Source: a virus | Virus record (IMG/VR): IMGVR_UViG_3300045988_181003 | Span: 336,902 to 400,901 of that record | Strand: one strand, 5' to 3' | DNA: 64,000 nucleotides | In this document: piece after piece, positions 1-64,000 of the stretch | Layout: every line of letters begins with the position of its first letter | Position numbering within the stretch: position 1 is the first letter of the stretch | Notes under the pieces: model-generated | The model's database searches: none | Seen by the model: only the letters and a program-made list of their open reading frames with translations | Told to the model about the DNA's origin: nothing | Translations under genes and position numbers: made by a program

Positions 1-49
1 TTATCCAACAATAGATCATCAATCAACTGATACTTTAGATACCAAGCTA

Positions 50-523
50 TTGAGAGATAAGGATTACTTGAAGGAATTTATATTCAATCCAGGATCTTGG
101 TTATTTTTAGGGAATGATAATGATGATCATCCGTCACAGTTTTTTATAGTACCTACTGAGACCTACCCTTATAAGGTGATAATTCATTTTCCAGGGATAG
201 GGGATGATATTTATGAATTTAGAGATTATCCAACAGTTCAAGAATTGAACAGTGAGATATGGAGTGTAGTTAATTCTCTAAATTATGATCCAAAATCTGA
301 TAGTATGATAAATAGAAGAAAAATAGATGCCTCAGATACTACTAGTAAATTTGTATATATTTGTATTTTTAATGAAAAACTTTTATATGTGAACGAAGAA
401 CTGGTGGCTCCTAGTTCTATTAATACTCCACCAATGAAATACTATCAAGAAATTATTGGGAATAATCCAGAACAATGTAAATTTATAGATTATGAAATCA
501 AATCAGAGTTCGGGGTATTTTAA
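50..523 (+). CDS. hypothetical protein (start may be a TTG codon; the window begins just upstream)
   Basis: 157-codon ORF, co-directional with downstream operon; no recognisable motif. Confidence 0.45.
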   Translation: MRDKDYLKEFIFNPGSWLFLGNDNDDHPSQFFIVPTETYPYKVIIHFPGIGDDIYEFRDYPTVQELNSEIWSVVNSLNYDPKSDSMINRRKIDASDTTSKFVYICIFNEKLLYVNEELVAPSSINTPPMKYYQEIIGNNPEQCKFIDYEIKSEFGVF

Positions 524-1508
524 TCCTAATAATATCCTTTTCTGTGGGATAAATCATTTTAGACCAGGCGGAGCTTTTACTGGGAGTACTATTCCTTCAA
601 AAACATTGTATCGGAATGGAACATACCTAGTTAAATTAGATGATGATGGAACAAAAGAATTTATTGGTGAAGTTTTTGAATCAGATTTTCCGGATTCCAT
701 TGATGTTAAAATCACTAATAATTGTAACTATGGATGTCCATTCTGTCATGAATCAAGTATCCCTGGTGGAAAAAATTGTGATACCGAGAAATTACTTGAA
801 AAGTTAGGTCAATTGCCAGATGGTGTTGAATTAGCTCTTGGTGGTGGGAATGTATTACTTCATCCAGATATAAAATTAATTACTGATGAATTGAGCAAAA
901 AATTTATAGTAAATATAACTTTATCGGAAAATGACTATATTAACGAAAAGTCTAAAAAGACTATGCAAGAAATTTATCAGAATATTAATGCAGTCGGAAA
1001 ATCAGTTACAAATAGTTGTAATAGAAAAATAGAAACATTAAGATATTTTGATATTGAATTCTCAACTATGGTAAAAACTGAAGTTATACATACTATCATT
1101 GGAGTAATCCAACCAGACCAATTTGAATACATCTGTGAATCTAGTCCTAAAGTTCTTTTACTTGGATTTAAACAATTCGGGAGAGGAGAAAAAATAACTA
1201 TTGATAAATTAGATGAATGGAAAAAAGTTGTCAGAAAAATAAAATATCAAATGAATACCAAATATAATAATTTAACATTATCTTTTGATAATTTAGCTCT
1301 AGAACAACTTGATCTTAAATCAGCATTTCTCAAAAAAGATTGGGATAGATTTTATCTTGGTGATGAATTCACCCATTCAATGTATTTAGATGCAGTAAAT
1401 GGAGAGTATGCTCCTACGTCTAGATCACCAAAAAGTGAGAGAGTTTCTTGGGATGGATTAGATATAATAACTTATTTTAAAAATAATCATGTTAGAAATA
1501 CTAACTAG
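492..1508 (+). CDS. radical SAM domain protein
   Basis: CxxxCxxC cluster (NNCNYGCPFCHE) followed by glycine-rich GGGNVLL motif typical of the radical SAM core; exact subfamily (QueE/NrdG/viperin-like) not resolvable by eye. Confidence 0.6.
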   Translation: MKSNQSSGYFNPNNILFCGINHFRPGGAFTGSTIPSKTLYRNGTYLVKLDDDGTKEFIGEVFESDFPDSIDVKITNNCNYGCPFCHESSIPGGKNCDTEKLLEKLGQLPDGVELALGGGNVLLHPDIKLITDELSKKFIVNITLSENDYINEKSKKTMQEIYQNINAVGKSVTNSCNRKIETLRYFDIEFSTMVKTEVIHTIIGVIQPDQFEYICESSPKVLLLGFKQFGRGEKITIDKLDEWKKVVRKIKYQMNTKYNNLTLSFDNLALEQLDLKSAFLKKDWDRFYLGDEFTHSMYLDAVNGEYAPTSRSPKSERVSWDGLDIITYFKNNHVRNTN

Positions 1509-2130
1509 AGAGGAATTTTTCGAGGGTTTATCAGATCCTTATGATTATAAAATTTTTCCAGGTATCCCTACAATTCATAGTGACTTTGAAAGTATGTCTA
1601 TTGTTGATGGGGAACCTATATGGACAGAATTTTCCAATATCTTTAAATATTTTAGATTTAATGATCCAGATATTCTCTTAACTGATGTTGGAATTAAATT
1701 TATTAGTTTGTCTGGTATCAAAGAAAGAATAATTTTTTCAAAACAGACTTTCCCAGTACATCTTAAGAATGATCTCGAAGATTTTTGGGGATATCTAAAT
1801 TCAGAAATTACCAAAACAAAGGGTGGATTTGGATTATTCCAGAATTTCCTAGATTCTGTCGAAGTGAAACAATTACCAAACGCTCCTAAAAATTATTCCA
1901 CTGATAAAATTCATTTATCTGATTTTAGATCATACTCAACATGTCTATTTAGAGATGAGAATCGTGATAGTGAGACTTGGTGGAAATTAAAGAAAGGAGA
2001 TCGAGAGTATATAATTAATTGTACTCCTCAAAGTTGGTCTAATTATTTATATACATTTAATGTAGGCCAAGAGACAAGAAAAATAATAGAGGAATTATTT
2101 GCACTTAAATTATGGATATTGAATCGTTAA
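1489..2130 (+). CDS. hypothetical protein
   Basis: 213-codon ORF in operon, 20-nt overlap with upstream gene. Confidence 0.45.
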   Translation: MLEILTREEFFEGLSDPYDYKIFPGIPTIHSDFESMSIVDGEPIWTEFSNIFKYFRFNDPDILLTDVGIKFISLSGIKERIIFSKQTFPVHLKNDLEDFWGYLNSEITKTKGGFGLFQNFLDSVEVKQLPNAPKNYSTDKIHLSDFRSYSTCLFRDENRDSETWWKLKKGDREYIINCTPQSWSNYLYTFNVGQETRKIIEELFALKLWILNR

Positions 2131-2522
2131 AACAAATGATAGTAAATATAAATTCTTCCTTACCATATTATGAGAAAGATTATATTTCTGTCAAGAGAAC
2201 TCCACTTGGAGATAAAGAAAGAGTGGAATCATTTAGACAATTTATTGAATGTAGACTAAACTATGAATGTTTTAGTATACCAGAACTTAGACCTTACGCC
2301 GAAGCCTTTGATGGGCATCTATTTGAGGTAACAGCTGTTTACGATCAAGATGAAACCAGAAGAAGATTTTCTTTAGTCCAAGCAGAATTATGTAAATCTA
2401 GTGATACCTATATTGGCGAACAAGATTTTTTAGATTCACTGGATGAGATAGAAGACGTCTTAGGGGGATCAACTTTAAAATTTAATTATTCACAAAAGAA
2501 AACTAAAATTTATATCGAATGA
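2112..2522 (+). CDS. hypothetical protein
   Basis: 136-codon ORF, overlapping stop/start with neighbours. Confidence 0.45.
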   Translation: MDIESLKQMIVNINSSLPYYEKDYISVKRTPLGDKERVESFRQFIECRLNYECFSIPELRPYAEAFDGHLFEVTAVYDQDETRRRFSLVQAELCKSSDTYIGEQDFLDSLDEIEDVLGGSTLKFNYSQKKTKIYIE

Positions 2523-4090
2523 AAGATTGGAGATTAACTAGTGATGTAGTTGCGTTTATAGTCAACAAGGATACTGTATATTTTGCAGATCCTTCTAAAA
2601 AGAAGTATATAGACCCCGTAAAACGAATATTCGGTGGTGCTTCCGCAGAAATACATCTTACAAACAAAAATTTCAAAGCACAAATAAAAAAAGATGTAAT
2701 TCTGGTGAAAAACGAAAGTTTGCCAGACAAAGATCTTTATTATAAAGTTGGTAATATAGATCCTAGCAATATTTTTGAAATAGCCGAGGGTTCAACTATC
2801 CTGAGGGGAGATATTCAGGAAGAATTTGAACTAGTATTCCATAGTGAGGCAACTTCAGTTAGACTAATAACTAAATCGATGTCTTCTTATAAGGAAACTT
2901 TGGAAGAAATGAGAAGAAGACTAAACTGTGAAATCTACTCCAGAACTAAAAATTGGAAAGTAGGATATCGTTATGATTCTATAGATAGTTCATTATATTA
3001 TCTTGGTGAAGTATCTAGTCATAAAATCCATCCCACCAATTCATCATTTTATGAAACTCCTCAAAGAACTGTTCATTTGTTTGTAACAGAAATTGATGAG
3101 GATACAGAAAAATCGGTATCTGAAGTTATTAAGAAACGTCTTTATGTTAAAGATGAAAAAGATAGAAGTAACCGATTTAGAATCTGTATGAGAGATAATG
3201 TTGGAACTTTGGTTGAATCTGGAAAATATCTAGAAGATGATGTAACTAGTATAAAATCACTTTGGGAAGATATGGTAAATACTTATCTTGAGAAAAAGAA
3301 AAAACAATATTCTCCTAATTCGTCTTTATATTTTCATGAAGATGTTTCTAGCCTACTGAGGATATTTGATTACACAGATCTCACTGATGGGGAAGTTAAA
3401 ATATCTGATTCAATTAAGTCTAAAGTAGAGGAAGTGATCTCTGAACATTTATATAAATATTTGGTAGATTATTATGATCTAACTCATTATCATGTTGAGC
3501 AGAGTGTAAATTCTAAGAAAGGAAGAGATAAAAATGTTGATGCACTTATATCATACTTCTATTACTCATTGGATGATAGTAATACTTTGAAGATCAGTTA
3601 TTATTCTGATTTATTTAAAAAAATCGGAATTGATCTAAAACAGATAGCTGATAAAACATTAACTAGATTTGAATGTAATAAAGATTCTTTCGATAATGAT
3701 ATAGAAAGTTTATTAGATTATGAAAATTACTATAAGAGACACGATTATAATAAATATAATAAGTCAATTGACCAAAGATCTCTTAAAACTTCAGCATCAT
3801 ATAAAACTTTAAACGATTCTATATCAGGTAATCATTTGAGAGATGCTATTATGAAATTATTCAAAGAAGCTAGAGATAGTTTTGGTGGATATGTTGAAAA
3901 GTATGAAATTATAAACTGCGGAACATTAAGAAAACCGACTAATATCACTACATGTACAATATCAATAATGAATATCATTAATTATTTTGGTGGAATAGAT
4001 AAAATGTCTGAATTCTTAAAGAAAGATATAATTAGTGAAAAATTCTTTTATATCACTATTTGGGTTCCGGAAAATGAAGATTTAAAATAA
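2519..4090 (+). CDS. hypothetical protein
   Basis: 523-codon ORF, ATGA-type start/stop coupling with upstream gene. Confidence 0.5.
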
Positions 4091-4091
4091 A

Positions 4092-4370
4092 ATGGCAAAA
4101 CAAGAAAACATTGAACAATTTGGAGTAATCTCTGAAGCTCTTGGTAATTCTTTGTTTAGAGTTGAACTAGATACTGGGCATTTAATACTTGCTCAAGTAT
4201 CTGGTAAAATGAGAAAATTCTATATCAAAGTCGTACCGGGGGATAGAGTAAAACTTGAAATAAGTCCTTATGATCTAACTAGAGGCAGAATAGTGTCTCG
4301 ATTGGATAATTCTCAATCAGTTAAGAATAAAGAAACTGATAAAAACGAAGAGAAACCAAAAAAGAAATGA
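4092..4370 (+). CDS. infA: translation initiation factor IF-1 homolog with K/E-rich C-terminal tail
   Basis: [68 protein letters not shown] aligns almost residue-for-residue with bacterial IF-1 (S1-like OB fold, FRVEL..GH...A..SGKMRK..I....GD.V..E.SPYDL..GRI). Confidence 0.9.
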
Positions 4371-4395
4371 GAGGGCAATGCCCTCTTTATTTTTC
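4371..4395 (+). terminator. rho-independent terminator after infA
   Basis: GC hairpin gagggcAATgccctc followed by TTTATTTTT. Confidence 0.7.
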
Positions 4396-4435
4396 CTCTT
4401 AAAGCCTTATACATGAAATATAAATAAATTAAAAT

Positions 4436-5179
4436 ATGTATAAAATTGGAGATAAAATTTGTTTTTGGCTTAGAAATCAAAACAAAAAATTAATAGATTT
4501 TTACTTATATGAGGTAACTTCTCCTGCTCTATCCAGTGATTGTCTTCCATTTATTTCTTTAGTTAAAGTTAATGAGAAAACAACTCCTGGAATTTATTTT
4601 ACTGGGGAGGATACTGATATATTCAGTTGGGTTTTTGGAGACAATGATAGAAGAGGGATAGTTAATAAAAGTATTAAATATCTGGATAAGGTATTAAAAG
4701 ATTCTTATGTAGAAGAAAGTAGTATGGGTCCATATTCTTTTCCGTTCATGGAAATAGAAAAAGATCCAGATGAAATCTTAATTGATTTGGTAATAAGACT
4801 AAGGTATACTATTAGGAGAAAATACTATAACTTTGAAGATGGTTCTTTAGTAGATCTATATTTACCAAAGAAAAATTTTCTATTACAAGTAGGATCTAAT
4901 GAAGAAGAAATTTGGTTGAATCCGATTTGTTCTTATAATAAACAAGATGTTTTACTAGATTATCCAGAAAATCTTAAAACTTCAATATTTAAATTACTAG
5001 AGAATAATCTTAATAAATATTATCTAGAAAAATTGAAGAAGTACTTAGGAATTGATATATTACAGAGTCCAGATAAATTTTTAACACTAAAAAGAAAAGA
5101 TTTGAAAAAATCAGAGAAAGAAACAATAAATAATGTACTGAAATCTTTAGAATGGATTTCAATAAAAAGAAAAAAGTGA
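4436..5179 (+). CDS. hypothetical protein
   Basis: 247-codon ORF. Confidence 0.45.
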   Translation: MYKIGDKICFWLRNQNKKLIDFYLYEVTSPALSSDCLPFISLVKVNEKTTPGIYFTGEDTDIFSWVFGDNDRRGIVNKSIKYLDKVLKDSYVEESSMGPYSFPFMEIEKDPDEILIDLVIRLRYTIRRKYYNFEDGSLVDLYLPKKNFLLQVGSNEEEIWLNPICSYNKQDVLLDYPENLKTSIFKLLENNLNKYYLEKLKKYLGIDILQSPDKFLTLKRKDLKKSEKETINNVLKSLEWISIKRKK

Positions 5180-5652
5180 TGAATAAATTAATACAATTAG
5201 TTATAATTATCTTATTATATATAGGATTTTTCTATTCCTCAGGGATGGCAAAAGTAACAATAAAAGAAGAAGTTCTAGAGGATTCTGTAGAGAATATAAT
5301 AGAATGTAGATATGATACTGTTTTGGCTACTAAATATAATCCAGTACCAGAACAGTGTGGAGAAGATTGTTTAGTAACAGCCGATGGCACTACTATAGAC
5401 TTAGATAAATTAGAAAATCATGATCTTAAATGGGTAGCTGTATCTAGAGATCTTTTAGATAAATACTCAATGGGAGATACTATTATATTAAAATCTAAAA
5501 ATCATAGAATATCTGGTGAATGGATAATTCATGATGTAATGCCTAGTCGATGGAAAAATAAGATAGATTTATTGGTCCCATTGGATGATGAATATGAATT
5601 TCATAACCCACATAAAGTAATAATTAAGAAAAAAGAAAGTATAGGAACTTAA
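5152..5652 (+). CDS. hypothetical secreted/membrane-anchored protein
   Basis: N-terminal hydrophobic segment LIQLVIIILLYIGFFYSSG. Confidence 0.45.
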   Translation: MDFNKKKKVMNKLIQLVIIILLYIGFFYSSGMAKVTIKEEVLEDSVENIIECRYDTVLATKYNPVPEQCGEDCLVTADGTTIDLDKLENHDLKWVAVSRDLLDKYSMGDTIILKSKNHRISGEWIIHDVMPSRWKNKIDLLVPLDDEYEFHNPHKVIIKKKESIGT

Positions 5653-5672
5653 TCCTATACTTTTATATTTTT

Positions 5673-7850
5673 TTATTTCTTCTTCAGAACTTTAAGATAA
5701 TATCCCTCATTATCTTTTTTCATTTTTTTCATATCTTCCAATGAAAAAGTTTTAGCATATTTCTTAATATATCTTTTATATGTACTTTCAGACATACTCC
5801 GATTTTTGCTGAGATATAATCCAATTTTTAATATTAAATCTCTTTCAGATTTAACTAATTCCTCTGTTTTATTTTGAAATGCAACCAATAAAGAATACAT
5901 CGTTTTCTTTATACTTTTTACAGAACCAAGAGATTTAGAATCTAGTATTGCTCCAATCAGGTTTAAATCGTCAGAAATTCCAAAAGATGAATTAGTAGAA
6001 TGATCAATTTCACCACTTGTAGCAGCAAATTGAATTGGTTCTAAATATCCACAATTATATACAGCTTCAGCTAATTTATTCCAGGCAGTTGAAATATCAC
6101 TGCTAGACCCTAAAGTGCATTTTTCTTCTGGATAAAATTCCCGTTCTCCATAGTAACCAGCCAAAGCAATCACTATTTCGTTATCTAATTCTTCAATTGA
6201 ATCACTAGATTTTCCGTCTTGATCATCAACTTCACTCCACATATATCCACCACCCATAGATGAGATAGATATAATTGCAGTCGGAATTTCACCAGTTAAT
6301 TTAGAATAAATAACAGCATGTGCTGCTTCATGAACAGAATGAATTGCTATCTTATTACAATTACTTGGACATCTTAATGTTCCAAGTGCTAATTCTTGAG
6401 AAAAATTCACAGATTTGATTTTTTTATCTTTTCCCCAAAAATCCAAAATTATAGTAGCTTTTTCTCTATCAAAATTATTCTCCTTAACATCAAAATTGAC
6501 CGATACTACTTCATCAGTTTTATTAATCAATATAGATGAAAGTTTTGGATTAATCATAGAATTAATTGTAGTAATAACTGGTCTAACACCTTGTGTTGGA
6601 TAAACTCCTTCTGAATAAACTAACTTTTTCATTTTGGCAGAAAAAGTTAACTCAATATTGGCTACTTCTTTAAACCTATTAGATATTCTAGTTAATTCTT
6701 TATCAATGATTTCTTCAAAATCTTTCTTCCTGAGGGAAGGATATTTGATTATATTATTACCTAGTCTACCAACTTGTTCATCCCTAAATTTTTCTTGAAG
6801 TGCTTTCTTTAGATCGGTGATACCGACATTAGATGTCATTTCATGAAATATATCAGCACTAACATCTGGATCTATTTCTTTCTTAACCCCAAATGCTTCA
6901 TCTAAATTTCCTAAGATAAAGATTAAAGATTTATTACAGTTCAAGATTTTTGGTCTAGTAAGAATTTTGATATATTTCTTAACCAACTCTATCACATCTG
7001 CTAAGGATGTCATTGAATTTATTTTCCCAACAACTTTATATCCTAATCCAGATTCGATTCTATTTAATCTTCTCATCAAGACATAGAGTTTTTCTTTTGG
7101 TATTAATTCAAACTTATCTCCATCTTCTTCTCCATCACTACAAGTTTGAAATTCTCCTCTATAATAAAGACCTAAAGTATCCTTTAATTCAGATATAACT
7201 GAAGGAATATTTGGAAAATATCCTTTATCAGCTCCTAACCCTGGATGTTCATTAGAAAAGTATTCCAACTCTTCTATAAACATTACGAAATTATTAAGAT
7301 CATACTGATATGAATTTATATCAAGTACACCATGATCCATTAAATTCCAAACAGATCTTAAAGTAGGTTTATCAATTTCTTTTCCTTGTTCATCCAGTGT
7401 TCTGGCGTATTGAAATTCATCAAAAACAAAGATGAAATCTTTTGGAGTTCTTTTTTTGATCTTATCTGCGCTCGGATTTAATTCCATTTCAGAATAAAAA
7501 TCTTTATCTGCAAAAGGATCTATATCACCAAGTCCATCACTTGAATTATCAAATAAGTCATTTAATTTTTCTGCTACTGAACTTTCATTAGTATTCGTTT
7601 CTTGACCGCAGTCAAAAAATATACTTTTATCTGATAAATCTAGATAATTAATTAATTTTCGGATAACACTAGTTTTTCCTGTCCCAGTCAATCCCCATAG
7701 AGATACTACTACTGGTTTTTCCAAAATTTCTGGTGTAACATACCAAGGAGTAATGTTCTCTATAATCTGATCAATTATATTATCAATACCGATAAATTCA
7801 GATTTTAGTTTTAATTTCGCCTCTTCTAATGCTTTTATTTTTTCTAACAT
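5673..7850 (-). CDS. P-loop NTPase fused to HExxH metallopeptidase-like domain (FtsH/M41-like architecture)
   Basis: Walker A GLTGTGKTS near N-terminus, acidic Walker-B-like FIFVFDEF, and HEAAH zinc-binding motif (SVHEAAHAVIYS) in C-terminal half. Confidence 0.5.
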   Translation of the reverse strand: MLEKIKALEEAKLKLKSEFIGIDNIIDQIIENITPWYVTPEILEKPVVVSLWGLTGTGKTSVIRKLINYLDLSDKSIFFDCGQETNTNESSVAEKLNDLFDNSSDGLGDIDPFADKDFYSEMELNPSADKIKKRTPKDFIFVFDEFQYARTLDEQGKEIDKPTLRSVWNLMDHGVLDINSYQYDLNNFVMFIEELEYFSNEHPGLGADKGYFPNIPSVISELKDTLGLYYRGEFQTCSDGEEDGDKFELIPKEKLYVLMRRLNRIESGLGYKVVGKINSMTSLADVIELVKKYIKILTRPKILNCNKSLIFILGNLDEAFGVKKEIDPDVSADIFHEMTSNVGITDLKKALQEKFRDEQVGRLGNNIIKYPSLRKKDFEEIIDKELTRISNRFKEVANIELTFSAKMKKLVYSEGVYPTQGVRPVITTINSMINPKLSSILINKTDEVVSVNFDVKENNFDREKATIILDFWGKDKKIKSVNFSQELALGTLRCPSNCNKIAIHSVHEAAHAVIYSKLTGEIPTAIISISSMGGGYMWSEVDDQDGKSSDSIEELDNEIVIALAGYYGEREFYPEEKCTLGSSSDISTAWNKLAEAVYNCGYLEPIQFAATSGEIDHSTNSSFGISDDLNLIGAILDSKSLGSVKSIKKTMYSLLVAFQNKTEELVKSERDLILKIGLYLSKNRSMSESTYKRYIKKYAKTFSLEDMKKMKKDNEGYYLKVLKKK

Positions 7851-7867
7851 AAAATTAAATTTATTTA

Positions 7868-8446
7868 TTAATCTTCGTCTTTATTATCTTCTGACAGGTC
7901 TATATTTTCATTTGGTGCAACGAATATTTGTCTTGAAATAACTTCATCCTCAGGACCATCAGTTGACTCTGTAAATTTGTAACAAATCCTAATATATTCT
8001 GATAAATTTTTTATCCAATCATCTAAATCATCAGATAATTTAAGAATAAACATAGATAATCTAGCTAATTCTTCTATCGTAGACTCTATTTTATTGCTTA
8101 ATTCTATATCATCACTGAAATGCGGATATGAGAATAAAACAAGATTCTCATCTATCAAATCAACCCTACATAGTCTAGGAGATGCTTTTTCTAATACTTT
8201 ACAGCAAGTAAATATATTAGAGGCCATTTCTTTAGTAGAAATTTCATAAGAAATTATTTTCATATCATTTGCTACTATTTTCTTCCTGATTATTTCAGTT
8301 TCTATTCCACCAACGGTAGTGTTTAGGGTTTCTTCTTCAATACCCCCAGATACTACGTCAAATGGATTATATCTTTGATAGATATCTTCTTTAGTATATA
8401 AAGAAATGTCAAAAAATCTATTAAATACTATACCACTTGCTATCAT
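7868..8446 (-). CDS. hypothetical protein (acidic C-terminus)
   Basis: 192-codon ORF. Confidence 0.45.
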   Translation of the reverse strand: MIASGIVFNRFFDISLYTKEDIYQRYNPFDVVSGGIEEETLNTTVGGIETEIIRKKIVANDMKIISYEISTKEMASNIFTCCKVLEKASPRLCRVDLIDENLVLFSYPHFSDDIELSNKIESTIEELARLSMFILKLSDDLDDWIKNLSEYIRICYKFTESTDGPEDEVISRQIFVAPNENIDLSEDNKDED

Positions 8447-8532
8447 AACTTATATATTTATTAATTACATAGATAAGTATATCATGGTCTGGGGGATGTA
8501 AAAACCTTAATAGTGTATTAAATATTTAAAAT
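8447..8532. promoter_or_regulatory. divergent intergenic region, presumed promoters for leftward and rightward gene blocks
   Basis: strand switch between minus gene starting at 8446 and plus gene starting at 8533; AT-rich. Confidence 0.3.
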
Positions 8533-10083
8533 ATGAAAATAATAAATATTAAAAATTCAAAACTTAGACTAGTTATTCAAACTAGATCAGAATTAGTTTA
8601 TGGTAGTACTAATACTGCAGTTCTTAGAAATAAGAAACATTTGAGGTATCAAAGTGTAGTATATAATTATAGTACTGATCCAGACAAATTTGTTGATCCG
8701 AAATTGATATCAACATGTGGATTGAAATCTATAATTATTCCAGAGGAAGTTTCGACTGTCATGTTTTTGGAGAAAATTAATGATAGAAATCCAAGTGATA
8801 TAAAATTGGATACTGATGAATGTAATCATGTGCTAAGAATGATCTTTGGATTTTGTTCTGATTATCCAGAAGTTACAGAAGCATTAGCTCTAGCAACAGA
8901 TTCTAAAGAAGTTGTTTTAAATTACTACTCTACTTATGGTGATGTTGGATTTTTACAGTTCAGAAGCTATCTTAGACATAAGATTAAATGGATGGATTTT
9001 GAGCCGCAAGATAAATTTGAAACCACCTATAAATATAATGAGAAATGTCATCGATATTCGGTAGTAAGCTTGGTTGAAGATTTAATCAAAGATGAAGCTG
9101 GAATAATAGTCAGTGATGATCTGTACAAATATCATAGAATTTCTGGCAAAACCTCTCATAGAGTAGAATTGAAAAGCTTAGATTCCTTACAAGCCTACAA
9201 TATAACTGGAATACAAAGAAATAAAGGAAGAGCTAACTTGTCACTATCTTATAAAGTACCAGTTAAGGTTTCTATTCCTAGCAGTCCATATACCACCGAG
9301 AAAGAGTTAAATCTTGTAATGAATAAGAATTTTTGTCTGATCAAAGATGGAGTGAAAAATGGAAAATATCTTGGTGTAAAGATTTCTAACAAGTTAGCTG
9401 GTAAATTTAAAAAATTAGGAATCATTGATACACCGTTGGTATATTCTGGTGAATATTTATTAGATCTAGAAAAGTTACCAGTTGCTACTAGATCAAAAAC
9501 TAGACAAGTATCAGCGATGTATTTAGCTAAAAAGGAGATTCAAAGTTTGGTTTTATCAATTAAACTTAAGTATTTAGAATATTATTTAAATATATTATCT
9601 CCAATTTCTCAAGAAGAAAAATATTTAAGAACTCTTGGAATATATGGGAAGAAAACTTATTCGTTAAATTTCGATAAAACTGGATTATCTAGTGGATATT
9701 ATACAGTTAGAGCATTAAGTGCTAGTAGTTATCCAAATCTTAAATTTTCTAAGAACTCAGTTTTCGCATTAGTTAATAAATATCGTGCTAAAAAGACTAC
9801 TGGTGATCAAATCATGGATGGGATATTTAGTTCAATTCAATCTGAGATTGATGAGATTGGGACAGATAAGATTTCTATTCTTCAGCAAAAATTAATTGAA
9901 GAGAAAAAGAGAATCGATACTGACATATCTGAAAGAAAATTTAGATTTATAATGTCCAAGAAATGTATATTCTCTGATCTCAAAAGAGGGAAGAAACAAT
10001 CAGTTCCAATTTATCTTGAGGGACAGTTAGTAGATGTTAATTGGACTTTTTCAACTGAAAAAATATATTATTATGATAAATAA
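8533..10083 (+). CDS. hypothetical protein
   Basis: 516-codon ORF. Confidence 0.5.
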   Translation: MKIINIKNSKLRLVIQTRSELVYGSTNTAVLRNKKHLRYQSVVYNYSTDPDKFVDPKLISTCGLKSIIIPEEVSTVMFLEKINDRNPSDIKLDTDECNHVLRMIFGFCSDYPEVTEALALATDSKEVVLNYYSTYGDVGFLQFRSYLRHKIKWMDFEPQDKFETTYKYNEKCHRYSVVSLVEDLIKDEAGIIVSDDLYKYHRISGKTSHRVELKSLDSLQAYNITGIQRNKGRANLSLSYKVPVKVSIPSSPYTTEKELNLVMNKNFCLIKDGVKNGKYLGVKISNKLAGKFKKLGIIDTPLVYSGEYLLDLEKLPVATRSKTRQVSAMYLAKKEIQSLVLSIKLKYLEYYLNILSPISQEEKYLRTLGIYGKKTYSLNFDKTGLSSGYYTVRALSASSYPNLKFSKNSVFALVNKYRAKKTTGDQIMDGIFSSIQSEIDEIGTDKISILQQKLIEEKKRIDTDISERKFRFIMSKKCIFSDLKRGKKQSVPIYLEGQLVDVNWTFSTEKIYYYDK

Positions 10084-10714
10084 CAAAGAAAAAATCTTAC
10101 CATTCCTTAGATTTAAGGATAGTAGAAAGAATGATATTTTCTATCTCATTCAGGTTCTTCAGAGAAGAAAAGAAAATCCTGATATGAAGAAAGACGTATA
10201 TCAAAGAGGGTACTGGTTTATAACATCCTTAGAAGAATTAGAAATCCATTGGGAGAGAATTGTAAAAACTTGCAATGATTACAATGCTAGAGCTTATGTT
10301 AATATTAATGCCTCATCTCAAGAAATGTTGGCAAAATTAATGCAAGTTGAGTTATCTAAAAGAATTCTCAATGGAGATTATTCCGCTATTTATAAATTGA
10401 ACTATAAATTAGGAATCTCTAAGAATGTTCGTGATAGAAATTTTCAGAGTAAACCATATTGGCTGATCGATTTTGATTCAGAAAATATAGAAGACTTGGA
10501 AAAAGTAAAAAATTTAATAAAAGAACATACATCGATTGTCTCTGAGTTAAAAACTTTATCAGGTTATCATTTAATAGTTGAAGCTTTCAATTATGAATCA
10601 GGACTTAAGAGTTATCTGAAAAGAACTAAAAGCGATGATAAAAATTACGAGTTTGATGGAATTTCATTCTCATTAAAATTTGATCCAAATACTGTATTAT
10701 ATTATGGCAAGTAA
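10034..10714 (+). CDS. hypothetical protein
   Basis: 226-codon ORF. Confidence 0.4.
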   Translation: MLIGLFQLKKYIIMINNKEKILPFLRFKDSRKNDIFYLIQVLQRRKENPDMKKDVYQRGYWFITSLEELEIHWERIVKTCNDYNARAYVNINASSQEMLAKLMQVELSKRILNGDYSAIYKLNYKLGISKNVRDRNFQSKPYWLIDFDSENIEDLEKVKNLIKEHTSIVSELKTLSGYHLIVEAFNYESGLKSYLKRTKSDDKNYEFDGISFSLKFDPNTVLYYGK

Positions 10715-11171
10715 AAAAGATAGAACGATAAAAATTATGACTCCGGATGGAGAGAAAACGATTAGATTCATGTCTGGTCGGGAAGCAGGAGACGAAGAAC
10801 ATTTTAGTTTTTGTCAAGAAAATTGCAAATATGCTAACTGTTGTGAAAATCTTCCAAATCCAGATTTAAATACACCGGGTGATAATTTAATGGACTTTTG
10901 TATAGCTCAGGATAATAAGAATCCGTCTGATCAGGATACTCTTATGAACACTTATTATCCGGTGAATATAGAAAAATATATCCCTAATTTTATGGATAAA
11001 GTCTTAAAATCTGACCCTAGATTTTCATTAAACGATATTCATAGTACCATTTGTCGAGAATTTTGTTCTCTTTATTCAGAGGCTGGAATTACTGATGAAT
11101 GTAGTGAGAAAAATCCAATGTGTGTATTACAAGCATTATTAATTAGAAATAAAACCAAAAACGATGATTGA
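10680..11171 (+). CDS. hypothetical Cys-rich protein
   Basis: 163-codon ORF with multiple Cys clusters (CQENCKYANCCEN). Confidence 0.4.
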   Translation: MIQILYYIMASKKDRTIKIMTPDGEKTIRFMSGREAGDEEHFSFCQENCKYANCCENLPNPDLNTPGDNLMDFCIAQDNKNPSDQDTLMNTYYPVNIEKYIPNFMDKVLKSDPRFSLNDIHSTICREFCSLYSEAGITDECSEKNPMCVLQALLIRNKTKNDD

Positions 11172-12480
11172 ACTGATAGGGAAACATGGAAAGGACTGCA
11201 AAATATATGTGGATGATCCAGAAGAAGATGTTATTCAGTTTCTATATAAAGTGTTAGATAATGACATCTCACAAGATATTCCAATTAGAGTAATGCCAGA
11301 TTGTCATTCTGGAACTGGGTGTATAGTTGGTCTTACATTACCAACTGAGACAAAAGTAAATCCAGAGTACATAGGTTGTGATATTGGCTGTGGGGTAGTT
11401 ACATTTATATCTAAAACTGCTATTCCAGATTCACCAGATTTAGCTAAGGTAAATTATAAAATTCGCAATCTTATACCAATGGGTATGGAAATAAATGAAA
11501 AACCTATAGTAGATGAGAAAGAATTTTATAGATATCTTCGGACAGAATACTCTAAAGCTAGGTCAGCCTGGCCAGAGGTAATTCCAGATGTTGGTGAAAT
11601 CGGAGAGAAATATCTGAGAGATATGCTCCGTAGATTAGGAATGGATCAAGGTGTATTTTATAAATCACTTGGTACATTAGGTGGAGGTAATCATTTTATC
11701 GAAGTCTCAGAAACTCCAGATAAAAATTGGGCTCTTACTGTTCACTGTGGTTCCAGAAATTTTGGAATTAAGGTGTGGAAGTATTGGTCTAAGATTGGAA
11801 AATCTATGAGAAAAGATGAAAAACGATTGAAACCTCTAGAAGCAGAGATTCGAGCTAAATATAGTGGACCAGAGATAGAAAGAAGAATAAAAATCCTTAG
11901 ACTTGATCCAGTATATAACCTAAGATCACCTAATGGATTTTTAGAAGGGTCTGATATGTCAGGATATCTTAGTGACATGTGTATAGCTCAGGCATATGCA
12001 TCTTATAACAGATACTTGATAATTAAAAGAATAACCTCAGCACTTCGGTGGAAAGAGGTAGAAAGAATAGAATCAGTTCATAATTATCTAGACTTCACAG
12101 ATCATATCCTTAGGAAAGGGTCAATTAGATCTTATCAGAACGAAAAACTAATTATTCCCTTGAATATGGCTGATGGAATTTTAGTATGTAGAGGAAAATC
12201 TAATCCAGATTGGAATTATAGTGCACCTCATGGAGCTGGTCGAAAGTTTTCCAGAAGTGCAGCTAAGAAAAATATAACTCTTGATTCCTTTAAAGAAAGA
12301 ATGACAGGTGTATTCTCAACATCAGTTTGTAAAGAAACTATAGATGAATCACCAATGGCATATAAGGACTCAGAACTAATTGAATCCTTAATTGAGCCAA
12401 CTGTCGAAGTTCTATATAAGATGAAACCTATTATCAATTTAAAATCAGCCAATATCTTAGATAAAAATGAAGAAGATTAA
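11164..12480 (+). CDS. rtcB: RtcB-family RNA 3'-phosphate/2',3'-cyclic phosphate ligase
   Basis: RtcB signature motifs: MPDCHSGTG, DIGCGV, GGGNHFIEV, HNY, APHGAGR. Confidence 0.85.
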   Translation: MIELIGKHGKDCKIYVDDPEEDVIQFLYKVLDNDISQDIPIRVMPDCHSGTGCIVGLTLPTETKVNPEYIGCDIGCGVVTFISKTAIPDSPDLAKVNYKIRNLIPMGMEINEKPIVDEKEFYRYLRTEYSKARSAWPEVIPDVGEIGEKYLRDMLRRLGMDQGVFYKSLGTLGGGNHFIEVSETPDKNWALTVHCGSRNFGIKVWKYWSKIGKSMRKDEKRLKPLEAEIRAKYSGPEIERRIKILRLDPVYNLRSPNGFLEGSDMSGYLSDMCIAQAYASYNRYLIIKRITSALRWKEVERIESVHNYLDFTDHILRKGSIRSYQNEKLIIPLNMADGILVCRGKSNPDWNYSAPHGAGRKFSRSAAKKNITLDSFKERMTGVFSTSVCKETIDESPMAYKDSELIESLIEPTVEVLYKMKPIINLKSANILDKNEED

Positions 12481-12676
12481 AATTCCTAATATTAGTTGGG
12501 GACACATCTGTACCTCGCTAATGGTTACATCAATATTAATGGGATTATATGTTATTATATTTCATTTTTCAGAACTTTCAATTATAGTTAATATTTTAAT
12601 AGTGTTATCTATAATTGTTTCAGTGTTCATTTGTGTTGAAATTATAAAAGAAATGAAAAAGAGGAAGGATGTTTAA
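12467..12676 (+). CDS. small membrane protein
   Basis: 69 codons, two hydrophobic helices. Confidence 0.35.
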   Translation: MKKIKIPNISWGHICTSLMVTSILMGLYVIIFHFSELSIIVNILIVLSIIVSVFICVEIIKEMKKRKDV

Positions 12677-13175
12677 TAGTGTAACATGTTTTCTTAGAAA
12701 AGTAACTAAGGAAGCAATCTTAGAATTATTGGAATTGGGATATACAACTGATAAATATCCACTTGATGAAAACCTACAGAATAACAAAGAATTTGGAATA
12801 GCAACTTCAGTTTGTGGAACTTTTTCAATTATTAGAGTTGAGCTTTTCGATTCCAAAGATCCTCATACTACATGGAATTGTGCGGGTCGTATTGATTGTA
12901 AAGATAATGCAGAATTATTCTTATCACTATGTTCGATTAAGGATGATACTGACAAAGGATCATTATTCTGTTTACCTACATCTTTAATGAAAGATCAAGA
13001 TGGAATTCTTATGAAAGATCTTTGGAGAATTAGTTTTATCAAATGTCAATATGATACTTGGGAAGAACAATGTAGGTTTTGTGAAGAAAATAATATTAAG
13101 TTAAAAACTAAAAATCCAGCTCGTGACTTTCATAAAGCAACAGTATCGGATTTATTATTAAAATATGAGTTATGA
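12669..13175 (+). CDS. hypothetical protein
   Basis: 168-codon ORF. Confidence 0.4.
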   Translation: MFNSVTCFLRKVTKEAILELLELGYTTDKYPLDENLQNNKEFGIATSVCGTFSIIRVELFDSKDPHTTWNCAGRIDCKDNAELFLSLCSIKDDTDKGSLFCLPTSLMKDQDGILMKDLWRISFIKCQYDTWEEQCRFCEENNIKLKTKNPARDFHKATVSDLLLKYEL

Positions 13176-13396
13176 TAGGTTCAGTAATAGCAGCAATAGC
13201 AAATGAACTGGGTAAATATCCAGATATTGATTCTCAAAAGAAAGTATTAGAGTCATTCCTAGAAGTTTTAGGAGAGGTTTATGAAGTATCAACTATGTTA
13301 ATCATGATAGATAAGATGAAATCTTTAAATGATTTTCTAAAATTTTCTGAGATTTTAAATTATAAGGCAGAGATTCTTAAACAGTTTGATTTTTAA
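13172..13396 (+). CDS. hypothetical protein
   Basis: 74-codon ORF with ATGA start/stop overlap with upstream gene. Confidence 0.35.
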   Translation: MIGSVIAAIANELGKYPDIDSQKKVLESFLEVLGEVYEVSTMLIMIDKMKSLNDFLKFSEILNYKAEILKQFDF

Positions 13397-13600
13397 TGAA
13401 CTGATATAATCGCCTGAAAGCCTTATATATGTATGAAAATAAAGAAAAATAAAATTATGAAAGATAAATTTAAGCAGTTGGAATGGAAATATCGATTGAA
13501 ATTCCTCCCGAAGTAATATTCGGGGTTTTCTACTTAGAATAGTCATATAGATAAATGATTATTTTAGGTAGAAAACAGGATTAAATTTCAGAATTTTATA

Positions 13601-13640
13601 AAATAAAAAAGCGTGGCTTAGTGCCACGCTAATTTTTTTG
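13601..13640. terminator. bidirectional rho-independent terminator at convergent junction
   Basis: A-run, hairpin gcgtggcTTAGTgccacgc, T-run. Confidence 0.7.
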
Positions 13641-13644
13641 TTCT

Positions 13645-13917
13645 TTAAAGCATAAAAATTAATACTAAAGAAATCAGAATTCCTCCTAAGAATCCACCTA
13701 TTGTTGTTATACAACAATTAGGCCATTCACAACTGTTTCTATATAGTATTTCTTTATACTTTAAAAGTAGGATCGTAGTAATTGCACATATGAGGTGTCC
13801 TAATAATGTATCAATTAATATTGCAATTATTCCTATGATAATTCCACCAATTAGGTGTTTACTGAAGTTACCAGTATATATCCAATTGAAGAATTTTTTA
13901 AACCTATTACTAATCAT
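13645..13917 (-). CDS. small two-helix membrane protein (holin-like topology, unproven)
   Basis: 90 codons, two long hydrophobic segments. Confidence 0.4.
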   Translation of the reverse strand: MISNRFKKFFNWIYTGNFSKHLIGGIIIGIIAILIDTLLGHLICAITTILLLKYKEILYRNSCEWPNCCITTIGGFLGGILISLVLIFML

Positions 13918-13920
13918 GGT

Positions 13921-14020
13921 AATATCAGTTTTATAAAGCGGTTCTCCTACTACGTCCTATTCGTTCGTGCCCGCTGCGCTACTCACAAGGACTACGTAAC
14001 GGAGAACTAACGGCTGCGCC
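13921..14020 (-). other. GC-rich structured element immediately 3' of VR1 (candidate DGR homing hairpin/cruciform)
   Basis: about 100 nt of high GC in AT-rich genome; inverted repeats gttctcc/ggagaac and gtcc..tac/gta..ggac; direct repeat cgctgcgc x2; absent from the equivalent position of the paralogous VR2 locus. Confidence 0.4.
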
Positions 14021-16852
14021 TTACGCTAGCGCTACTTGTAGGGAGGCGGCAGAGTAGCGGGTCGAAGCCGACTGGGAGGGGTTGCCATACCAGGCACGAG
14101 CCGAAGCGGCACTCCAGTTAGCGTGACCTCTACCACGCATACTAGCACGGACCTTTGATCCCCGGGTGTTGAACCAGCCAGAAGCGTCATAGTTAACAGC
14201 ATACGAACAAGCTCCTGTCGTCATAGTACCGCCACCTTTGGCAGTTGGAACTGGAGTGTAGGGAAAATATTCTTTTACCCAACCTTCGCCATTTCTAATT
14301 CCAGTTCCTACTTTTTCATAGATATATTCGAAATCAAACTTAGATCCGTCTGTATTAGTAATTGCAGTTGTATAAGTCAGATCTTTTTGTCTAGTGCATA
14401 GATAAGCAGTAAATGGATTAACATATTTACTTCCATCTGTTGTCGGAGTTTCAACATCTACCACTACTTCACAACCAGCGTATCCATAATCAAATACATC
14501 TCCCCAAAAAACTTCTCCATCAATAACTGGAATCTGTAATACTACTTGAACTAGTACACTTGATTCCACTGCAGTAGCTGAATCTCTTGTAGTAAATCCC
14601 TTCACTTCTGTCTCTGGGTAAATTTTAACAAGTTTGGCGTTCATGTCTGGGCCGTCTAGGAGAGTAGCCGCTTTAGTAACATTAGTATACTTATAAGTCT
14701 CTTCATCCCAGTAAAATATAGTATCTGGTTGGATTCCACATTCTACTGCTAAGGATAATGCCATCTGTGATTCTAAGGTTCTTTCTTTTGGTGCTTCTCC
14801 ATTAGCTACTACAGTAACTCGTTTATCATTAGATATAGCTGCTGAAGCACTACTAGATGAATAATAATACAAACATATACCATCACTATTTTTCAGTCCC
14901 GTCGATGATGAGTTATAACCCTGAGACATGAGACTATAATAGTAAGTGCTAGATTCTGCATTTTCTCTTAATCTCATTCCAGTTACTGTTCCCCAGTTAC
15001 CAGCATTTACTCCAACATTACTACTAATTCCATGTCCCCAATAAGTTCCAAGATTATATGTTCCATATTTTACAAAATCAGCATATAATCTGCTCATCTT
15101 GTGGAAACACATTCCTTCAGAACAAGGTAATGGAGATGTAGTATTTTTATTCTTTGCTCTGGCTTTCTGCATAGTAGTAATAGCATTCTGATTATAGGTA
15201 GGATAAGCATAACCGGCTCTATTGAATATATCAAAATCTGGGTATTTAGATTTATCTAATCCATATCTAGGTAATGAATATCCAGCTGAACCAGCACCAG
15301 ATTTACAATAAATTGATCTTAATTTACTATTTATTTGAGTTGGTAAACCTGGACAACCACCAGTAGGATCAACTAGTTTTGCTAGAATTCCATCATAATA
15401 GGTTTCTTTCTCAAAGAAGGCAAATATCTCTTGTCCCCTTCTTCCTTTTTCTCCTCCTATTATCCATATCGGTTTAGTCCATCCACATACTATATCATAA
15501 CCTTTATCAATAGTCTCCCACGGTCTTCTACAATATACTTCAGTACCAGAGGCATTATATAAAGGAGTAGGTTTGGACAATCCAGCTCCACCATAAGTTG
15601 TCCACCATGTATTTGGGTCATATGATCCAGCAGCAAATGCTAAATTTTGTCCAGACGTATCAGTATAAAGTGCTACACTAGATGCGTTATACTGAGCTTC
15701 TGATATAACAACTGTAGGAGCCCATTGACCATTAGTAAATCTTAGCCAATTGTTTTTCTGTAATTCCCCAACTATTTTGGCTTTCTCACCATCACTAACA
15801 TCAATTAAGTAAAAACCTTTAGAATTAATTATTTTTAAACTTCCAGTCTCTTGAACATCAGCATCTGGTGATAAACCAGGTCTGTTCCATTCAGCATATT
15901 CTTTATACCCCAAAGATTCTTTCATCTCATTAGTTTTCCTAGAAGCTTCATCAAGTATTTCAGCATCTCTTCTAATCATTTCGGATGTTACTAATTTAAC
16001 AACAAAATCTATATCTTTGCGAGTGCTGTATCTTATATATTTAGTTCCTTCTGGGAGCTGTGAGTATGGAATAAATCTTTCAACGTTAGATTGATCTGAA
16101 TAAGGAATTATTTGAGCTATGAATGTATAGTTTTTATCATATGCATTCATTAATGAGTATTTTTCGCCAGCATCAGAAGTATAATACTTTAGTTTATTAC
16201 TATAAATACTAGTATTTTTGGGGACAAAGATAAAAGATGACGTAATATATTTATTAAGAGTATTTAATACAGTAGTACCATCACTTTGTAGTAAAGAATT
16301 AGTTGTTTTACAATTACTGTAGTCAACCTCAGAATATGCTCCTATCTCTGTCCACTCAAAAGATCCACTAGTTATTTCATCTCCTCGAAATTCATGCCAA
16401 AGACCTAAAGAATCTTTGAATTTTATTGTACATCCATCAGTTAGAGTTGCTATAGTTTCATAATCTACCACAGCAGTTGTTATATCTGGATAAGATTTTC
16501 CCATTAGCTGGGTAATATTTACAGAACTTTCATAGATACTTTTTCGTTCCTCATTTATTTCTGGAGTAGGAATTTTTACTAATCCATTTTCATCTGGACC
16601 ATATGTTACTCCTCGATAAATTATTTTAGAAATATTACCAGATGCATGGAATTCAATATATCCTGTTATTTTATTATCAGAACTTATCTCAGTTGCTGAG
16701 TATATTTTTTTTGTTTCTTTTACATAAAACAACATTCCAATCCAAGGATATGGTATTTCAGATATTTTTGCAATTGTATCTATAACAACTCTTAAGTCTA
16801 ATGGTTCATTATGTAATGAAGGAATTAGTGCTCCTTCTATATTTTCTAACAT
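14021..16852 (-). CDS. tail fibre / receptor-binding protein, DGR target 1 (C-terminal variable repeat)
   Basis: 943 codons; N-terminal approx. 60 aa shared with two other large fibre proteins; conserved central motifs (IVGELQKNNW, GYDIV.GW, LEGPDMNA, FEGIYEK); C-terminus ...MRGRGHANWSAASARAWYGNPSQSASTRYSAASLQVALA encoded by VR1. Confidence 0.8.
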   Translation of the reverse strand: MLENIEGALIPSLHNEPLDLRVVIDTIAKISEIPYPWIGMLFYVKETKKIYSATEISSDNKITGYIEFHASGNISKIIYRGVTYGPDENGLVKIPTPEINEERKSIYESSVNITQLMGKSYPDITTAVVDYETIATLTDGCTIKFKDSLGLWHEFRGDEITSGSFEWTEIGAYSEVDYSNCKTTNSLLQSDGTTVLNTLNKYITSSFIFVPKNTSIYSNKLKYYTSDAGEKYSLMNAYDKNYTFIAQIIPYSDQSNVERFIPYSQLPEGTKYIRYSTRKDIDFVVKLVTSEMIRRDAEILDEASRKTNEMKESLGYKEYAEWNRPGLSPDADVQETGSLKIINSKGFYLIDVSDGEKAKIVGELQKNNWLRFTNGQWAPTVVISEAQYNASSVALYTDTSGQNLAFAAGSYDPNTWWTTYGGAGLSKPTPLYNASGTEVYCRRPWETIDKGYDIVCGWTKPIWIIGGEKGRRGQEIFAFFEKETYYDGILAKLVDPTGGCPGLPTQINSKLRSIYCKSGAGSAGYSLPRYGLDKSKYPDFDIFNRAGYAYPTYNQNAITTMQKARAKNKNTTSPLPCSEGMCFHKMSRLYADFVKYGTYNLGTYWGHGISSNVGVNAGNWGTVTGMRLRENAESSTYYYSLMSQGYNSSSTGLKNSDGICLYYYSSSSASAAISNDKRVTVVANGEAPKERTLESQMALSLAVECGIQPDTIFYWDEETYKYTNVTKAATLLDGPDMNAKLVKIYPETEVKGFTTRDSATAVESSVLVQVVLQIPVIDGEVFWGDVFDYGYAGCEVVVDVETPTTDGSKYVNPFTAYLCTRQKDLTYTTAITNTDGSKFDFEYIYEKVGTGIRNGEGWVKEYFPYTPVPTAKGGGTMTTGACSYAVNYDASGWFNTRGSKVRASMRGRGHANWSAASARAWYGNPSQSASTRYSAASLQVALA
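14041..14130 (-). repeat. DGR variable repeat VR1
   Basis: approx. 90-nt match to TR (27931-28020); all 15 mismatches fall at TR adenines (coding strand), AAC codons in TR replaced by CAC/GCC/CCC/ACC/TAC etc.; 3' IMH-like gccgcctccc identical to TR. Confidence 0.85.
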
Positions 16853-16895
16853 TTTATTAAATTTATTAAAAAGTTTATTAAAGGTTCTCCATTTT

Positions 16896-19508
16896 TCACA
16901 CCAATGCTACTTGTAGGGACGCAGAATAGGCGCGGTACGAAAGTGACTGGGAGTTTGGGCTGAACCAGTAACGCGCCGAAGAGGTTTTCCAAGTAGAAGC
17001 ACCCCTACCACGCATAGAGGCTCTGATTTTCCGGCCTGCTACAGAAAACACAGTATCTCCGTAATTATCATAGTTAATTGAATATGCACAGGAACCAGTA
17101 TATAACGTTCCACCTTTGGTAACTGGAACAATTGAATATGGGAACAGATTTTTAGAGTATGCTTCACCATCTCTGATTCCTTCACCTATTTTCTCATAAA
17201 TTCCCTCAAATCCAAATCCACCACCAGATGTATATGAAGAATTCAAATACATTAATTTTTCTTGTGATGTACATAGATAGGCAATAAATGGGTTTGTATA
17301 TCTATGAATCCCACTAGATGTTGGTGTAACTACATCAACTACTACCTCAAGTCCTGCATAACCATAATCAAATATATCTCCCCAGAGCACCATACCATCA
17401 CACACTGGCCATTGTAATTTCATCTGACCCGTTACCGCCACTTTATTAGTAGTTCCCTTTTCATAAGGTTCACCTGAGAAATCTGTCCATTTAAATAAAC
17501 GAGCATTCATGTCTGGTCCTTCTAGGAGAGTATGTAAGTTGGGGATATTAGTATACTTATAAGTCTCTTCATCCCAAGTAAATTTTGTTTCTGGTTCAAT
17601 TTCTTTTTCTACTGCCCAAGATAAAGCCATTTGAGCTTCGAGTGTTCTACTTTTAGGATGTTCTAGATTTATCCAATAATTCCAGTTATATCCACTAGTA
17701 GATCCAGAAACTCCTGAAAAATTAGGATTATCTGCAAAAGTATGATGTAATAAATCTCCATTATTTATAGTAAATCTTATCCCACTTCCTCCTGAGCATT
17801 TATCCCAAGTGGTGGAATTGGGAGTTATATTTGAACTGATCCCTGGTCCCCACAAAGAATCTTGGTGAAGATCATATCGTAGATATTTAATATATCTAGA
17901 ATAAATATGACTCAATTTATGAAATCCCATTCCCTCACAAACTGGCATACTAGATTGAGTATCACCAATATTTCTTGCTCTGGCTGATGTCATAGTAGAT
18001 AATTGAGAAACATCTGTTTTTGGGTAGGCTCTATTTGTTCGCTGAATGTCAAAAATACTATTTTGACCAGCCGACATAGATCCACCGGTGTCTTTTATAT
18101 AGATACATCGTAAAGTATTCTTATAATAAGTTGGTAGATCTAAACAATACCCCGTTGGACTCACTTCTTTGCTTAAAAATCCATTATAATATGTTGGATT
18201 ACTGAAGAAACCAAATAAAGTATTCCCTGAGGAATCAAATTCTCCACCTAACATCCATATAGTTTTCTTCCACCCTATCACTATATCATAACCGAGATCT
18301 TTACTCTCCCAAGGTTTTCTAACATATACCTTAGCACCGGATATATTATATAAAGGCTGTTCAGCTTTATTATTTTTTAACCACCAATCAGTTGCATCAA
18401 AATTACCAACTGAATAAGCTAAATTTGTATGAGTTGGGTCAGCATATAGATCAACATTGGTTGCATCATAGTCTGAATCAGTTATAACAACCGTTGGTGC
18501 ATAACTACCGTCTGTGAATTTAAAGAGATTATTTTTCTGTAATTCACCAACTATCCTAACTCTATTTTTTCCAGAGGTATCCTGATGAATATGGACTAAA
18601 TATATTCCTTCTTCATTAGCAATTTCTCTATTCCCTACATTATAAGATGCTCTAGGTGATAGATTATTGGTTTTCCAAGAAGCAATTTCTTTATGTCCAA
18701 CTTGTTTATATGCCTCATCTACTTTTTCAGATAAATCAAGTATTTTTTCAGATAAATCTGCTTTAGCATTAAGAGAAAATATTTTAAGGGATAATGAATT
18801 ATATTTTTCATTATTATTTATAGAAAAATATACAGTTCCCTCAGGTCTATCAGATGGTTTTATTATTCTAGAATCTAATCCTGCTGTGCCGGATGTGAAT
18901 GCACTAATAAAATTATAATCTTTATCAAAATAAACTATTCTAGGGTCTGATGCACTAGTATAGGTTCGACAATAGATATAATCATTAGTTCCAATATGAA
19001 CAAAATAAGTTGAATGAAGGTCAGCTGATGTTGCATTATTCCCTGCTGAAGTATAAAATGTTCCAGTGTTATATTTAATATCACTATAACTTACCTCACA
19101 ATATTCACTAAAATTCAACCACTTAGTTCCATCCCAAAGATATTCTTGCCAACCAAGTGTAGAATCTTTATATTTTAAAATCAATCCATCTGAATAACCA
19201 TCAGCCGATTCATCATTATCAGCCTGAAATCGATAAGTCTCTACTCCACTAAGTCTAGTCATTGCAGTTGTTATTGTAACCTCTTCTGCATTTTGTAAAC
19301 CAGGCAGAGTATTATCATCATATACTGGATAAGGATATACAAGTTCTTCATCCCCAGACAAAGAAGATGGAAATAATTTCTCATAATTATTTAATTTCAT
19401 GATAATCTTATCTCCATCTTCACTTAATCTAGGAACTAAGTGTAATCCCTCCAGTACTTCCTGAGATACTTCTGATAGTTTCTCAATTGGAAATACAATA
19501 TATTTCAT
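16896..19508 (-). CDS. tail fibre / receptor-binding protein paralog, carries diverged variable repeat (VR2)
   Basis: 870 codons; shares central motifs and C-terminal RASMRGRG...SASLQVALV with the 943-aa paralog. Confidence 0.8.
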   Translation of the reverse strand: MKYIVFPIEKLSEVSQEVLEGLHLVPRLSEDGDKIIMKLNNYEKLFPSSLSGDEELVYPYPVYDDNTLPGLQNAEEVTITTAMTRLSGVETYRFQADNDESADGYSDGLILKYKDSTLGWQEYLWDGTKWLNFSEYCEVSYSDIKYNTGTFYTSAGNNATSADLHSTYFVHIGTNDYIYCRTYTSASDPRIVYFDKDYNFISAFTSGTAGLDSRIIKPSDRPEGTVYFSINNNEKYNSLSLKIFSLNAKADLSEKILDLSEKVDEAYKQVGHKEIASWKTNNLSPRASYNVGNREIANEEGIYLVHIHQDTSGKNRVRIVGELQKNNLFKFTDGSYAPTVVITDSDYDATNVDLYADPTHTNLAYSVGNFDATDWWLKNNKAEQPLYNISGAKVYVRKPWESKDLGYDIVIGWKKTIWMLGGEFDSSGNTLFGFFSNPTYYNGFLSKEVSPTGYCLDLPTYYKNTLRCIYIKDTGGSMSAGQNSIFDIQRTNRAYPKTDVSQLSTMTSARARNIGDTQSSMPVCEGMGFHKLSHIYSRYIKYLRYDLHQDSLWGPGISSNITPNSTTWDKCSGGSGIRFTINNGDLLHHTFADNPNFSGVSGSTSGYNWNYWINLEHPKSRTLEAQMALSWAVEKEIEPETKFTWDEETYKYTNIPNLHTLLEGPDMNARLFKWTDFSGEPYEKGTTNKVAVTGQMKLQWPVCDGMVLWGDIFDYGYAGLEVVVDVVTPTSSGIHRYTNPFIAYLCTSQEKLMYLNSSYTSGGGFGFEGIYEKIGEGIRDGEAYSKNLFPYSIVPVTKGGTLYTGSCAYSINYDNYGDTVFSVAGRKIRASMRGRGASTWKTSSARYWFSPNSQSLSYRAYSASLQVALV
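16911..17010 (-). repeat. diverged DGR variable repeat VR2 (possibly decayed or served by another TR)
   Basis: aligns codon-by-codon to TR; every TR AAC/AAT codon is substituted, but about a dozen additional non-adenine mismatches and 3 mismatches in the IMH-like 3' end. Confidence 0.55.
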
Positions 19509-19628
19509 ATTTTTAATAATTTATTATTTATAACTAGAAGGTTTTATTTTAGATTTTTCTAGTACTTTCTGCAAAATCTCGTTTAAGATTTCTCCAAAGA
19601 ATTCAAATAACATACTAATATTAGAAAA

Positions 19629-20918
19629 TTAGGTGGTTATTAATTCATTACAAAATTTATATTCCTCGCAATTAGAATTAAGATACTCTTTATACTTATT
19701 TCCACAGAATATCAGTCTACCTTGTTGTCTGTCAAGAATTTGACCAACTCTAAAGCTTGGAATATAACTATTCTTAATAGCAAAATTAACATAACCATGT
19801 AATCCTTCATATGGATCACTAGATGCAGCATGATAGGTAACAGTATAAGGCTTATCTCCCCCACTTGGTCTTTCACCAACAAACTTAAATGTGCATCCTT
19901 CTATTACAATGTTACTTGATAATGCAAGACCTCCTCCAATACACTTTGATAGGGCGTTATCCATTGTTTCATATTCACTAATAAAATGGATGTTGTAATA
20001 TTTATTAATATAACTCTCAACTACAGTACCAGGATCATCGTGTACTACATAGCAGCCATTGATATTGTGCAAAATAGCATCATGTAATTCATAACCACCT
20101 CCAGTAGAGCTACAACCGAATAAGTTACAATGCTCATTTATATCTACATTTGTTCCCGTATAATGTAATGTAATTTTTGAGTTGTTAAACCAATATCTGC
20201 AACCTCCACCAATAGGCAATTCATGACCTCTTAATTTATATTTGCTTTCAATCAGATCAAAAACTTCTTGGTTAAATAGATAATCCCCAAATTCCCAAAC
20301 AACATCTACATTTCCAGTTGTATATGCATCAATTAATTTGTTTAGTATTTCTTCTTGAGTATCCGCCGTTCTGATATATCTCTTTTGTAATTTACTCTCA
20401 AGTTTACTCTCTATAATTACACCATTTTTTATTGAGTTGGATATAACTTTGTTGGCAGCTATCACACTTTCTCTTCTGTGGGTAATCTTATAACATGATT
20501 CATAAGCGTAGTTATAGGATATAATCACCTTAACAATTTCACTTGGTACAATATATTCTCGTGTAACAACATTGTTAATACCTTTATCAGGTATGACATT
20601 TCCATTAACATCATAAGCGCATAAAAACTTAAATGTAGCTCTACCGCCTTCTGTTTCATTCAAGTCAGTTACAGCTATAATATCATTTTCATTTACTATT
20701 ACCTCTTGATATCTATAACTAGTAGCTGATACTCCTGAATATGTTCCGTTAGAATTATAAAATCCTATATTATTGTTATCTTTAGGATAAGTTATTTTTT
20801 CCTCTGACGATATAACTTCAAAGTTTTCATATACTTCTTCAAAATTATTATCTATTCCTTGTGCAATAGTACCCCATATTTTTGCATTATCTTTTGCTAT
20901 ATCAAATATCTTTTCCAT
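19629..20918 (-). CDS. hypothetical tail-associated protein
   Basis: 429 codons, Gly/Cys-rich C-terminal half, sits between fibre genes. Confidence 0.45.
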   Translation of the reverse strand: MEKIFDIAKDNAKIWGTIAQGIDNNFEEVYENFEVISSEEKITYPKDNNNIGFYNSNGTYSGVSATSYRYQEVIVNENDIIAVTDLNETEGGRATFKFLCAYDVNGNVIPDKGINNVVTREYIVPSEIVKVIISYNYAYESCYKITHRRESVIAANKVISNSIKNGVIIESKLESKLQKRYIRTADTQEEILNKLIDAYTTGNVDVVWEFGDYLFNQEVFDLIESKYKLRGHELPIGGGCRYWFNNSKITLHYTGTNVDINEHCNLFGCSSTGGGYELHDAILHNINGCYVVHDDPGTVVESYINKYYNIHFISEYETMDNALSKCIGGGLALSSNIVIEGCTFKFVGERPSGGDKPYTVTYHAASSDPYEGLHGYVNFAIKNSYIPSFRVGQILDRQQGRLIFCGNKYKEYLNSNCEEYKFCNELITT

Positions 20919-20919
20919 A

Positions 20920-23900
20920 CTAATCGTTCTTAATTAAAGTATTATTAGATATCGAAGTCTCATTATCAACCGAAGAGATAACTACATTTTTCTTAAATAG
21001 TTTATTCCCTAGATCAATAATTCCATCTTGTTCCATTAAGTTTCGTATCATTCCTATTGATAATGGATCAATTGTTTTGGACCACAACATTTCTTTGTAG
21101 AATACCATTTTTCGATAAACATTATTCCATTCACCAAATGCAATGCCTTTTGTATCAGTATTTGTACCAACTATAAGATTACTTCCATTATAGTTTGTTT
21201 TAGTACAATATTGGATTTCATCAGTACAGCTTAATGTATTAGCCTGACCAAAATTATATTGTTGAATAACAGTAGATGATGTAATATAACTCTGTATGAA
21301 TGCTCCCCCACCAGTTTTTAATGAACCTTTATGTTGAATAGCACTATAAATAGCAGGATCTCCTATATCTTTATATTTAATAATATATGTATAATCTGTA
21401 AACTCAGGGATATAATTACAATTAATATAATCATCAATACCATCAAGTACTAAACCACTAGGATATTCAGGCTGTATTTCAATCCTAACTCCTTCGGTAC
21501 TTTCATTATTAATCAAAGTTATATTCATACCAATCCAAACAGTAGCCGGAGTTTCCTCTTTCACTTGTATTGGAACACTGGCTGGGAGTTCATGTATACC
21601 ATTACTATTTATAGTAATAAAACTATTATTCGAGGTATTATCGGCGGATACATAATAATATCTTATTGATTCTCCAGTTTTTAAACCATTAACTTTTATA
21701 TTAAATGAAGGAATAGTAATACTATAACTACCATTAACATCATTAACATAACTGTAAAATAAAGCAAAAGTAGGATGTTCAACTTTATAAATAGTAATGC
21801 TGTTCGAAGTTAATCCATAACTCCATGCGTTACCATCATTTGTTCTTAAATTTATCCAGGTCTTATTAGCACCTAATACAACAGGATAACCCTTATATCC
21901 AGACATTCCCTCATAAGAGAAATTTACACATCTAAGATACATATTATCTTGACTAACCCCAGATTGTTTGCGAACCTGCTCTAAAATATTTACTCTAGAA
22001 TCTCCTTCATCATTAGTTTTGCCATATACATCCCAATAGTATTCTGGTTTTTCTACATATCCCTCCGATGTTCCTAACCATTCACATAGTATTTCTCTAT
22101 CAGAATTACTAGGTACTTCTGGGAGTACAACAGTTCGATACATAGCAAATTGTGAAAAATTACTTCCACCAACTGTTGAACCAAATACTGGAGATACTGT
22201 ATTACTACTGTTGTCAGTTTCACAGATCGTCTCAAATACATGAGTTTTTGCATATAGTTCTGCCGTAGTTATATATTTATTCAAAACTGAATCTATGTAA
22301 GTATATCCATCTTGATTTCTAGTTTGATAAGCTGGGAATTTAGATACTTCAGAATCACTTGGTATATAAACACAAAGTCCAGTATAACTTACAGTTTTTC
22401 TTTGATCGTATAAGACAGTTCCTTTTCTTTGCCAATTAGTTTTCATACCAAGATATTTTCCACCATAAGCAATATTCTCAACAGTTCCTCTATCATCCAC
22501 ACCATCAAAACAAAGTGCTCCAGTGTATTCAGGTTGAACTTCTATAGTAATGTTACAGTCATAATGTCCAATATTTTTTAAATCAACTGCACTAAATCCA
22601 ACCCATATATTTTCATCAGTTAAATTATCAGTTCCTGCATATGATTTAGGAAGTGTATAAGTCCCATCTTCGGATATCTGAATTGTCTGTTTTGTTGTAG
22701 AAGTTTCAGAATCAATATATGCATATCTAATTCCAAAATCTCCACTCAGTCCTCGTACTTTTACTTTAAAAGATGGGATCTCTTTATTATACTCAGTTAA
22801 AACTCCTTCTGATTTTATATAACTATGTAATAGTGCAATATTAAAACTTATTTTGGTTATACTAATATAATTACTGTGATATTCAGCCATAAATGATTCA
22901 CTATTGTTGGGTCTAATAGTTAACCAAGTTTTATTGGCTCCAAACACTACTGGGTAACCATCTTTTCCACTTATACCTTCATAGGTGAAATTATTGAGTT
23001 TAAGATGTCTCCCCTGACCAGTTAAATCCGGAAGATAGCCTAGGTTACTTAAACCAGTATTATTTATTATATCTGGGTCATACATAAATAAAGCTTCTGG
23101 TGTAGATAATTTCCATTTACATTTGACTGACCAGTTAAGTGTGTTATTTTTTTCTACAACTGCATATTTAATAGATTCATCTGAACCAAATCGATTTCCA
23201 TTAAAATATAATGCTCCTACTATTGTATAGAAATTTGATAATAGATTTTCAAAATTCAGGTATTTAATTCTACTTCCTATTTTTATCTTATCACCATAAG
23301 TATATTCATGAGTTCCATCTTCATTTTTAAAATGAATTACAGTTGGATATGGTTGAAGAATATCTTCATATCTGATATATTCATCAATTGTAATATCTAT
23401 TCTTTGTGGTGATCTAGTAACAGCTAATATAAATCTCCAGTATTGTGCATCAACATTTCCTTTAGTCATTTCCTCTCCATTAAGAGTGACTTTCGAGATT
23501 TCATCGGTTTCATTAGTTGTAGCAATATTAATCTGAACTCTAGTTCCAATTGGTATATAATCACCAACTAGAATTGGATTACCAGTAGAAACATTAAAAT
23601 ATAGAATTCTTTTGTATGGAATATTACTTTCTACTATAGGTTTCCACTGAATCATCCCCGGATATAATGTTCCAAGTTTAAGCTTCTTCAGTTGTCGTTC
23701 TATCAAGAACTCAGACATTGAATATGGATATAGCAAGAAAGACCAGATAGCAACTTTAGAAAATCTTGTATCATTATCTCTTAGAGTTCCCATCCACATT
23801 GAACTTTGATCTATACCGCTTCCTAATGTTAAATTAGCTGAATAATTGTATTGATATTTTGTTTGTACAACAATTCCTCTTTCCGTTATTTTCGAATTTG

Positions 23901-25746
23901 ATATGTTAGTGTTATTTTTACCAAATGTCCAAGTTTGGATAATTCCATCTGTAGGAGACTGGCTTTGTTCTAAGATGAATGCTCCTTGATCACCAGTGGC
24001 TGCTTTTGAAACAATACCTCCACTGTCTATCATAAAATTCAAAAATTTTCTATCAGCCACCACAGTATAGTCCTTCAAAACAGGAAGACCAGTTGTCTTG
24101 CCGAAATCATCAACCCCATTCAAGCATAGGGTGTTCTCTATGTCATCAATAGGAAGTACTGTAACCTTAACATTAACACTTTCGTTATATTTACTTATAC
24201 ACCAACCACTATAAGCTGCTTCTTCAGTTTGCGGAGTAGCAGGAATGTCGTATATACCATCTTCTAATATATCTACATAAGTAGTTACAGAAGCAGTAGT
24301 ATTTATTCTCCATTTAAGATTTCCTTCTGTAATAGTAGAAACACCTTCAATCTTAACTTTATAAGTAGGTAAAACTTTATTTTTAGTATTAACTTCTAAT
24401 AAATTAGCAGTACTAGTATTAGAAGTAATAATGAAATTGTCTTTATTTACTATTACATTACCTCTATCAGGAAGATAAGTGTAATCTTTAAAACTAATAG
24501 GATAATTACCTATACCACTTTGTTTCTCCCAAGCAATATTGTTCAATTGCATATCATATCCATGACCAGATAAATCTACTAATTTATCACTAAAATCAGA
24601 GTGATTATCATTGGTAATTCCTTGTTGGGATATATTATAATATACCTGAGGAGTTATACATCGATCTAGGTTATAATATTCTATTATAAGATGTATTTCA
24701 TTCTCTGTCAGTACTCTATCAGCAATAATTGTCCAATACCAGGCTACTTGTGATAATTCTGCCAGATTACCATTTGATGAATTCTTATAACCAACTACAC
24801 TATAAATGTCGTTAGTCTGATGTGTTCCACCTTGAGAAACATAATCTTCTTTATCACCAAGAAGTTTTACAGAATTAGGAACAGTTGGTGAAACTTTTAG
24901 ATTAGGACAAGTGTATCCATATATCCCCGTTTTTCCAGTATTTCCTTTTGCTACAATATTTCTGGTACACATTAATGATGAATTATATCTGATATTATTT
25001 ATAGAATTACTAAAAGATTCTCCTTCTATATCAGATATTTGAGTAATCATTGATATGACAGTTACTTTTCCACTGTTTCCTATAATTGAATCTAGAGTTT
25101 TATCTGAATAAATAAAATCATCTATACCATCTGTTACTAATGCACAAGGATAGTCTGGATTGCCATATCCAGAATTGGGTGTATATGAAAACCCTGATAA
25201 TACTAGATTATTTCCATTTCCAGATATGTCTGATATAATATCTCTATCTGAATCTTGATTTGTCTTTCCAAATGCAGTACAAACCATTTTGATAGAGTTT
25301 TTAAGATCACTAGATAAAGTTTTTCCTAAAAAATCTCTAAGATCATTTTCAGCTGTATAGAAATTATTATATAGTTTTCCCTCTTTTTCTTTAGTTATAT
25401 TTATCTTTTGAGAATTTCTTAATTCTTTAGACTCATAAATATATCTAGAATCATCTGGTATAGTAATTACATTAGAATCAGTAACTTTAATTATCTCATC
25501 ATTGATTGTAACTGATTCTGCTCCAACTGAAGTAAACAATTCATAATCTTTAACTCCACTTAAATCATCAGTTAAAGAAGTAATTGTATAATAATAACCT
25601 GTATCAAGACAATAAAATATTCCACCGATATCTGGATTTAGAATAGTATTTACCTCTGATAAGGTTTGTATTCTATCTCGAACATCTAGCGGCTGATTAT
25701 TTTGTAACTCAATACCACTAGATGTTATAATTTGTTTATTACTCAT
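20920..25746 (-). CDS. very large tail fibre / structural protein with internally repeated domains
   Basis: 1608 codons; N-terminus homologous to N-termini of the 943- and 909-aa fibre proteins; repeated modules (GYPVV.GANKTW..., IE.QPEY...LDG.DD). Confidence 0.7.
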   Translation of the reverse strand: MSNKQIITSSGIELQNNQPLDVRDRIQTLSEVNTILNPDIGGIFYCLDTGYYYTITSLTDDLSGVKDYELFTSVGAESVTINDEIIKVTDSNVITIPDDSRYIYESKELRNSQKINITKEKEGKLYNNFYTAENDLRDFLGKTLSSDLKNSIKMVCTAFGKTNQDSDRDIISDISGNGNNLVLSGFSYTPNSGYGNPDYPCALVTDGIDDFIYSDKTLDSIIGNSGKVTVISMITQISDIEGESFSNSINNIRYNSSLMCTRNIVAKGNTGKTGIYGYTCPNLKVSPTVPNSVKLLGDKEDYVSQGGTHQTNDIYSVVGYKNSSNGNLAELSQVAWYWTIIADRVLTENEIHLIIEYYNLDRCITPQVYYNISQQGITNDNHSDFSDKLVDLSGHGYDMQLNNIAWEKQSGIGNYPISFKDYTYLPDRGNVIVNKDNFIITSNTSTANLLEVNTKNKVLPTYKVKIEGVSTITEGNLKWRINTTASVTTYVDILEDGIYDIPATPQTEEAAYSGWCISKYNESVNVKVTVLPIDDIENTLCLNGVDDFGKTTGLPVLKDYTVVADRKFLNFMIDSGGIVSKAATGDQGAFILEQSQSPTDGIIQTWTFGKNNTNISNSKITERGIVVQTKYQYNYSANLTLGSGIDQSSMWMGTLRDNDTRFSKVAIWSFLLYPYSMSEFLIERQLKKLKLGTLYPGMIQWKPIVESNIPYKRILYFNVSTGNPILVGDYIPIGTRVQINIATTNETDEISKVTLNGEEMTKGNVDAQYWRFILAVTRSPQRIDITIDEYIRYEDILQPYPTVIHFKNEDGTHEYTYGDKIKIGSRIKYLNFENLLSNFYTIVGALYFNGNRFGSDESIKYAVVEKNNTLNWSVKCKWKLSTPEALFMYDPDIINNTGLSNLGYLPDLTGQGRHLKLNNFTYEGISGKDGYPVVFGANKTWLTIRPNNSESFMAEYHSNYISITKISFNIALLHSYIKSEGVLTEYNKEIPSFKVKVRGLSGDFGIRYAYIDSETSTTKQTIQISEDGTYTLPKSYAGTDNLTDENIWVGFSAVDLKNIGHYDCNITIEVQPEYTGALCFDGVDDRGTVENIAYGGKYLGMKTNWQRKGTVLYDQRKTVSYTGLCVYIPSDSEVSKFPAYQTRNQDGYTYIDSVLNKYITTAELYAKTHVFETICETDNSSNTVSPVFGSTVGGSNFSQFAMYRTVVLPEVPSNSDREILCEWLGTSEGYVEKPEYYWDVYGKTNDEGDSRVNILEQVRKQSGVSQDNMYLRCVNFSYEGMSGYKGYPVVLGANKTWINLRTNDGNAWSYGLTSNSITIYKVEHPTFALFYSYVNDVNGSYSITIPSFNIKVNGLKTGESIRYYYVSADNTSNNSFITINSNGIHELPASVPIQVKEETPATVWIGMNITLINNESTEGVRIEIQPEYPSGLVLDGIDDYINCNYIPEFTDYTYIIKYKDIGDPAIYSAIQHKGSLKTGGGAFIQSYITSSTVIQQYNFGQANTLSCTDEIQYCTKTNYNGSNLIVGTNTDTKGIAFGEWNNVYRKMVFYKEMLWSKTIDPLSIGMIRNLMEQDGIIDLGNKLFKKNVVISSVDNETSISNNTLIKND

Positions 25747-26224
25747 CTCCCTTCCATCCTATTTCTTTTAATCCAGCTTTAACCCATTTAACAAAAGTAT
25801 CATGAGCTGTAATTTCTGGATCACTTGGATCTGTGAATCTTTTTCTATTAATAGCTTCTATTTCTCCATCTTCAGCAGAAAACTCTTGACGGATAGCTGC
25901 GTTAATTAATCTACCATAGGTAACAGGTTTTTTGCAAACAATTGAATAAGCATAGTCAATCTCCTTTTCATGACTAACTGGATTTTCTTCATCTAGAATT
26001 TCACTAGTTGTAATAGTTTCTCTAGTATGTTTTATAAAAACTTGTTTAGAAGAACCAAGATCAATTTCCACTACCTTATCATCTAAAAATTTAACTAATT
26101 TAAGATCTTTTTCACTCCAATTTTCTTTGATTGTTTCTGGAGTATCTATTGGCTGCATTGCCAAATCTTGAATACTTTTAATCATGATTTTAAATATTTT
26201 CGTTATTATTAATACTTGAATCAC
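25739..26224 (-). CDS. hypothetical protein immediately 3' of DGR reverse transcriptase (possible accessory factor; not Avd-like)
   Basis: 161 codons overlapping RT 3' end by 35 nt; acidic, so unlike basic Avd. Confidence 0.45.
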   Translation of the reverse strand: MIQVLIITKIFKIMIKSIQDLAMQPIDTPETIKENWSEKDLKLVKFLDDKVVEIDLGSSKQVFIKHTRETITTSEILDEENPVSHEKEIDYAYSIVCKKPVTYGRLINAAIRQEFSAEDGEIEAINRKRFTDPSDPEITAHDTFVKWVKAGLKEIGWKGDE

Positions 26225-27719
26225 TATCTTTATAATATCCCAAAGAGTTATTAGTTAATGTTGGGAAATATTTAGATAGTTCACTCTCTTGTACTTCTTC
26301 TAAGTATTCAACAGAGTCTTTAAAAATTATACCACCATCATCCTCAAGAACTAAGTGTTCTAGTGGAAAATATGTTTTCTGACGTTCTTCAAAACTGATA
26401 CCCATTTGTTTTGCTTCGAATGCTATCTGTTTATCAAGTTTAGATAGAAATTCGAATATATATTTATATCCACCCTTAACTTTAAATACTTTGTAGGTTG
26501 GATATTCTGGTTTAAATGGATTAGCTACTGGTTTAGAAACTTTTATTCCTAAAATCATACATACCCAAGGACTAGATTTTTTATCTGGTTCTCTTAATTC
26601 ATAACTAATTAGTATCAATTCTTTTCCAAGAACTGCTTTCACGTCTTTGCATGGAACGTTTACTGTTCCCTCTCTAACTTTTAGAGTCTTTGCAATATTT
26701 CTAAAGTCCAAATCTTTAATATTATTTGTTAATACTTTCCAGAGATTTATAGTATCAGCATGACAAATTAATCCAAAATATGATGCCATAGATTCTCTAG
26801 ATTTTTCTATTCTCTTTTTTGCTCTTTTCTTCAATGTTTTTCTAACTGTGGTATATCCTTTTCCATGATGATTTTTAGTTTGTTCTGATCTATGAAAAAC
26901 ATAACCACCTATGTCTACTGGAACTCGAACTGGACATAATTTAATATTTTTCTTAAGTCTATATTGAAGTTCCCTCTTAAGATATATTTTTACAAACTCC
27001 AGAACTTTTTTGGCTCCTTCTTTTGTCTTACAACCAATAAATACATCATCTGCATATCTATGATAGCTCACTACATCTGGAAATTTTTCTAAGATTAAGT
27101 GATCAAACTCAAGCATAATGATATGATGATTAGTTGGACTGAGTGGTGTTCCAATTGGTAATCCTTTATTACACATTGAGACTTTTCTAAGATGTTTTAA
27201 AAGAAGAGGATCTTTGAATAATCTTTCATGTGCTTTCCACATTACTTCTGGTTTTGTCGATCCATAACAATTTTTTATGTCTAACTTTAAATACCACTGC
27301 ATTTCATGTTTTTCATAAAAATCATGTTTTAATTTATGGACCATTGAATATCTCTTATTACTGGATGTTATTCCTCGCCCAGGTATACAATTATATACAT
27401 TGTCTACAATATACTTCTCAAATCTGGGTCGAATCAAGAGGAGTATAACATGCATCACAATTCTCCATTCTAACGAACAACAAGATATTTGTCTAACTTT
27501 ACCAGTAAATGATACTTTTGTTAATGGCGAATAAACTATTGAATGTTTAAGGTAGAATTCTGATTTTATTCTATCATAGATAATATCTACATTATGTTGT
27601 AGGTTTTTCTTAAAATTAATTACATCTCTATGATGAATTTTAGATTTTAAAGCATTAAGTGTTGCTTGGAGTACTAAATCTTTAGTTATAGTACACCATA
27701 AGTTTCCCTGTCTTTTCAT
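26190..27719 (-). CDS. DGR reverse transcriptase with approx. 180-aa C-terminal extension
   Basis: YADD catalytic motif (SYHRYADDVFIGC), GLPIGTPLSP motif-4 (bRT-like GLPIG), GRG motif, basic thumb; located just 3' of an AAC-rich template repeat that matches VR1. Confidence 0.85.
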   Translation of the reverse strand: MKRQGNLWCTITKDLVLQATLNALKSKIHHRDVINFKKNLQHNVDIIYDRIKSEFYLKHSIVYSPLTKVSFTGKVRQISCCSLEWRIVMHVILLLIRPRFEKYIVDNVYNCIPGRGITSSNKRYSMVHKLKHDFYEKHEMQWYLKLDIKNCYGSTKPEVMWKAHERLFKDPLLLKHLRKVSMCNKGLPIGTPLSPTNHHIIMLEFDHLILEKFPDVVSYHRYADDVFIGCKTKEGAKKVLEFVKIYLKRELQYRLKKNIKLCPVRVPVDIGGYVFHRSEQTKNHHGKGYTTVRKTLKKRAKKRIEKSRESMASYFGLICHADTINLWKVLTNNIKDLDFRNIAKTLKVREGTVNVPCKDVKAVLGKELILISYELREPDKKSSPWVCMILGIKVSKPVANPFKPEYPTYKVFKVKGGYKYIFEFLSKLDKQIAFEAKQMGISFEERQKTYFPLEHLVLEDDGGIIFKDSVEYLEEVQESELSKYFPTLTNNSLGYYKDSDSSINNNENI

Positions 27720-27930
27720 TTGTCCTAATCATTTATTTTTTTTTTCGACCAGGCTGTCTCAGCTTTCGAAATGATTTCTCATCCTACTAACAAAGATCCG
27801 TATCTCGCCTTTTTATATATACGGAGTGTCTTGATATTTTTTGGAACTTCCCCAAGGTTTACCTGGTGTTTCTCTCACCATCCACGGCTCGAAAGTCTGA
27901 ATGGATTTAGAAAATCAACAGGTCATAAAA
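27720..27930 (-). ncRNA. non-coding spacer between TR and RT start (candidate DGR RNA spacer/priming region)
   Basis: 210 nt without ORF between TR 3' end and RT start codon, same strand; by analogy with Bordetella DGR RNA where the spacer primes cDNA synthesis. Confidence 0.3.
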
Positions 27931-28020
27931 GGGAGGCGGCATAGTTGCGGTTCGAATTCGACTGGGAGTTGTTGCCATTCCAGTTACGAGCCGAATCGTT
28001 ACTCCAGTTAGCGTTACCTC
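27931..28020 (-). repeat. DGR template repeat (TR)
   Basis: non-coding (in-frame stop) repeat; sense strand encodes ...GNANWSNDSARNWNGNNSQSNSNRNYAASL with 9 AAC/AAT codons; VR1 differs only at these adenines. Confidence 0.85.
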
Positions 28021-28059
28021 AAAACCAAGTAAACCTATTCTAAATATTTCTATTTAGTT

Positions 28060-28097
28060 GTTATATCTGTTCCCAGATCGTAATGTCTGGATATAAC
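28060..28097 (-). terminator. bulged hairpin between 909-aa fibre gene and TR
   Basis: gttatatc...ccagaTCGTAATGtctgg...gatataac stem-loop; could terminate the fibre transcript or mark 5' end of DGR RNA. Confidence 0.35.
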
Positions 28098-28146
28098 TGT
28101 TTTATGACAGTAATTTTCAAAGAGAAGCTACTGTATTGTCATAAAT

Positions 28147-30876
28147 TTATTTTAATTTTATTTGAAAATATCCACAAAGAGGTACTGCATATTCTGCACA
28201 AGTACTAAATACAGATCTAAATGTAGCTTTAGCACCAGCATCTGGACTAGTATCTTTGATTGTTGGATATACAAGTTTTTTCTTACCTACATCAGTATTA
28301 GATTCACCCCAACCAGAACCTACATTTGGACAACAGGCAACTGAAAATAAACATTCTCCATTTGTATAAGTACCTCCCATTGTTTTTGGAAAGAGTGTAT
28401 ATGGATATACCTCAGATACACTGTTAGCTTTCTTATCTAGAAGAATATCATCTATTTTCTCATAAATTCCCTCAAATCCATAATATTCATCTGGTCCAAT
28501 AGTTCCATAAGAACTCAGTTCAACTAGATCTTCTTGTTTAGTACATAAATACAATGTAGCTGGATTATCATATATAGTAGTTTTTTCAACTTCTGGTATT
28601 TTATTCATAGTTACCACTGCCTCAAATCCAGTAACATACTGTCGACAAGGCGCTATTCCTATTAATTCTCCATCTAAAATAGGATATTGTATACAAGCCT
28701 CGACAGAATCTAACAAAACTTCCGCTCCAGTTTCGTCTAGAACTTTAAAATTGCTCAAAGAATACTCTTTAAATAGCTGAGCATTCATGTCTGGTCCTTC
28801 TAGAAGTGTTGGTAGATCTTCTATATTTTTATACCAATAAGTAAAACCTAAGTATTGAAATTTAGTATCTGGTTGAATATTATTTTCTACTATCCAAGAT
28901 AATACAATTTGTTGTTCTAGGCAGAGAGTTATATCTGTACTGAGAGAATTAAAAAGAGCAGTTAATACTGGTATCTTAGTTAATGTACTAGAAGTAGCTG
29001 ATGAATATCTATAGAAATCATTTTTTGGAGTATTTCCTGAATATACATAATCCTCTTGACCATTAATTTTATATCTAAAACCTGTCTTAGTTTCCCAATT
29101 GGCAGCACTAGAGTCATAAGCATTAATTATACCTATTCCCCATTTATTCTGTAAATCTTTAGTTCCATATTTTATTAAAGCAGAATAAACATGACTCATC
29201 CAGTGGTACATCATAACAGGTGCTGCCGGAATAAAACCAGTTGAACCTGGATTTTTATTTTTACAATATTGATCACCAGTTATTCTATCGAAGGAATATC
29301 TCCAACACCTACCATTACTAAATCCAGTATATCTATTTAATAGAGTTCCCTCTTGATTAAATATAGCATACCCACTAGCTGGCCAAGAACCGACTGGCAT
29401 TGATTGAGAAAAGAATATAGATCTAGCTGGTGAATTTGATGCGTTTTCGACTGAATATGCTCCAGCACTAATTCCAGTCGGTTCTATTAGTTTAGCTTGA
29501 ACACCTTCATAAAATGTAGGTTTATTAAAAAATCCATAAATTTTTCTACCAGATTCTCCAGTCTCACCACCTATCATCCAAATAGGATCTTTCCAACCAA
29601 TTACTATATCATAACCTTTATCAGTTGTTTCCCAAGGTTGAGTTGGATCAGTTGTTACAACAACCGGGGCATAACTACCATCTGTAAATTTAAACCAATT
29701 GTTTTTCTGTAATTCACCAATTACCTGAACTTTACCAGTACTGCTATCTACGTTAATTAAATAAACCCCCTTCTTATTGATGATATCCATATCTCCAACA
29801 ATAGTCTCTGCCTGTGGATCTAAAGAATTAGGATCCCAAAATGCAGCATTAACTTTAGAGAATTCATTTTCTACCTCCCTTAAATTATCAGAAACTTGTC
29901 TGTATTTAGAGTAATTACTCTGTAAACCCTCCTGACTAAATATTTTAAATTCATTATTTAATGGAGTTGTTAAATCTTTATTAATTTTGAAACAAACCCT
30001 AATGTACTTAGTATTAAAGTCAAGATCTTTTACTTTAATATTTCTTATTACTTTAGAAGGAATAGAACCTGATCCAGAGAATACTGCAAAGTTATCAGTA
30101 TAGTTATAATCTTTATCATAAGTTATTATACCTAACATTCCCTCTGCTAAATATCCATTATAGTATAATTCATCTGATTTATTAACTAAGATATAATCAG
30201 ATAATCCACTATCATTTACTTCTGGTTGAGTTGGATCAGTTTGTAGATTGCCTGAATTGGTTATAGTTCCATTCGTTTCTATATAATATGGATATAGTGG
30301 GATATCAGAGTAATCTATTTCAAAATAATTTCCAATCTCTTTCCATCCAAGAGAAGTATATTGATAATCATGCCAATTATTGTTATGATCTCTAAATCTT
30401 CTAATACAACCTTCTGGGAGTTCTGATTGAACATTATCTTTCCATAATTCATATAATTCAGTATTGGCTTCTTCTGGGGTATTATAAGAGTTCCCAGTAA
30501 TCATAGTTATATTGATTAGGTCAGAATACTGAATTTTCCATTTCAAATCTTTAGATTGAGTTCCTATATTTATATCAAAATTATCATCCAGTGTTTCGAT
30601 TATCTGACCAAATTCAATAGTCTCAATATTTCCTTTTCCTTGGAATATTTCCCACTTAGATACTACTGAATTAGGAAATTCGTGACCAGACACTATTTTT
30701 CCTATTAATTCTGTTACAACATAGTGTTTGTTTTCGTCCTTTACATATACGATTTCACCTTCATATGGGTTAGGGATTGATGTAATCTCACTTAGAGTAT
30801 TAATTCTTTCCCCAACCCTGAAAGGAGTATCAATGGTATTAATCTGTAATGGATCTGTTTTAATAATTTTTGCCAT
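28147..30876 (-). CDS. tail fibre / receptor-binding protein paralog lacking a variable repeat
   Basis: 909 codons; shares N-terminus and central motifs (QVIGELQKNNWFKFTDGSYAPVVV, GYDIVIGW, LEGPDMNAQLFK, FEGIYEKI) with the two VR-bearing paralogs but has an unrelated distal C-terminus. Confidence 0.75.
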   Translation of the reverse strand: MAKIIKTDPLQINTIDTPFRVGERINTLSEITSIPNPYEGEIVYVKDENKHYVVTELIGKIVSGHEFPNSVVSKWEIFQGKGNIETIEFGQIIETLDDNFDINIGTQSKDLKWKIQYSDLINITMITGNSYNTPEEANTELYELWKDNVQSELPEGCIRRFRDHNNNWHDYQYTSLGWKEIGNYFEIDYSDIPLYPYYIETNGTITNSGNLQTDPTQPEVNDSGLSDYILVNKSDELYYNGYLAEGMLGIITYDKDYNYTDNFAVFSGSGSIPSKVIRNIKVKDLDFNTKYIRVCFKINKDLTTPLNNEFKIFSQEGLQSNYSKYRQVSDNLREVENEFSKVNAAFWDPNSLDPQAETIVGDMDIINKKGVYLINVDSSTGKVQVIGELQKNNWFKFTDGSYAPVVVTTDPTQPWETTDKGYDIVIGWKDPIWMIGGETGESGRKIYGFFNKPTFYEGVQAKLIEPTGISAGAYSVENASNSPARSIFFSQSMPVGSWPASGYAIFNQEGTLLNRYTGFSNGRCWRYSFDRITGDQYCKNKNPGSTGFIPAAPVMMYHWMSHVYSALIKYGTKDLQNKWGIGIINAYDSSAANWETKTGFRYKINGQEDYVYSGNTPKNDFYRYSSATSSTLTKIPVLTALFNSLSTDITLCLEQQIVLSWIVENNIQPDTKFQYLGFTYWYKNIEDLPTLLEGPDMNAQLFKEYSLSNFKVLDETGAEVLLDSVEACIQYPILDGELIGIAPCRQYVTGFEAVVTMNKIPEVEKTTIYDNPATLYLCTKQEDLVELSSYGTIGPDEYYGFEGIYEKIDDILLDKKANSVSEVYPYTLFPKTMGGTYTNGECLFSVACCPNVGSGWGESNTDVGKKKLVYPTIKDTSPDAGAKATFRSVFSTCAEYAVPLCGYFQIKLK

Positions 30877-30878
30877 TA

Positions 30879-31352
30879 TTATAAAATTTCAGTTCTTACT
30901 TTATAAAGACCAGAGACCGTAACTATTTCTCCAAATACTTTATATTCAGAATTATTTATTGAAACTAAGGATTCCCCATTACATCCAAATATTTCTGTGC
31001 TAAACGTTGTTTTTCCACCAAATCCATCATCTTTATATATTTTTCCAGTTGCTACCCACTCTGGATATAGTATGACCAGCTTATCTCCTTCATTAGCATT
31101 AATTTCTAAAAGATCTGTAGTTGTATAAACTATTGCATCTAGATAATATCTAATTTGTGAAGGTGTAATACTTGCCCAATCAGTAATAACAACTGATTTT
31201 GGAATATGTCCATAGTAGATTAATTTACTATTATATAAGTAATGAACTGTATCAGTATCAACTGCCCAAGTAACATTAGGTATTGCTACACGCTCAGCAG
31301 CTACATCAGAAAAATATTCGGATTGTTGAGGATATTTAGTAATATATTTCAT
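30879..31352 (-). CDS. hypothetical protein (structural block)
   Basis: 157-codon ORF. Confidence 0.45.
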   Translation of the reverse strand: MKYITKYPQQSEYFSDVAAERVAIPNVTWAVDTDTVHYLYNSKLIYYGHIPKSVVITDWASITPSQIRYYLDAIVYTTTDLLEINANEGDKLVILYPEWVATGKIYKDDGFGGKTTFSTEIFGCNGESLVSINNSEYKVFGEIVTVSGLYKVRTEIL

Positions 31353-31366
31353 ATACGTTCCTCCGA

Positions 31367-31885
31367 TTATTTATTCGTACAACCACAACCAATTTTATTT
31401 GATTCCCAAGAACCATTCTCAGGTAGTCCTAATTCTGAATCACTAGATCCAGGACAAGAACATTGAGTATGACAGTCATTATCTTGAGATGCAAATACTT
31501 GAGAATAATTGTATTGTAGTGTAGTATATATTGAAGTCATTAGATTTCCCCAAGCTAAACAAAATAAATCTTCACGATAATCTGGATCACTAGAATCTAT
31601 TTTTATTTCATATAGTAGATCTTCAATTTCTTTATTTATTATCTTGTCAGTTCCATCTTGATATATTTCAGAAAACTCTGTCAACTTTTGATATATAGTT
31701 GATGCACCACTTAAGATAAGTTTTGTATTAATATATTCTAAGATATATGTAATATATGGACTTAATTCTTTAGATAAGTACCATCTAATACAACTTATTC
31801 CTAAATGACTTTGAACTGCTGTCATACTTGTTTGAAATCTAACATATCCTTCTTCAGCCGACCACTTCATAAATACAAACACCAT
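31367..31885 (-). CDS. hypothetical protein, Cys-rich C-terminus
   Basis: 172-codon ORF. Confidence 0.45.
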   Translation of the reverse strand: MVFVFMKWSAEEGYVRFQTSMTAVQSHLGISCIRWYLSKELSPYITYILEYINTKLILSGASTIYQKLTEFSEIYQDGTDKIINKEIEDLLYEIKIDSSDPDYREDLFCLAWGNLMTSIYTTLQYNYSQVFASQDNDCHTQCSCPGSSDSELGLPENGSWESNKIGCGCTNK

Positions 31886-32198
31886 TAATATAGATTCCAG
31901 TTAATTTTCTAGTATCTTCTGGAACTACATAGTATATAACATTTTGTTTATACTCACTAGGTAATTCTGGAACCATTTCTATCCCCACAATAGTAGTAGA
32001 TTTCATAACTTCATCATTAGTAGAGATCATTATACTACCACCTGATGTCTCTATATCAATCCCAGAACCTTTTTTTATGTCTGATGGACTTATGGCTACA
32101 GCAGAGATATCAGCAATTCCTTTTTCAATTTTGTTAAGATTAGCCGCATTGACTGGAGTAGTACCATCTACCCATTTTGTTTTCACATAATTTTTCAT
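31854..32198 (-). CDS. hypothetical protein
   Basis: 114-codon ORF. Confidence 0.4.
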   Translation of the reverse strand: MKNYVKTKWVDGTTPVNAANLNKIEKGIADISAVAISPSDIKKGSGIDIETSGGSIMISTNDEVMKSTTIVGIEMVPELPSEYKQNVIYYVVPEDTRKLTGIYINGVCIYEVVG

Positions 32199-32210
32199 AT
32201 ATTCTATTAT

Positions 32211-32588
32211 TTAAAATTCTCCACCGTCTATTTCATCAACTTGGTCAGCAGAAATCCAATTATCTGGATTCTCCCAATTTTCCTTAGAAACAGATTTTCC
32301 TATATAATCATAAGTATCCCAAAGATGAGTTTCAGAACATAAAAATCTAATTCTCATTCCTAGGGTTCTTCTTCCCTTACCAACTGATACTATTGCATCT
32401 TGTAATAGCATTTCTTTAGTTGGATCTGCATATTCTTCTAGATTAACATTACAAAAAGATTTAAGTGAATTATTTACTGCTGCAACAGTAGAATTTACTG
32501 TATTGTTAATCGAATTTATATCAGTGTGATAGAGTTTATCACCTAATTTTTTACTTGGAACAGTTGTTCCTGAAATTAATCCACTCAT
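32211..32588 (-). CDS. hypothetical protein
   Basis: 125-codon ORF. Confidence 0.4.
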   Translation of the reverse strand: MSGLISGTTVPSKKLGDKLYHTDINSINNTVNSTVAAVNNSLKSFCNVNLEEYADPTKEMLLQDAIVSVGKGRRTLGMRIRFLCSETHLWDTYDYIGKSVSKENWENPDNWISADQVDEIDGGEF

Positions 32589-32824
32589 GATAATGTCATA
32601 AATCCTAATATGTATTCATCAAAGAACATAGAAGTAGTAACATCAGCTCCATTGCATGTTTCCTTCTCTCTATTTCTATCTTTTTCTGAATTCCCAGTTT
32701 TAACTATACTAGAATATCTAGAAGTTTTATATCCAGATTCTAATACAACCTGAGATTCAGGAGTTTGCCCAGGACCAGTACTTATTCCTGGATTCTTTTT
32801 TCCTGGTTTACTAAATCTTCCCAT
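32585..32824 (-). CDS. hypothetical small protein
   Basis: 79-codon ORF with coupled stop/start. Confidence 0.3.
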   Translation of the reverse strand: MGRFSKPGKKNPGISTGPGQTPESQVVLESGYKTSRYSSIVKTGNSEKDRNREKETCNGADVTTSMFFDEYILGFMTLS

Positions 32825-33158
32825 TTCCTTCTAAATTTTCTAATCTTTTTTTCAACATCTTAATAGCTTCTTCAAGGTATTGAACCCTTTCATTTAACCT
32901 TGTTAAAGCTTCAGAAATTACTTCTTCGTTATCAAGTAAAGCTTTATATACTCCGGTTCCAGTTTTAGATTCCGGATCGTAGGTACCAATTAAAGTATAT
33001 ATATCGGAACCTGCTATTTTTATAACTTCACCAGCTGAATTTTTGGTATATAGTCCTTCTGTTCCTTTATAGATATTTATGGCAATCTCCCCGGCTACAA
33101 TAGACTCGGTTGGAGGAGCAAAACCTTCAACTGTCGATTTTTTTGGTAAAATTTCCAT
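32811..33158 (-). CDS. hypothetical protein with C-terminal coiled coil
   Basis: 115-codon ORF. Confidence 0.4.
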   Translation of the reverse strand: MEILPKKSTVEGFAPPTESIVAGEIAINIYKGTEGLYTKNSAGEVIKIAGSDIYTLIGTYDPESKTGTGVYKALLDNEEVISEALTRLNERVQYLEEAIKMLKKRLENLEGNGKI

Positions 33159-33169
33159 AATTTTTAGTT

Positions 33170-34687
33170 TTAATAGGTTCCACCATCTATTCTAGTTATA
33201 ACTACCGAAGCTTCTATCTTTCCAGTTGTTGTGTTTTTCTCTAGTTTTACTGCATACTCATCAGTGCCTAAAATAGCCTTAGGGACTATTTGATTGATTA
33301 AATAATCTGCTGTTCCCTGAGAATCTACCTTAACAGTTCCAGGGAGATCTGTTGCTGTTACTGTAATATCATGTCCATTAACTATAACTTCTGATATATA
33401 CTTACCATTTTCAGCAGCACCATTTACAACACCAGTTCCATCGGTTTGAGATAAATCAGTTTCTGGTGTATAAGTAACCGCAGTTACATGACCTCTAGCA
33501 TCCTCAGTAATTTGTGATATAAATTTTCCGTCGCCAGGAGTGCCAGTTACTGTAGGTGTTATTGAGGTATGTTTTATTACAACATCCTTATCTAATGTTC
33601 CTGCAGTATTAGAACTGTCAAGCTCAAGACCATCAGAAACTGTTATTTTTCTAGTATCTTTAACTATGTTATCAATAGATACCCCAGAATCTTTAGCTAC
33701 TTTTCCTGATGTTCCAGAAAATATTACAATATCTTTATCAACTGCTCCAGAAGGACCAAAAATAGTATCCTTATGAGTTTCAACTAATTCCCAATTATCT
33801 GAAGTTTCTGCTGCAGTACTATCTGTTTTACAAATCAAAAGATCGCCAACATGCATTTCACCTAATCCGGTTAGATCAGTTTCAGTGGTTACATTATTAG
33901 ATATAACATATGTATCGCCAGCGTCTCCTGCTGGTAATTTAGTAGTAGCGGGATCTAATTGTCCAAGATAGTGCATAGCATCACCAGCTGCTAGAACAGA
34001 GTCTATTTTCTTTCTAACATAATCAATATTGGCTATCTCAAGTCCACCATCCTTATCTAACTCACCACCTACAGCAACTGATGTTCCAACTTTAGGATTT
34101 CCTGGAAGAGTGATACTATTTGATATTGTTACTACGATTTGCTCAGCTTTCCCAGATAAACTTATTACTTGATTATCTTTGGTTTTAATTGATATACTCC
34201 CAGCTTTTTCTATCTCGCTTACTACTTGTGCCCAAGAGAGAAAATCCATTGGGGCATCTCCAGAGGTAACATCTCCTGATGCTATACCAATTAACCCAGC
34301 ATCTGGTGCTTTAGCAAAATGAGATAAATCAATAGTTTCTGGTTTAATAGTTCCTACACCCTTAGTCCATTCAATATCGCTTAAATCAGAACCTATGACA
34401 TGCCCACCAGTAGTTCCGTCTGCAAAAGTTTTTATATGATTCTGTAGACCTGTATTTATTGCGGATAATGCTTCAGTAACATCAGTTATATCAGAAAAAC
34501 TAGCTATTATTTTATATTTACCGACTCCATCACCGTTGCCTAATACAAGAAGAACTTTGGTTTCAGTATCATCTGTATATGTAGCACAGACTGGTAGACC
34601 AGCTTCATAAGTTAATTTATCTAATGCAGCAATTGCTAGTTCCCTATTAGCGTATACCGCAGTATTTCTTTTTATAATTACTTCCAT
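33170..34687 (-). CDS. putative virion structural protein (Gly/Thr/Val-rich, fibre-like)
   Basis: 505 codons, low-complexity T/G/V-rich beta-type composition. Confidence 0.45.
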   Translation of the reverse strand: MEVIIKRNTAVYANRELAIAALDKLTYEAGLPVCATYTDDTETKVLLVLGNGDGVGKYKIIASFSDITDVTEALSAINTGLQNHIKTFADGTTGGHVIGSDLSDIEWTKGVGTIKPETIDLSHFAKAPDAGLIGIASGDVTSGDAPMDFLSWAQVVSEIEKAGSISIKTKDNQVISLSGKAEQIVVTISNSITLPGNPKVGTSVAVGGELDKDGGLEIANIDYVRKKIDSVLAAGDAMHYLGQLDPATTKLPAGDAGDTYVISNNVTTETDLTGLGEMHVGDLLICKTDSTAAETSDNWELVETHKDTIFGPSGAVDKDIVIFSGTSGKVAKDSGVSIDNIVKDTRKITVSDGLELDSSNTAGTLDKDVVIKHTSITPTVTGTPGDGKFISQITEDARGHVTAVTYTPETDLSQTDGTGVVNGAAENGKYISEVIVNGHDITVTATDLPGTVKVDSQGTADYLINQIVPKAILGTDEYAVKLEKNTTTGKIEASVVITRIDGGTY

Positions 34688-34689
34688 TT

Positions 34690-35697
34690 TTATTCGAATG
34701 TTCCGCAGTCAATTCGACCCACGGTTAATTTATTTATATCATTATTGTAAACTAGGCTAACTCCATCTATATTAACTTCTACACCATTTTCTCCAGACAC
34801 AATTGTCTTATCGTCAGATATAACATCTCCACTAAGTATTCCCTCCTCAGTGACTGTTAATGCAATAGTACTAGTATCACTAGATGATTTTATAGTCCAA
34901 TCACTTTTTATGGATTTAATCGAATCTTCTACTTTCTTTAAGTTATTGAATTCTTCTGATGCTCCCTCAGAAAGATCTGGAACATATAATCCACCTGATT
35001 TTATAATCTCAATAGCATTCCCTAATTGGTCTGATTCTTCTGGTGGAATATATAAATTAACAATAGCTTTTAAAATGTCTTTTCCTTCTACAACACGAGA
35101 TCTTTCTAATTCAATTGAATCTGTATTTTCTGGTTCCCATTCTGTTAGTACTGCTGTAAATGGAATCTTTACTTCTTTTTCTTCAGTTTCTCCAGCTTCA
35201 TTAAGTACTTCCCAAGTTAATACTAGAGTCTCATCTTTTTCAATATATTCACCCTTAGTCGGAATGGTTTTTATATCAACAGTATCAAGTACTTCATCAT
35301 TTTTACCAATAATGGATAGAGTTTGCCCTTCCCACTTTAATCCAAGAGTAGCTAACAATTTGCCTTCATTTGTTACCTCAAGAATTTTATCTACACTAGA
35401 GATAACTTCAGGTCCTAAGTTATCAACTTTTGTCCCAATCTCTCTTAGGTCTCCATCTTCATTTAAAATCAAATAAATAACAGCAGTTTTAGATATTTCA
35501 TCTACTACTGATATTTTCTGACCAACATAAGCTAACGGATTTAATTTAGAATATTCCTTCGCTGCTTCCAGTGAATAAAAAACTTCATAATATTCTAATG
35601 AGAATCCATTTTGTCTAAGAGTAGTATTGGTACTTTGTTTAAATTTATCTCCTTCTCCTATTAGGTATGATTTATCTATTACTGCCATATTATTCAA
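34690..35697 (-). CDS. putative structural protein
   Basis: 335-codon ORF. Confidence 0.45.
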   Translation of the reverse strand: MNNMAVIDKSYLIGEGDKFKQSTNTTLRQNGFSLEYYEVFYSLEAAKEYSKLNPLAYVGQKISVVDEISKTAVIYLILNEDGDLREIGTKVDNLGPEVISSVDKILEVTNEGKLLATLGLKWEGQTLSIIGKNDEVLDTVDIKTIPTKGEYIEKDETLVLTWEVLNEAGETEEKEVKIPFTAVLTEWEPENTDSIELERSRVVEGKDILKAIVNLYIPPEESDQLGNAIEIIKSGGLYVPDLSEGASEEFNNLKKVEDSIKSIKSDWTIKSSSDTSTIALTVTEEGILSGDVISDDKTIVSGENGVEVNIDGVSLVYNNDINKLTVGRIDCGTFE

Positions 35698-37003
35698 ATT
35701 TTAATTGTATAACAATATCTTTTAACCAATTCCCAGAGATAGGAGCATACTCCATTACAATATAACTTGCTGAATAAGATGAATCTATGTTACCATCAGC
35801 CCCAGAAATTATAACTTCATGTGATTGAAAATTACTGAGTGATATATTTTCATTATTAGTTGTATCTAACACCTGAGTTAATCCTTTTCGACCATCAGAT
35901 TTTGGCCATGCTATAATCATCTGAGCAGAACCCGCTTTAAGAGTAAATGTTTTTGTTGAGGCAGAATATGAACCTCCTGATTTATTTAACCCACGAAGTT
36001 TAGTATTTAATACACCTGAGGAACTCCAATCCTCTATCTTCTCCACAACAGTTCCATAAAACATACCCATCCGATAGGAACTTAGAACTCCAGACGAAAC
36101 TTGATATTCTTTGCTTCCATTAGACCATAATAATTCTGTAGTAACACCTTTATTATTTTCAGCATAATTAGATGTTCCAATAGTTACAGACCCAGTAAAT
36201 TTTTGAGAATATCCTTCAGGGAGTACAATATTTCCTACTGTTCCTTCTGGAAATGAATCATAAAAATCTCCTGAATAAGATATATTACAAGATGTTATCT
36301 CAGACTCAATTGGTTCTTCAACTCCTGCACATTCGTATTTACCGTCAGTTAAATTTATTCTATATCCTTGTTGAACTGTAGTGCCTATTTCTTTTGATCC
36401 GGTTATTGTTGCTACTATTGATACACTTGGATCTAATAACACAGTAGGTTCAACTGTTGTATCAAGCAATTCATTAAATGCTTGCCAAACTGACTTTCCT
36501 TTGGTTTTCCAAACTTTATCCGATTTTTTTATGTTTCCTACTTCAGAGTAACTACCAAATAGTTGAATATCATCTTTAAAAATTATTTTATCAGCATCGA
36601 CACAACCAGATAAAGGTTCCCAAATATTTTTAGATGTATAGATATAAGCAACTCTATCATAAACTATTTCGGAAATAATAGTTGATATGATAACTATGTC
36701 ACTTTGATGTGGAGTTTTCCCAAAAAGCCCTAAATTGATTGAATCCTCATCAGATACATCAAAAGATGTTCTAGTTACTGTATAGATATCAGATATATCA
36801 CCTGATGAATTAGAATCAGCTAATATTTTATATCCATTAGAATCATCAGAACCGATTACTAAAAGCATATAGATATTAGAATCTTCTTTATATCTCACTA
36901 CAACTGGTTGTGCATAGTCAAAAGTGATAGAGTTCAGTTTCTTAATGGCTTCGCTTCTAGAATCATATATTTTTTCTAGTCTGTCAAATCTAAAACTTCC
37001 CAT
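35690..37003 (-). CDS. putative structural protein
   Basis: 437-codon ORF. Confidence 0.45.
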   Translation of the reverse strand: MGSFRFDRLEKIYDSRSEAIKKLNSITFDYAQPVVVRYKEDSNIYMLLVIGSDDSNGYKILADSNSSGDISDIYTVTRTSFDVSDEDSINLGLFGKTPHQSDIVIISTIISEIVYDRVAYIYTSKNIWEPLSGCVDADKIIFKDDIQLFGSYSEVGNIKKSDKVWKTKGKSVWQAFNELLDTTVEPTVLLDPSVSIVATITGSKEIGTTVQQGYRINLTDGKYECAGVEEPIESEITSCNISYSGDFYDSFPEGTVGNIVLPEGYSQKFTGSVTIGTSNYAENNKGVTTELLWSNGSKEYQVSSGVLSSYRMGMFYGTVVEKIEDWSSSGVLNTKLRGLNKSGGSYSASTKTFTLKAGSAQMIIAWPKSDGRKGLTQVLDTTNNENISLSNFQSHEVIISGADGNIDSSYSASYIVMEYAPISGNWLKDIVIQLKFE

Positions 37004-37004
37004 T

Positions 37005-37508
37005 TTAATCTAATACATTTCCTTTTATATTGATATCTATATCTGTTATTCTATCTTCATCAGTATTTACATCTTCTGTACTTGATTCTAAAATTCTGAT
37101 ATATCTATCTGTTATTATATTTCCATTTTCATCAACTAACGCTAATCCGTCAATCTTATCATCAAAACTTCCTTCACTGGATACATTATATCCACATAAA
37201 GCCTGTCCGCAGATAAACTGTCCACATATAGCAGTTGCTGATTCACATGGATTAACTTTAATTACTTCTAAATCCCTAGGTGTAAATAATTTATCTGGAA
37301 ATTCCTTCATTTTAAATACAGGAAATACTTTTCCGTCTCTAGATACTTTAAAATAAACTTCTTCCAGAGTTAAATCTTGTTCACTAGCACCACCAAGAAA
37401 CCCAAAATAGTTTCCACAAGGCATAGATTTTAACCTCATTGTAGATCCTATCATATCATTATATGTCCAGGTTCCATCAAGATACTCTACTTTTTTACAT
37501 ATTCCCAT
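37005..37508 (-). CDS. hypothetical protein
   Basis: 167-codon ORF. Confidence 0.4.
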   Translation of the reverse strand: MGICKKVEYLDGTWTYNDMIGSTMRLKSMPCGNYFGFLGGASEQDLTLEEVYFKVSRDGKVFPVFKMKEFPDKLFTPRDLEVIKVNPCESATAICGQFICGQALCGYNVSSEGSFDDKIDGLALVDENGNIITDRYIRILESSTEDVNTDEDRITDIDINIKGNVLD

Positions 37509-37997
37509 TTATTTTCCTCCCTTAGCAAGTTTATCTACTACATCATTCCAATGTTTGTATATATTATCCTCACCTGTTTGATGTCCTTTAATCCATTCAA
37601 ATTTTATATTAAGATTTTCTTTTCTAATTATTTCAGAAATTTCATTCTTAATTTTTTGAATATATGGTTTAGTTATTTTCCAATTACCATCTAACCATTC
37701 TTTACATCCTTTATAATCTGAAAATACTATAATTAAATCTTGATCTGTATATGAGCCTTTAAACTCTTTTAGTGCTGTTAGAATAGCATACATTTCAGCA
37801 GTTGGATTACTAATATCGTCACTTCCATAATGAAGTTTCATATATTCTGGAATAATCTCAATAGAAAAGGAGGATAATTGTTTCCCAAAAGGTTTCGCAC
37901 CAATAGGATCAACTAAAATTCCTCCTGCTCCAAGTCTACCAGAACCATTTTTTGATTTCAGATGAGATCCATCTGAAAATATATAATATGTATTCAT
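37509..37997 (-). CDS. rnhA: ribonuclease H (RNase HI-type)
   Basis: FSDGS...GAGG N-terminal Asp motif, AEMYAI catalytic Glu, FSDY Asp, W.KGHQTGEDN...DVVDKLA C-terminal motif. Confidence 0.8.
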   Translation of the reverse strand: MNTYYIFSDGSHLKSKNGSGRLGAGGILVDPIGAKPFGKQLSSFSIEIIPEYMKLHYGSDDISNPTAEMYAILTALKEFKGSYTDQDLIIVFSDYKGCKEWLDGNWKITKPYIQKIKNEISEIIRKENLNIKFEWIKGHQTGEDNIYKHWNDVVDKLAKGGK

Positions 37998-39007
37998 TTT
38001 TTAAAATATTTATTTAATAATTCTTTTATCTTGAATAATTTGATTGAGTAGGGTATTTCTATTAATTTAATATTATTATTTGAACAAAATACTCTAACTT
38101 CATTATCCCTTTCTTGTTGTAATCTAAACTTTTCTTCCCCTCCGAAATATTCTACTGATTGATAATGTTGTTTTCCATTATATTCAATAAAATAAGTTTG
38201 ATCAGAAAATTTTATCATAAAATCTATAAATACAGAATTAGATTCTCTAGATTGAAAAATCTCATTTTTTATTTTATATTGAGATATAAAATCAATATTA
38301 TTATTTTTTAAGTACATTTCAATCTCTTTTTCGCCCTTAGAAAACTTACAACAAGGACAACCTCTAGTATGAGTAATAATATTATTGTATGATGTAAAAT
38401 ATTCTCCGTGCTTTGAGCAATTTCTTTTTAGATAGGTTTTAATTGACCCAATTGGATTATCAATTTCTATAAAATGACCTTTTTCTTTTTTATATAATTT
38501 GTTTTCAACAGAAGAATCTAATTCTGTTGTATTATTTATAATAGATTCCTTTGTAAGGATGGGTTTATTGCATGATGGACATCCTCTTCCTCCTAAAATA
38601 TGATCATAAGATGTAAAATAATCTCCATGTTTAGGACATATTCTTTTTAAAAATATATCATTCGCTGTAATGATATCCTTATCAGAAATTTCTTCAAAAC
38701 CATCTTTTGATTTCTTATAAAATTTATTTTCTATTGTAGAGTCTACTTCTTTCACTCTTTTTAATATTTCTGATCTTGATAATCTTCGCAAATCTGTTGA
38801 ACATTTAGGGCACAAAGATTTTCTATGATAAAATGAATCATATCTAACTTCCCAACATGAGTCATGTATTGGACAATATATTAATAATTTGGTTTTTCCT
38901 CCATCAAATTTAATTATCTTTTTGAAAACATATTCCCTTAAGAAACAATCTTCTTCAATATTTTTAATTATTATATCTTCAGTTAATTTTTTCAACTTTG
39001 AACTCAT
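37994..39007 (-). CDS. putative endonuclease: tandem Cys4 zinc-ribbon modules plus C-terminal Vsr/DUF559-like nuclease-fold domain (homing-endonuclease-like)
   Basis: three repeats of C..C...KHGEYFTSY....GCP.C; C-terminal FIDF...IEYNGKQHY...RD...K...GIKLIEIPY resembles PD-(D/E)xK Vsr-like core. Confidence 0.4.
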   Translation of the reverse strand: MSSKLKKLTEDIIIKNIEEDCFLREYVFKKIIKFDGGKTKLLIYCPIHDSCWEVRYDSFYHRKSLCPKCSTDLRRLSRSEILKRVKEVDSTIENKFYKKSKDGFEEISDKDIITANDIFLKRICPKHGDYFTSYDHILGGRGCPSCNKPILTKESIINNTTELDSSVENKLYKKEKGHFIEIDNPIGSIKTYLKRNCSKHGEYFTSYNNIITHTRGCPCCKFSKGEKEIEMYLKNNNIDFISQYKIKNEIFQSRESNSVFIDFMIKFSDQTYFIEYNGKQHYQSVEYFGGEEKFRLQQERDNEVRVFCSNNNIKLIEIPYSIKLFKIKELLNKYFKK

Positions 39008-39022
39008 AATTTTAGATATTTA

Positions 39023-39523
39023 TTATATTTCTATTTCTTCTAGTAAATTTTCAAAACTCCATGGCGGCAACCCAATATCTAAGTGTTCTTTTAGGAATAC
39101 TCTGATACCCTTAGTTCCAATCTCACAAATATCTAAAAGTTTTACCAATGATTCTGACTCACCAGAATATGTTAATTTATTTTGAATAAATCTGACAAAT
39201 ATCACAAATTCTTTTATAAATTTATCATATTCATTAATTCCTTCAGTCTCTAAATTTATCAAATGACTCAATCTATTTCCCTCAATTATATCAAATGAGA
39301 CAAACATTCTGAAATATTCATTAGGGATTATTATTTTGTCTGAACAATATAGATAATTAATAGTTGTTTCTGAACCATAATCTCTAAGTAGTATATATGG
39401 CCCTAAGTATAGATCTTTTAATTTATTCGTCGGTGACTCTAGATTTAAAGTGGAATAATTTAAAGATAAATATTCATATAAAATCTGAGCATATTGACCT
39501 TTAATCTTTTCCATGGCTTTCAA
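39023..39523 (-). CDS. hypothetical protein
   Basis: 166-codon ORF. Confidence 0.4.
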   Translation of the reverse strand: MKAMEKIKGQYAQILYEYLSLNYSTLNLESPTNKLKDLYLGPYILLRDYGSETTINYLYCSDKIIIPNEYFRMFVSFDIIEGNRLSHLINLETEGINEYDKFIKEFVIFVRFIQNKLTYSGESESLVKLLDICEIGTKGIRVFLKEHLDIGLPPWSFENLLEEIEI

Positions 39524-39800
39524 CTAATTTAAATAAAACTGCTAATACTATACCACTCAAGATAATAGTATTATTATCCTTAAATTCCATATATCCAGAT
39601 TTATCACACATACTTCGAAAATCAATTATCTTTTTAAAACTGTCTATATCGAAATCTAACCAGAAGGTTATCTTCAGGATAGGTATTGATCCAGTTCGAC
39701 CAGAGACAAAAATTACTGATTGTGGTGATATATCTTTACTATCTAGATAATTTTCTACTTTTTTCTGAATACATAATTCATCAGGGAGTAACGGAACCAT
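39501..39800 (-). CDS. hypothetical protein
   Basis: 99-codon ORF. Confidence 0.35.
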   Translation of the reverse strand: MVPLLPDELCIQKKVENYLDSKDISPQSVIFVSGRTGSIPILKITFWLDFDIDSFKKIIDFRSMCDKSGYMEFKDNNTIILSGIVLAVLFKLVESHGKD

Positions 39801-39804
39801 AACT

Positions 39805-40242
39805 TCATAGTATTAATTCAATTACTTTGTTCTCTAGGATACCTGATTGATTAATTATATCAGATAGAATACTTCTGTGACATTCTAACCTATCTGAACC
39901 ATATCCCATTAATACTGCACCGGATGCTCTAGAAACATCACATAAGAAACTAATTCTTCTGAGGATTGTGTCAAAGTTAATCTCTGACATTTCTAAAAGA
40001 AATTTCTTTTCAAATTCATCTCGATCTATTCTTCCAGATTTCCAATCCCTAAGTAATATTGGTGAAGGTGATAATTCTTTGAAGTGTATCGAAGTTCCAT
40101 TCCATTTTCCAATTAGTCCAGAATTGCTAATATTTCTTGCTATAAATATAGGCAATAAATCATGATTTGGAAATTCTTGAATAGTATGAGGAGTCACGAA
40201 TGATGTCCTTAAAATTAATTTGTGATAATTTGATTTTTCCAT
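39805..40242 (-). CDS. hypothetical protein
   Basis: 145-codon ORF. Confidence 0.4.
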   Translation of the reverse strand: MEKSNYHKLILRTSFVTPHTIQEFPNHDLLPIFIARNISNSGLIGKWNGTSIHFKELSPSPILLRDWKSGRIDRDEFEKKFLLEMSEINFDTILRRISFLCDVSRASGAVLMGYGSDRLECHRSILSDIINQSGILENKVIELIL

Positions 40243-40327
40243 ATTACATACAAAAAGAAAAACAAAATAAGAAGTATACTCCTATAGCGTTTAAACTACT
40301 TTTGAGTTATTTCTTATTTTGCAATTT

Positions 40328-40804
40328 TTAATATTTTTTATTTTTCAGTCCACCTAATCCACTTGAACCAAATTTTCCACTTGATTTTCCAAAGCTGCCC
40401 ATTGTTCCAGAAAAGCTACCTTTACTAAAATTTTTGCTACCCTTCGAGAAATCAGATGTCTTCTGAGAGGGATTATTTTTTACTGTATTTGATAGTGTCC
40501 CACCAGTAGACAATCCAAATTTATTAGATGAATTTTTAAATTCTGACTGACTAGATCTCAGTCTTTTTAAGAGATTAACATTAGATTCTACCATAGCTCT
40601 CATTGTATAAGAGTCCATATGATAATCGATATCTTCTGATCGAAGTATATCAGAATCTTCCTGAATTAATCCCTGTGATTTTAAAAAGATATCTAGATTT
40701 ACTATTCCTTCGGTTAAATTAGTAGACACCAAAATAGTATCTGTTGAAGGTTCATAAATTTTATATTCTTTCTTAATAGGATCATAATTTATTACTATAT
40801 CCAT
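40328..40804 (-). CDS. hypothetical protein with Gly/Ser/Lys-rich C-terminal tail
   Basis: 158-codon ORF. Confidence 0.4.
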   Translation of the reverse strand: MDIVINYDPIKKEYKIYEPSTDTILVSTNLTEGIVNLDIFLKSQGLIQEDSDILRSEDIDYHMDSYTMRAMVESNVNLLKRLRSSQSEFKNSSNKFGLSTGGTLSNTVKNNPSQKTSDFSKGSKNFSKGSFSGTMGSFGKSSGKFGSSGLGGLKNKKY

Positions 40805-40806
40805 AA

Positions 40807-41229
40807 TTATTTAGCCACTAGTATTCCTAATATAATTCCAACTATTCCACCACCAATACCCCAACCGACTTTCCTGATCTTTTCTTTCTTGATAGATTTT
40901 TCTAATCCATCGATTCGATCCTCTTGAAAATCAATCACTCTTAAGTATCTAGATACAATAGAATCCTTTATTTCATATTTCTTAGTTAAAATAGATATAA
41001 CAGAATCTTTTTGCAGAACTAGTGAATCTAGCAGAATATTCTCTTTACTAGTATATTCTTTATCAACTATAATTGAATTAATAGTCTTAAGTTGACCTTG
41101 AGATATAGTAACCATAGTATCTCCCTCAAGTTCTATTATCTCTTGTCCATATGAATATAATGGAATAAAAAATAATAAAACTAAGAGAGCAATGAGATTA
41201 TTTATCTTTATATAATTCTTCATATTCAC
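40807..41229 (-). CDS. secreted/membrane-anchored protein
   Basis: N-terminal signal-like helix and C-terminal glycine-zipper TM (VGWGIGGGIVGIILGILVA). Confidence 0.4.
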   Translation of the reverse strand: MNMKNYIKINNLIALLVLLFFIPLYSYGQEIIELEGDTMVTISQGQLKTINSIIVDKEYTSKENILLDSLVLQKDSVISILTKKYEIKDSIVSRYLRVIDFQEDRIDGLEKSIKKEKIRKVGWGIGGGIVGIILGILVAK

Positions 41230-41560
41230 TTAGTTTTTGTTTTAAAAATTCTACACCTGAAGTAGTAGGTAATCTCCTGACTGCTTCAATTTTTTCTATT
41301 TTTTCAGTTTTCACTTTATCTCTTAGGATTAAGAGAGAGTCTATTATAGACTCCCTAAAAATTAATTTCTTATTTAAGGAGTCTATAATAGCTTCATGTT
41401 TTTGTATGTCAATCCTAAGAGTTTCTATACTATCTCTTAACTCTTGATCTTTATTGGTTAATTTAGATCGTATTCCTATAATTCCATTGCATATCATACA
41501 AATCCCTGAAATCAGAAAGAGTATAGAGATAATAATAGTAGTCTTATAATTCTGTGACAT
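41198..41560 (-). CDS. membrane-anchored coiled-coil protein
   Basis: N-terminal TM helix then heptad-rich segment. Confidence 0.35.
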   Translation of the reverse strand: MSQNYKTTIIISILFLISGICMICNGIIGIRSKLTNKDQELRDSIETLRIDIQKHEAIIDSLNKKLIFRESIIDSLLILRDKVKTEKIEKIEAVRRLPTTSGVEFLKQKLSEYEELYKDK

Positions 41561-42140
41561 ATATTCCTATCCTATATTCAGATCCATCAGTTTCGGATCT
41601 TTGGTAATTTACTTTCTTATGAAATATTCTATATTCACCTTCGGGGGTTTCTTGGATCATATGATCTTTCCATCCGACAGGGTTAGAATTTAGTTTATCG
41701 ATAAGTTCTGATAATTTTGATATCTTAGGACAGTAATCATATAATGATGTTACATCTGTTTCTCCTGAAGATGTCATTTTCTCTTTCATTCTTTTCAATA
41801 AATCTTTAGCAGTTTCTTCATCCATACAAAAATCTGGAAAATCTGCCATGTTATATTGTACTATATCTGATTCTTTCTTTGGTACAATATAATTCAAGAA
41901 CTGTCCTGCTATTTTCTGTGACTTTATCTCAGCCAATCTAGCGCTTAATCCTGAAGATTTAGATAATACATCTCGAATATCTTGCAATACTCTTAACGAA
42001 GTTGTAATTCCTAAACTAACAAAAACACCGAGAGGTTTGATAAAAGTTTCACCATCAGAACTATTTATATAAAAAGTTTTAAAAGGAGGCTGGTAGAATA
42101 CCTCCACCAGCTCATGTATTGTTTCTTTATTAATAGCCAT
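41544..42140 (-). CDS. hypothetical protein
   Basis: 198-codon ORF. Confidence 0.4.
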   Translation of the reverse strand: MAINKETIHELVEVFYQPPFKTFYINSSDGETFIKPLGVFVSLGITTSLRVLQDIRDVLSKSSGLSARLAEIKSQKIAGQFLNYIVPKKESDIVQYNMADFPDFCMDEETAKDLLKRMKEKMTSSGETDVTSLYDYCPKISKLSELIDKLNSNPVGWKDHMIQETPEGEYRIFHKKVNYQRSETDGSEYRIGIYVTEL

Positions 42141-43821
42141 TATTTTGAGTAAAATCTTTTACTTTAAAATTTGTAAATTTCTGATTATAATGACAAGATC
42201 CATAATTGAATCCATACATAGTATAACCAGTCATTTTTTCTTCTACTTCATGCCATTCTTCTAGATAATCTTCAAAATCGGAGATTAATATTAGAATAGC
42301 ACTTTCATCATAATTTTCTTTAAAGTATCGTATACCTTGAGCCATTCTAGTACCACCACCCATAGAAATTCTTGGGACTGGTTTTTTAGGATCTATATCT
42401 TTGATATGTTCACCTAATCTAGTTGACCATGAGATTATATTATACTTCAGACCATTCTGAACTTTCTTCATTTTCCTAGAAATCGTATTCAAGATTCTAT
42501 CGACTAGTCTGGTATCCATAGATCCAGAAATATCGATTAAGAATACAATTGTCGGATCAGTTGAAGCTGAAATTTTATGTCGATAAGTTGGTGCGATAAC
42601 TGTTCGATTTATCCCACGATTATAGTTATATACTAAATCTTTTTTGTAAGTTCTTTTAATAACTTTACTTTTAAAATTAAATATAACTTCATCGATTGCC
42701 ATGTCGATTGTATCAGTTTTTTCAACTATTCTACTGGCTCCTGGTCCACCACCTGAACCACAACCAACTCCACCTTGTGAGCGAATTTGACCTAGTTCAC
42801 GTTTCTTATCAGCATCATCTCTAGAGTCAGTACCATGATCTCTTCCTGCACCTCCTCCTTCTGAAGGATCAGTCTGATCTGTTCCGTCTCCTCCACGTTT
42901 TCCTTTATATGGAGAATCTTTGGATTCTTTATCTCCAGACCCAGATCCATTACCAGGTTTCATTCCAAGATCTGACATTAGATCATCTAGTGATTGCATA
43001 CCGTCTCCGTTGCCTGAACCATCACCTAACATATCTGATACGTCTTGACCAGATACCCCAGATGTATCACCATTACCACCTTGCTTAATGTTCACTAACA
43101 TCTTAATAAACTGATCAAGATTTTTAACGATTAACATTAAGTACTCGGGGTAACTTAATTCATCGGGGAAAGGAGTTCCATCCTTAAAATGATATCTGAC
43201 TGGTAAGATTAATTTAATCTTTGCCTCAGCGGACATTTTATCAATCTGATCTTGAATCTGCTTTTTAGCTTCTTCATCTGTAGTATTGTCCTGGATGTAT
43301 TTCAAGTACTCAGTTTGATAGTCTGGTAGTTTACTAGATATATCAGCTTCCATTTCTTCAATGTCTTCTGTACTAAGAACTTTGGAATTAACTTCCATAT
43401 CCATAGCAATATTATGAAGACTATGATTGAGATAAGGATCATCGATAATTCTTTCTAGGAGTTTATCAGCGAAATCTATTCCACATTCTTTATTGATATA
43501 ATCGATCATTTCACCTCGATTATTCTGAACCGTATCAACAATTCTACCGTCTAATTCTTCATGAATACCATCAAGATGACCTAGATAAATATGACCATAC
43601 TCATGCATCATAATTCTAAAGTCAGTTCTTTCGATACCCATCGGTGCACAGACTATTTTGTATATAGTCGTAGTATCACCTTTATACTTGAAACAATAAC
43701 CCAATTCAGGATTATCTGGATTGAATTTCTTCGTCAGATTTACCTGAAGTGAGTTACGGAATCTTGTATAAGAAAAATCTACAAAGTTTTTTATATCTTC
43801 TAGATGTTTCTTAGTTCTCAT
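42130..43821 (-). CDS. vWA-domain protein with N-terminal HExxH metallopeptidase-like module (MoxR partner)
   Basis: MHEYGHIYLGH zinc-binding motif; long G/S/D-rich disordered linker; C-terminal MIDAS motif DISGSMD of von Willebrand A domain; directly downstream of MoxR-like ATPase. Confidence 0.6.
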   Translation of the reverse strand: MRTKKHLEDIKNFVDFSYTRFRNSLQVNLTKKFNPDNPELGYCFKYKGDTTTIYKIVCAPMGIERTDFRIMMHEYGHIYLGHLDGIHEELDGRIVDTVQNNRGEMIDYINKECGIDFADKLLERIIDDPYLNHSLHNIAMDMEVNSKVLSTEDIEEMEADISSKLPDYQTEYLKYIQDNTTDEEAKKQIQDQIDKMSAEAKIKLILPVRYHFKDGTPFPDELSYPEYLMLIVKNLDQFIKMLVNIKQGGNGDTSGVSGQDVSDMLGDGSGNGDGMQSLDDLMSDLGMKPGNGSGSGDKESKDSPYKGKRGGDGTDQTDPSEGGGAGRDHGTDSRDDADKKRELGQIRSQGGVGCGSGGGPGASRIVEKTDTIDMAIDEVIFNFKSKVIKRTYKKDLVYNYNRGINRTVIAPTYRHKISASTDPTIVFLIDISGSMDTRLVDRILNTISRKMKKVQNGLKYNIISWSTRLGEHIKDIDPKKPVPRISMGGGTRMAQGIRYFKENYDESAILILISDFEDYLEEWHEVEEKMTGYTMYGFNYGSCHYNQKFTNFKVKDFTQNNGY

Positions 43822-43823
43822 AA

Positions 43824-45344
43824 TTATTTTACATAATCAGTATGAAGTTCCGGAATAATTGATACAGCAGCTGGTGCTTCAACAGACATCAATCTAATAA
43901 GAGATTTCAATTTAAATGAATCTTTCTTAATATCTTCGATAGTTTTGTTGATGGTTGCTTTGGTTGAATCTTTATAGTTTCTACCAGAATCTTGCACCAG
44001 AGTACCAATATTCTTCAAAAGATCAGCCAATGAGTTCCAACGAGTTACATAACCCGCCAAAGCTTCTGGCGCTACTTTATCAGTCAATTTATCAGATGAA
44101 GTAATTTTGATCTTAGTAGTATCCTTAGAATTATATACAATAATTCCACAAAGTTTTTCGATAATCTCTGAATCAATCGGTCTGTCGATATCTTTCAATT
44201 CAACGTCTGATTTCAATTCAGTTACTTTATTGTTTACTACATTTATTTCTTCTGGAGTCAATGAAGTTTTATCTTTAGCACCTACTATAGTATTAAAGAA
44301 ATTTTCATATTCCGGCAGTTTTGTATTCTTCATCTTATCGATATCAGCCACAACTGAGCACATAGAATCATAATAATCCTTAGTTACGATAGTTGTCACT
44401 ACTTCTCTATTTTTGCCTCGACTCAAACCGATACCACAAAGACCTTCAATCATATTACGATAGTTGTCAGAAACAATTCCGTTCTTACCGAAACATTTCC
44501 AGGCAGCTATTGAAACATCACGAAGATAATTCAAAGTACGCATAGTTACGAAACCTTTCAGAGTTGCATCGTTATCAGTTTCAGTATAGATACCCTGCAT
44601 ATCAGTTACCTTCAAGTCAACTACTCTTTCGCCAGTAGTCATCAGAAGTTTAGTAGTTTCATAAACCCCACGTTCAATATACTCAGAAATTTTATTCTTA
44701 GTATCAGGATCCATTGGTTTTTCTTGTGAATCCATAGCTTTCAATTGCGCTGTCTTAGCGGTCATGAAATCCACCATATTACCAGCTATTGCTCCTTCAT
44801 ATCGACACAAGAATGACTTAACATCCTCTTTTTCTGGTACAATATTAAAGATACAAAAACGATTCATCAAGGGCGGAATAAGTCCAAACGTATTACCCAG
44901 TGACTGTGAATAGTTACCAGCTGATACAATTAGAGTATCCTCCGGAATATTTTCATCTCCTACCTTTCTTTCGAAAATTAGATGAAGTAGAGCACTTTGA
45001 ACATGTTCTGGACAAGTTGTGATTTCATCCAAAAATAATAGCGTTCTTTTACCGTTCGCTGCATTTTCCAATACTTTATTATACCAAGACGGTCTAAGAT
45101 GAATTGTACTCTTAGAACCCGGTGTAGTATCGACGACGTCATATCCCATGACTTCACTCTCAGAGGTACTATTACCACGAAGTACTTCAAGTTCATATCC
45201 GCGAATTTTCGCAAACATATCAACTGAAGTTGACTTACCCATACCCGGAGCGCTCATAAACAAGAACGGTACTCTACTTTCTTCACTTACTTTTAACGCA
45301 TAAAAAATTTGCGCGTTAATGTCATTGTTTTTACTTTTTGCCAT
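43824..45344 (-). CDS. MoxR-family AAA+ ATPase
   Basis: Walker A SAPGMGKST, Walker B/sensor LLFLDEITTCPEHVQSALLHLIFERK typical of MoxR/CbbQ-type AAA+. Confidence 0.6.
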   Translation of the reverse strand: MAKSKNNDINAQIFYALKVSEESRVPFLFMSAPGMGKSTSVDMFAKIRGYELEVLRGNSTSESEVMGYDVVDTTPGSKSTIHLRPSWYNKVLENAANGKRTLLFLDEITTCPEHVQSALLHLIFERKVGDENIPEDTLIVSAGNYSQSLGNTFGLIPPLMNRFCIFNIVPEKEDVKSFLCRYEGAIAGNMVDFMTAKTAQLKAMDSQEKPMDPDTKNKISEYIERGVYETTKLLMTTGERVVDLKVTDMQGIYTETDNDATLKGFVTMRTLNYLRDVSIAAWKCFGKNGIVSDNYRNMIEGLCGIGLSRGKNREVVTTIVTKDYYDSMCSVVADIDKMKNTKLPEYENFFNTIVGAKDKTSLTPEEINVVNNKVTELKSDVELKDIDRPIDSEIIEKLCGIIVYNSKDTTKIKITSSDKLTDKVAPEALAGYVTRWNSLADLLKNIGTLVQDSGRNYKDSTKATINKTIEDIKKDSFKLKSLIRLMSVEAPAAVSIIPELHTDYVK

Positions 45345-45402
45345 TTTTAAAATTTTGTTTTAATTTTAATTTAAGTGTGAGGACTTCCTCACTGCTCAAT
45401 TG

Positions 45403-45439
45403 TTAGGGTTTGAGGCGGCTCAAGGAGAGTTTTAATTTC
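45403..45439. promoter_or_regulatory. conserved intergenic element, copy A (TTAGGGTTTGAGG + short hairpin + TTTTAATTTC)
   Basis: near-identical to 49888-49928; small stem ttgag/ctcaa with different loop in each copy (compensatory). Confidence 0.4.
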
Positions 45440-45973
45440 TTATGGACGGACAAATACGTTGGTTTGATTTAGAACGTATAGAGTCCTAAGATGATCATAA
45501 TCTGGACAACATGTTTCTTTGAAAAATCCTAAGAATTTCATAACAGATAGTGCTCGTCTAGTTAATAGTACTTTTCCACTGAGTAACCAATCTTTTTCTT
45601 CCCTCAATTGATGAATGAGATCAGGGAGATCAGATAAGTAATAATTAATCAAGTTTTCTTTATTAAAGCAAAGTGCTAAACCTTTGAAATCTATAAAACT
45701 AATCGACCTGTCTCCACTTATCTTGAGAATTAAATTTAAAATCTCAAGGTAATACTCAGCTGATATATACTCTGGAATCTTTTTTGAGTCTAGTATTAGT
45801 AATGCTGTATCAGGTTCTCCTTGTTTATTCTGATTGTCATAGATGTATAAATTTAGGTTGTTTTCTAAGAAACTGGCTATAGTTTGGTAACTACATGGTG
45901 TTATTATGTAACTTCCAGTGGGATCTGATGTTAACCCCTCCGGAACTTTATATAAATACATTGTTTCTGTCAT
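45440..45973 (-). CDS. hypothetical protein
   Basis: 177-codon ORF. Confidence 0.4.
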   Translation of the reverse strand: MTETMYLYKVPEGLTSDPTGSYIITPCSYQTIASFLENNLNLYIYDNQNKQGEPDTALLILDSKKIPEYISAEYYLEILNLILKISGDRSISFIDFKGLALCFNKENLINYYLSDLPDLIHQLREEKDWLLSGKVLLTRRALSVMKFLGFFKETCCPDYDHLRTLYVLNQTNVFVRP

Positions 45974-45977
45974 TATG

Positions 45978-46913
45978 CTATTTTATTTGTATTATTTCTA
46001 AACCTTCTAATCTCTTATCAAGTACTGGTATTGCACATCTTTTAACCTCATAATACTCTTCTATATCTTTTGCTTTGGGAGTTTTTGAGATATTAAGTTT
46101 TTTATAAATAATCCCTAATCTCTCTTTAATTTCTTTAAGGGTATATCTTTGGGAGATCTGAAATTCGCTAATAATTACACTCTTGATGTCCCCAGATCTT
46201 CGATAATTATTATATTCTTTCACTAGGTTACTTCTCTGATATCCCAAAGACTTGCTTTTTTCTGGCCCAATAACATAGTAATAATTTATATATTCTTGGG
46301 AAATTTTCTTAGAAACATAATTTAAAATCTCTTGTGGTAACCTACTTTCGCACAGATACTTGTATGCTTCCCTGAAATCGTATGTTTTTTTAGAAAATTC
46401 AATAAGAAAATCATTAGCTTTATCCTGAGTTTCATCTAGAGGATAAATTTTCTTAATATAACTATCCCACTTATAGTCTAATTCTTCCCAATCTATGATA
46501 TTCAAATTATCATAATTTTCAGAGTAAAGTCTCTCTAAGATCTTGTGATCTACAGTTTCTTTCTTAGGAAGAGATTCTCCAAAAATGTCTACTCGAGAAT
46601 TCCAAATATTCTGATATACTTCTTCATAAGGAACCATAAAATTATCTATAATTTCTTGTGACCAATAAAACCACTCTGATAGTTTATGATATTTATATTT
46701 TCTAAAATATACTTGAAGAGCTCTTTCATCCATTAAGGTCCCCTCTCTGATTAATAAAAATCCAGGAATAATACCTGATGTTATGTAAGTGGATTCTCTT
46801 CTTTTATTTTCTATATTATTTGTATATCCTATTTTTAGAATATATACAATACTATTTTGAATCTTATTTAGATCTGATTTGTCAAAATCTATTCCAACAG
46901 TTAAATATATCAT
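45978..46913 (-). CDS. hypothetical protein, possible GIY-YIG/T5orf172-like N-terminus; C-terminal module shared with next gene
   Basis: VYILKIGYTNN...R...E pattern; C-terminal SQRYTLKEIKERL..SKTPKAKDIEEYYEVK approx. 60% identical to C-terminus of 654-aa neighbour. Confidence 0.35.
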   Translation of the reverse strand: MIYLTVGIDFDKSDLNKIQNSIVYILKIGYTNNIENKRRESTYITSGIIPGFLLIREGTLMDERALQVYFRKYKYHKLSEWFYWSQEIIDNFMVPYEEVYQNIWNSRVDIFGESLPKKETVDHKILERLYSENYDNLNIIDWEELDYKWDSYIKKIYPLDETQDKANDFLIEFSKKTYDFREAYKYLCESRLPQEILNYVSKKISQEYINYYYVIGPEKSKSLGYQRSNLVKEYNNYRRSGDIKSVIISEFQISQRYTLKEIKERLGIIYKKLNISKTPKAKDIEEYYEVKRCAIPVLDKRLEGLEIIQIK

Positions 46914-48874
46914 GATTTTATATTTAATAATTTATATCCATCTCTTACTCCATCTGAAGTAGTTATTTTCGTCTTCTTAACTTCATAATATTCTTCTAAA
47001 TCTTTTGCTTTTGGGGTTTTTGATAGTCCTAAAGTAGTATATATTTCTCTTAATTTTTCTTTTATTTCCTTGAGAGTATATTTCTGCGAAACCTGAAAAC
47101 TAACTAGAATAGATTCTTTTATTGTATTTCCTGATATAATTATTTTATATTCTCTTTCCAATTCAGCCTGATAATATCTTAATGTTTTTATTCTATCAGG
47201 ACCTAAGAGATTCATATAATTTTGATATTCTTGTGGAACACCCTGTATGTTAGTAGTTCCAAGGATATTATAAAATTTCTTAATAAAATCACAATATAGT
47301 CTCATTCTTCTTTCAAAATTATTATCTATTCCAAAATCTTGAAGAAATATTTGATATTCAAGATTCAAATCTATTTCAAATTGATTTTCTATTTGATCTA
47401 AATTATAATTTTCATATAATTCATTGTACAATGATATATCATCTTTATAAGTCGATGATTGTAGTTCAAAAGCTCTTCGTTCAGATAATCTTACTAATTT
47501 ATTTTCTACTGGTTGACCTGTTTTTTCATCTATTCCTGTATAATCATTAAGATATTTTAATACTTTCGCTTTTAGTCTTAAATTAGTAATAACGCTTATT
47601 TTTCCTTCAGAATCATGAATATTGTTATTCCAAGAAATTAAATCTCTATTTGTATTAATCAATTTTTCTTTTTCTAATTCATGAAATTTATCCATAGTCA
47701 CTTCTTTATCAGATAATGAGTATAATAGTAAAGCATCATATTTAAATACATTCTCATCTAATCTTTGTCTTCCCATTATTTGTGGGAGATCCATTCTAAT
47801 ATCTACCGATAATGATGATATATTGCAATCACTTACTATTATAGTACTTGCGTTAGTGCTATAGAAATCAGCTCCGGAATACACAGTACGGGTGCAGAAA
47901 GTGAACATTTTATGAGGATCACCCTTGAGAGGAGCTGTCCCTACGATATGACCTAGTTTTCTTAATTTATCTATATTTTTTCTATCTCTAGAACAGATTA
48001 TATTAGTTTCACCTGGTTGTAGATTATTCTTTTTTATAATCGAACAAATCATTTTTACAGAGTTAACGTAGAATACTACTTCTTTTGATTCATATATACT
48101 ACCACCTTCTAATACTTTTCTTGGGAAGATACCATTTCGATAATTATTTATTATATTGGATATTTCTTTATAAGGTGAAATTACTTTTTTCCTAACAACA
48201 TCTGCTTTTATTATTTTACTAGGATCCCATACAAATTCATAATAAGGTAAATTTTTAAATTCATCTAATTCATTAAGATAATTATCAAGCATAGGAGTAG
48301 CACTTAAATATGTTACATTAGGGCAATCTTGGAGGTATCTTAGAAAATTCATTTCAATGTCAGCTTTAAATCTAGAATCAATGAAAATATTTTGAAATTC
48401 ATCTACGATAATGGAAAAATTAGTTATAGTAGATCCTAAAGTATCTAAAACATGTTTAAGAGAATCATATGTTACTAGAATTTTTGGGGTTTTTTGGGAG
48501 AGCTGACAGGATAATAGATATTGAGATAAATTATTTTTTATTGTATATATCTCTTCCAGATTAGAAATTTTATGATCTGATAAATCTGGTTTAGATTTAA
48601 AATTTTCAATATCCTGATCAATGCCAATATTTTTTTCACCTGAATTTACAACCAAATATGTTTCTGGTAATTGGGAGTATTTATTTTCTAATAGAAACTT
48701 ACGAGGACTACATAAGATAGTTGGAATAGGATTCGTTAAACAATAATGAGTAAAACCACAACCAGTTAAAGTTTTATTGATTATTGAATGATTTTTAAGC
48801 AAAGATATATCAAAACTCCCCCATTCACTGATATATCTTATTTCTGTAGGTACATTAATTAATACTTTATTCAT
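46910..48874 (-). CDS. SF2 helicase-like protein
   Basis: motif II IVDEFQ, motif III SAT (YLSATPM), motif VI QIMGRQRL; degenerate motif I (TGCGFT, no Lys). Confidence 0.45.
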   Translation of the reverse strand: MNKVLINVPTEIRYISEWGSFDISLLKNHSIINKTLTGCGFTHYCLTNPIPTILCSPRKFLLENKYSQLPETYLVVNSGEKNIGIDQDIENFKSKPDLSDHKISNLEEIYTIKNNLSQYLLSCQLSQKTPKILVTYDSLKHVLDTLGSTITNFSIIVDEFQNIFIDSRFKADIEMNFLRYLQDCPNVTYLSATPMLDNYLNELDEFKNLPYYEFVWDPSKIIKADVVRKKVISPYKEISNIINNYRNGIFPRKVLEGGSIYESKEVVFYVNSVKMICSIIKKNNLQPGETNIICSRDRKNIDKLRKLGHIVGTAPLKGDPHKMFTFCTRTVYSGADFYSTNASTIIVSDCNISSLSVDIRMDLPQIMGRQRLDENVFKYDALLLYSLSDKEVTMDKFHELEKEKLINTNRDLISWNNNIHDSEGKISVITNLRLKAKVLKYLNDYTGIDEKTGQPVENKLVRLSERRAFELQSSTYKDDISLYNELYENYNLDQIENQFEIDLNLEYQIFLQDFGIDNNFERRMRLYCDFIKKFYNILGTTNIQGVPQEYQNYMNLLGPDRIKTLRYYQAELEREYKIIISGNTIKESILVSFQVSQKYTLKEIKEKLREIYTTLGLSKTPKAKDLEEYYEVKKTKITTSDGVRDGYKLLNIKS

Positions 48875-49351
48875 ATATTATTATTTAGTTTATATTAAAA
48901 AGAAATAAACTTACAATTACTTTCTTATTTTTAAGTTTTAGTAAATTGTAAGTTTTATATAATATTAAATAAGGAGGATTCAAAAATATAGTCTTCCTTT
49001 TATTCATATCTTAGGTTATTAAAGGATATAAGGAGAGTTTTATCGATTTTTATATGAGGAAATTACTATGTTTTAATATAATGTATATATTTTCGATTTT
49101 TTAAAGAGTTGCCCACCACTCCAAAAGCTTCTCGGTCGTCCCTCCCTCTTGCTTTTCGCCCAACTCTTTATTTATCAGTACTTGCTAAATTATAAAATAA
49201 TATATGACAGGTTTACCTGGAAAAAGGATGGGGAGTGAATTTTTGAGGAATGAAATGACGAAAAAAGAGAGGTGGGTTTGGCCATCCTTATGGAGAATAT
49301 ATTATTAATACAGATTCCAGTTAACTTATATCTTTCTTGTATCCACTAGGA

Positions 49352-49380
49352 CAAATAAAAACCAGGGCAAATTGCCCTGG
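49352..49380 (-). terminator. rho-independent terminator (second of a tandem pair)
   Basis: perfect hairpin ccagggcaaATTgccctgg followed on minus strand by TTTTTATTT. Confidence 0.6.
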
Positions 49381-49465
49381 GAAAATATTCGTAATGGACA
49401 TGATAAAATGTTTCACAACATCTTCTTATCCTCATACTTAAGAATTTCACTGCTTTTTAAAAGAG

Positions 49466-49491
49466 AAAAATAGAAAAAGGGCTACACGCCC
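49466..49491 (-). terminator. rho-independent terminator overlapping stop codon of 92-aa gene
   Basis: gggcgtgtagccc hairpin followed by TTTTTCTATTTTT on minus strand. Confidence 0.6.
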
Positions 49492-49760
49492 TTCCCCTTT
49501 ACCGAGTTAATGATTACTCTAATGCTTTTTGCAGCCTCATCGGCTATTTTCTTGTTATCTACAGTATGTCTAATCCACCATACTCCAGGAATTCCTGGAT
49601 CTAGTATTTTATTAGCAAAACTGTCGGAAACTAGTATTCTGTTTATATCATTAACAATTATATCTGCAATTTCTTCAGTAGTTTTCAGTTTAAAAATAAC
49701 CAAAATTCTACCTGTTCTTAATTTAACTGCTGTTTCTTCTACTAAATTTAAATTTTCCAT
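49482..49760 (-). CDS. hypothetical protein
   Basis: 92-codon ORF bracketed by conserved upstream motif and its own terminator. Confidence 0.4.
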   Translation of the reverse strand: MENLNLVEETAVKLRTGRILVIFKLKTTEEIADIIVNDINRILVSDSFANKILDPGIPGVWWIRHTVDNKKIADEAAKSIRVIINSVKGKGV

Positions 49761-49887
49761 AATTTGTTATTTTATTTTTTGTTAATATGTCTAAGGTTTC
49801 TGTGATCTCTCACAAAAAGAAAATAGGAAATACTAGAATTTCTTCTGTACTTCCTTTAGATAATAACTAGGTGTTATTATTTATTTT

Positions 49888-49928
49888 CTTTCATATATTA
49901 GGGTTTGAGGTGTTCTCAGACTAGAATT
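49888..49928. promoter_or_regulatory. conserved intergenic element, copy B
   Basis: TTAGGGTTTGAGG, stem tgag/ctca, ...TTTTTAATTTCC; same position relative to flanking minus-strand genes as copy A. Confidence 0.4.
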
Positions 49929-49951
49929 TTTAATTTCCCTGTTTCCATATT

Positions 49952-50743
49952 TTAATCAATTAATTTCATTTCCTTTAATATTTCGACTAAGATTTTCTCA
50001 AACTTATTTATATGAATTTTTCCTTTTGTAATATTCTTATAATGTTCGCCACTACTCAGTGTTAATACAGCAACTCTTATAATATATCCTTTATGGTTTT
50101 TTATGATATAATTTGGTCGAAGATAGAAATAATCTATATATCCTGAATCTACTATGTCGACATCAAATTTATGTCCCTTTGCTGTTATAGAGAATCTAAT
50201 GGTTAATCGACCAGTATTTGAATAGAAGGTGAATAAGTTTATAGAAATTTGATATTTCCAAAACATCCAAGCAACATTTCTGCCCAGATCAGATAAAACT
50301 GTATTGGTCGATAATGATACATTGTTTAGTTGTATCTTTTCCTCTGAAGTAAATAATTCATATTCTTCCATAGCTGAGTATATGTTAACCGTTTTTGGAA
50401 AAGAATATATGCCTTTTGGATTATACAAAAGATCTAATAATTCAGTATTATTTATGTCAATTGAGGAATTATTATCATAGGTTGATATAATATAATTAAG
50501 TGTTTTGTGTTTATCAAGAACTTCTGTTATTATCCAATCTAATGGGATATCATCAATCCTTTCACAGATTAAAAAACATTTTCCTTCTAACTTCAACACA
50601 TACGGTTCAGTCCTAATAGTATAAATATTATCTTTACTTAAGTCAATATCAATTAAGTCAGGAGAATTACAAATAAGTATATCACCCACCCGATAGTCTT
50701 GTGGAAGTACTTTTATTTCATTTACTACTCTTATCATATCCAA
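49952..50743 (-). CDS. hypothetical protein
   Basis: 263-codon ORF. Confidence 0.45.
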   Translation of the reverse strand: MDMIRVVNEIKVLPQDYRVGDILICNSPDLIDIDLSKDNIYTIRTEPYVLKLEGKCFLICERIDDIPLDWIITEVLDKHKTLNYIISTYDNNSSIDINNTELLDLLYNPKGIYSFPKTVNIYSAMEEYELFTSEEKIQLNNVSLSTNTVLSDLGRNVAWMFWKYQISINLFTFYSNTGRLTIRFSITAKGHKFDVDIVDSGYIDYFYLRPNYIIKNHKGYIIRVAVLTLSSGEHYKNITKGKIHINKFEKILVEILKEMKLID

Positions 50744-51494
50744 TTATTTTTAAAGCTTTCTCCAGTAGATCAGGTAATTTCTCATAATCTACTTTATTAT
50801 AGTAAAAATATCCTTTACCATATTTGGGACCACAGAAGCGACGAGAAGAGATAAATTTGTATTTATCATTTCCAAATTCCATCGAAATTGAATTTTCATA
50901 AACTTTTAATACTAAAAAGCCAATCCTCCCCCAAGATATTTCAATATTTCTTAAAGTCCCTATCATTTGTAAGTCAATTGAATAAAGTTTGGGAGCCTTA
51001 TAATTTTCAAGAAGATTTAGAATGTTGATAATTTTGTTGTTATATTTTATCATCCAGCCAGAATTTTGACAACTATCTGGAATATTGTGTAGCAAATTAT
51101 TTCTGTGTTCTAATGTAATTCCTATCTCAGGAATGAGATATATACAAAATGAATAATGCATCAAGGAAAAGTTATCATTAAAGTTAAGTTTATTAAATAA
51201 ATAAACTTCTGGATAAAATTTTTCTACTACTGGGGAAATTTTCTTTTTATCTCCTTCTAAAGTAATAAGAATATCTAATTCATCAATTTTAAGATCAATC
51301 ACTTCTTGTTCCGTAATGATATTAAATTTTGGAAGAATTAGTATAGTTCCTGCTGTTGTATCTTTGAGAAGAATTGGATATTTGTCATCCATCACAATCA
51401 CTCTCTTATCAGGTGGACCTTTATATTCCAAACAAATTGTATAATCAAATTTTATTTCTCGCCGTGTACTAAGTTTATTAATAATTTGTATCAT
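50718..51494 (-). CDS. hypothetical protein
   Basis: 258-codon ORF. Confidence 0.45.
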   Translation of the reverse strand: MIQIINKLSTRREIKFDYTICLEYKGPPDKRVIVMDDKYPILLKDTTAGTILILPKFNIITEQEVIDLKIDELDILITLEGDKKKISPVVEKFYPEVYLFNKLNFNDNFSLMHYSFCIYLIPEIGITLEHRNNLLHNIPDSCQNSGWMIKYNNKIINILNLLENYKAPKLYSIDLQMIGTLRNIEISWGRIGFLVLKVYENSISMEFGNDKYKFISSRRFCGPKYGKGYFYYNKVDYEKLPDLLEKALKIIGYDKSSK

Positions 51495-52333
51495 AATATA
51501 CTATCTACATCTTTAATTAATACTGGTAGTGCTTTTGATATATCAGTGTATATCTCACTAAAAAACTTTCCTTTGAGAGGATGAAATTTTCTATGTTTAA
51601 TCTCCCAAGATATCTTTTGATCATACACTTCAAATGTTAATTCCCCTTTTCCTATAAAATTTATTACTAAGGTACAATCGTCTCCAACTGATGTGACTCT
51701 GAAGGGAGTTTTAATATTTTTCCTGATTGTGTCTAAAATCTTGGCTGCCTCCTTAGCGAATATTCCGTTATCTAGATTATTTAGGAAATAATTTTCACCA
51801 TAATATTCAGCCAGGATATAAGATCTAATAGTAATTTTAGGGGACATTGAATGTCTTTTTCCACCAGCTGCTTCATGAATAGTTCTAACTCTATTAATTA
51901 CTTGATTATATTTCCCTACTCTTTCTTCAGATGGATATATTATATCAAAAATATTTAATTTAAGATACATATTTTGGAGTTCATCAAAAAATATACCGAG
52001 TGTTTCTCTGTGAAATACCATATAAGGATCAAAGTTTACTAAGATCGATCGAAATATCATATTTAGATTTCTTAGTTCTTTTATTAATTTGGGGATATCA
52101 TTAAAACTATCTTTCCCCAAAATTACAATTCCTTCTCTATTTTTATTGATAAAAACTAATTTGTCATCAGCTAAATATTCATTACCAGTTAGTTCTCTCC
52201 CTAAAGAATTTTTATCTCCGATATATACTCTAACTTCATCTAACCACATACTATCAGGTATACATTGTCCTGAGGATATACACATTATATCTATATTCCA
52301 TGGTTTTGTTCCAGGTAGTGATATTATTTCCAT
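51491..52333 (-). CDS. hypothetical protein
   Basis: 280-codon ORF. Confidence 0.45.
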   Translation of the reverse strand: MEIISLPGTKPWNIDIMCISSGQCIPDSMWLDEVRVYIGDKNSLGRELTGNEYLADDKLVFINKNREGIVILGKDSFNDIPKLIKELRNLNMIFRSILVNFDPYMVFHRETLGIFFDELQNMYLKLNIFDIIYPSEERVGKYNQVINRVRTIHEAAGGKRHSMSPKITIRSYILAEYYGENYFLNNLDNGIFAKEAAKILDTIRKNIKTPFRVTSVGDDCTLVINFIGKGELTFEVYDQKISWEIKHRKFHPLKGKFFSEIYTDISKALPVLIKDVDSIL

Positions 52334-52335
52334 AA

Positions 52336-53145
52336 TTAAAATCCAATTCTTTTAAGTTGTTTTACTAATGGTTCTAAAAAATTATCAATTGTATAGGGAC
52401 CATAATAATATATTCCCTTAACTACACTAGCATTTTTCGATTTTATAGATTGTATCATAATATTATCTTCATTAGGAACCTTTAGGAAAATTAATCCCTC
52501 ACGTTCAGCTACTAGAGTAAGAGTATCTGTATTTCCCTCTGATATTGTAAACGGATATGATGATACTTTCTGAAATATTCTATCAGCTAAATCTCTTTTA
52601 ATTTTTAACTTTTCTTCGGTTGTTCCAGTATCTCCATTCCAAAAATCTAGCATAGATTTATATTCTTCATAAAGACTAGTGGGAATATATAGTCTATTAC
52701 AACCACTAGTATCATAAGTTACAATAGAACCTTTTATCATATCAGATAGGTAATATGGTCTATGAGAAATTTCATTATAAATCCATCTAGTACAACCAGA
52801 TCTCAGAGAAATTTCCTTAAATAGATTATCACTACCTACTTCTTCTGGAGCCTGTTCTGATACTATATTATAAATTGTACCTGGATAATTTTTTATAATT
52901 TCAATAATCTCCTCCTCTGATGGAGCTGGATTTGGTATTATTAGGGTTCCAAAATTTGTTGGAGTACTTATAATTAGCAATTCTGATGTATCAAAGATAT
53001 TTTCCCCTAGATATTCTTTTGGAACTACTTCAGCATACACTATAGTAGTATCTATAGAATTTTCAAATTCGAACTTAGATTTCTTCTCTATACTTGAAAA
53101 GATTAGATAACTATTACCAGTAATTTTTGGTTTAATTATTTTCAT
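52336..53145 (-). CDS. hypothetical protein
   Basis: 269-codon ORF. Confidence 0.45.
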   Translation of the reverse strand: MKIIKPKITGNSYLIFSSIEKKSKFEFENSIDTTIVYAEVVPKEYLGENIFDTSELLIISTPTNFGTLIIPNPAPSEEEIIEIIKNYPGTIYNIVSEQAPEEVGSDNLFKEISLRSGCTRWIYNEISHRPYYLSDMIKGSIVTYDTSGCNRLYIPTSLYEEYKSMLDFWNGDTGTTEEKLKIKRDLADRIFQKVSSYPFTISEGNTDTLTLVAEREGLIFLKVPNEDNIMIQSIKSKNASVVKGIYYYGPYTIDNFLEPLVKQLKRIGF

Positions 53146-53182
53146 AATTTTCTTTATTTTTCATTCAAATATAAGAGTATCA

Positions 53183-53210
53183 AGAAGAAAAGAAAGAGCC
53201 CAATGGGCTC
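53183..53210 (-). terminator. rho-independent terminator after flotillin gene
   Basis: hairpin gagcccaATGggctc then T-rich run on minus strand. Confidence 0.55.
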
Positions 53211-53230
53211 AATCTAGTCTGGATTTCTCC

Positions 53231-55348
53231 TTATTTTACAGGTGGGAAATTTCCATCTTGTTTTTTCTCGACAGAAGTTTCATCTGTAATTTCCGTTGGT
53301 TTTGGTTCTTCTTTATTTTCCAATTCACCTTGTTGTTTTTTATCCCAGTTTGAGATTTTACTTAATACTCCACTTACACCCGGGATCATACCAGATAAGG
53401 CTGAGAATTTCTGAACTGCTTCAACAGTACCAAGCATAAACTTACCAGCATCTTCCGGACCACCGACAACAGTAACATTACCTGTGTTGACATGTTCGAA
53501 TTTCTTCGCATCAGCTTCAGCAATGTATTTGTACTCATCTTTCATAGTCCATTGAACGATAGCGGTATCTTCCATGCCGGCTTCTTTCAGTGCTACAATG
53601 TTAGCAGTTTCAGCGGCAATACTTTCTTTCTTCACTTTTGCCATAGCCAATTCACCTTCAGCTTCGGCTAGTTTCAATGCTTTGATTCGACCAGCTTCAG
53701 CCGCTGCTTTAATTTTAATAGCTTCTGCATCAGCCTCTGCCTCAGTAATTACTTTAGATTTGTAACCCTCGGCTTCTTTTTTCTTTCGTTCGGCTTCTTT
53801 TTTCGTCGGAATAATCAATTCTGCCTCAAGTTTAGCTTCCTCTGCTTTAGCTTTGGCTTTAGCGATTTCCTCCTCTTTAGTTTGATCAGCTTTACCGATA
53901 GCCTGGGCGGCAAGTGCTTTTGCTTCACCAACTGTTCTCTCTGCTTCAGCCTGTTCTTTTCCAAGTTGAGCATCGGATTTAGCCACTTCAATACCTGCTG
54001 TATTTTCAGTAAGTGTAGCATCTTTCTCTGCTTCAGCGGCTTTCTTACGAGTTTCTGCTTCGTAGAGAGCAATCTTCGCAGCTTTTTCCTGACGAGCTCT
54101 TTCTTTTTCAGCTTCTGACATTTCATTAGCTGATACTTGCCGAGCTTCTGCTTTCTTTTGAGCTTCAGTAATTGATGCCTCACTTGCAAATTTAGCAGAT
54201 TCCTGAGAAGCCTTTGATTCAGCTTGTTTAGCAGCAACCTCTGCATCACGTTTAGCCTGGTGAGTAGCTACTTCGGTATCTCTTTCTGATTCCTGTCTAG
54301 CTATTTCGGCATCGCGCAGACGATTTTGTTCTGCTACTTTTTGAGCTTGTTCGGATTGATTAACCGAAATATCAACTTGTTTTTGTTTTTCAATTTCAGA
54401 AACCTGAACAGCCTCTTGTTTCTCAAGATCAGCAATTTCAATTTCCTTCTGTTTCTCGATATTTCTGATTGCTACGGTCTCTTCTTTTACTTTTTCTGAG
54501 AGTTGTACTTGCTTTTCTTTTTCGATATCTCGCAATTCAACTTCTTTCTCCTTGATAGTAAGCGATGTGACCGTTGATCTTTCTTTATCAATTTCGGCTG
54601 TCTTAATTTCACGAGTCTTCTCGTTTTCAGATACCTGAATTTGACGTTCTCTCTCAATGTCAGATAATTTAATATCTTTATCCTTCTTTTGAGTAGCAAT
54701 ACCGATAGAACCTTCTTTTTCACGAAGTTCAATACCAGTAAGTGCTTCATACTTAGCTTTTGCTTCAGCTTCCTTACCTAGGTTAATGATATAGTTTGCA
54801 GAGTCTTTGATATCACTGATATTGATATTCAATAGGGTTAAACCAAACTTGCGAAGTTCTGTATCAATATTTTCTTTACAAGAACCTAAGAAATTATCAC
54901 GATCTGAGATTAATTGTTCAACTGTCATATCAGCAACAACCAAACGCATTTGACCCCAGATAACATCTTTAATAAGATCTTCTTTGTCATTTTCAGCTAT
55001 CCCTAATAGACGAATCGCAGCATTTTGCATTACTGCCGGATCTTCTGAAATAGCTACAGTTACTACGGTTGGTACATCAACATTAATTTTCTGACTACTA
55101 AGAGCGCCTTTTAGATCACACTGAATCTGCATCGGCTTCATTGACATAATCTTGTAGCCCTGAATGACTGGCCATACGAAAGCAGCTCCACCGTGATAAC
55201 ACTTAGAACTAGATTTTCCGCCAGTCTTACCATAAACTACCAAGACTTCATCAGATCCACACTTTTTGTAACGGCTAAGAATTCCCCAAAGGGTCAAAGC
55301 TACTAGTAGAACAAGTCCACCCGCGAAATAGACAATTGTCATGTCCAT
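53231..55348 (-). CDS. yqiK: flotillin-like SPFH/band-7 protein (YqiK-like) with long E/A/K-rich coiled coil
   Basis: N-terminal TM then SPFH core closely matching bacterial flotillin YqiK (DEVLVVYGKTGG...HGGAAFVWPVIQ...MQNAAIRLLG...IWGQMRLVVADM...DRDNFL...GLTLLNINI.DI). Confidence 0.8.
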   Translation of the reverse strand: MDMTIVYFAGGLVLLVALTLWGILSRYKKCGSDEVLVVYGKTGGKSSSKCYHGGAAFVWPVIQGYKIMSMKPMQIQCDLKGALSSQKINVDVPTVVTVAISEDPAVMQNAAIRLLGIAENDKEDLIKDVIWGQMRLVVADMTVEQLISDRDNFLGSCKENIDTELRKFGLTLLNINISDIKDSANYIINLGKEAEAKAKYEALTGIELREKEGSIGIATQKKDKDIKLSDIERERQIQVSENEKTREIKTAEIDKERSTVTSLTIKEKEVELRDIEKEKQVQLSEKVKEETVAIRNIEKQKEIEIADLEKQEAVQVSEIEKQKQVDISVNQSEQAQKVAEQNRLRDAEIARQESERDTEVATHQAKRDAEVAAKQAESKASQESAKFASEASITEAQKKAEARQVSANEMSEAEKERARQEKAAKIALYEAETRKKAAEAEKDATLTENTAGIEVAKSDAQLGKEQAEAERTVGEAKALAAQAIGKADQTKEEEIAKAKAKAEEAKLEAELIIPTKKEAERKKKEAEGYKSKVITEAEADAEAIKIKAAAEAGRIKALKLAEAEGELAMAKVKKESIAAETANIVALKEAGMEDTAIVQWTMKDEYKYIAEADAKKFEHVNTGNVTVVGGPEDAGKFMLGTVEAVQKFSALSGMIPGVSGVLSKISNWDKKQQGELENKEEPKPTEITDETSVEKKQDGNFPPVK

Positions 55349-55375
55349 ACTTTTAAGTTTTTAATTGTTAGTAAT

Positions 55376-55930
55376 TTAATTAATATAATATTTCCCATCT
55401 ATATAGGAAGTTATTTTTATTTTATATCCAGTTGGATATAATTTTCCAGGAGTAGAACTAGATACTTGTAATTGCCTACTTGCTCCATTAATAACGATTA
55501 CTATTATGTACTCATCGTTTTTCAGTTTCAAATAGATCTCACCATAACGACCTACCAATTCTTCTCCTTTTTCAGGGATTATTTCTTTTCTTAATTTATA
55601 GGCTCCCCAATAAGTTAAATATAATACTACCATAATAAGTGCTCCAATTAAGAAAGCAGCTGCATGAGTATTCCAAGTTGGATTTGCTGCGTGTAGATAC
55701 ATCCACCAAGAATATCCAATTCCAAAATGAATTATACCCTTGAATGAAATAATAGATCCTAGATCAAAATCAGTGTCTGTATCTACATCGGTATCTATAT
55801 CTGAGTCAATCTCTAGATCACCCCAAATAGTAGATAAAAGGAATTGCACTAAGAACCAACCAGTACAAAATATGGCAAGTCCAAGATAAACCATCTGTGG
55901 ACCACCATGTTCGTTAATAAAATCCATCAT
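55376..55930 (-). CDS. NfeD/YqiJ-like membrane protein (flotillin partner)
   Basis: N-terminal TM helices plus C-terminal beta-rich OB-like segment; directly upstream of flotillin as in yqiJK operons. Confidence 0.45.
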   Translation of the reverse strand: MMDFINEHGGPQMVYLGLAIFCTGWFLVQFLLSTIWGDLEIDSDIDTDVDTDTDFDLGSIISFKGIIHFGIGYSWWMYLHAANPTWNTHAAAFLIGALIMVVLYLTYWGAYKLRKEIIPEKGEELVGRYGEIYLKLKNDEYIIVIVINGASRQLQVSSSTPGKLYPTGYKIKITSYIDGKYYIN

Positions 55931-55979
55931 AACAATATATTTTAATTATTTTTAATTTCATCACATATAAGAATTTCAA

Positions 55980-56008
55980 AGGAGAAAATAAAAGGGACAC
56001 GAAGTCCC
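55980..56008 (-). terminator. rho-independent terminator after ligase-like gene
   Basis: hairpin gggacACGAAgtccc then TTTTATTTTCTCC on minus strand. Confidence 0.5.
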
Positions 56009-56013
56009 AAATT

Positions 56014-56703
56014 TTATTTGTTTTCTATAGATCTTTTATACATAACAAAATCACAAGTTTTAATTTTCGTAATTATTCTTTTTCCATTTCTAAATTTTAG
56101 TCCATGAAGTGGTTTTAAGACCAAACCCTCAGCTAGGAAATCCTTTTTCTCTGATATAGTCGAGTAAAATCCCTTCTGTACAAGATCAATGGCTTCTTGA
56201 ATAGTCATATATCCTACTAATGGAACTATCTTTATTCCTAATTTCTTAGCGATATCTTCAAGTGAATCTCGTCTCAACCACCAGTCTCCTATCTTAACAT
56301 CAAATAGTATAAAATCAACATCTTTTGATAGATAATTTCCTCCTTTCCGTATTCCTCTTCCATATCCTTCGCCGTAAATCGATATTGGTGGGATTTCTAA
56401 TGTGTTCTCAATAGAATCTTTAAAACATTCCAAAATTCTATCTAGTGGTAATCTTTCTTTTAATTTTTTAACCAGATCTGAGGGAATATTGGCTGCTTCT
56501 GTTTTCCCGAAGTATGATAATTTAGGAGTAGAGTCACAATATTCTAAGTCAATATGTATATTTTGTCCATCAATTTTCTCAGTACATTCCCACTCTAGGT
56601 CTTTCAGGTATTCAAATTCCGAGTAGGTAAATTCTGATGGGATTATAATATTTTTCTCATCCCTTTTAAATAATGTATCAATTTTTTGATAATCTCTATT
56701 CAT
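56014..56703 (-). CDS. ATP-dependent RNA ligase-like nucleotidyltransferase (Rnl-type)
   Basis: covalent nucleotidyltransferase motif I KIDGQN, motif IV EGLVLKP, motif V lysines (KRIITKIK); size (229 aa) fits stand-alone RNA ligase NTase domain rather than DNA ligase. Confidence 0.5.
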   Translation of the reverse strand: MNRDYQKIDTLFKRDEKNIIIPSEFTYSEFEYLKDLEWECTEKIDGQNIHIDLEYCDSTPKLSYFGKTEAANIPSDLVKKLKERLPLDRILECFKDSIENTLEIPPISIYGEGYGRGIRKGGNYLSKDVDFILFDVKIGDWWLRRDSLEDIAKKLGIKIVPLVGYMTIQEAIDLVQKGFYSTISEKKDFLAEGLVLKPLHGLKFRNGKRIITKIKTCDFVMYKRSIENK

Positions 56704-57451
56704 TTTCTTTTTCTTTAGTAAGTTTATCTAATTTCTTTTCTAATTCTTCTAGTTTATCCAAAACTCTTTTATCATTGTCATTGCAAAATTCATCTGTGAA
56801 AGCTGATGTGATAAATGATATCCCTAAGATTGAACAAATGAAGACTATCCCTGATACTAAGATTACTCCAAAAGCTCCCATAAAACTATTGTTCTTCTCA
56901 TAGATATTATCAGATATTTCATACCAACCTTCAATAGTGAATAATCTAAATGTCGTATAGAATCCTCTCCACGGACTTTCAAAATATTCTGGATTAGATT
57001 TACCATATAATTGACATAATGATATATTTATAATAAAAAGAACCAATATCATTCCAAGGATTACTGGGACCGAAGTTTTAAATGCTAATTTTAAATTAAC
57101 TAAGATTTTTCTAAATTGTGGAAAAACTTTAATTAACCTGAAACATTTAAGAGTTCTAAATAACCTTAGCAACATTAGAGAACTTATATTATATTCTGGT
57201 AGAAACATCCCAATAAGACAAATATATACTATAGTAGCATCAAGTAAACTAATAATACTGCTAAGATATCCTTTCCTGGAATATATTTTATAAGTAATTT
57301 CCATCGAAAAATAAATAGTAATGAGATGATCACAATACACTAGGGTAGGATACATCTCATTATGAAAACACATGGCGAATAATACTAAAGAGTTAATGCA
57401 AATTAGTATATTCACCATGGTTGAGTTAAAAATATTACTTACATACTTCAT
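56696..57451 (-). CDS. voltage-gated cation channel subunit (BacNaV/CavMr-like 6-TM, TxEGW filter)
   Basis: six hydrophobic segments; S4 with basic residue every third position (LLRLFRTLKCFRLIKVF); pore motif FRLFTIEGWYE; C-terminal coiled coil (DKRVLDKLEELEKKLDKLTKE) as in bacterial NaV neck. Confidence 0.6.
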   Translation of the reverse strand: MKYVSNIFNSTMVNILICINSLVLFAMCFHNEMYPTLVYCDHLITIYFSMEITYKIYSRKGYLSSIISLLDATIVYICLIGMFLPEYNISSLMLLRLFRTLKCFRLIKVFPQFRKILVNLKLAFKTSVPVILGMILVLFIINISLCQLYGKSNPEYFESPWRGFYTTFRLFTIEGWYEISDNIYEKNNSFMGAFGVILVSGIVFICSILGISFITSAFTDEFCNDNDKRVLDKLEELEKKLDKLTKEKENE

Positions 57452-58313
57452 TCATAATATTTTCAAGTTCTCGAGTATACTCAATAAACTCATTCGATTC
57501 ACGAATTCCTGGAGTTCTTTGCCCAGGGAATTTGATATCGATTATCTTATAGATACTACAAGGATTTGCTTTCAGCACTATAATTCGGTTACTCAGATAA
57601 ACTGCTTCTTCAATAGAATGTGTAACTGAAATAATAGTTGGATCAAATGTACTTTCGTAGTAAATTTTAAGAAGAGTATCCTGTACTTCTCTCTTCATTT
57701 TTATATCGAGCGCACCGGTTGCTTCGTCAAGTAAGAGAATTTGTTTATTCCCTGCCATACTACGAGCTAATGATACTCTTTGAAGTTGTCCTCCTGATAA
57801 CTCTGGTTGTCTAGCCCATTTATAAGAATGCTCTTCTAATCCAACTACTTTTAGAAATCCCATAGCAGTTGATTTAAGCTCATCACCTTTTATTCCTTTC
57901 AGTTTTAGGGGCAACGCTACATTATCTAGAACTGTCATCCATGGAAAACTTGAGTATTGTTGAAAAACCATTGGAATAAAACCATCTAGTGGTTTTCCAT
58001 AAATCAAAACTTCTCCACTTGTCGGCTTATTCAGTCCAGAGATGAGTTTTAGAATTTGACTCTTCCCACAACCAGATTGTCCCATAATTGATATAAATTG
58101 TCCTTCGCCTGGGAAATCGGGTATATCGAAATCAAAGTTTTCAAATAACTTATATTCTTTATCCGTTCCCTCATTAAAGGTAACACTTATATTCTTTAGA
58201 TTAACTACATCTTGTAATTTATCTTCTGATGGAAATGGAGTGATAGTTTTGGTAACTAGTTTAGTTTCTCCAATTTCTTCAGTAAACGTTGATAAATTTA
58301 TATTCTTTTTCAT
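57435..58313 (-). CDS. ABC transporter ATP-binding protein (NitT/TauT family-like)
   Basis: Walker A GQSGCGKSQ, signature LSGGQLQRVSLAR, Walker B ILLLDEATGALD. Confidence 0.85.
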   Translation of the reverse strand: MKKNINLSTFTEEIGETKLVTKTITPFPSEDKLQDVVNLKNISVTFNEGTDKEYKLFENFDFDIPDFPGEGQFISIMGQSGCGKSQILKLISGLNKPTSGEVLIYGKPLDGFIPMVFQQYSSFPWMTVLDNVALPLKLKGIKGDELKSTAMGFLKVVGLEEHSYKWARQPELSGGQLQRVSLARSMAGNKQILLLDEATGALDIKMKREVQDTLLKIYYESTFDPTIISVTHSIEEAVYLSNRIIVLKANPCSIYKIIDIKFPGQRTPGIRESNEFIEYTRELENIMNEVCK

Positions 58314-59119
58314 TTTCGTTTATATGGAAAAAGTACCGGTTCTAATTTTTTGCAGCCATAATCTTGACATATCCCGATTAAGATAATTATAAAGAGAAGA
58401 GCATATATTTCTGGAGTTCTAGATTGTCTACCAAGAGTAGATATCATAGCTCCAATACCTCCTTCTTTATTTAAAGATTCAGCTATAGTTACATAAGTAT
58501 ATGATATTGCTACTAATGAACGAATATCAGAGTATACTTTTCCCATTACATATGGCCAATAGATATATCGGAACTGTTGCCAATTAGTCATACCTATTGT
58601 CTTACCAGTTTGAATATAAATATTATCTTTCTCATTAGTTGGATCTTGTAATTCCAAAACTCTCTGAGTAACTACTGGTAAGATATAGATTAATATACCA
58701 AATGCCAAGAAACTTGCCTTCATATCGAATCCTAATCCTAATGCTGCTATAAAAATGCCAGATGTTGCTGGCAACGGTAAATATCTAATAGCCTCTATAT
58801 ATTTCCTAAATAATGCTCTAGGTAGAGGATATATACCAATTAAAAATCCAGCAGGGATTGCTATTATGATAGCATACACATAACCAGTAAGATTAAGTGA
58901 TATAGTATACCACATCTCCTTAAATAATCCAATCTCAACTAGATCTGGGATTGATTTAAGAACATTTACTGGACTGGGTAAAATCTTTGGGGAGATAATC
59001 CCCCCATTGATTGTTGTGATAAGTTGCCAAAGGATTATCAATACAATAGCACCAATTAATCCAGATGCTATTTCTTTTTTCTTTGAAATTTTACCACCAA
59101 ATTCGATTAAGTCTTTCAT
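58310..59119 (-). CDS. ABC transporter permease (BPD-type inner-membrane component)
   Basis: six predicted TM helices, EAA-like loop region; coupled to ATPase gene. Confidence 0.6.
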   Translation of the reverse strand: MKDLIEFGGKISKKKEIASGLIGAIVLIILWQLITTINGGIISPKILPSPVNVLKSIPDLVEIGLFKEMWYTISLNLTGYVYAIIIAIPAGFLIGIYPLPRALFRKYIEAIRYLPLPATSGIFIAALGLGFDMKASFLAFGILIYILPVVTQRVLELQDPTNEKDNIYIQTGKTIGMTNWQQFRYIYWPYVMGKVYSDIRSLVAISYTYVTIAESLNKEGGIGAMISTLGRQSRTPEIYALLFIIILIGICQDYGCKKLEPVLFPYKRK

Positions 59120-60678
59120 TATTCAGAAATTAATTGAAAGTCTGTAGTTCTATATTCTCTAGAGTCTCCACGGATACCATCTTGAATAGCTTTTTTAGGT
59201 CCGTTACCAACTACAATAAATCGGTTCGGATCCATACCATATACATTCACCAGGTATTCAACAACAGCTGCAGCTCGTTTCTTAGATAAGGATACATTAT
59301 AATCTGCATTACCAGTATTATCGGTGTTTCCTTCAACTCTAACTCGAGCCCCAGAGAATTGTTTAGCAATATCTACAAATTCCCTATCGATTATATTTCT
59401 AGCTTCATTGTCTAGTGCATATCCGTTAACTGGGAATTCGATAACTACTTTTTTATCTGATATAGCTTGTTTGGTTTCTAATTCCTTAGTTGGTGCTTTA
59501 AATTCTTTTGCTTTAGTAGCGCCCTGTTCGTTATCTAATGTATTATTTTCTAATAATTCTTCAATAATACTGGGATAACTAACTTTTGCCCAAGCTAATG
59601 GTGCTTTGCATAAACCAATTCCAGAATAAAGTCTAGACATACGAGTATAGAGTTGATCTGCATTCATTCCCGTATATTCTGGATTAAACCCAAAATAATT
59701 AGCATTATCAGCTAGTGTAGCGTAGTTTACTTTCTTAGAAGATATTAATGCAAAATCTTCTCCCATTCCGAATGCATCAGCAAATGCTTTAGCTCCCTCT
59801 TTGTATGCATAATCTTGATATTTTACTTCAGAATTAGCCCAAAGAATAGCAGTTACTATATTTTTGCTAAATTCTTTATTTTCATCAAGCCATTCTTTTT
59901 TTGCAATTAATCCATCACTGATTAAGTTATTAGCTTGCTTAGTTGAAGTTAATACTTTTGATCCAGGGATAGCTGCTAGACAATCCTCATCGTCCGGTGC
60001 CCATACAACAGCAGCATCAACTTGTTTTGCTTTGAAAGCTGAGGCAGCTTCAGTCCCTGATAAAACTTTAACGAATTTTATATCACTCTGATTCAATCCA
60101 TTTGTTTCTAAGGTATTAAGAAGTAATGTATGTGCAGCAGTGCCTTCAGAGAATGCTATACTTTTTCCCTTTAGATCAGCTACGGTTTTAATTGTATTAT
60201 TAACTACTATAGCATCAGCTCCATTAGAGAAATTCAAAAGCATAAAATATCTTGCATCTGTCATATCTCCGGCAGCAGAAGTTTCAGTTGGGAATGCATC
60301 AAGTGTACAATATGCTATCTGTGCATCACCATTCTTAAATGCAGCCCGACATGCCTCAAAATCATCCATGATGATAATTTTCAATTTCAATCCGAATTTT
60401 TTATCAAAATAAGATCCTTCTTTTCCCTGAAGTCCTCCGTTTCCCCATACAATCGGTTCAAAACCGCAGTATGTATTTACAATCAATGTTGCATCGTAGT
60501 CACCAGATTTAGATGAACTGAATAATCCACTAAATAGATTTTTACTACTTTGTGAGGTTCCATCCTTCTTATCACTCCCCATCATTTTTTGGGATGCAAA
60601 ATAAAGGAACCCTCCGATTACTAATACAACAATACCAATGATTAAATTCCGTCCTAGCGGTGTTAAATGCTTTGCCAT
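59119..60678 (-). CDS. membrane-anchored substrate-binding protein fused to C-terminal OmpA/MotB-like domain
   Basis: N-terminal TM anchor, SsuA/NMT1-like periplasmic binding fold region, C-terminal NTDNTGNADYN.SLS.KRA..V.EYL peptidoglycan-binding OmpA-type motif. Confidence 0.55.
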   Translation of the reverse strand: MAKHLTPLGRNLIIGIVVLVIGGFLYFASQKMMGSDKKDGTSQSSKNLFSGLFSSSKSGDYDATLIVNTYCGFEPIVWGNGGLQGKEGSYFDKKFGLKLKIIIMDDFEACRAAFKNGDAQIAYCTLDAFPTETSAAGDMTDARYFMLLNFSNGADAIVVNNTIKTVADLKGKSIAFSEGTAAHTLLLNTLETNGLNQSDIKFVKVLSGTEAASAFKAKQVDAAVVWAPDDEDCLAAIPGSKVLTSTKQANNLISDGLIAKKEWLDENKEFSKNIVTAILWANSEVKYQDYAYKEGAKAFADAFGMGEDFALISSKKVNYATLADNANYFGFNPEYTGMNADQLYTRMSRLYSGIGLCKAPLAWAKVSYPSIIEELLENNTLDNEQGATKAKEFKAPTKELETKQAISDKKVVIEFPVNGYALDNEARNIIDREFVDIAKQFSGARVRVEGNTDNTGNADYNVSLSKKRAAAVVEYLVNVYGMDPNRFIVVGNGPKKAIQDGIRGDSREYRTTDFQLISE

Positions 60679-60701
60679 TTTTCTTAATTTTTAAAATTTG
60701 A

Positions 60702-61745
60702 TTAAAAGTATTTTCTATTTTTATTTTGTTTCTGAGGAAGATTATCTCTAACTTCTTCATAATCAACATCCTCGATTGATTTTAAACTTGATAGATCTGC
60801 TCCGATATGCTGAGAAGTCAATGAAAATCCAAGACCTTCAAATCCGGTTTTATCAAATTCTGCTAGTATTTTATCTGCTTTTTCTGCAGCTACCATACCA
60901 TCAAGTTCATAATTCAAGAGAATATCATTAGATCCATCCAAGAACCTATTAATCTGTCCGAGTGATTCATTAACTGAATCTGTTATTTGATCAAGTGCTA
61001 GTTGTACTTCAAGACTTTTTGTCAATCCTCTTCCAGACATAATAGCAGCAAAAGATTTCATTGCGCTCTTCTGGGCTTTAGATTGTTCATATTCATCTTT
61101 TCGTACTTTTAATTCATTAGATGCATCCTCTATTTGAAATTTTGCCATTTCTTCCAGTTTCTTCATAACTTTTAGATACTTTTCGGAATTAGCAATTCTA
61201 GTCTCTTGATTTTTAATCTGTTCTTGTAAACGAACTATTTGCCGCTGTGACAGAATTTCCTTATCTCGAATCCCCTTAAGTTTTGCTGCTTGTAATCTAG
61301 CAGTTTCGTTTAAGAAATCTTCTTTAGATTGATCTCTTTTCTTTTTCATTCCTTCAAGAAGACCCTGAAGTTTATCAATATTGGAGCTAATCAATACTAA
61401 TTTTTTCTCCATCTCTTGAACTCCAAGCGCTAAAATATTGACTGGATCAATTTCCACAATTAAACCAGTTATTTTTCTCATAACCTGTAGGTAAAGTAAT
61501 TCAAACTTTTTTTTAAATTCTGGATTCGTGATTAAGGCTAGAATTGCCCAAATCAAGATTAACATTAGAATCAATGTTAATACATTACTAGCTAGGGTGA
61601 TAAGTATTGGCAGCATTTTATATAATACTACCAAAAATCCACCAAGTGCACCCCATGCTACAATTTTACCTAGTGTTCCGCCTGGTCGATTCCAAAGATT
61701 AATTTTCTTTTCTTCCATAATTCTTCTATTGTATTGATTTATCAA
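60702..61745 (-). CDS. PspA/IM30-like coiled-coil protein with N-terminal transmembrane extension
   Basis: hydrophobic N-terminus then helix with QEME motif (ALGVQEMEKKLV) and long heptad-repeat region, as in PspA/Vipp1. Confidence 0.35.
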   Translation of the reverse strand: MINQYNRRIMEEKKINLWNRPGGTLGKIVAWGALGGFLVVLYKMLPILITLASNVLTLILMLILIWAILALITNPEFKKKFELLYLQVMRKITGLIVEIDPVNILALGVQEMEKKLVLISSNIDKLQGLLEGMKKKRDQSKEDFLNETARLQAAKLKGIRDKEILSQRQIVRLQEQIKNQETRIANSEKYLKVMKKLEEMAKFQIEDASNELKVRKDEYEQSKAQKSAMKSFAAIMSGRGLTKSLEVQLALDQITDSVNESLGQINRFLDGSNDILLNYELDGMVAAEKADKILAEFDKTGFEGLGFSLTSQHIGADLSSLKSIEDVDYEEVRDNLPQKQNKNRKYF

Positions 61746-62436
61746 TTTTTTCTTTATCTGTGTTTAATGTCTTAAGAACACTATCCACACTAAGTTGAAA
61801 AGTCTTCTCTTTTGTATCCAGCTCTGATTTTTCTGACATTATCTCAGCTGATAATTTGTTTATTTTAATCGATGATTGTTGAAGTTTCTCTTGTAGTGCT
61901 TCTATCTGTTTTTGATAATTAGAAGCTTCTTCTTTGAGTGATTTAAGTTTATCTTCTTTATCACCGATTTTTTCTTTTCTAGACTCTTTTAATTCTTCAA
62001 GCCCTAGTTTTCTTTCTTCATCTACAATTCCTTTATAGGTTTCGATTGAATCTAGAATAATCTGTTTAGTTAACTGTGGGGCTCCTTGTTTTAGAACGTT
62101 GAAAGCAGCTGGTAATCGTTGAGAATCATCTGGAATAAAACTCTCTAATCCCTTTGCGGTTGTTTTCAATTCTAAATAATCTGGCCCTGGTAGATCTCTA
62201 GCAACAACTGCAGACCATATGGAATTTATAATTTCCTGATTAGGCACTGCAAATATACTAGATTCCTCCTCCTCTTTTTTAGGATTTTCATCTACTCTGG
62301 GTGGATTAGTAGCAATATATTCAAGAGGGTCTTTTGTAACCTCTTCTTTCGATACTTCCTCTTGGTCTTTTTGTTCTGCTTTTTTCTTTTTAGATGACTT
62401 TCCATCATCTGTAAATAAAAGATCTTTAAGTCCCAT
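61726..62436 (-). CDS. coiled-coil protein (possible PspA-module partner)
   Basis: 236 codons, K/E-rich N-terminus, C-terminal heptad repeats. Confidence 0.35.
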   Translation of the reverse strand: MGLKDLLFTDDGKSSKKKKAEQKDQEEVSKEEVTKDPLEYIATNPPRVDENPKKEEEESSIFAVPNQEIINSIWSAVVARDLPGPDYLELKTTAKGLESFIPDDSQRLPAAFNVLKQGAPQLTKQIILDSIETYKGIVDEERKLGLEELKESRKEKIGDKEDKLKSLKEEASNYQKQIEALQEKLQQSSIKINKLSAEIMSEKSELDTKEKTFQLSVDSVLKTLNTDKEKIDKSIQ

Positions 62437-62577
62437 AATTACAATTTTTTAATATTAATTTATTTATATAATTTAATTGTTTCATTCATATATAAGAATT
62501 TGTGGTTATCTTGAAATTATCATAATTCCGATCTGAAAATCTGATACTCTTATCTATGATTAACAAAATAACAAATT
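62437..62577. promoter_or_regulatory. divergent intergenic region, presumed promoters
   Basis: strand switch; AT-rich 140 bp. Confidence 0.3.
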
Positions 62578-63201
62578 ATGGAAAAGAACAAAAAAATAAC
62601 AGCGGAACAATATCGTGAAGGGATTTATGATATCTGCAGTTTCCTTTACTCTGAGATGAAATATTTTCTAGAAAAAGAAAATAGATATTATGGAAAAGTA
62701 AAATCATTTATGAATAATCTTAGAGATGCTTTTCAATCTAGTGATCAGAAAATTACAGAAGATGATTTGGAAATATATGGTAGAGTTCTATATGTAGTAA
62801 GATTTCAAATTTATAAAGATTTTACTAGATTAGGACAAAAAAGATTATCAGCGGCTGATAGAATTATAGTAATTATCAAAAAATTATTAGATCTATCAGA
62901 TAATATTCCAATTGAATCAGAGGAGGAATATAGATTTGAAAGAGAGACTAGAACAATAAAGAAAGTTATTACAAGGATGTTTGAAAATATTAGAAATAGA
63001 GCAAAAGAAGATTCTTTATATACTCTATCTAACTTAATTACTCAATCAGTGGCAGAAGAAAGGTATGGGAAAATATCATACAATACTTTTGACTTGATTT
63101 CAATTGAATATCCTAAGCCAAAAGAATTAGTTCTCAAAGGTGAGGAAACTTTAATGTCATCTGAATCTACTAGTGTGAAGAAAAAAGAGATTACTCTATG
63201 A
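62578..63201 (+). CDS. hypothetical protein
   Basis: 207-codon ORF. Confidence 0.45.
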   Translation: MEKNKKITAEQYREGIYDICSFLYSEMKYFLEKENRYYGKVKSFMNNLRDAFQSSDQKITEDDLEIYGRVLYVVRFQIYKDFTRLGQKRLSAADRIIVIIKKLLDLSDNIPIESEEEYRFERETRTIKKVITRMFENIRNRAKEDSLYTLSNLITQSVAEERYGKISYNTFDLISIEYPKPKELVLKGEETLMSSESTSVKKKEITL

Positions 63202-63244
63202 ACGAGTAAGAGACTTGTGTTTAAATCGACTAAAATTTGTATAG

Positions 63245-63454
63245 ATGAATAGAGCAGATGTTAAGTTATTAATTGTTAATGATGCTGATATGAACTGTGA
63301 TATAGCAAAAGATACTATAGACAATATGTCCATTGCTAATGTCTCATTTGTAAAAGCCGATCTAGACCGTTTCGATATGATTATATATGTTGGAGCTAAA
63401 GGATCAAAAATATTAAAATCTAAATATACACCATTAGGAAGAATAATAAGATAA
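63245..63454 (+). CDS. hypothetical small protein
   Basis: 69-codon ORF. Confidence 0.3.
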   Translation: MNRADVKLLIVNDADMNCDIAKDTIDNMSIANVSFVKADLDRFDMIIYVGAKGSKILKSKYTPLGRIIR

Positions 63455-63471
63455 ATTTAAAAATTGTAACT

Positions 63472-63861
63472 ATGAAACTGAAGGAATTTATTAAAAAATA
63501 TTATGATACTGATAAGATAGATCATAATGTAGTTTTGAGAATGTATCAAGAATCTGGTGCTATGAGTAAATTCAAAAACTCAAGCATGTTTGAAGCATAT
63601 CTTACTAGACGACTTGATTATGACGTATACTATTCAAATGTTATTCAGGACTCTTCAGTAAAGAATAAAGAAACAGTAGAATTTACCCTAAATTTAGGAA
63701 AAGATAATTACTATTTCAGTGAAGAATCTGCTAAATCATTCCAAGAGAAATTTATCTCTAGTGGATTGAAAAAACATATTGGATATAGAAAAATGAATTC
63801 CCCAAGTTTGTGGTCTTGGGAAGGAGTGAAATATCTATTTACTTCAAGAAAATATGAGTAA
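63472..63861 (+). CDS. hypothetical protein
   Basis: 129-codon ORF. Confidence 0.45.
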   Translation: MKLKEFIKKYYDTDKIDHNVVLRMYQESGAMSKFKNSSMFEAYLTRRLDYDVYYSNVIQDSSVKNKETVEFTLNLGKDNYYFSEESAKSFQEKFISSGLKKHIGYRKMNSPSLWSWEGVKYLFTSRKYE

Positions 63862-63885
63862 TAGAGAAGGAGAAGAAATAAAAAA

Positions 63886-63924
63886 GCTAGAAATTAATCT
63901 AGCTTTTATTTTTTTTTTGATTTT
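63886..63924. terminator. bidirectional rho-independent terminator
   Basis: A-run, hairpin agctagaaATTAATctagct, long T-run. Confidence 0.7.
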
Positions 63925-64000
63925 ATAGTCTTAATACTCCATCAATATATTCTTGATACCATCTAGACAATCGTCTACAGATATCAGTATATTTGTTTAA
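63923..64000 (-). CDS. 3' end of a minus-strand gene truncated by the window edge
   Basis: only open frame on the minus strand (…LNKYTDICRRLSRWYQEYIDGVLRL*) ending at TAA 63923-63925 just before the terminator. Confidence 0.25.
   Translation of the reverse strand, partial: LNKYTDICRRLSRWYQEYIDGVLRL

Follow-up and report, generated by a model that had tools for sequence, protein, structure and literature searches.

A degenerate variable repeat beside a live one: a probable fossil target of a phage diversity-generating retroelement

Is a variable repeat (VR) that departs from a resident template repeat (TR) at adenines and also at other bases a former target of that template, or the present target of another one? 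The question is raised by a 64,000-nucleotide stretch of viral DNA (the window), part of a huge (∼400 kb), gut phage-like genome. In a diversity-generating retroelement (DGR) the TR is transcribed and a reverse transcriptase (RT) makes cDNA with random bases opposite adenines; this cDNA replaces the VR, which is recognised via its GC-rich 3′ end and the adjoining flank. A preliminary description of the window had offered two readings of its second VR (VR2), a fossil of past diversification or a repeat served by a different TR outside the window.

The window holds one DGR, on the minus strand. The order along that strand is the gene for a 909-aa paralogue, the TR, the RT gene, a 161-aa ORF, two large genes, the 870-aa gene that ends in VR2 and the 943-aa gene that ends in VR1. 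The family of VR, TR and VR has exactly three copies within the 64 kb, and there is one RT gene. The core of the cassette is as follows.

27933..28019, minus strand: template repeat (TR), intergenic, with 10 Asn codons (AAC/AAT) in the VR frame
27720..27932, minus strand: TR-to-RT spacer, opening with CCTTTTATGACC
26190..27719, minus strand: reverse transcriptase, 509 aa (Pfam RVT_1, 1.7e-20; PHROG reverse transcriptase, 8e-51; YADD motif)
25739..26224, minus strand: 161-aa ORF, overlapping the RT 3′ end and present in all loci (148–161 aa)

The TR lies ∼210 nt upstream of the RT start, the adjacency by which DGRs are known, and it forms with VR1 a pair that differs at adenines only. Doulatov et al. 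in 2004 reportedly gave the DGR-type RT signature in motif 4 as [I/L]GxxxSQ; motif 4 of the window RT reads LPIGTPLSPT, i.e. IGxxxSP instead of SQ. NCBIfam returned group II, retron and Drt matches for the RT, all below threshold in a comparison that held no DGR-specific HMM. Across Pfam, PHROGs and NCBIfam the RT alone was recognised, with no Avd homologue and no match for the 161-aa ORF, which is possibly an accessory protein. The TR diverges from the VR flank at CCTTTTATGACC, an IMH*-like sequence. The spacer that opens with it has no match in Rfam, and an Rfam search of the whole window found nothing.

Three large paralogues accompany the cassette, two of them with a VR at the 3′ end.

14021..16852, minus strand: target gene 1, 943 aa, from the ORF list and paralogue alignment
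14043..14129, minus strand: VR1, the active variable repeat, at the C-terminus of the 943-aa protein
16896..19508, minus strand: target gene 2, 870 aa, intact, a paralogue of the 943-aa and 909-aa genes
16918..17004, minus strand: VR2, the degenerate variable repeat, C-terminal ∼30 codons of the 870-aa protein, aligned to TR without gaps
28147..30876, minus strand: third paralogue, 909 aa, immediately upstream of TR, without a VR

The three proteins are 32–41% identical along their length, and the VR scaffold has no counterpart at the aligned C-terminus of the 909-aa protein. That the target genes encode fibres is suggested by their size, their paralogy and a relative with collagen repeats; the name stays provisional because Pfam, PHROGs and NCBIfam recognise the RT only. 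A search for homologues of the C-terminal 260 aa gave a single protein, and a profile search against PDB sequences gave no match. Variable proteins of DGRs present the VR on a C-type-lectin (or Ig) fold; the structure of the target domain was predicted with pLDDT 78.6 from 32 sequences (pLDDT 30 from 8 sequences), and the 32-sequence model has no significant neighbour among solved structures, Mtd included. The distance between VR2 and VR1 is 2.9 kb.

VR1 is a live DGR target. Its 14 mismatches to TR all fall at adenines, with 0 of 62 at other bases. We compared the window with 20 related metagenomic loci (L001–L020), in which the TR is well kept (at most three polymorphic non-adenine sites); VR1 has no non-adenine mismatch in seven of the eight aligned loci, nor in L014, L015 and L019, and has one in L020. 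Five contigs (L001, L007, L016, L017 and L018) break off no more than 40 nt from the VR1 start; at VR2 no contig does.

VR2 aligns with TR and VR1 without gaps and in frame. Like an active target it sits at the 3′ end of an intact ORF, in codon-for-codon register with the Asn codons of TR. The preliminary description had its coordinates and content right. That every TR Asn codon is substituted proved slightly too strong, as nine of the ten are changed and the AAC at 16953–16955 is retained. Over the 87-nt core there are 30 differences from TR, 16 at its 25 adenines and 14 at its 62 other bases ('about a dozen' in that description), where an active target would show mismatches at adenines only. 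Runs of identity reach 11 nt at most. The IMH-like, GC-rich 3′ end is not intact: VR2 TATTCTGCGTCCC differs from TR TATGCCGCCTCCC at three of the last 13 nt of TR homology, the number reported before. Eight of the 14 non-adenine differences are synonymous or at third positions, which is typical of ordinary drift. The VR2 scaffold can be written TCT..AAA..AGC..TCT GCG.

The resemblance of VR2 to TR is no chance match, the degenerate pattern having found none in 100 shuffles. It could instead be plain paralogous homology of the C-terminal domain, in a protein that was never a DGR target; the three paralogues are after all similar along their whole length, and the 909-aa member has no VR. We find this hardly credible, since VR2 is 66% identical to TR over the core, with differences concentrated at TR adenines (Fisher p = 4e-4), and since orthologous VR2s in relatives are adenine-only copies of TR or nearly so (L010 and L011). 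In L002, L004 and L005 both VR1 and VR2 differ from their own TR at adenines alone (11–17 sites), and in L002 and L004, where the resident TR is present in the data, both repeats carry its non-adenine alleles. As the VR2s of these relatives are still TR targets, the window VR2 was once a target of the same TR.

It does not now behave as one. Where an active target would be hypervariable at adenine sites between populations, VR2 has 0 differences among nine sequences, namely the window and eight contigs from other metagenomic samples (those with the window VR2 haplotype include ERR13273059, SRR24800307, SRR24800277, SRR35139662, ERR13194085 and ERZ28577013). Among five near-identical genomes, with at most two differences in 5,426 flanking nt, VR1 differs at 4–20 of 87 positions and VR2 is the same in all. 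An identical VR2 is also shared by six window-type proteins, which are 92–99.9% identical elsewhere; in 36 active-type pairs at least 99% identical elsewhere, 7–12 of 30 VR residues differ.

Could a second cassette nevertheless be serving VR2, from a TR of its own that lies at another place in the ∼400-kb genome and agrees with VR2 at non-adenine bases? Our search covered 64 kb of that genome, another template could in principle match all 14 non-adenine differences, and there are known cases of multiple DGRs in one genome and of TRs that act in trans (PMC10907252; PMC5758913). An actively served VR would vary between samples, however, and VR2 is invariant at every site in nine sequences while VR1 varies. 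The window has no second TR-like repeat or RT, and the VR2 pattern, with N at adenine sites, was unmatched in the window, in viral contigs and in GTDB genomes, the last two being weak negatives as these public collections lack this phage. In addition, the VR2 codon CCA opposite a TR Asn codon would call for AAA as the template codon, which is unusual; since L008 reads CCC at this place, a C>A point change at a later time is the simpler account. A second cassette is thus very improbable, and of the two readings offered earlier this one is not supported, the more so as the orthologous VR2s of relatives were written by the same TR. The fossil reading fares well: VR2 is constant beside a varying VR1, its changes are drift-like and, as set out below, it has lost the 3′ flank of active VRs.

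It is also very improbable that the RT itself made the non-adenine differences, a non-canonical mutagenesis that Wu et al. (2018) proposed for DGRs with multiple targets (PMC5758913). The same RT and TR produce no non-adenine change in VR1 of seven of the eight aligned loci and of L014, L015 and L019, and the changes in VR2 are fixed and identical across samples, not variable.

The two targets differ in what follows them.

13940..14041, minus strand: element E, the GC-rich 3′ flank of VR1, 102 nt, GC 55% (31% for the window)
13948..14020, minus strand: block of E absent after VR2, from alignment of the flanks
16883..16917, minus strand: altered VR2 3′ flank, CCCTACAAGTAGCATTGGTGTGA-AAAAT-GGAGAACC

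Element E occurs once in the window and follows every active VR, near-identical in all loci and almost invariant among them. As defined by alignment to the orthologues in L002, L004 and L005 and to VR1, the VR2 flank falls 68 nt short of the flank of active VRs, with five substitutions in the last four codons; VR2 also lacks the target-specific flank. The same E-less junction is common to the window, L001, L007–L011 and L014–L020. All 11 VRs with element E have 0 non-adenine mismatches, and all six E-less VR2 haplotypes have some (1, 2, 6, 13, 14 and 15), an association of p = 8e-5 by Fisher's test among haplotypes that are phylogenetically non-independent. In the outgroup L013 the VR is likewise followed by a long GC-rich non-coding tract, and the C-terminus ends in ...ALA, which argues that the E-bearing state is ancestral. 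From this correlation, loss of the 3′ element may have caused VR2 to freeze.

We considered a BPP-1-like hairpin for E and dropped it. Folded as DNA, E does no better than shuffled sequence (z = 0.5), and its inverted repeats are of 6–8 nt only, with no strong GC-rich hairpin, so E is not demonstrably an element of the BPP-1 type. It shows neither similarity nor complementarity to the TR-RT spacer. The near-identity of E after VR1 and VR2 could be due to gene conversion instead of constraint.

The E-less alleles also bear on whether homing into VR2 continues, with rewritten variants purged by selection for one specificity. The intact ORF and the many synonymous changes among the non-adenine differences point to purifying selection on the protein, and the E-less VR2 of L007 is a perfect match to the TR of that locus over its 3′ half, as in a partial rewrite. 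This reading is nonetheless improbable: it leaves unexplained why non-adenine mismatches are found in every E-less and no E-bearing allele and why assembly breaks are absent at VR2, and the short identity runs (at most 11 nt), with three mismatches in the GC-rich 3′ end, make efficient homing unlikely. In L010 and L011 the mismatches of VR2 lie solely at TR allele positions that are tracked by VR1 of the same genome, so that VR2 is stale there too. At many adenine sites the E-less VR2 of L010 is unlike that of L011; together with the 3′ half of L007 this indicates either recombination of the E-less haplotype onto other VR2 alleles, or some homing or VR1-to-VR2 gene conversion that went on after E loss.

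The 870-aa gene is strongly mosaic among relatives by sliding identity, with its ORF intact in all loci, which raises the alternative that VR2 and the 3′ part of the gene were imported by recombination from a diverged phage with another TR scaffold and never matched the resident TR. Over the last kilobase the window-type gene body is 13–25% diverged from the L002 type, near the 23% of VR2 at non-adenine sites. We judge import rather unlikely. VR2 haplotypes with the same junction form a graded series against nearly identical TRs, with 1, 2, 6, 13 and 14 non-adenine mismatches. The window and L008 have adenine-site outcomes in common, and some non-adenine changes too, and are set apart by later point changes (CCA versus CCC), which indicates a shared frozen ancestor and drift since then. 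Viral contigs and GTDB genomes yielded no donor TR. Imported or not, VR2 would be a non-retargeted fossil in this genome.

A scan of JGI metagenomes yielded one locus, L012. The 18-kb DGR region found a single unrelated 130-nt match among INPHARED phages, and in IMG/VR neither relatives of the 870-aa protein nor matches to the VR 3′ junction turned up.

VR2 is therefore probably a fossil target of the resident TR, frozen after a lesion in its 3′ flank and drifting while VR1 still hypermutates. In the sequence of events that we propose, the VR2 lineage would have acquired a 3′ haplotype of single origin, combining the five substitutions in the last four codons with a 68-nt deletion in the GC-rich element, and this lesion would have removed or crippled recognition of VR2 as a target. 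Overwriting would then have ended, with the last set of adenine-site outcomes kept, and VR2 would have gathered ordinary point mutations, 14 of them at non-adenine sites; three of these lie in the GC-rich 3′ end and lower its homology to TR still more. As the 870-aa protein is intact, the phage would have one fixed and one diversifying version of the same C-terminal domain.

More tentatively, and with some doubt, E (13940–14041) might license target recognition by the DGR without a hairpin, as an element of a kind not described before, and its natural internal deletion would act as an off-switch that fixes one of two paralogous receptor-binding tips while the other keeps hypermutating. If so, the E-less alleles, which range from 1 to 15 non-adenine mismatches, would record VR decay as a natural time series, and L007 would be a case of rare residual partial homing.

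A degenerate VR is an already known kind of thing, here with an unusually clear natural history, and the case leaves the overall understanding of DGRs unchanged. DGR catalogues contain many VRs with non-adenine mismatches, for which sloppy RT, other templates and dead targets are usually hard to separate; the VR2 locus would give a clean answer for one case, with the same TR and tandem targets, one of them frozen with a defined flank lesion. It suggests a practical way to recognise fossil VRs (non-adenine mismatches, a stale TR allele, flank loss and no assembly break), offers E as a candidate for a sequence acting in cis in target recognition, in a DGR lineage distant from that of BPP-1, and provides an example of a phage with a fixed and a variable version of the same binding domain.

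The DGR of Bordetella phage BPP-1 comprises the mtd VR, TR and brt, with target recognition by IMH and a downstream hairpin/cruciform (PMC3240598); efficient retrohoming there depends on 24 bp that lie directly beyond the 3′ end of VR (Guo et al. 2011, PMC3240598). As in BPP-1, the RT of the window adjoins TR, the VR forms the last codons of a large phage protein (here probably a tail fibre), mismatches are adenine-only (here in VR1) with a template dominated by AAC codons, TR-VR homology stops in a GC-rich stretch beyond which the flanks diverge, and sequence directly downstream of VR correlates with target activity. Unlike BPP-1 with its one adjacent target, the window has two tandem targets 11–14 kb from TR, no Avd homologue that we could recognise, a downstream element of ∼100 nt without a convincing GC-rich hairpin, a target domain without significant match to Mtd, and a huge (∼400 kb), gut phage-like genome as host of the cassette.

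Among catalogued DGRs, 23% have non-A-to-N substitutions, often with a contrast between targets of the same DGR (PMC5758913); an example from Wu et al. (2018) is ANKO01000117.1, where one target has seven and the other is free of them (PMC5758913). The window resembles these multi-target DGRs in having one TR and two targets, one canonical and the other with many non-adenine mismatches. With 14, VR2 exceeds the maximum of 11 in that survey (PMC5758913), and the comparative data point to decay after homing, linked to a 3′ flank lesion, instead of RT infidelity. Dore et al. (2024) described non-diversifying or degenerate DGR loci in Thiohalocapsa PB-PSB1 (PMC10907252). VR2 is likewise a target without population variability despite working DGR machinery in its genome; unlike those loci, the silent repeat here has decayed and is accompanied by a specific candidate lesion.

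The window carries a diversity-generating retroelement (DGR), recognised by its reverse transcriptase (RT), its template repeat (TR) and a first variable repeat (VR1) that departs from the TR at adenines only. Three members form the single repeat family that a repeat search detected in the window, no other repeats appearing at ≥60% identity. The features concerned are:

14031-14141, repeat copy at VR1 (repeat search)
16906-17016, repeat copy at the second variable repeat, VR2 (repeat search)
16896-19508, minus strand, 870-aa ORF with VR2 at its 3′ end
26190-27719, minus strand, 509-aa ORF, the RT
27921-28031, repeat copy that is the TR (repeat search), intergenic, between the 909-aa and 509-aa ORFs
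28147-30876, minus strand, 909-aa ORF, third paralogue, directly upstream of the TR

The 509-aa ORF matches Pfam RVT_1 (1.7e-20) and a PHROG RT family (8e-51) and has a YADD motif; its RT motif 4 is IGxxxSP. No Avd homologue was recognised with Pfam, PHROG or NCBIfam. Minus-strand order is 909-aa paralogue, TR, RT, ORFs of 161, 1608 and 429 aa, VR2 gene, VR1 gene. VR1 and VR2 are the last ∼30 codons of a 943-aa and the 870-aa ORF, respectively, whose products are paralogues of each other and of the 909-aa protein (32–41% identity). The latter has no VR, its C-terminus being unlike the VR scaffold in alignment; the TR adjoins this non-target paralogue, and both targets are 11–14 kb distant.

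The VR-bearing C-terminal domain (200 aa, 16899-17498) has 127 representatives, at the C-termini of proteins of 600–1400 aa. A Pfam scan of nine family members found nothing for this domain and only collagen repeats in one member; a fibre identity for the target proteins is plausible. The AF2 model of the domain is confident enough (pLDDT 78.6) and has no significant structural neighbour in PDB or BFVD. Many domain relatives share the tail R-x-R-G...C-S-P-R...GGSAQVLL and look like further DGR targets. The exact 870-aa protein is also found on contigs of 208,911, 346,561 and 400,901 nt from human-associated metagenomes, which places the window in a huge phage-like genome; Pfam and PHROGs recognise almost none of that genome's large proteins.

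The 87-nt cores of the TR (27933-28019), VR1 (14043-14129) and VR2 (16918-17004) align gaplessly and in frame. The 14 differences between VR1 and the TR all fall on TR adenines, leaving 0/62 changes at other bases. VR2 differs at 30, comprising 16 of the 25 adenines and 14 of the 62 other bases, a significant enrichment at adenines (Fisher p = 4e-4). The codon-for-codon alignment reported in the preliminary description is upheld, as are the three mismatches to the TR in the VR2 3′ end (TATTCTGCGTCCC), with one correction: a single TR Asn codon escapes alteration, AAC being retained at 16953-16955, so that nine rather than all ten are changed. Eight of the 14 non-adenine changes are synonymous or third-position, and the remaining six hit five codons (A>S, S>K, A/D>S, G>S, A>S), a mix of the kind that ordinary drift leaves in coding DNA subject to purifying selection.

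Homologues of the 870-aa protein are few: four clusters at 90% identity comprise 27 sequences, whose contigs, the longest 400,901 nt, derive from metagenomes of the human gut and elsewhere. Around them, 20 loci (L001–L020) were retrieved for comparison. At L002, L004 and L005, VR1 and the orthologous VR2 each depart from the TR at adenines only (11–17 sites), and in L002 and L004 both carry the non-adenine alleles of the resident TR at core positions 63, 78 and 81. (The DNA retrieved for L005 has no TR; its VRs match the L004 TR allele, which was used as its reference.) Together these patterns indicate that one TR serves two tandem targets there and that VR2 in these loci is a genuine target of the same template. 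Over 1.5 kb upstream of VR2, L002 and L004 are 99–100% identical, yet 16 positions separate their VR2s, and adenine sites account for 15 of these; among active-type proteins, the 36 pairs that share at least 99% identity apart from the VR differ at 7–12 (mean 10.4) of its 30 residues.

The window's own VR2 is static while VR1 undergoes rewriting. Among contigs from other samples that encode the window's exact 870-aa protein or a one-residue variant, VR2 is identical at 87/87 positions in nine sequences (window, L001, L014–L020). VR1 is available for five of these (window, L014, L015, L019, L020), which over 5,600 aligned nt differ pairwise at 0–2 positions outside the repeats, 4–20 in VR1 and 0 in VR2; their VR1–TR mismatches are at adenines only, bar one site in L020. 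A second decayed haplotype repeats the pattern, L008 and L009 having the same VR2 and different VR1s. An assembly break is the usual sign of within-sample hypervariability; five independent contigs (L001, L007, L016, L017, L018) end within 40 nt of the VR1 start and none at VR2, and such breaks might be used as an inexpensive marker of DGR activity.

VR2 had been read either as a fossil of past diversification or as served by a different TR outside the window. The latter is disfavoured: a second active template is unlikely mainly because VR2 does not vary, and the 64-kb window holds no second RT and, with N at adenine sites and ≤3 mismatches allowed, no other match to the VR2 pattern. That pattern also had no match in public viral and genome collections, from which this phage is absent. 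VR2 descends from a target of this TR, and the fossil reading draws support from its stasis beside a rewritten VR1 and from a 3′ lesion of single origin that is absent from every active VR.

A common ∼100-nt GC-rich sequence, element E (CCTACAAGTAGCGCTAGCGTAAGGCGCAGCCGTTAGTTCTCCGTTACGTAGTCCTTGTGAGTAGCGCAGCGGGCACGAACG[A/G]ATAGGACGTAGTAGGAGAACC), stands downstream of every active VR and is near-identical in each copy. It follows VR1 at every locus, the window among them, and VR2 in L002, L004, L005 and L012. The window's one copy (13940-14041, after VR1) has 55% GC, against 31% for the window. After the window's VR2 stands instead CCTACAAGTAGCATTGGTGTGA-AAAAT-GGAGAACC, which keeps both ends of E and is 68 nt shorter (5 nt from stop codon to GGAGAACC, versus 73 nt after VR1); the last four codons carry five substitutions, changing …QVALA* to …QVALV*. 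The same E-less junction occurs in L001, L007, L008/9, L010, L011 and L014–L020, and its identity across loci points to a single origin. In the distant relative L013 a ∼260-nt GC-rich non-coding tract follows the VR and the C-terminus is …ALA*, which favours presence of E as the ancestral state and its absence as the derived one.

E folds no better than shuffled sequence (z = 0.5), contains inverted repeats of 6–8 nt only and is too invariant for covariation analysis; given the fold score and short repeats, we make no claim that it is a BPP-1-type hairpin. The VR1 and VR2 copies of E differ at one A/G site, the coding sequence just upstream being only ∼70% identical; their near-identity may reflect either strong constraint or repeated gene conversion. 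In L012, a contig that encodes protein P0026, the VR and E of the 871-aa gene (200-560, minus strand) run straight into the sequence normally found after VR1 (GGAGAACCGCTTTATAAAACTG...), so that the 943-aa gene is absent, apparently lost by recombination between the two VR+E repeats.

All 11 E-bearing VRs compared have 0 non-adenine mismatches to their own TR (L005 scored on the L004 allele), and all six distinct E-less VR2 haplotypes have some (Fisher p = 8e-5, the haplotypes being phylogenetically non-independent).

Non-adenine mismatches in E-less VR2 haplotypes
L011: 1, at TR allele position 63
L010: 2, at TR allele positions 78 and 81
L007: 6, all in the 5′ third
L008/9: 13
Window: 14
L001: 15

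The L010 and L011 mismatches fall precisely on the TR positions that are polymorphic, at which VR1 of the same genomes matches the resident TR; VR2 there thus last received its sequence from another TR allele and has stayed unrefreshed. The VR2s of the window and L008 have in common the adenine-site outcomes at 34, 40, 41, 46 and 47 and several non-adenine changes (42, 43, 79 and 84), and differ by later point changes (e.g. CCA versus CCC), the signature of a frozen ancestor followed by drift.

The 3′ lesion is the inferred cause of the freeze. This fits the order that the allele series suggests, in which alleles already lacking E retain an intact scaffold (L010, L011), and the need of BPP-1 for sequence downstream of the VR: there a 24-bp sequence directly downstream is required for efficient retrohoming and, when transplanted, can retarget the system (PMC3240598). 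The E-less L010 and L011 alleles, on L002-type gene bodies, are unlike one another at numerous adenine sites, and L007 VR2 has a decayed 5′ third and 3′ two-thirds that match its own TR perfectly. Such patterns imply that alleles exchanged the E-less flank by recombination, that VR2 underwent gene conversion from VR1, or that rare (partial) homing proceeds in the absence of E; low-efficiency residual homing into an E-less VR2 is possible. Recombination of the E-less flank is plausible because the 870-aa gene is strongly mosaic (16896-19508 compared with L001, L002, L004 and L005), which indicates frequent recombination among co-circulating phages, and because VR2/VR1 recombination appears to have deleted the 943-aa gene in L012. 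The window gene is 91–97% identical to L002 in parts of its 5′ third and 95–100% to L001 in its 3′ half; the 5′ half of the L001 gene is identical to L004.

The interval between the RT and the VR2 gene (19629-25746) diverges strongly in gene content among relatives, with genes of 1608 and 429 aa in the window, 1582 and 773 aa in L001/L004, a single 782 aa in L002, and 1253, 312 and 429 aa in L010. In L007, the locus with the apparently partly rewritten VR2, the RT (1779-3307) is called as ORFs of 116 and 384 aa and the counterpart of the 1608-aa gene as 879 and 720 aa; this could be DGR pseudogenisation in that lineage or assembly error. An RtcB-like gene, intact in the window (11164-12480, plus strand, 438 aa), is called as two pieces separated by 160–210 nt in L008 and L010 (292 and 178 aa) and L011 (264 and 190 aa), possibly through an insertion, intron or frameshift.

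VRs that are degenerate or silent have been described before, and the window's VR2 belongs to that kind. Wu et al. found non-A-to-N differences in 23% of DGRs, with a maximum of 11 in one target; targets of one DGR were often unlike in this respect, and the choice between RT infidelity and independent mutation was left undecided (PMC5758913). Dore et al. described a non-diversifying target whose silence was unexplained (PMC10907252). What the present case contributes is a candidate lesion and a natural history that is well resolved, and its main value is as a natural experiment on target recognition.

Follow-up and report, generated by a model that had tools for sequence, protein, structure and literature searches.

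A probable diversity-generating retroelement with an SP-motif reverse transcriptase and a distant target gene in a large AT-rich gut element

A 64,000-nt stretch of the viral record IMGVR_UViG_3300045988_181003 (positions 336,902 to 400,901; hereafter the window) carries a non-coding repeat next to a reverse transcriptase (RT) gene, and a near copy of this repeat lies about 13.8 kb away, in the 3'-terminal part of a protein-coding gene. What relates the two copies to each other and to the RT? A previous sequence-only reading of the window had proposed a diversity-generating retroelement (DGR) working by mutagenic retrohoming. The adenine-only relationship between the template repeat (TR) and the variable repeat (VR), the variation found among orthologues and the family of the RT all support this proposal, and we consider it very probable that the locus is a DGR. 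The genome has a G+C content of 30% and belongs to an AT-rich gut element present on contigs of 300-405 kb; samples containing it include ERZ27310472, ERZ28578868 and a JGI sample with a 400,901-bp contig. As host element, the 'Hodor' megaplasmids were ruled out by their G+C content (45-47% vs 30%).

The TR (27931-28020, minus strand) is 90 nt long, contains 25 adenines and, if read in the frame of the target, would encode GNANWSNDSARNWNGNNSQSNSNRNYAAS. VR1 (14041-14130, minus strand), the putative live target, is located in the last 37 codons of a 943-aa gene. By aligning TR (28020 to 27931) with VR1 (14130 to 14041) along the minus strand, we found that both repeats match without a gap over their 90 nt, at the coordinates given before. 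Fourteen positions differ and 14/14 are TR adenines, which means that 14 of the 25 adenines are changed (9 A>C, 3 A>G and 2 A>T). The probability of such an adenine-only pattern arising by chance is C(25,14)/C(90,14) = 4.9e-10. The alignment, which the sequence-only reading had suggested as a test, therefore upheld the restriction to adenines while correcting the count from 15 to 14, the supposed fifteenth mismatch being a T/A difference at 28022, beyond the limits of the repeat. The accompanying list of codon changes was also mostly right, except that in two cases the altered codon is not AAC or AAT but GAT or TAT, and that AAT is converted to TAT and not to TAC in the target. As expected from that reading, the GC-rich run GCCGCCTCCC that closes TR has the same letters in VR1. 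Past this run the copies part, with TR going on as TTTTATGACC and VR1, together with a second repeat (VR2), going on as TACAAGTAGC. This is the layout of a putative IMH/IMH* pair, with a common GC-rich end followed by divergence between VR and TR.

Such a repeat pair could in principle be the remnant of a duplication that drifted towards A in an AT-rich genome, next to an unrelated RT of the group II intron or retron type that landed there by chance. The 30% G+C of the genome and the existence of three paralogous genes in the window (909, 870 and 943 aa) fit with this scenario. Drift should nevertheless have given rise to T as well as A, whereas 14/14 changes involve A on one strand. It also predicts that TR differs from one genome to another, a point addressed by comparing relatives.

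For this, we took 17 distinct orthologues of the target protein and, at the DNA level, 10 distinct VRs, all from other metagenomes, as a substitute for population reads. First, the mean column entropy among the 17 orthologues was 1.92 bits for the 14 codons that contain a TR adenine, against 0.018 bits for the remaining 17 VR codons and 0.12 bits for the rest of the protein; 12 of the 14 adenine-templated codons were highly variable. Second, among the 10 VR DNA sequences, 22/25 adenine positions varied and only 3/65 other positions did so, two of these three corresponding to a TR polymorphism seen in L018. The VRs of L014, L023 and L025 carry a T>C change at TR position 65, which may be a TR polymorphism. 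Third, it is VR that varies and TR that stays constant, the latter being identical or 2 nt off in three genomes. In L001, TR is 100% identical to that of the window although the flanking DNA is ~10% diverged. In L018, which harbours a complete system, TR has two differences from the window TR, both VRs share these two differences, and neither VR has any non-adenine mismatch to its own TR. Fourth, the window, L014, L018 and L025 have identical DNA over the 1500 nt downstream of VR1, while VR1 itself differs by 16-22%. Adenine-templated TR/VR pairs also accompany the RT in four more lineages of the group with an extended RT (L002, L019, L021 and L027), with two exceptions to the rule: one non-adenine mismatch in L002 and one G-for-A difference in L019. 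Hence, when orthologues take the place of reads, variation is limited to the adenine-templated positions. The invariance of TR alongside varying coding copies, as well as the pairs found in the four other lineages, again contradicts drift after duplication.

Do these differences reflect a DGR that still works? Those seen in VR1 between metagenomes record past diversification and are not by themselves proof of present activity in this genome. One could thus imagine that the DGR is now dead here, with TR, RT and VR1 left as relics and the between-genome variation being old. VR2 is clearly decayed in this genome, and the relatives recovered through a homologue of the 429-aa gene of the cassette (L008, L010 and L011) are devoid of a DGR, both of which would suit such a loss. 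However, the RT open reading frame is intact, with its catalytic motifs present and 97% identity to the RT of L001, and TR stayed unchanged amid its ~10% diverged surroundings. Moreover, VR1 has no non-adenine mismatch, as positions that homing events reset would show, and differs by 16-22% next to 1.5 kb of identical DNA. Taking these observations together, we regard a dead element as unlikely, and the DGR appears to have been active recently.

The RT gene (26190-27719, minus strand; 509 aa) matches Pfam RVT_1 with E = 1.7e-20, starts 211 nt past TR on the same strand and carries the motifs RYADD and GLPIGTPLSP, in line with the YADD and GLPIG motifs and the distance of about 210 nt noted previously. 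In single-sequence searches, retron and group II intron RTs came first, which is the remaining argument for an RT unrelated to DGRs. This ranking is an artefact of divergence that profiles reverse: with a profile built from the clade of this RT only, the Bordetella phage DGR RT was the best match (E = 2e-23), ahead of group II intron RTs (9e-17) and retron RTs (3e-9 or worse). In addition, the NCBIfam matches of the RT were far under their cut-offs (71.6 vs 300 for group II and 60.8 vs 235 for retron St85), and no Rfam family, including intron and retron RNAs, reached threshold anywhere in the window. Scans for tRNAs, promoters and terminators gave nothing informative. The comparison of families, another test suggested earlier, therefore favours a DGR RT, and this enzyme is most probably a member of the DGR RT clade. 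Together with the TR and VR data, these results refute drift after duplication beside an unrelated RT.

The RT lacks the signature [I/V/L]GxxxSQ and reads IGTPLSP instead, with the Ile kept and a Pro (P194, the last residue of the motif) in place of Gln. Its next-nearest database relatives, which are shorter, carry LPIGN(Y/L)xSQ, i.e. GxxxSQ. R75 and I188 correspond to R74 and I181 of the Bordetella enzyme, which are residues promoting adenine mutagenesis, and a Q187P substitution in that enzyme left misincorporation unaltered. Since an SP variant is known from epsilon crAss-like DGR RTs and Q187P is neutral, the SQ motif, though typical of DGRs, is evidently dispensable. Beyond residue ~322 and up to residue 509, the RT has a C-terminal domain of ~180 aa without a relative in PDB or Pfam.

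No accessory protein (Avd, HRDC, MSL or CH1) was found with Pfam, PHROG, NCBIfam or PDB among the small ORFs around the cassette, nor among the genes called in related loci. A 161-aa ORF (25739-26224, minus strand) directly follows the RT and keeps this position in all close relatives as well as in L019/L020. By its position alone it is a possible accessory gene, the homology searches (Pfam, PHROG, NCBIfam and PDB) having all been negative, without any resemblance to Avd. The minus-strand order of the locus is 909-aa paralogue, TR, RT, 161-aa ORF, 1608-aa gene, 429-aa gene, 870-aa gene (with VR2) and 943-aa gene (with VR1). The target is indeed non-adjacent, ~13.8 kb away with five genes in between, and the paralogue-TR-RT to VR2-VR1 arrangement described earlier is confirmed. 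The place of a canonical target, immediately upstream of TR, is occupied by the 909-aa paralogue (28147-30876, minus strand), which is devoid of a VR. Its tail (ending in FRSVFSTCAEYAVPLCGYFQIKLK) is homologous to those of the targets and undiversified, and this non-VR tail subfamily also occurs in other lineages (P0144, P0148 and P0178).

The 943-aa target (14021-16852, minus strand) is a receptor-binding or tail-fibre-type protein. At least 361 cluster representatives, a family recovered by exhaustive HMMER search where word-indexed searches gave 5 proteins, share its conserved C-terminal module of ~630 aa. The tail was modelled from 94 sequences, the single-sequence AlphaFold model having a pLDDT of 29. 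Among solved structures, the one that best matches this C-terminal model is that of a C-type-lectin-fold variable protein from a DGR, which is compatible with the fold anticipated by the sequence-only reading, but this is a moderate similarity that Foldseek does not detect. Sequence identity to the solved variable proteins TaqVP of Thermus aquaticus (PDB 5VF4), AvpA (5IOO) and Mtd (1YU0) is 9-16%. A search with Pfam detected neither the FGE-sulfatase domain, which has a C-type-lectin fold and has been reported for many targets of DGRs, nor any other domain in the target or in the 8 family members tested.

Downstream of VR1 lies a GC-rich stretch of 101 nt (13940-14040, minus strand; ~57% G+C vs 30% for the genome) composed of TACAAGTAGC, an 83-nt segment (13948-14030) and GGAGAACC, and containing the 6 final codons of the target gene together with its stop codon. 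This post-VR element is almost invariant from genome to genome and differs by at most one base between the copies found after VR1 and those that follow VR2 in L014 and L018, where VR2 is active. We consider it a candidate for the IMH plus a target-recognition element. Its fold is not stabler than that of shuffled sequence (z = +0.76), it includes a single 7-nt inverted repeat and no strong hairpin after VR, and an exact 32-mer taken from it was absent from IMG/VR and GTDB genomes.

VR2 (16916-17005, minus strand) occupies the 3' end of the gene for the 870-aa paralogue (16896-19508) and differs from TR at 30 positions, 14 of which are not adenines. Three changes have degraded its GC-rich run (TCTGCGTCCC), and the 83-nt core has been deleted downstream of it. 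In L014, L018 and L025, VR2 departs from TR at adenines only. VR2, which the cassette order given earlier implied to be a second live target of this genome, is decayed here. An alternative is that both paralogues are live, the non-adenine changes of VR2 coming from non-canonical mutagenesis or from a second TR elsewhere in the ~400-kb genome. Non-adenine substitutions have been reported in some targets (Wu et al., NAR 2018, PMC5758913), VR2 retains CCCTACAAGTAGC past the repeat, and it is a clean target in sister genomes. Against this, the VR2 copies of the window, L016 and L017 are alike save 1 nt while their VR1 differ, the GC-rich run and the downstream core are damaged as described above, and no second TR-like sequence was found on either strand of the 64-kb window. 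Two live targets are accordingly very improbable, and VR2 is a fossil that is no current target in this genome but is diversified in sister genomes. The 83-nt core comes after each VR that is actively diversified and is missing after all VR2 copies that lack the post-VR element, including decayed ones. The link between this segment and activity is correlative, since the VR2 of L001, which is also without the core, has just 0-2 non-adenine mismatches.

The spacer between TR and RT (27720-27930, minus strand) forms the 3' part of the putative DGR RNA. A 13-bp duplex pairs a strand just 5' of TR (28024-28036, minus strand; AGGTTTACTTGGT) with a strand of the spacer (27855-27867; ACCAGGTAAACCT), followed by a stem-loop (27842-27854), a run of adenosines (27837-27841) and a hairpin in which 27819-27825 are paired with 27797-27803. 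When these helices were compared between relatives, 99% of the cells were paired with 8 compensatory pairs, a level reached by 0/500 shuffles, and slid controls gave at most one such pair. Within the 13-bp duplex, 6/13 pairs changed on both sides between the lineage of the window and L019/L020. This covariation rests on effectively two aligned lineages, with two further ones by duplex prediction only, namely L002 (z = -4.4) and the crAss-like phage crAssE-Sib, where comparable flank-to-spacer duplexes are predicted. TR plus spacer folded alone was not better than shuffled sequence, and the helices emerged solely by comparative analysis. An upstream-to-spacer duplex, a stem-loop and adenosines are the architecture of Handa et al. 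2024, and the 13-bp duplex corresponds to the 'cPRT Stop' duplex bracketing TR. That this RNA architecture is kept in a DGR without Avd is a testable lead.

From these elements, we propose the following sequence of events. A non-coding RNA including TR would be transcribed from the minus strand, from ~28036 to 27797 and beyond, and the sequence just 5' of TR would pair with the spacer to form the 13-bp duplex, the stem-loop and the adenosine run. The 509-aa RT, once primed, would then make a cDNA of TR, faithful at U, C and G and misincorporating opposite A. This cDNA would replace VR1, at the 3' end of the receptor-binding-protein gene 13.8 kb off, probably guided by the common GC-rich end and the sequence after VR. 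Up to 14 codons would thereby be randomised on a C-type-lectin-like tip, which may change phage binding and hence host recognition.

A more speculative extension, to which we give limited credence, is that the conserved C-terminal domain of the RT clade (~115-185 aa) replaces Avd, with a single polypeptide holding the DGR RNA, and that the 101-nt GC-rich sequence after each live VR, instead of a short IMH plus hairpin, directs homing 11-14 kb away. If this was true, the decay of VR2 copies after loss of the 83-nt core would amount to a natural knock-out in favour of a homing determinant. In any case the copies without this segment, which seem to have ceased to diversify, point by correlation to a target-site determinant, which may aid the engineering of DGRs for distant targets.

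How does this locus compare with known DGRs? As in the prototype of Bordetella phage BPP-1 (Mtd/Avd/TR/bRT), TR is transferred to VR with changes specific to adenines, VR is at the 3' end of a receptor-binding gene, and a GC-rich common 3' end precedes the divergence between VR and TR (IMH vs IMH*). bRT is also the closest solved relative of the RT, with the equivalents of R74 and I181 conserved, and the upstream-to-spacer duplex, stem-loop and adenosines resemble cPRT Stop. Unlike BPP-1, there is no Avd, SP replaces SQ, a further domain of ~180 aa extends the RT at its C-terminus, the target is non-adjacent, and the strong GC-rich hairpin after VR is absent, its place being taken by the 101-nt conserved GC-rich stretch.

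Several of these traits have precedents in the survey of Wu et al. (NAR 2018, PMC5758913; Architecture A and Lineage 3), in which 75/372 DGRs have no accessory gene, ~20% of DGR RTs have a C-terminal extension of up to ~150 aa, and 45/372 have non-adjacent targets, within 50 kb in phages. Each of the three is found here, whereas the survey does not mention an SP motif. As 75/372 DGRs do without it, an accessory gene is not defining for DGRs.

The SP motif was first reported in crAssE-Sib, an epsilon crAss-like phage (OR575929.1; Babkin et al., Viruses 2024, PMC11054128), which is also the sole record with the target family in the GenBank phage collection. Homology between the two RTs spans their whole length and covers the C-terminal extension (31% identity over 477 aa), and both have the non-standard LPIGTPxSP motif (LPIGTPTSP there, LPIGTPLSP here). 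The C-terminal modules of the targets (620 aa) are homologous as well (30% over 642 aa, E = 5e-60), each ending in the VR scaffold. In both elements TR is directly upstream of RT, no Avd is annotated, and a flank-to-spacer duplex is predicted. In contrast to crAssE-Sib, where the VR gene is directly upstream of TR, a VR-less paralogue occupies this position here and the putative live VR is 13.8 kb downstream. A second paralogous VR, which appears live in some genomes and is decayed in that of the window, also sets the present element apart. The contigs are 300-405 kb long vs 151 kb, there is no detectable DNA similarity, and the proteins are ~30% identical. The myDGR tool misses the GxxxSP subtype (Babkin et al. 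2024, PMC11054128), so that such DGRs are probably under-counted.

Together, these comparisons place the system in the subtype without Avd that is marked by an IGxxxSP RT bearing a C-terminal extension and is already known from epsilon crAss-like phages. It is a good example of a known, unusual subtype, not a new kind of element. As such it offers a very clean natural case of a DGR, with an invariant template and 12 hypervariable codons that differ in almost every metagenome beside identical DNA, and it shows that the GxxxSP Avd-less subtype, recently described in crAss-like phages of 150 kb, also occurs in an unrelated gut element of ~400 kb.

By aligning the minus strand of the non-coding template repeat (TR, 28020 to 27931) with that of the 3' end of the 943-aa target gene (variable repeat VR1, 14130 to 14041), we found an ungapped match over 90 nt with 14 mismatches, which confirms the repeat pair proposed by the sequence-only reading. 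All 14 mismatches fall on TR adenines, as that reading had claimed, and 14 of the 25 TR adenines are changed (9 A>C, 3 A>G and 2 A>T); the probability of this pattern under random placement is C(25,14)/C(90,14) = 4.9e-10. The fifteenth mismatch it had counted is a T/A difference at 28022, beyond the repeat. Both copies terminate in the GC-rich GCCGCCTCCC, after which TR continues with TTTTATGACC and VR with TACAAGTAGC. Translated in frame with the 943-aa ORF, TR would give GNANWSNDSARNWNGNNSQSNSNRNYAAS, in which AAC/AAT codons are abundant. Upon scanning both strands, only three copies of this scaffold were found in the window, that is TR, VR1 and VR2 (16916-17005, minus strand), the latter at the terminus of an 870-aa paralogue. 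The reverse transcriptase (RT) ORF (26190-27719, minus strand, 509 aa) starts 211 nt past TR and carries the motifs RYADD and GLPIGTPLSP, in line with the YADD and GLPIG motifs already noted for it, and the gene order described for the minus strand was also correct.

Then, we compared natural variants, using the orthologue cluster of the 943-aa protein, whose 17 distinct full-length members come from other metagenomes. The tails of the 17 orthologues share the scaffold GxAxWSxxSARxWxGxxSQSxSxRxxAASLQVALA, where x is a variable position. Mean column entropy among them was 1.92 bits for the 14 columns with adenine-containing TR codons, 0.018 bits for the 17 remaining VR columns and 0.12 bits for the 912 columns outside VR. 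At the DNA level, a set of 10 distinct VRs, drawn from the VR1 and VR2 of seven genomes, varied at 22/25 adenine positions versus 3/65 other positions. Each of these three positions is two-state, and two of them correspond exactly to the two changes in the TR of L018, a relative's locus that holds a complete system and whose two VRs differ from their own TR by 14 and 11 changes, none of them at a non-adenine. Thus, among metagenome orthologues, variation is confined to the adenine-templated sites of VR1, as had been predicted. The window TR has T at position 65, where an AAT codon ends, and there the VRs of three other relatives read C (L014 and L025, both at 9782 and 12726; L023 at 12729); the TRs of these loci probably read AAC there. 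The window and the relative L001 have identical TRs despite flanking DNA that is ~10% diverged, and the 1500 nt downstream of VR1 are identical in the window, L014, L018 and L025 whereas VR1 itself differs by 16-22%. Together, these comparisons indicate that the template is conserved while the coding copy is hypervariable, and that VR1 diversification is recent relative to the divergence of the flanking DNA.

The cassette order of the sequence-only reading implied that VR2 is a second target. In the window genome it shows 30 mismatches to TR, 14 of them non-adenine, and its GC-rich end is degenerate (TCTGCGTCCC); judged by these marks, VR2 is a fossil there. The VR2 of L016 and L017 equals that of the window except for one base, although the VR1 of these genomes is not that of the window. 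Another decayed VR2 allele, found in L023 and L024, has 12 mismatches at positions other than adenines. In L014, L018 and L025, by contrast, VR2 derives cleanly from TR by changes at adenines only. The 101 nt that follow VR1 (13940-14040, minus strand) consist of TACAAGTAGC, an 83-nt G+C-rich segment and GGAGAACC. This post-VR element is present after every live VR, differs by at most one base between VR1 and VR2 of one genome and is almost invariant across genomes, and decayed VR2 alleles carry ATTGGTGTGAAAAAT in place of the 83-nt core. All nine distinct VRs followed by the element show at most one non-adenine mismatch to a lineage TR. L001 has a VR2 that is clean even though it lacks the element; the flank upstream of this VR2 belongs to the L014/L018 type and the downstream one to the window type, a mixture suggesting recent recombination. 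Near its 3' end the same VR2 (L001 20638-20727) bears two changes that characterise the L018-type TR, although L001 itself has a window-type TR; together with the chimeric flanks, this suggests that genomes recombined inside or beside this VR. The predicted fold of the post-VR element is not significant (z = +0.76), a single inverted repeat of 7 nt was found in it and, searched as an exact 32-mer, it was absent from IMG/VR and GTDB genomes. The correlative evidence makes it a candidate for an extended IMH (the GC-rich end that VR shares with TR, with the differing sequence after it) or for a target-recognition element.

Single-sequence searches left the family of the RT ambiguous: RVT_1 was the sole Pfam match, NCBIfam returned group II intron and retron models, every one well under cut-off, and retron RTs ranked first in the PDB. 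The database proteins nearest to it make up a small clade with lengths of 425-510 aa, followed by a second tier of Bacteroidota RTs of ~317 aa with the canonical motif LPIGN(Y/L)xSQ of diversity-generating retroelements (DGRs). With a profile built from the long SP-bearing clade alone, the best PDB match was 8ub7_A (E = 2.1e-23), which we identify as the Bordetella phage DGR RT because of its residue numbering (R74, I181, Q187), ahead of group II intron RTs (9e-17) and named retron RTs (3e-9 or worse). DGR RTs have the signature [I/V/L]GxxxSQ, R74 and I181 promote adenine mutagenesis, and Q187P leaves misincorporation unaltered (Handa et al., PMC7826257). The window RT keeps R75 and I188 at the mutagenesis-promoting positions and has P194 at that of Q187. 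From residue ~322 onwards it carries an extra domain conserved across the clade, to which PDB and Pfam searches found no relative. Hence the RT is nearer to DGR RTs than to those of group II introns or retrons, but it is not of the canonical type, given its GxxxSP motif and the lack of the accessory protein Avd. With this correction, the count of 14 mismatches and the fossil state of VR2 here, the DGR interpretation was right.

Folding TR and the spacer alone was uninformative. We therefore rely on an alignment of the window lineage with the loci L019 and L020 (RT 49% identical), in which TR shows ~85% conservation and conserved islands stand out in the spacer. A 13-bp duplex pairs AGGTTTACTTGGT (28024-28036), immediately 5' of TR, with ACCAGGTAAACCT in the spacer (27855-27867), and 6 of its 13 pairs are changed on both sides. 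Right after it comes a 4-bp stem-loop (27842-27854; one compensatory pair); the spacer further contains an adenosine run (27837-27841; a sequence observation alone) and a 7-bp hairpin (27819-27825 with 27797-27803; one compensatory pair), all on the minus strand. In the consensus structure 99% of cells are paired, 0/500 shuffles matched the observed covariation, and slid controls gave at most one compensatory pair. When the 5' flank of TR was paired with the spacer, duplex prediction gave analogous helices, of unrelated sequences, in the locus L002 (z = -4.4) and in crAssE-Sib, an epsilon crAss-like phage with a published DGR; by eye, a short stem-loop and AAAA follow the L002 duplex. The cPRT Stop of Bordetella phage DGR RNA consists of an upstream-spacer duplex (mean 13 bp across 207 DGRs), a stem-loop and adenosines, is needed for cis-primed reverse transcription and terminates the cDNA (Handa et al., bioRxiv 10.1101/2023.10.23.563531). 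The window RNA has this architecture, and its duplex begins 4 nt upstream of the limit of TR/VR homology, a position that fits a cPRT Stop role. The Avd-less window DGR therefore appears to retain the Bordetella-type RNA logic, as judged from what are effectively two aligned lineages and from two more by duplex prediction only.

For the 943-aa target, Pfam and PHROG searches returned no family. An exhaustive HMMER search found at least 361 cluster representatives, of which 176 reach E <= 1e-30, with a common C-terminal 630-aa module, variable N-termini and the tail scaffold ...GEC.Y...NYW......R.R...RFRG.A....CSPR.......S......GGSAQVLL. From a 94-sequence alignment, AlphaFold modelled the C-terminal 334 aa with confidence (pLDDT 88.7, pTM 0.85). 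Foldseek found no match in the PDB; in BFVD the model matched a myovirus 'Receptor binding complex' (E = 7e-14), as well as a crAss-like phage protein. The tip is best interpreted as a divergent receptor-binding one with the C-type-lectin-like fold that had been expected, an assignment of only moderate strength.

Directly upstream of TR lies a 909-aa paralogue (28147-30876, minus strand), homologous to the targets through its end, whose tail has no VR. This tail is conserved and undiversified (...GYFQIKLK), and its type recurs in other lineages (target-family proteins P0144, P0148 and P0178), and it thus constitutes a stable subfamily rather than merely a decayed copy. In L002, L021 and crAssE-Sib the target occupies the slot that this paralogue fills in the window. 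In the simplest history, the target gene was duplicated and the live VRs are now on downstream copies. The RT is directly followed by a 161-aa ORF (25739-26224, minus strand), which all close relatives, as well as L019/L020, have at 148-161 aa; no homology to Avd or any other protein was detected, and it is a candidate accessory gene. The 1608-aa gene between RT and targets (20920-25746, minus strand) has no family match and may encode a modular fibre or tail protein; it varies widely in size among close relatives, where its counterparts measure 1253+312 aa (L001), 1579 aa (L014), 782 aa (L018) and 1582+773 aa (L025).

Contigs bearing the locus (window and relatives including L014, L016 and L018) reach 300-405 kb with ~30% G+C. 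Near the DGR (window 2519-13917, and relatives) are genes for RtcB, an IF1/eIF-1A-like protein and a ClpB-like ATPase (ClpB_D2-small/AAA, 5673-7850). The RtcB RNA-ligase gene (11164-12480, plus strand) is a single 438-aa ORF in the window, and in L016, L017 and L023 it appears as two ORFs, of 292 and 178 aa, that lie ~160 nt apart (14381-15957 in L016 and L023); an intron, a frameshift or an indel could account for the split. No terminase or capsid gene was found within the 64-kb window, and the host element is likely a huge phage. Cargo unusual for a phage lies at 42130-45344, 53231-55348 and 59119-60678 (all minus strand): a MoxR-like AAA ATPase paired with a VWA/CoxE protein, a 705-aa SPFH/Band-7 protein and an NMT1-type periplasmic-binding domain fused with OmpA. 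The relatives L008, L010 and L011 share with the window a 429-aa gene at 83-87% identity, in a different neighbourhood, and have no DGR, TR or target paralogues, which indicates that the cassette was gained or lost within the group.

Four further lineages belong to the extended-RT group: L002 (RT identity 35%), L019 (49%), L021 (30%) and crAssE-Sib. All have TR directly 5' of RT and VR differences nearly all at TR adenines, except for one non-adenine mismatch in L002 and one G-for-A difference in L019, and no Avd-family gene was found in the loci examined; the RT motif of L021 ends in AQ, not SP. By tblastn against GenBank phages, a single record spans the whole RT, crAssE-Sib (OR575929.1), in which the depositors annotated VR, IMH, TR and IMH*. 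The two RTs are 31% identical over 477 aa, C-terminal domain included (LPIGTPTSP in crAssE-Sib versus LPIGTPLSP in the window), and the targets 30% identical over 642 aa (E = 5e-60), crAssE-Sib being the only GenBank phage with the target family. Its GxxxSP motif was reported as unexpected, its receptor-binding protein was termed unusual, and myDGR overlooks GxxxSP DGRs (Babkin et al. 2024, PMC11054128). The accessory gene is absent in 75/372 DGRs and in Lineage 3, ~20% of DGR RTs have a C-terminal extension of up to ~150 aa, and 45/372 DGRs have non-adjacent targets, which in phages lie no more than 50 kb away (Wu et al. 2018, PMC5758913). Since each trait has been documented before, no unusual trait is new individually. 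The window DGR is ordinary in principle, yet it offers an unusually clean natural data set for a subtype reportedly missed by myDGR, and two testable mechanistic leads, the cPRT-Stop RNA retained without Avd and the post-VR element. Among known systems, these alignments place it closest to the DGR of crAssE-Sib, from which it departs in cassette layout and host genome.

Follow-up and report, generated by a model that had tools for sequence, protein, structure and literature searches.

Bacterial voltage-gated channels have become structural workhorses; their physiology is largely obscure. The filter of CavMr, TLEGWVD, has been dissected by mutagenesis, and Ca2+ selectivity proved to depend in large part on the glycine at position 4 (Shimomura et al., 2020, eLife, PMC7041947). 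This effect could be transferred to NavPp by the replacement D4G, and each Gly4 filter assayed (CavMr wild type, V6T, and D7M, as well as NavPp D4G) favored Ca2+ over Na+ by at least 40-fold (PMC7041947). In the CavMr variant V6T (TLEGWTD), PCa/PNa was lowered from 218 to 40-41, and K+ and Cs+ were let through. Currents were measured for four AnclNav genes only, and the published reference set also includes NavAb-like sequences with TLEGW filters (PMC7041947). The catalogue of virus-encoded channels consists mostly of minimal K+ pores and viroporins. It would be extended to a complete voltage-sensor-plus-pore channel by the gene described here, which lies in a 64-kb stretch of DNA (the window, i.e., the whole stretch that was analyzed). 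We consider it probable that this gene encodes a homotetrameric, depolarization-activated channel of the BacNaV type, and that it is an accessory gene of a large Bacteroidales phage, co-transcribed with an ABC importer and acting on the host membrane.

The open reading frame of the channel runs from ATG to TAG at exactly 56696-57451 on the minus strand and encodes 251 amino acids. The Pfam profile Ion_trans (PF00520) was matched with an E-value of 4.9e-19 and 68.9 bits (cut-off 25) over profile positions 7-235 of 241. Among PDB sequences, the top matches were NavAb chimeras, NavMs, and NavAb (E 5e-18 to 1e-13). AlphaFold2 yielded a model with a mean pLDDT of 78.3, for which Foldseek retrieved NavAb, NavMs, CavAb, and CatSper from the PDB with a probability of 1.00 and TM-scores of up to ~0.72. 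The helices of the model (residues 10-29, 35-58, 66-81, 89-109, 113-149, 160-169, 173-186, and 189-250) correspond in this order to S1-S4, the S4-S5 linker with S5, P1, P2, and S6, the last continuing into a long C-terminal helix. Neither a cyclic-nucleotide-binding domain nor any other extra domain was detected, and the length is typical of BacNaVs. As profile, alignment, and predicted fold agree, the BacNaV architecture with six transmembrane (TM) helices and about 250 residues given in the preliminary description was confirmed, and the predicted product is a channel of the BacNaV superfamily that is full-length and comprises a single 6-TM domain. The number of six helices derives from the structural model and the alignment and not from hydropathy: a plain Kyte-Doolittle scan flagged four strongly hydrophobic segments (S1, S3, S5, and S6) and an amphipathic S4, but missed S2, as can be anticipated for a voltage-sensor helix that carries charges.

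Alignment with NavAb, NaChBac, and CavMr, together with the model helices, placed the voltage-sensor domain S1-S4 at residues 10-109 (57125..57424; all features of the channel gene are on the minus strand). The S4 helix, ISSLMLLRLFRTLKCFRLIKV (57125..57187), carries five basic residues, one at every third position (R96, R99, K102, R105, and K108), which aligned with R1-R4 of NavAb and NaChBac; the canonical S4 that had been claimed is therefore present. Similarly, the charge-transfer center of S2 and S3 is intact in the alignment with these two channels (D41, F48 as the aromatic gasket, E51, K55, and D71). These residues and N20 in S1 are invariant or almost so across the group of related sequences introduced below. 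The S4-S5 linker (residues 113-127) and S5 (128-149) are encoded at 57005..57115, and the inner helix S6 (189-219) at 56795..56887. The C-terminus (residues 220-251; 56699..56794) consists of a neck (DEFCNDNDKR) and a putative short coiled coil, VLDKLEELEKKLDKLTKE. Its heptad-like spacing of V230, L234, L237, L241, and L244, as read from the sequence, covers about two heptads only, which is less than in the aligned classical BacNaVs. In the model, the helix is continuous to residue 250. From these features, we infer a protein that is targeted to the membrane, assembles as a homotetramer, and is gated by voltage.

In a bootstrapped neighbor-joining (NJ) tree built with the reference set of the CavMr paper (Figure 1 source sequences, PMC7041947), the channel and its relatives formed a separate clade with 100% bootstrap support and the filter [TS][IV]EGWY[ED]. 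This clade branched on the NavAb-like side of the tree (76%), apart from the AnclNav and Bacillus groups, and membership of the AnclNav/CavMr clade was rejected on this basis. Nor does the channel belong to the canonical NavAb-like group, outside of which it branches and from whose filter TLESWSM it differs at positions 2, 4, 6, and 7. The clade is common in Bacteroidota, with 525 matches in species-representative genomes; the best 80 of these were almost all from Bacteroidota, chiefly rumen and gut Prevotella and other Bacteroidales. The bacterial copies reside in ordinary and varied chromosomal settings that lack the ABC module described below, and no plasmid was found to carry a channel of this clade. 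A DNNDE...LEKK motif at the C-terminus is conserved in the clade. The channel from the window is its most divergent member (29-39% identity), and no relative above 39% identity was found in any collection searched. It retains 33 of 45 clade-conserved columns; the 12 changed ones include the S6 asparagine, which is Thr215 here, and the S3 motif GWNxFD, in which WN is replaced by IS at residues 67-68. The literature search returned no characterized member of the clade.

The pore loop (56894..56974) comprises the P1 helix (residues 160-169), the filter T172-I-E-G-W-Y-E178 (56918..56938), and the P2 helix (173-186). The sequence FRLFTIEGWYE reported earlier was found at residues 168-178, and TIEGWYE aligned column for column with the known BacNaV filters TLESWSM, TLESWAS, and TLEGWVD. 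E174, G175, and W176 are invariant across the clade. With CavMr, the filter shares Thr1, Glu3, Gly4 (Gly175), Trp5, and an acidic residue at position 7 (Glu178). The likeness to CavMr proposed in the preliminary description holds for the filter, which also resembles those of CaV domains I and III. It does not extend to the clade, which lies outside AnclNav/CavMr, or to the long P2-S6 loop, which is missing. Likewise, Gly4 and the acidic position 7 provide a reasonable hint that the channel may prefer Ca2+, as had been suggested. We do not go beyond a hint because the selectivity rules of CavMr come from an AnclNav backbone, whereas the channel belongs to a different clade, lacks the long P2-S6 loop, and has a tyrosine at position 6, the position at which V6T lowers PCa/PNa in CavMr.

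The strongest competing reading is that the channel is Na+-selective or poorly cation-selective, with Gly4 and Tyr6 on a different backbone behaving unlike the filter of CavMr. We give this reading considerable weight, somewhat short of an even chance. It is consistent with the position of the clade on the NavAb-like side of the tree and with the demand of CavMr for both Gly4 and Val6 if selectivity is to be high. Furthermore, NavAb-like sequences with TLEGW exist in the reference set, and the measured currents stem from the four AnclNav genes alone (PMC7041947). On the other hand, all of the assayed Gly4 filters favor Ca2+, by the factor given above, and the filter of the window channel retains Glu3 in addition to the acidic residue at position 7.

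The channel gene is part of a seven-gene operon on the minus strand with an ABC-transporter core of five genes. The first two genes of this core, at 61726-62436 and 60702-61745, encode proteins of 236 and 347 aa, respectively; the former is a coiled-coil protein, and the latter combines a coiled coil with two TM segments. Neither had a significant Pfam match; both were assigned from hydropathy and from homologues that adjoin the ABC cassette in Prevotella megaphage Lak-C1, in locus L039, and in one of two groups of IMG/VR phage loci (group B, see below). They are followed by a substrate-binding protein of the SsuA/TauA/NMT1 type (59119..60678; Pfam NMT1 and OmpA, phrog_25518 6e-58, NCBIfam). 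This protein, which is 52-54% identical in Lak megaphages, has a TM anchor at the N-terminus and an OmpA/Pal-like domain for peptidoglycan binding at the C-terminus. A permease (58310..59119; Pfam BPD_transp_1) and an ATPase (57435..58313; Pfam ABC_tran 4.1e-25, phrog_293 1e-56) complete the core. In the NCBIfam search for the substrate, every match was below cut-off, the best being SaoP and TauC for the permease and NitT/TauT-type families for the ATPase. The end of the ATPase gene overlaps the start of the channel gene by 17 nt, and the stop of the channel gene is overlapped by 8 nt by the start of an Rnl2-like RNA ligase gene, the last of the operon (56014..56703; Pfam RNA_ligase 2.3e-17, phrog_548). 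A terminator-like hairpin with a T-run, found by a consensus scan only, follows at 55994..56008 on the same strand and is the likely end of the operon. The overlapping start and stop codons together with this putative terminator indicate that the channel is probably co-transcribed with its neighbors. The five-gene module is common to the window, Lak-C1, L039, and 11 IMG/VR loci. Lak-C1 and L039 carry it without the channel, which is therefore dispensable for the module.

The phage origin of the window is well supported, albeit indirectly. Scans of about 40 open reading frames against PHROGs and Pfam, a PDB sequence search, and both tblastn and an IMG/VR scan with a 505-aa ORFan recognized no capsid, portal, or terminase gene in the 64 kb; such genes may be located beyond its ends. 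The viral assignment consequently rests on shared genes, gene content, and a diversity-generating retroelement (DGR). The DGR repeats were missed by a generic repeat finder and were found by targeted local alignment. The element looks active; template and variable repeat differ at template adenines (15 of 20 positions). Its target is one of three tail-fiber paralogues in the window, the one with the variable repeat, and is homologous to the annotated DGR target of the gut phage csAssE-Sib, a complete genome with annotated terminase, portal, and capsid genes. Besides this target, the window and csAssE-Sib have in common a reverse transcriptase, a large carbohydrate-binding protein, and a pair of genes for a flotillin and a TM protein, the latter pair being also present on IMG/VR contigs of 171-172 kb. 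Most of the long open reading frames belong to no Pfam family, and four ORFans had no match below E 0.2 among PDB sequences. Neither ribosomal nor other core housekeeping genes were detected by the Pfam and PHROG scans, and scans of the 64 kb for tRNAs and Rfam families returned none. Megablast of window positions 28-48 kb against GenBank phages gave no match, and a literature search on csAssE-Sib and on crAss-like phages with flotillin returned nothing relevant. Taken together, the window is best read as DNA of a large tailed phage, in line with the claim that the channel is phage-encoded, which draws on the DGR with its tail-fiber target, on the genes that also occur in csAssE-Sib and Lak megaphages, and on the relatives on IMG/VR contigs.

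Alternatively, the window could come from a bacterial chromosome or from a different mobile element (a plasmid or an integrative element), and the channel could be an ordinary cellular gene. The lack of a recognized virion or packaging gene would fit such an origin, as would the overwhelmingly bacterial membership of the channel clade and the occurrence of DGRs, flotillins, and ABC transporters in bacteria. Moreover, three short IMG/VR matches (L015, L017, and L029) nest among Prevotella and may be misclassified bacterial fragments. However, none of 80 bacterial loci inspected shares another gene with the window, and the other identifiable relatives of the window are all phages (csAssE-Sib, a Lak megaphage, and IMG/VR contigs of 100-180 kb). 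The tail-fiber paralogues with their DGR, the many reading frames without a Pfam family, and the empty tRNA and Rfam scans likewise speak against it, and a plasmid in particular was rejected since the clade occurs on none. We therefore regard a non-phage origin as unlikely.

Channels of this kind have not been catalogued before in viruses of bacteria. Searches of 50,697 GenBank phage records, of PHROGs, and of BFVD gave no relative, and the terms "voltage," "sodium channel," and "calcium channel" appear nowhere in the text of a 2018 survey of viral transport genes (PMC6163359). A literature search for phage-encoded BacNaV or voltage-gated channels also returned nothing relevant. A pattern scan of IMG/VR with the single protein gave no relatives, and a profile scan was needed, which placed relatives on 24 IMG/VR contigs, about 16 of them large phage contigs. 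The gene is hence unusual for a virus, as had been stated, but not unique. In a simple NJ tree, the window channel clustered with two groups of IMG/VR phage sequences, A and B, at 63% bootstrap support, each group itself being supported at 100%; it sits on a long branch that was pulled to the outgroup in 54 of 200 replicates. The genes flanking the channel in group A belong to phage-only PHROG families, and in group B the channel adjoins the same ABC cassette as in the window. Coverage by open reading frames is low in the group B loci and in L039. No genes within 10 kb on either side of the channel-bearing IMG/VR loci were common to csAssE-Sib.

The channel gene was probably copied long ago from the Bacteroidales hosts of the phage. 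Its GC content is 27%, compared to a mean of 41% for the bacterial homologue genes, and its GC3 of 0.23 falls within the 0.15-0.26 of its neighbors; the composition is fully ameliorated to that of the phage, which implies long residence without loss. A host-derived passenger that is decaying or neutral, and functionless in the phage, might nevertheless be suspected from the long branch, the loss of 12 of the 45 clade-conserved residues, and the lack of a close relative, as well as from the modules of L039 and Lak-C1 that do without a channel. Such a passenger is improbable in our view. Besides the ameliorated composition, the reading frame is intact and full-length with an N-terminus as in the homologues, all gating charges and the E-G-W of the filter are kept, and the gene is translationally coupled to both neighbors. 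Additionally, dN/dS was 0.02-0.23 within groups A and B, which are related phage copies and not the window lineage, and these copies are under purifying selection.

Finally, although Ion_trans spans K+, TRP/PKD-like, cyclic-nucleotide-gated, and voltage-sensor-only proteins, and many clade members have faint PKD_channel matches in precomputed annotations, it is most improbable that the protein belongs to one of these classes and not to the NaV/CaV type, because it has no TVGYG-type K+ filter, its P-loop aligns exactly with the BacNaV T-x-E-x-W filter, its nearest matches in sequence and fold are NavAb, NavMs, CavAb, NaV1.7, and CatSper, and it has a BacNaV-typical length without extra domains; a K+ or TRP-type channel was accordingly rejected.

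For the preferred reading, a phage-encoded BacNaV-type channel, we propose the following role in infection. The carrier would be a large tailed phage that infects Bacteroidales of the gut or rumen, the host being probably of the Prevotella type. In this phage, the channel would serve as a "moron" gene transcribed together with the ABC importer module that is conserved among phages. In infected cells, the protein would be inserted into the cytoplasmic membrane. At the strongly negative potential of the normal membrane, it would remain closed; depolarization would open it, upon which Ca2+ and/or Na+ would enter, and the phage would thereby control the electrical and ionic state of its host. One possibility is that partial depolarization by a superinfecting phage, a defense system, or the onset of holin action is converted into a fast, all-or-none ionic signal. 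A further-reaching version of this proposal, which we put forward tentatively and regard as rather doubtful, is that large phages of Bacteroidales from gut and rumen keep their own lineage of Ca2+-preferring voltage-gated channels, functionally tied to a phage-conserved ABC importer/membrane module, which senses and amplifies changes in host potential. When a superinfecting phage, the earliest holin lesions, or an abortive-infection system depolarizes the membrane, a rapid influx of Ca2+ or Na+ might then follow that sets the timing of lysis or blocks competitors. If true, a role in a prokaryotic virus would be shown for the first time for a voltage-gated channel with a voltage-sensor domain, and there would be evidence that phages exploit bacterial electrical signaling. 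The phage operon gives a concrete context to the question of what depolarization-gated cation entry does in a bacterium. The [TS][IV]EGWY[ED] clade, a large one whose members occur in dominant bacteria of the gut and rumen, bears the Gly4 signature of Ca2+ selectivity on a non-AnclNav backbone; it could show whether the selectivity rule of CavMr generalizes and could yield compact Ca2+ channel tools.

Among described systems, the ABC module of Lak megaphages (MK250029 and relatives) has the same five genes in collinear order with 29-53% identity (236-aa protein, 347-aa protein, binding protein with OmpA domain, permease, and ATPase), whereas no channel gene lies within 20 kb of the module in Lak-C1 and none of the Lak records matched the channel. 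The Bacteroidota members of the clade (e.g., P0005, P0021, and an "ion transporter" of Saccharicrinis sp.) resemble the window channel in length, filter, C-terminal motif, and the 33 conserved columns, but differ from it in their modest identity and in genomic setting. CavMr from Meiothermus ruber, a native prokaryotic voltage-gated Ca2+ channel of the AnclNav group (PMC7041947), is likewise a single 6-TM subunit with four S4 charges and a C-terminal helical tail. In contrast to CavMr, the window channel is phage-borne, lies outside AnclNav, lacks the long P2-S6 loop that the alignment shows for CavMr and NavPp, and has Ile2, Tyr6, and Glu7 in place of Leu2, Val6, and Asp7. NavAb, NavMs, and NaChBac are the top matches in sequence and fold, with the same charge-transfer residues and a similar S4-S5 linker (PQFRKI vs. 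PQMRKI). They differ in having the canonical Ser4 with Met7 or Ser7 instead of Gly4 and Glu7, an acidic residue in S1 (ETS/ETY) that is not conserved here, a coiled coil longer than the putative one of the window channel, and an S6 asparagine that is shifted in the clade and replaced by threonine in the window channel, in keeping with the separate clade. The chlorovirus channel Kcv and the K+ channels of phages (Greiner et al., 2018, Viruses, PMC6163359) are, like the presumed tetramer from the window, virus-borne tetrameric cation channels of cellular type that presumably act on the membrane potential of the host. They are minimal 2-TM K+ pores without a voltage sensor, whereas the channel described here has six TM helices, a full voltage-sensor domain, and a filter of the NaV/CaV type.

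The open reading frame at 56696-57451 (minus strand, ATG to TAG) encodes a protein of 251 amino acids and coincides exactly with the gene delimited in the preliminary description. The product matched the Pfam profile Ion_trans (E 4.9e-19, profile positions 7-235 of 241), and the closest solved structures by sequence were NavAb chimeras, NavMs, NavAb, and repeat II of NaV1.7 (E 5e-18 to 1e-13). An AlphaFold2 model computed from 26 aligned sequences (mean pLDDT 78.3) contained helices at residues 10-29, 35-58, 66-81, 89-109, 113-149, 160-169, 173-186, and 189-250, predicted to represent S1-S4, the S4-S5 linker with S5, P1, P2, and an S6 running into a long C-terminal helix. Foldseek searches of the PDB returned NavAb, NavMs, CavAb, and CatSper with a probability of 1.00 and TM-scores of up to approximately 0.72. 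In a hydropathy scan, S1, S3, S5, and S6 were strong, S4 was weak, and S2 was missed, which is usual for voltage sensors when plain hydropathy is applied. The predicted number of six helices is based on the structural model and the alignment, and the assignment to the six-helix channel family was upheld.

Residue columns were assigned by alignment with a published BacNaV reference set. As described earlier, every third position of S4 was basic (R96, R99, K102, R105, and K108). D41, F48, E51, and K55 were found in S2, and D71 in S3. The proposed pore loop FRLFTIEGWYE (F168-E178) aligned with known BacNaV filters, its filter T172-I-E-G-W-Y-E178 sharing columns with TLESWSM of NavAb, TLESWAS of NaChBac, and TLEGWVD of CavMr. 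The voltage-sensor and pore architecture was shown to be complete, with all key residues present. At the C terminus, for which the preliminary description gave a coiled-coil neck, the tail (220-251) is helical with leucine spacing of the coiled-coil type, but spans only about two heptads. The channel observation was confirmed, and its first interpretation was essentially right apart from two corrections.

The Figure 1 source sequences of PMC7041947 were combined with the window protein and 14 relatives from databases in a bootstrapped neighbor-joining tree. Together with its relatives, the window protein formed a clade of its own (100% bootstrap), which fell on the same side of the main split as the NavAb-like sequences (76%) and was separate from the Bacillus group and from AnclNav, the clade of CavMr. 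Membership in AnclNav was rejected on this placement and on the long P2-S6 loop, which CavMr and NavPp have, whereas the window clade lacks it in the alignment. The resemblance to CavMr is therefore confined to the filter, and the earlier label "CavMr-like" holds for the filter but not for the clade.

Judged by sequence, the protein belongs to a separate, uncharacterized clade of Bacteroidota channels, in which the filter [TS][IV]EGWY[ED] and a C-terminal motif DNNDE...LEKK are conserved. When each species was represented by a single genome, 525 relatives were found; the best 80 of these were almost all from Bacteroidota, mainly rumen and gut Prevotella/Bacteroidales. Inspected bacterial copies lay in ordinary chromosomal neighborhoods (ParAB, GlnRS, DapB, TrkH, MatE, Dus), and none of the 80 loci shared any other gene of the window. 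Across a collection of 5.8 billion proteins, IMG/VR, and the species genomes, the window protein was the most divergent member of the clade (29-39% identity). Even so, 33 of the 45 columns conserved in the clade were retained, among them E-G-W and every gating charge.

Seven genes running from 62436 down to 56014 abut or overlap, the channel gene overlapping the ATPase gene by 17 nt and the RNA ligase gene by 8 nt. The Rnl2-like RNA ligase gene (56014-56703), predicted to be co-transcribed with the channel, is followed on its 3' side by a terminator-like hairpin (55994-56008). The other five genes (57435-62436) encode a 236-aa coiled-coil protein, a 347-aa TM/coiled-coil protein, a binding protein with an OmpA domain, a permease, and an ATPase. 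By sequence comparison, the transporter would be of the NitT/TauT (SsuA, TauA, urea-like) type, all NCBIfam matches being below cut-off. The substrate-binding protein (SsuA/TauA/NMT1 type, 59119-60678) carries an N-terminal TM anchor and a C-terminal OmpA/Pal-like peptidoglycan-binding domain, a fusion that appears unusual for a binding protein. The five-gene module was collinear in eleven IMG/VR loci. Identities, in the gene order given, were 34/29/53/48/48% in the Prevotella megaphage Lak-C1 (17544-23711) and 43/40/67/58/51% in the IMG/VR contig L039 (8427-13194).

Genes for terminase, portal, or capsid proteins were not recognized within the 64-kb window, so the case for phage DNA is indirect, though consistent. 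The window is predicted to hold a complete, working diversity-generating retroelement (DGR; reverse transcriptase with template repeat, 26190-28034) with tail-fiber targets. The template repeat (approximately 27930-28034) lies upstream of the reverse transcriptase gene (26190-27719), and a variable repeat (approximately 14040-14142) lies at the 3' end of a 943-aa ORF, a tail-fiber paralogue. Between the two, 15 of 20 differences fell at template adenines, the DGR signature. A more diverged repeat copy was seen at 16915-17007, at the 3' end of an 870-aa paralogue (16 of 31 differences at adenines); no variable repeat matching the template was found in the 909-aa paralogue adjoining the reverse transcriptase. 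All three ORFs were homologous to the annotated DGR-target tail fiber of the gut phage csAssE-Sib (complete genome OR575929), and the gene order of tail fiber, reverse transcriptase, and giant carbohydrate-binding protein was the same in both.

A flotillin (SPFH) gene and an adjacent gene for a 184-aa TM protein (53231-55930), with a terminator-like hairpin (53196-53210) 3' of the flotillin gene, showed 42% and 37% identity to a csAssE-Sib pair, and 56-57% and 36% to pairs on two IMG/VR contigs (171-172 kb). The 184-aa protein is possibly NfeD-like, and no report of a phage-encoded flotillin was found in the literature searched. Coding density was 95%, in co-directional blocks, and most long ORFs had no Pfam family. 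Homing-endonuclease-like genes, RtcB (11164-12480, Pfam 6.7e-52), and the Rnl2-like ligase were present; the latter two, as RNA-repair-type genes, might counter tRNA-cleaving defenses of the host. Other recognizable products are a MoxR-like ATPase and its VWA-domain partner protein (42130-45344), an HNH-type homing endonuclease (37994-39007), a ClpB/FtsH-like AAA+ protein with a weak M41 peptidase match (5673-7850), and a radical-SAM enzyme (492-1508). Scans of the window for tRNAs and Rfam families gave no match, neither ribosomal nor other core housekeeping genes were identified by the family scans, and no member of the channel clade was found on plasmids. With the DGR and its tail-fiber targets, the flotillin pair, the module common to phages, and this gene content, the window is very probably phage DNA, as had been proposed. 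A Bacteroidales host is probable, given the channel donors, the link to Lak phages, and the gut or rumen sources.

The channel had been called unusual for a virus. No match was found by tblastn in 50,697 GenBank phage records, among PHROG families, or in BFVD (E ≤0.001); voltage-gated, sodium, and calcium channels are nowhere mentioned in a 2018 survey of transport genes in viruses (PMC6163359), and targeted literature searches found no report of phage-encoded BacNaV or voltage-gated channels. It is not unique, however: relatives are carried by some 16 large phage contigs of IMG/VR. Searching IMG/VR with a profile gave 24 contigs with relatives (32-38% identity), which divide into two groups of several members each and a number of single contigs. 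In group A (L016, L018-20, L037; 16-380 kb), the channel neighbors a T4-type dNMP kinase, a NUDIX hydrolase, Clp-like ATPases, and ORFs of phage-only PHROG families. In group B (L021-28, L030, L031, L038; 35-178 kb), it lies between the 347-aa and binding-protein genes of the ABC module, whereas in the window it follows the ATPase gene. Because it occupies two positions at the module and is absent from the module in L039 and Lak-C1, the channel is an accessory gene; its placement suggests that channel and module are functionally linked or, at the least, that insertion at this site is favored.

Short stretches of group B were 90-96% identical to the human-gut phages cr108_1 and cr111_1 (NC_055878, NC_055880; e.g., L022 15976-17287), a hint that these phage groups have recently exchanged sequences. 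ORFs of at least 100 aa (standard code) covered 51-60% of the L021-L031 and L039 loci versus 95% of the window; this could reflect many small genes or recoding. The channels of three single contigs of 4-5 kb (L015, L017, L029) nest among Prevotella sequences, and these contigs may be misclassified bacterial fragments or very recent captures.

In a 108-sequence neighbor-joining tree, the window channel joined groups A and B with 63% bootstrap (100% for each group), and its long branch was drawn to the outgroup in 54 of 200 replicates. Within each group, dN/dS was 0.02-0.23. The GC3 of the window gene (0.23) was the same as that of its neighbors (0.15-0.26), and its overall GC was 27% versus a mean of 41% in bacterial homologue genes. 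Taken together, these sequence comparisons indicate that the gene was captured from Bacteroidota long ago, once or a few times, and that large phages have since retained it as functional over a long period. This BacNaV-type channel, from an uncharacterized clade and kept by large phages, was absent from the curated viral catalogues and from the literature searched.

By analogy with BacNaV channels, four subunits would form one pore, and depolarization would move S4 outward and open the S6 gate. The strongly negative resting potential of bacteria would keep the channel shut as long as the cell is healthy. Partial collapse of the potential would open it and let Ca2+ and/or Na+ enter down steep gradients. 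Our preferred, speculative role is the control or amplification of depolarization events during infection, serving lysis timing, superinfection sensing, or the countering of membrane-targeting defenses. The channel may work together with the importer encoded in the same operon and with a membrane scaffold of the flotillin type encoded nearby.

Gly4 plays a key part in the Ca2+ selectivity of CavMr, whose filter is 183-TLEGWVD-189; the combination of Gly4 and a polar or acidic residue at position 7 is characteristic of CaV domains I and III (PMC7041947). The PCa/PNa of 218 of wild-type CavMr fell to 11.9 in G4S, 7.7 in G4D, 40 in V6T, and 144 in D7M, and NavPp D4G reached 41 (PMC7041947, Table 1). 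Because every Gly4 filter tested there favored Ca2+ at least 40-fold (PMC7041947), a Ca2+ preference of the window channel is plausible, with chances about even, as Tyr6 and the non-AnclNav backbone fall outside the tested filters. The proposed likeness to the CavMr and CaV I/III type was sound, Gly4 and an acidic position 7 being kept in TIEGWYE. Compared with CavMr, the window filter differs in Ile2 and Tyr6 and shares Thr1, Glu3, Gly4, Trp5, and the acidic residue at position 7.
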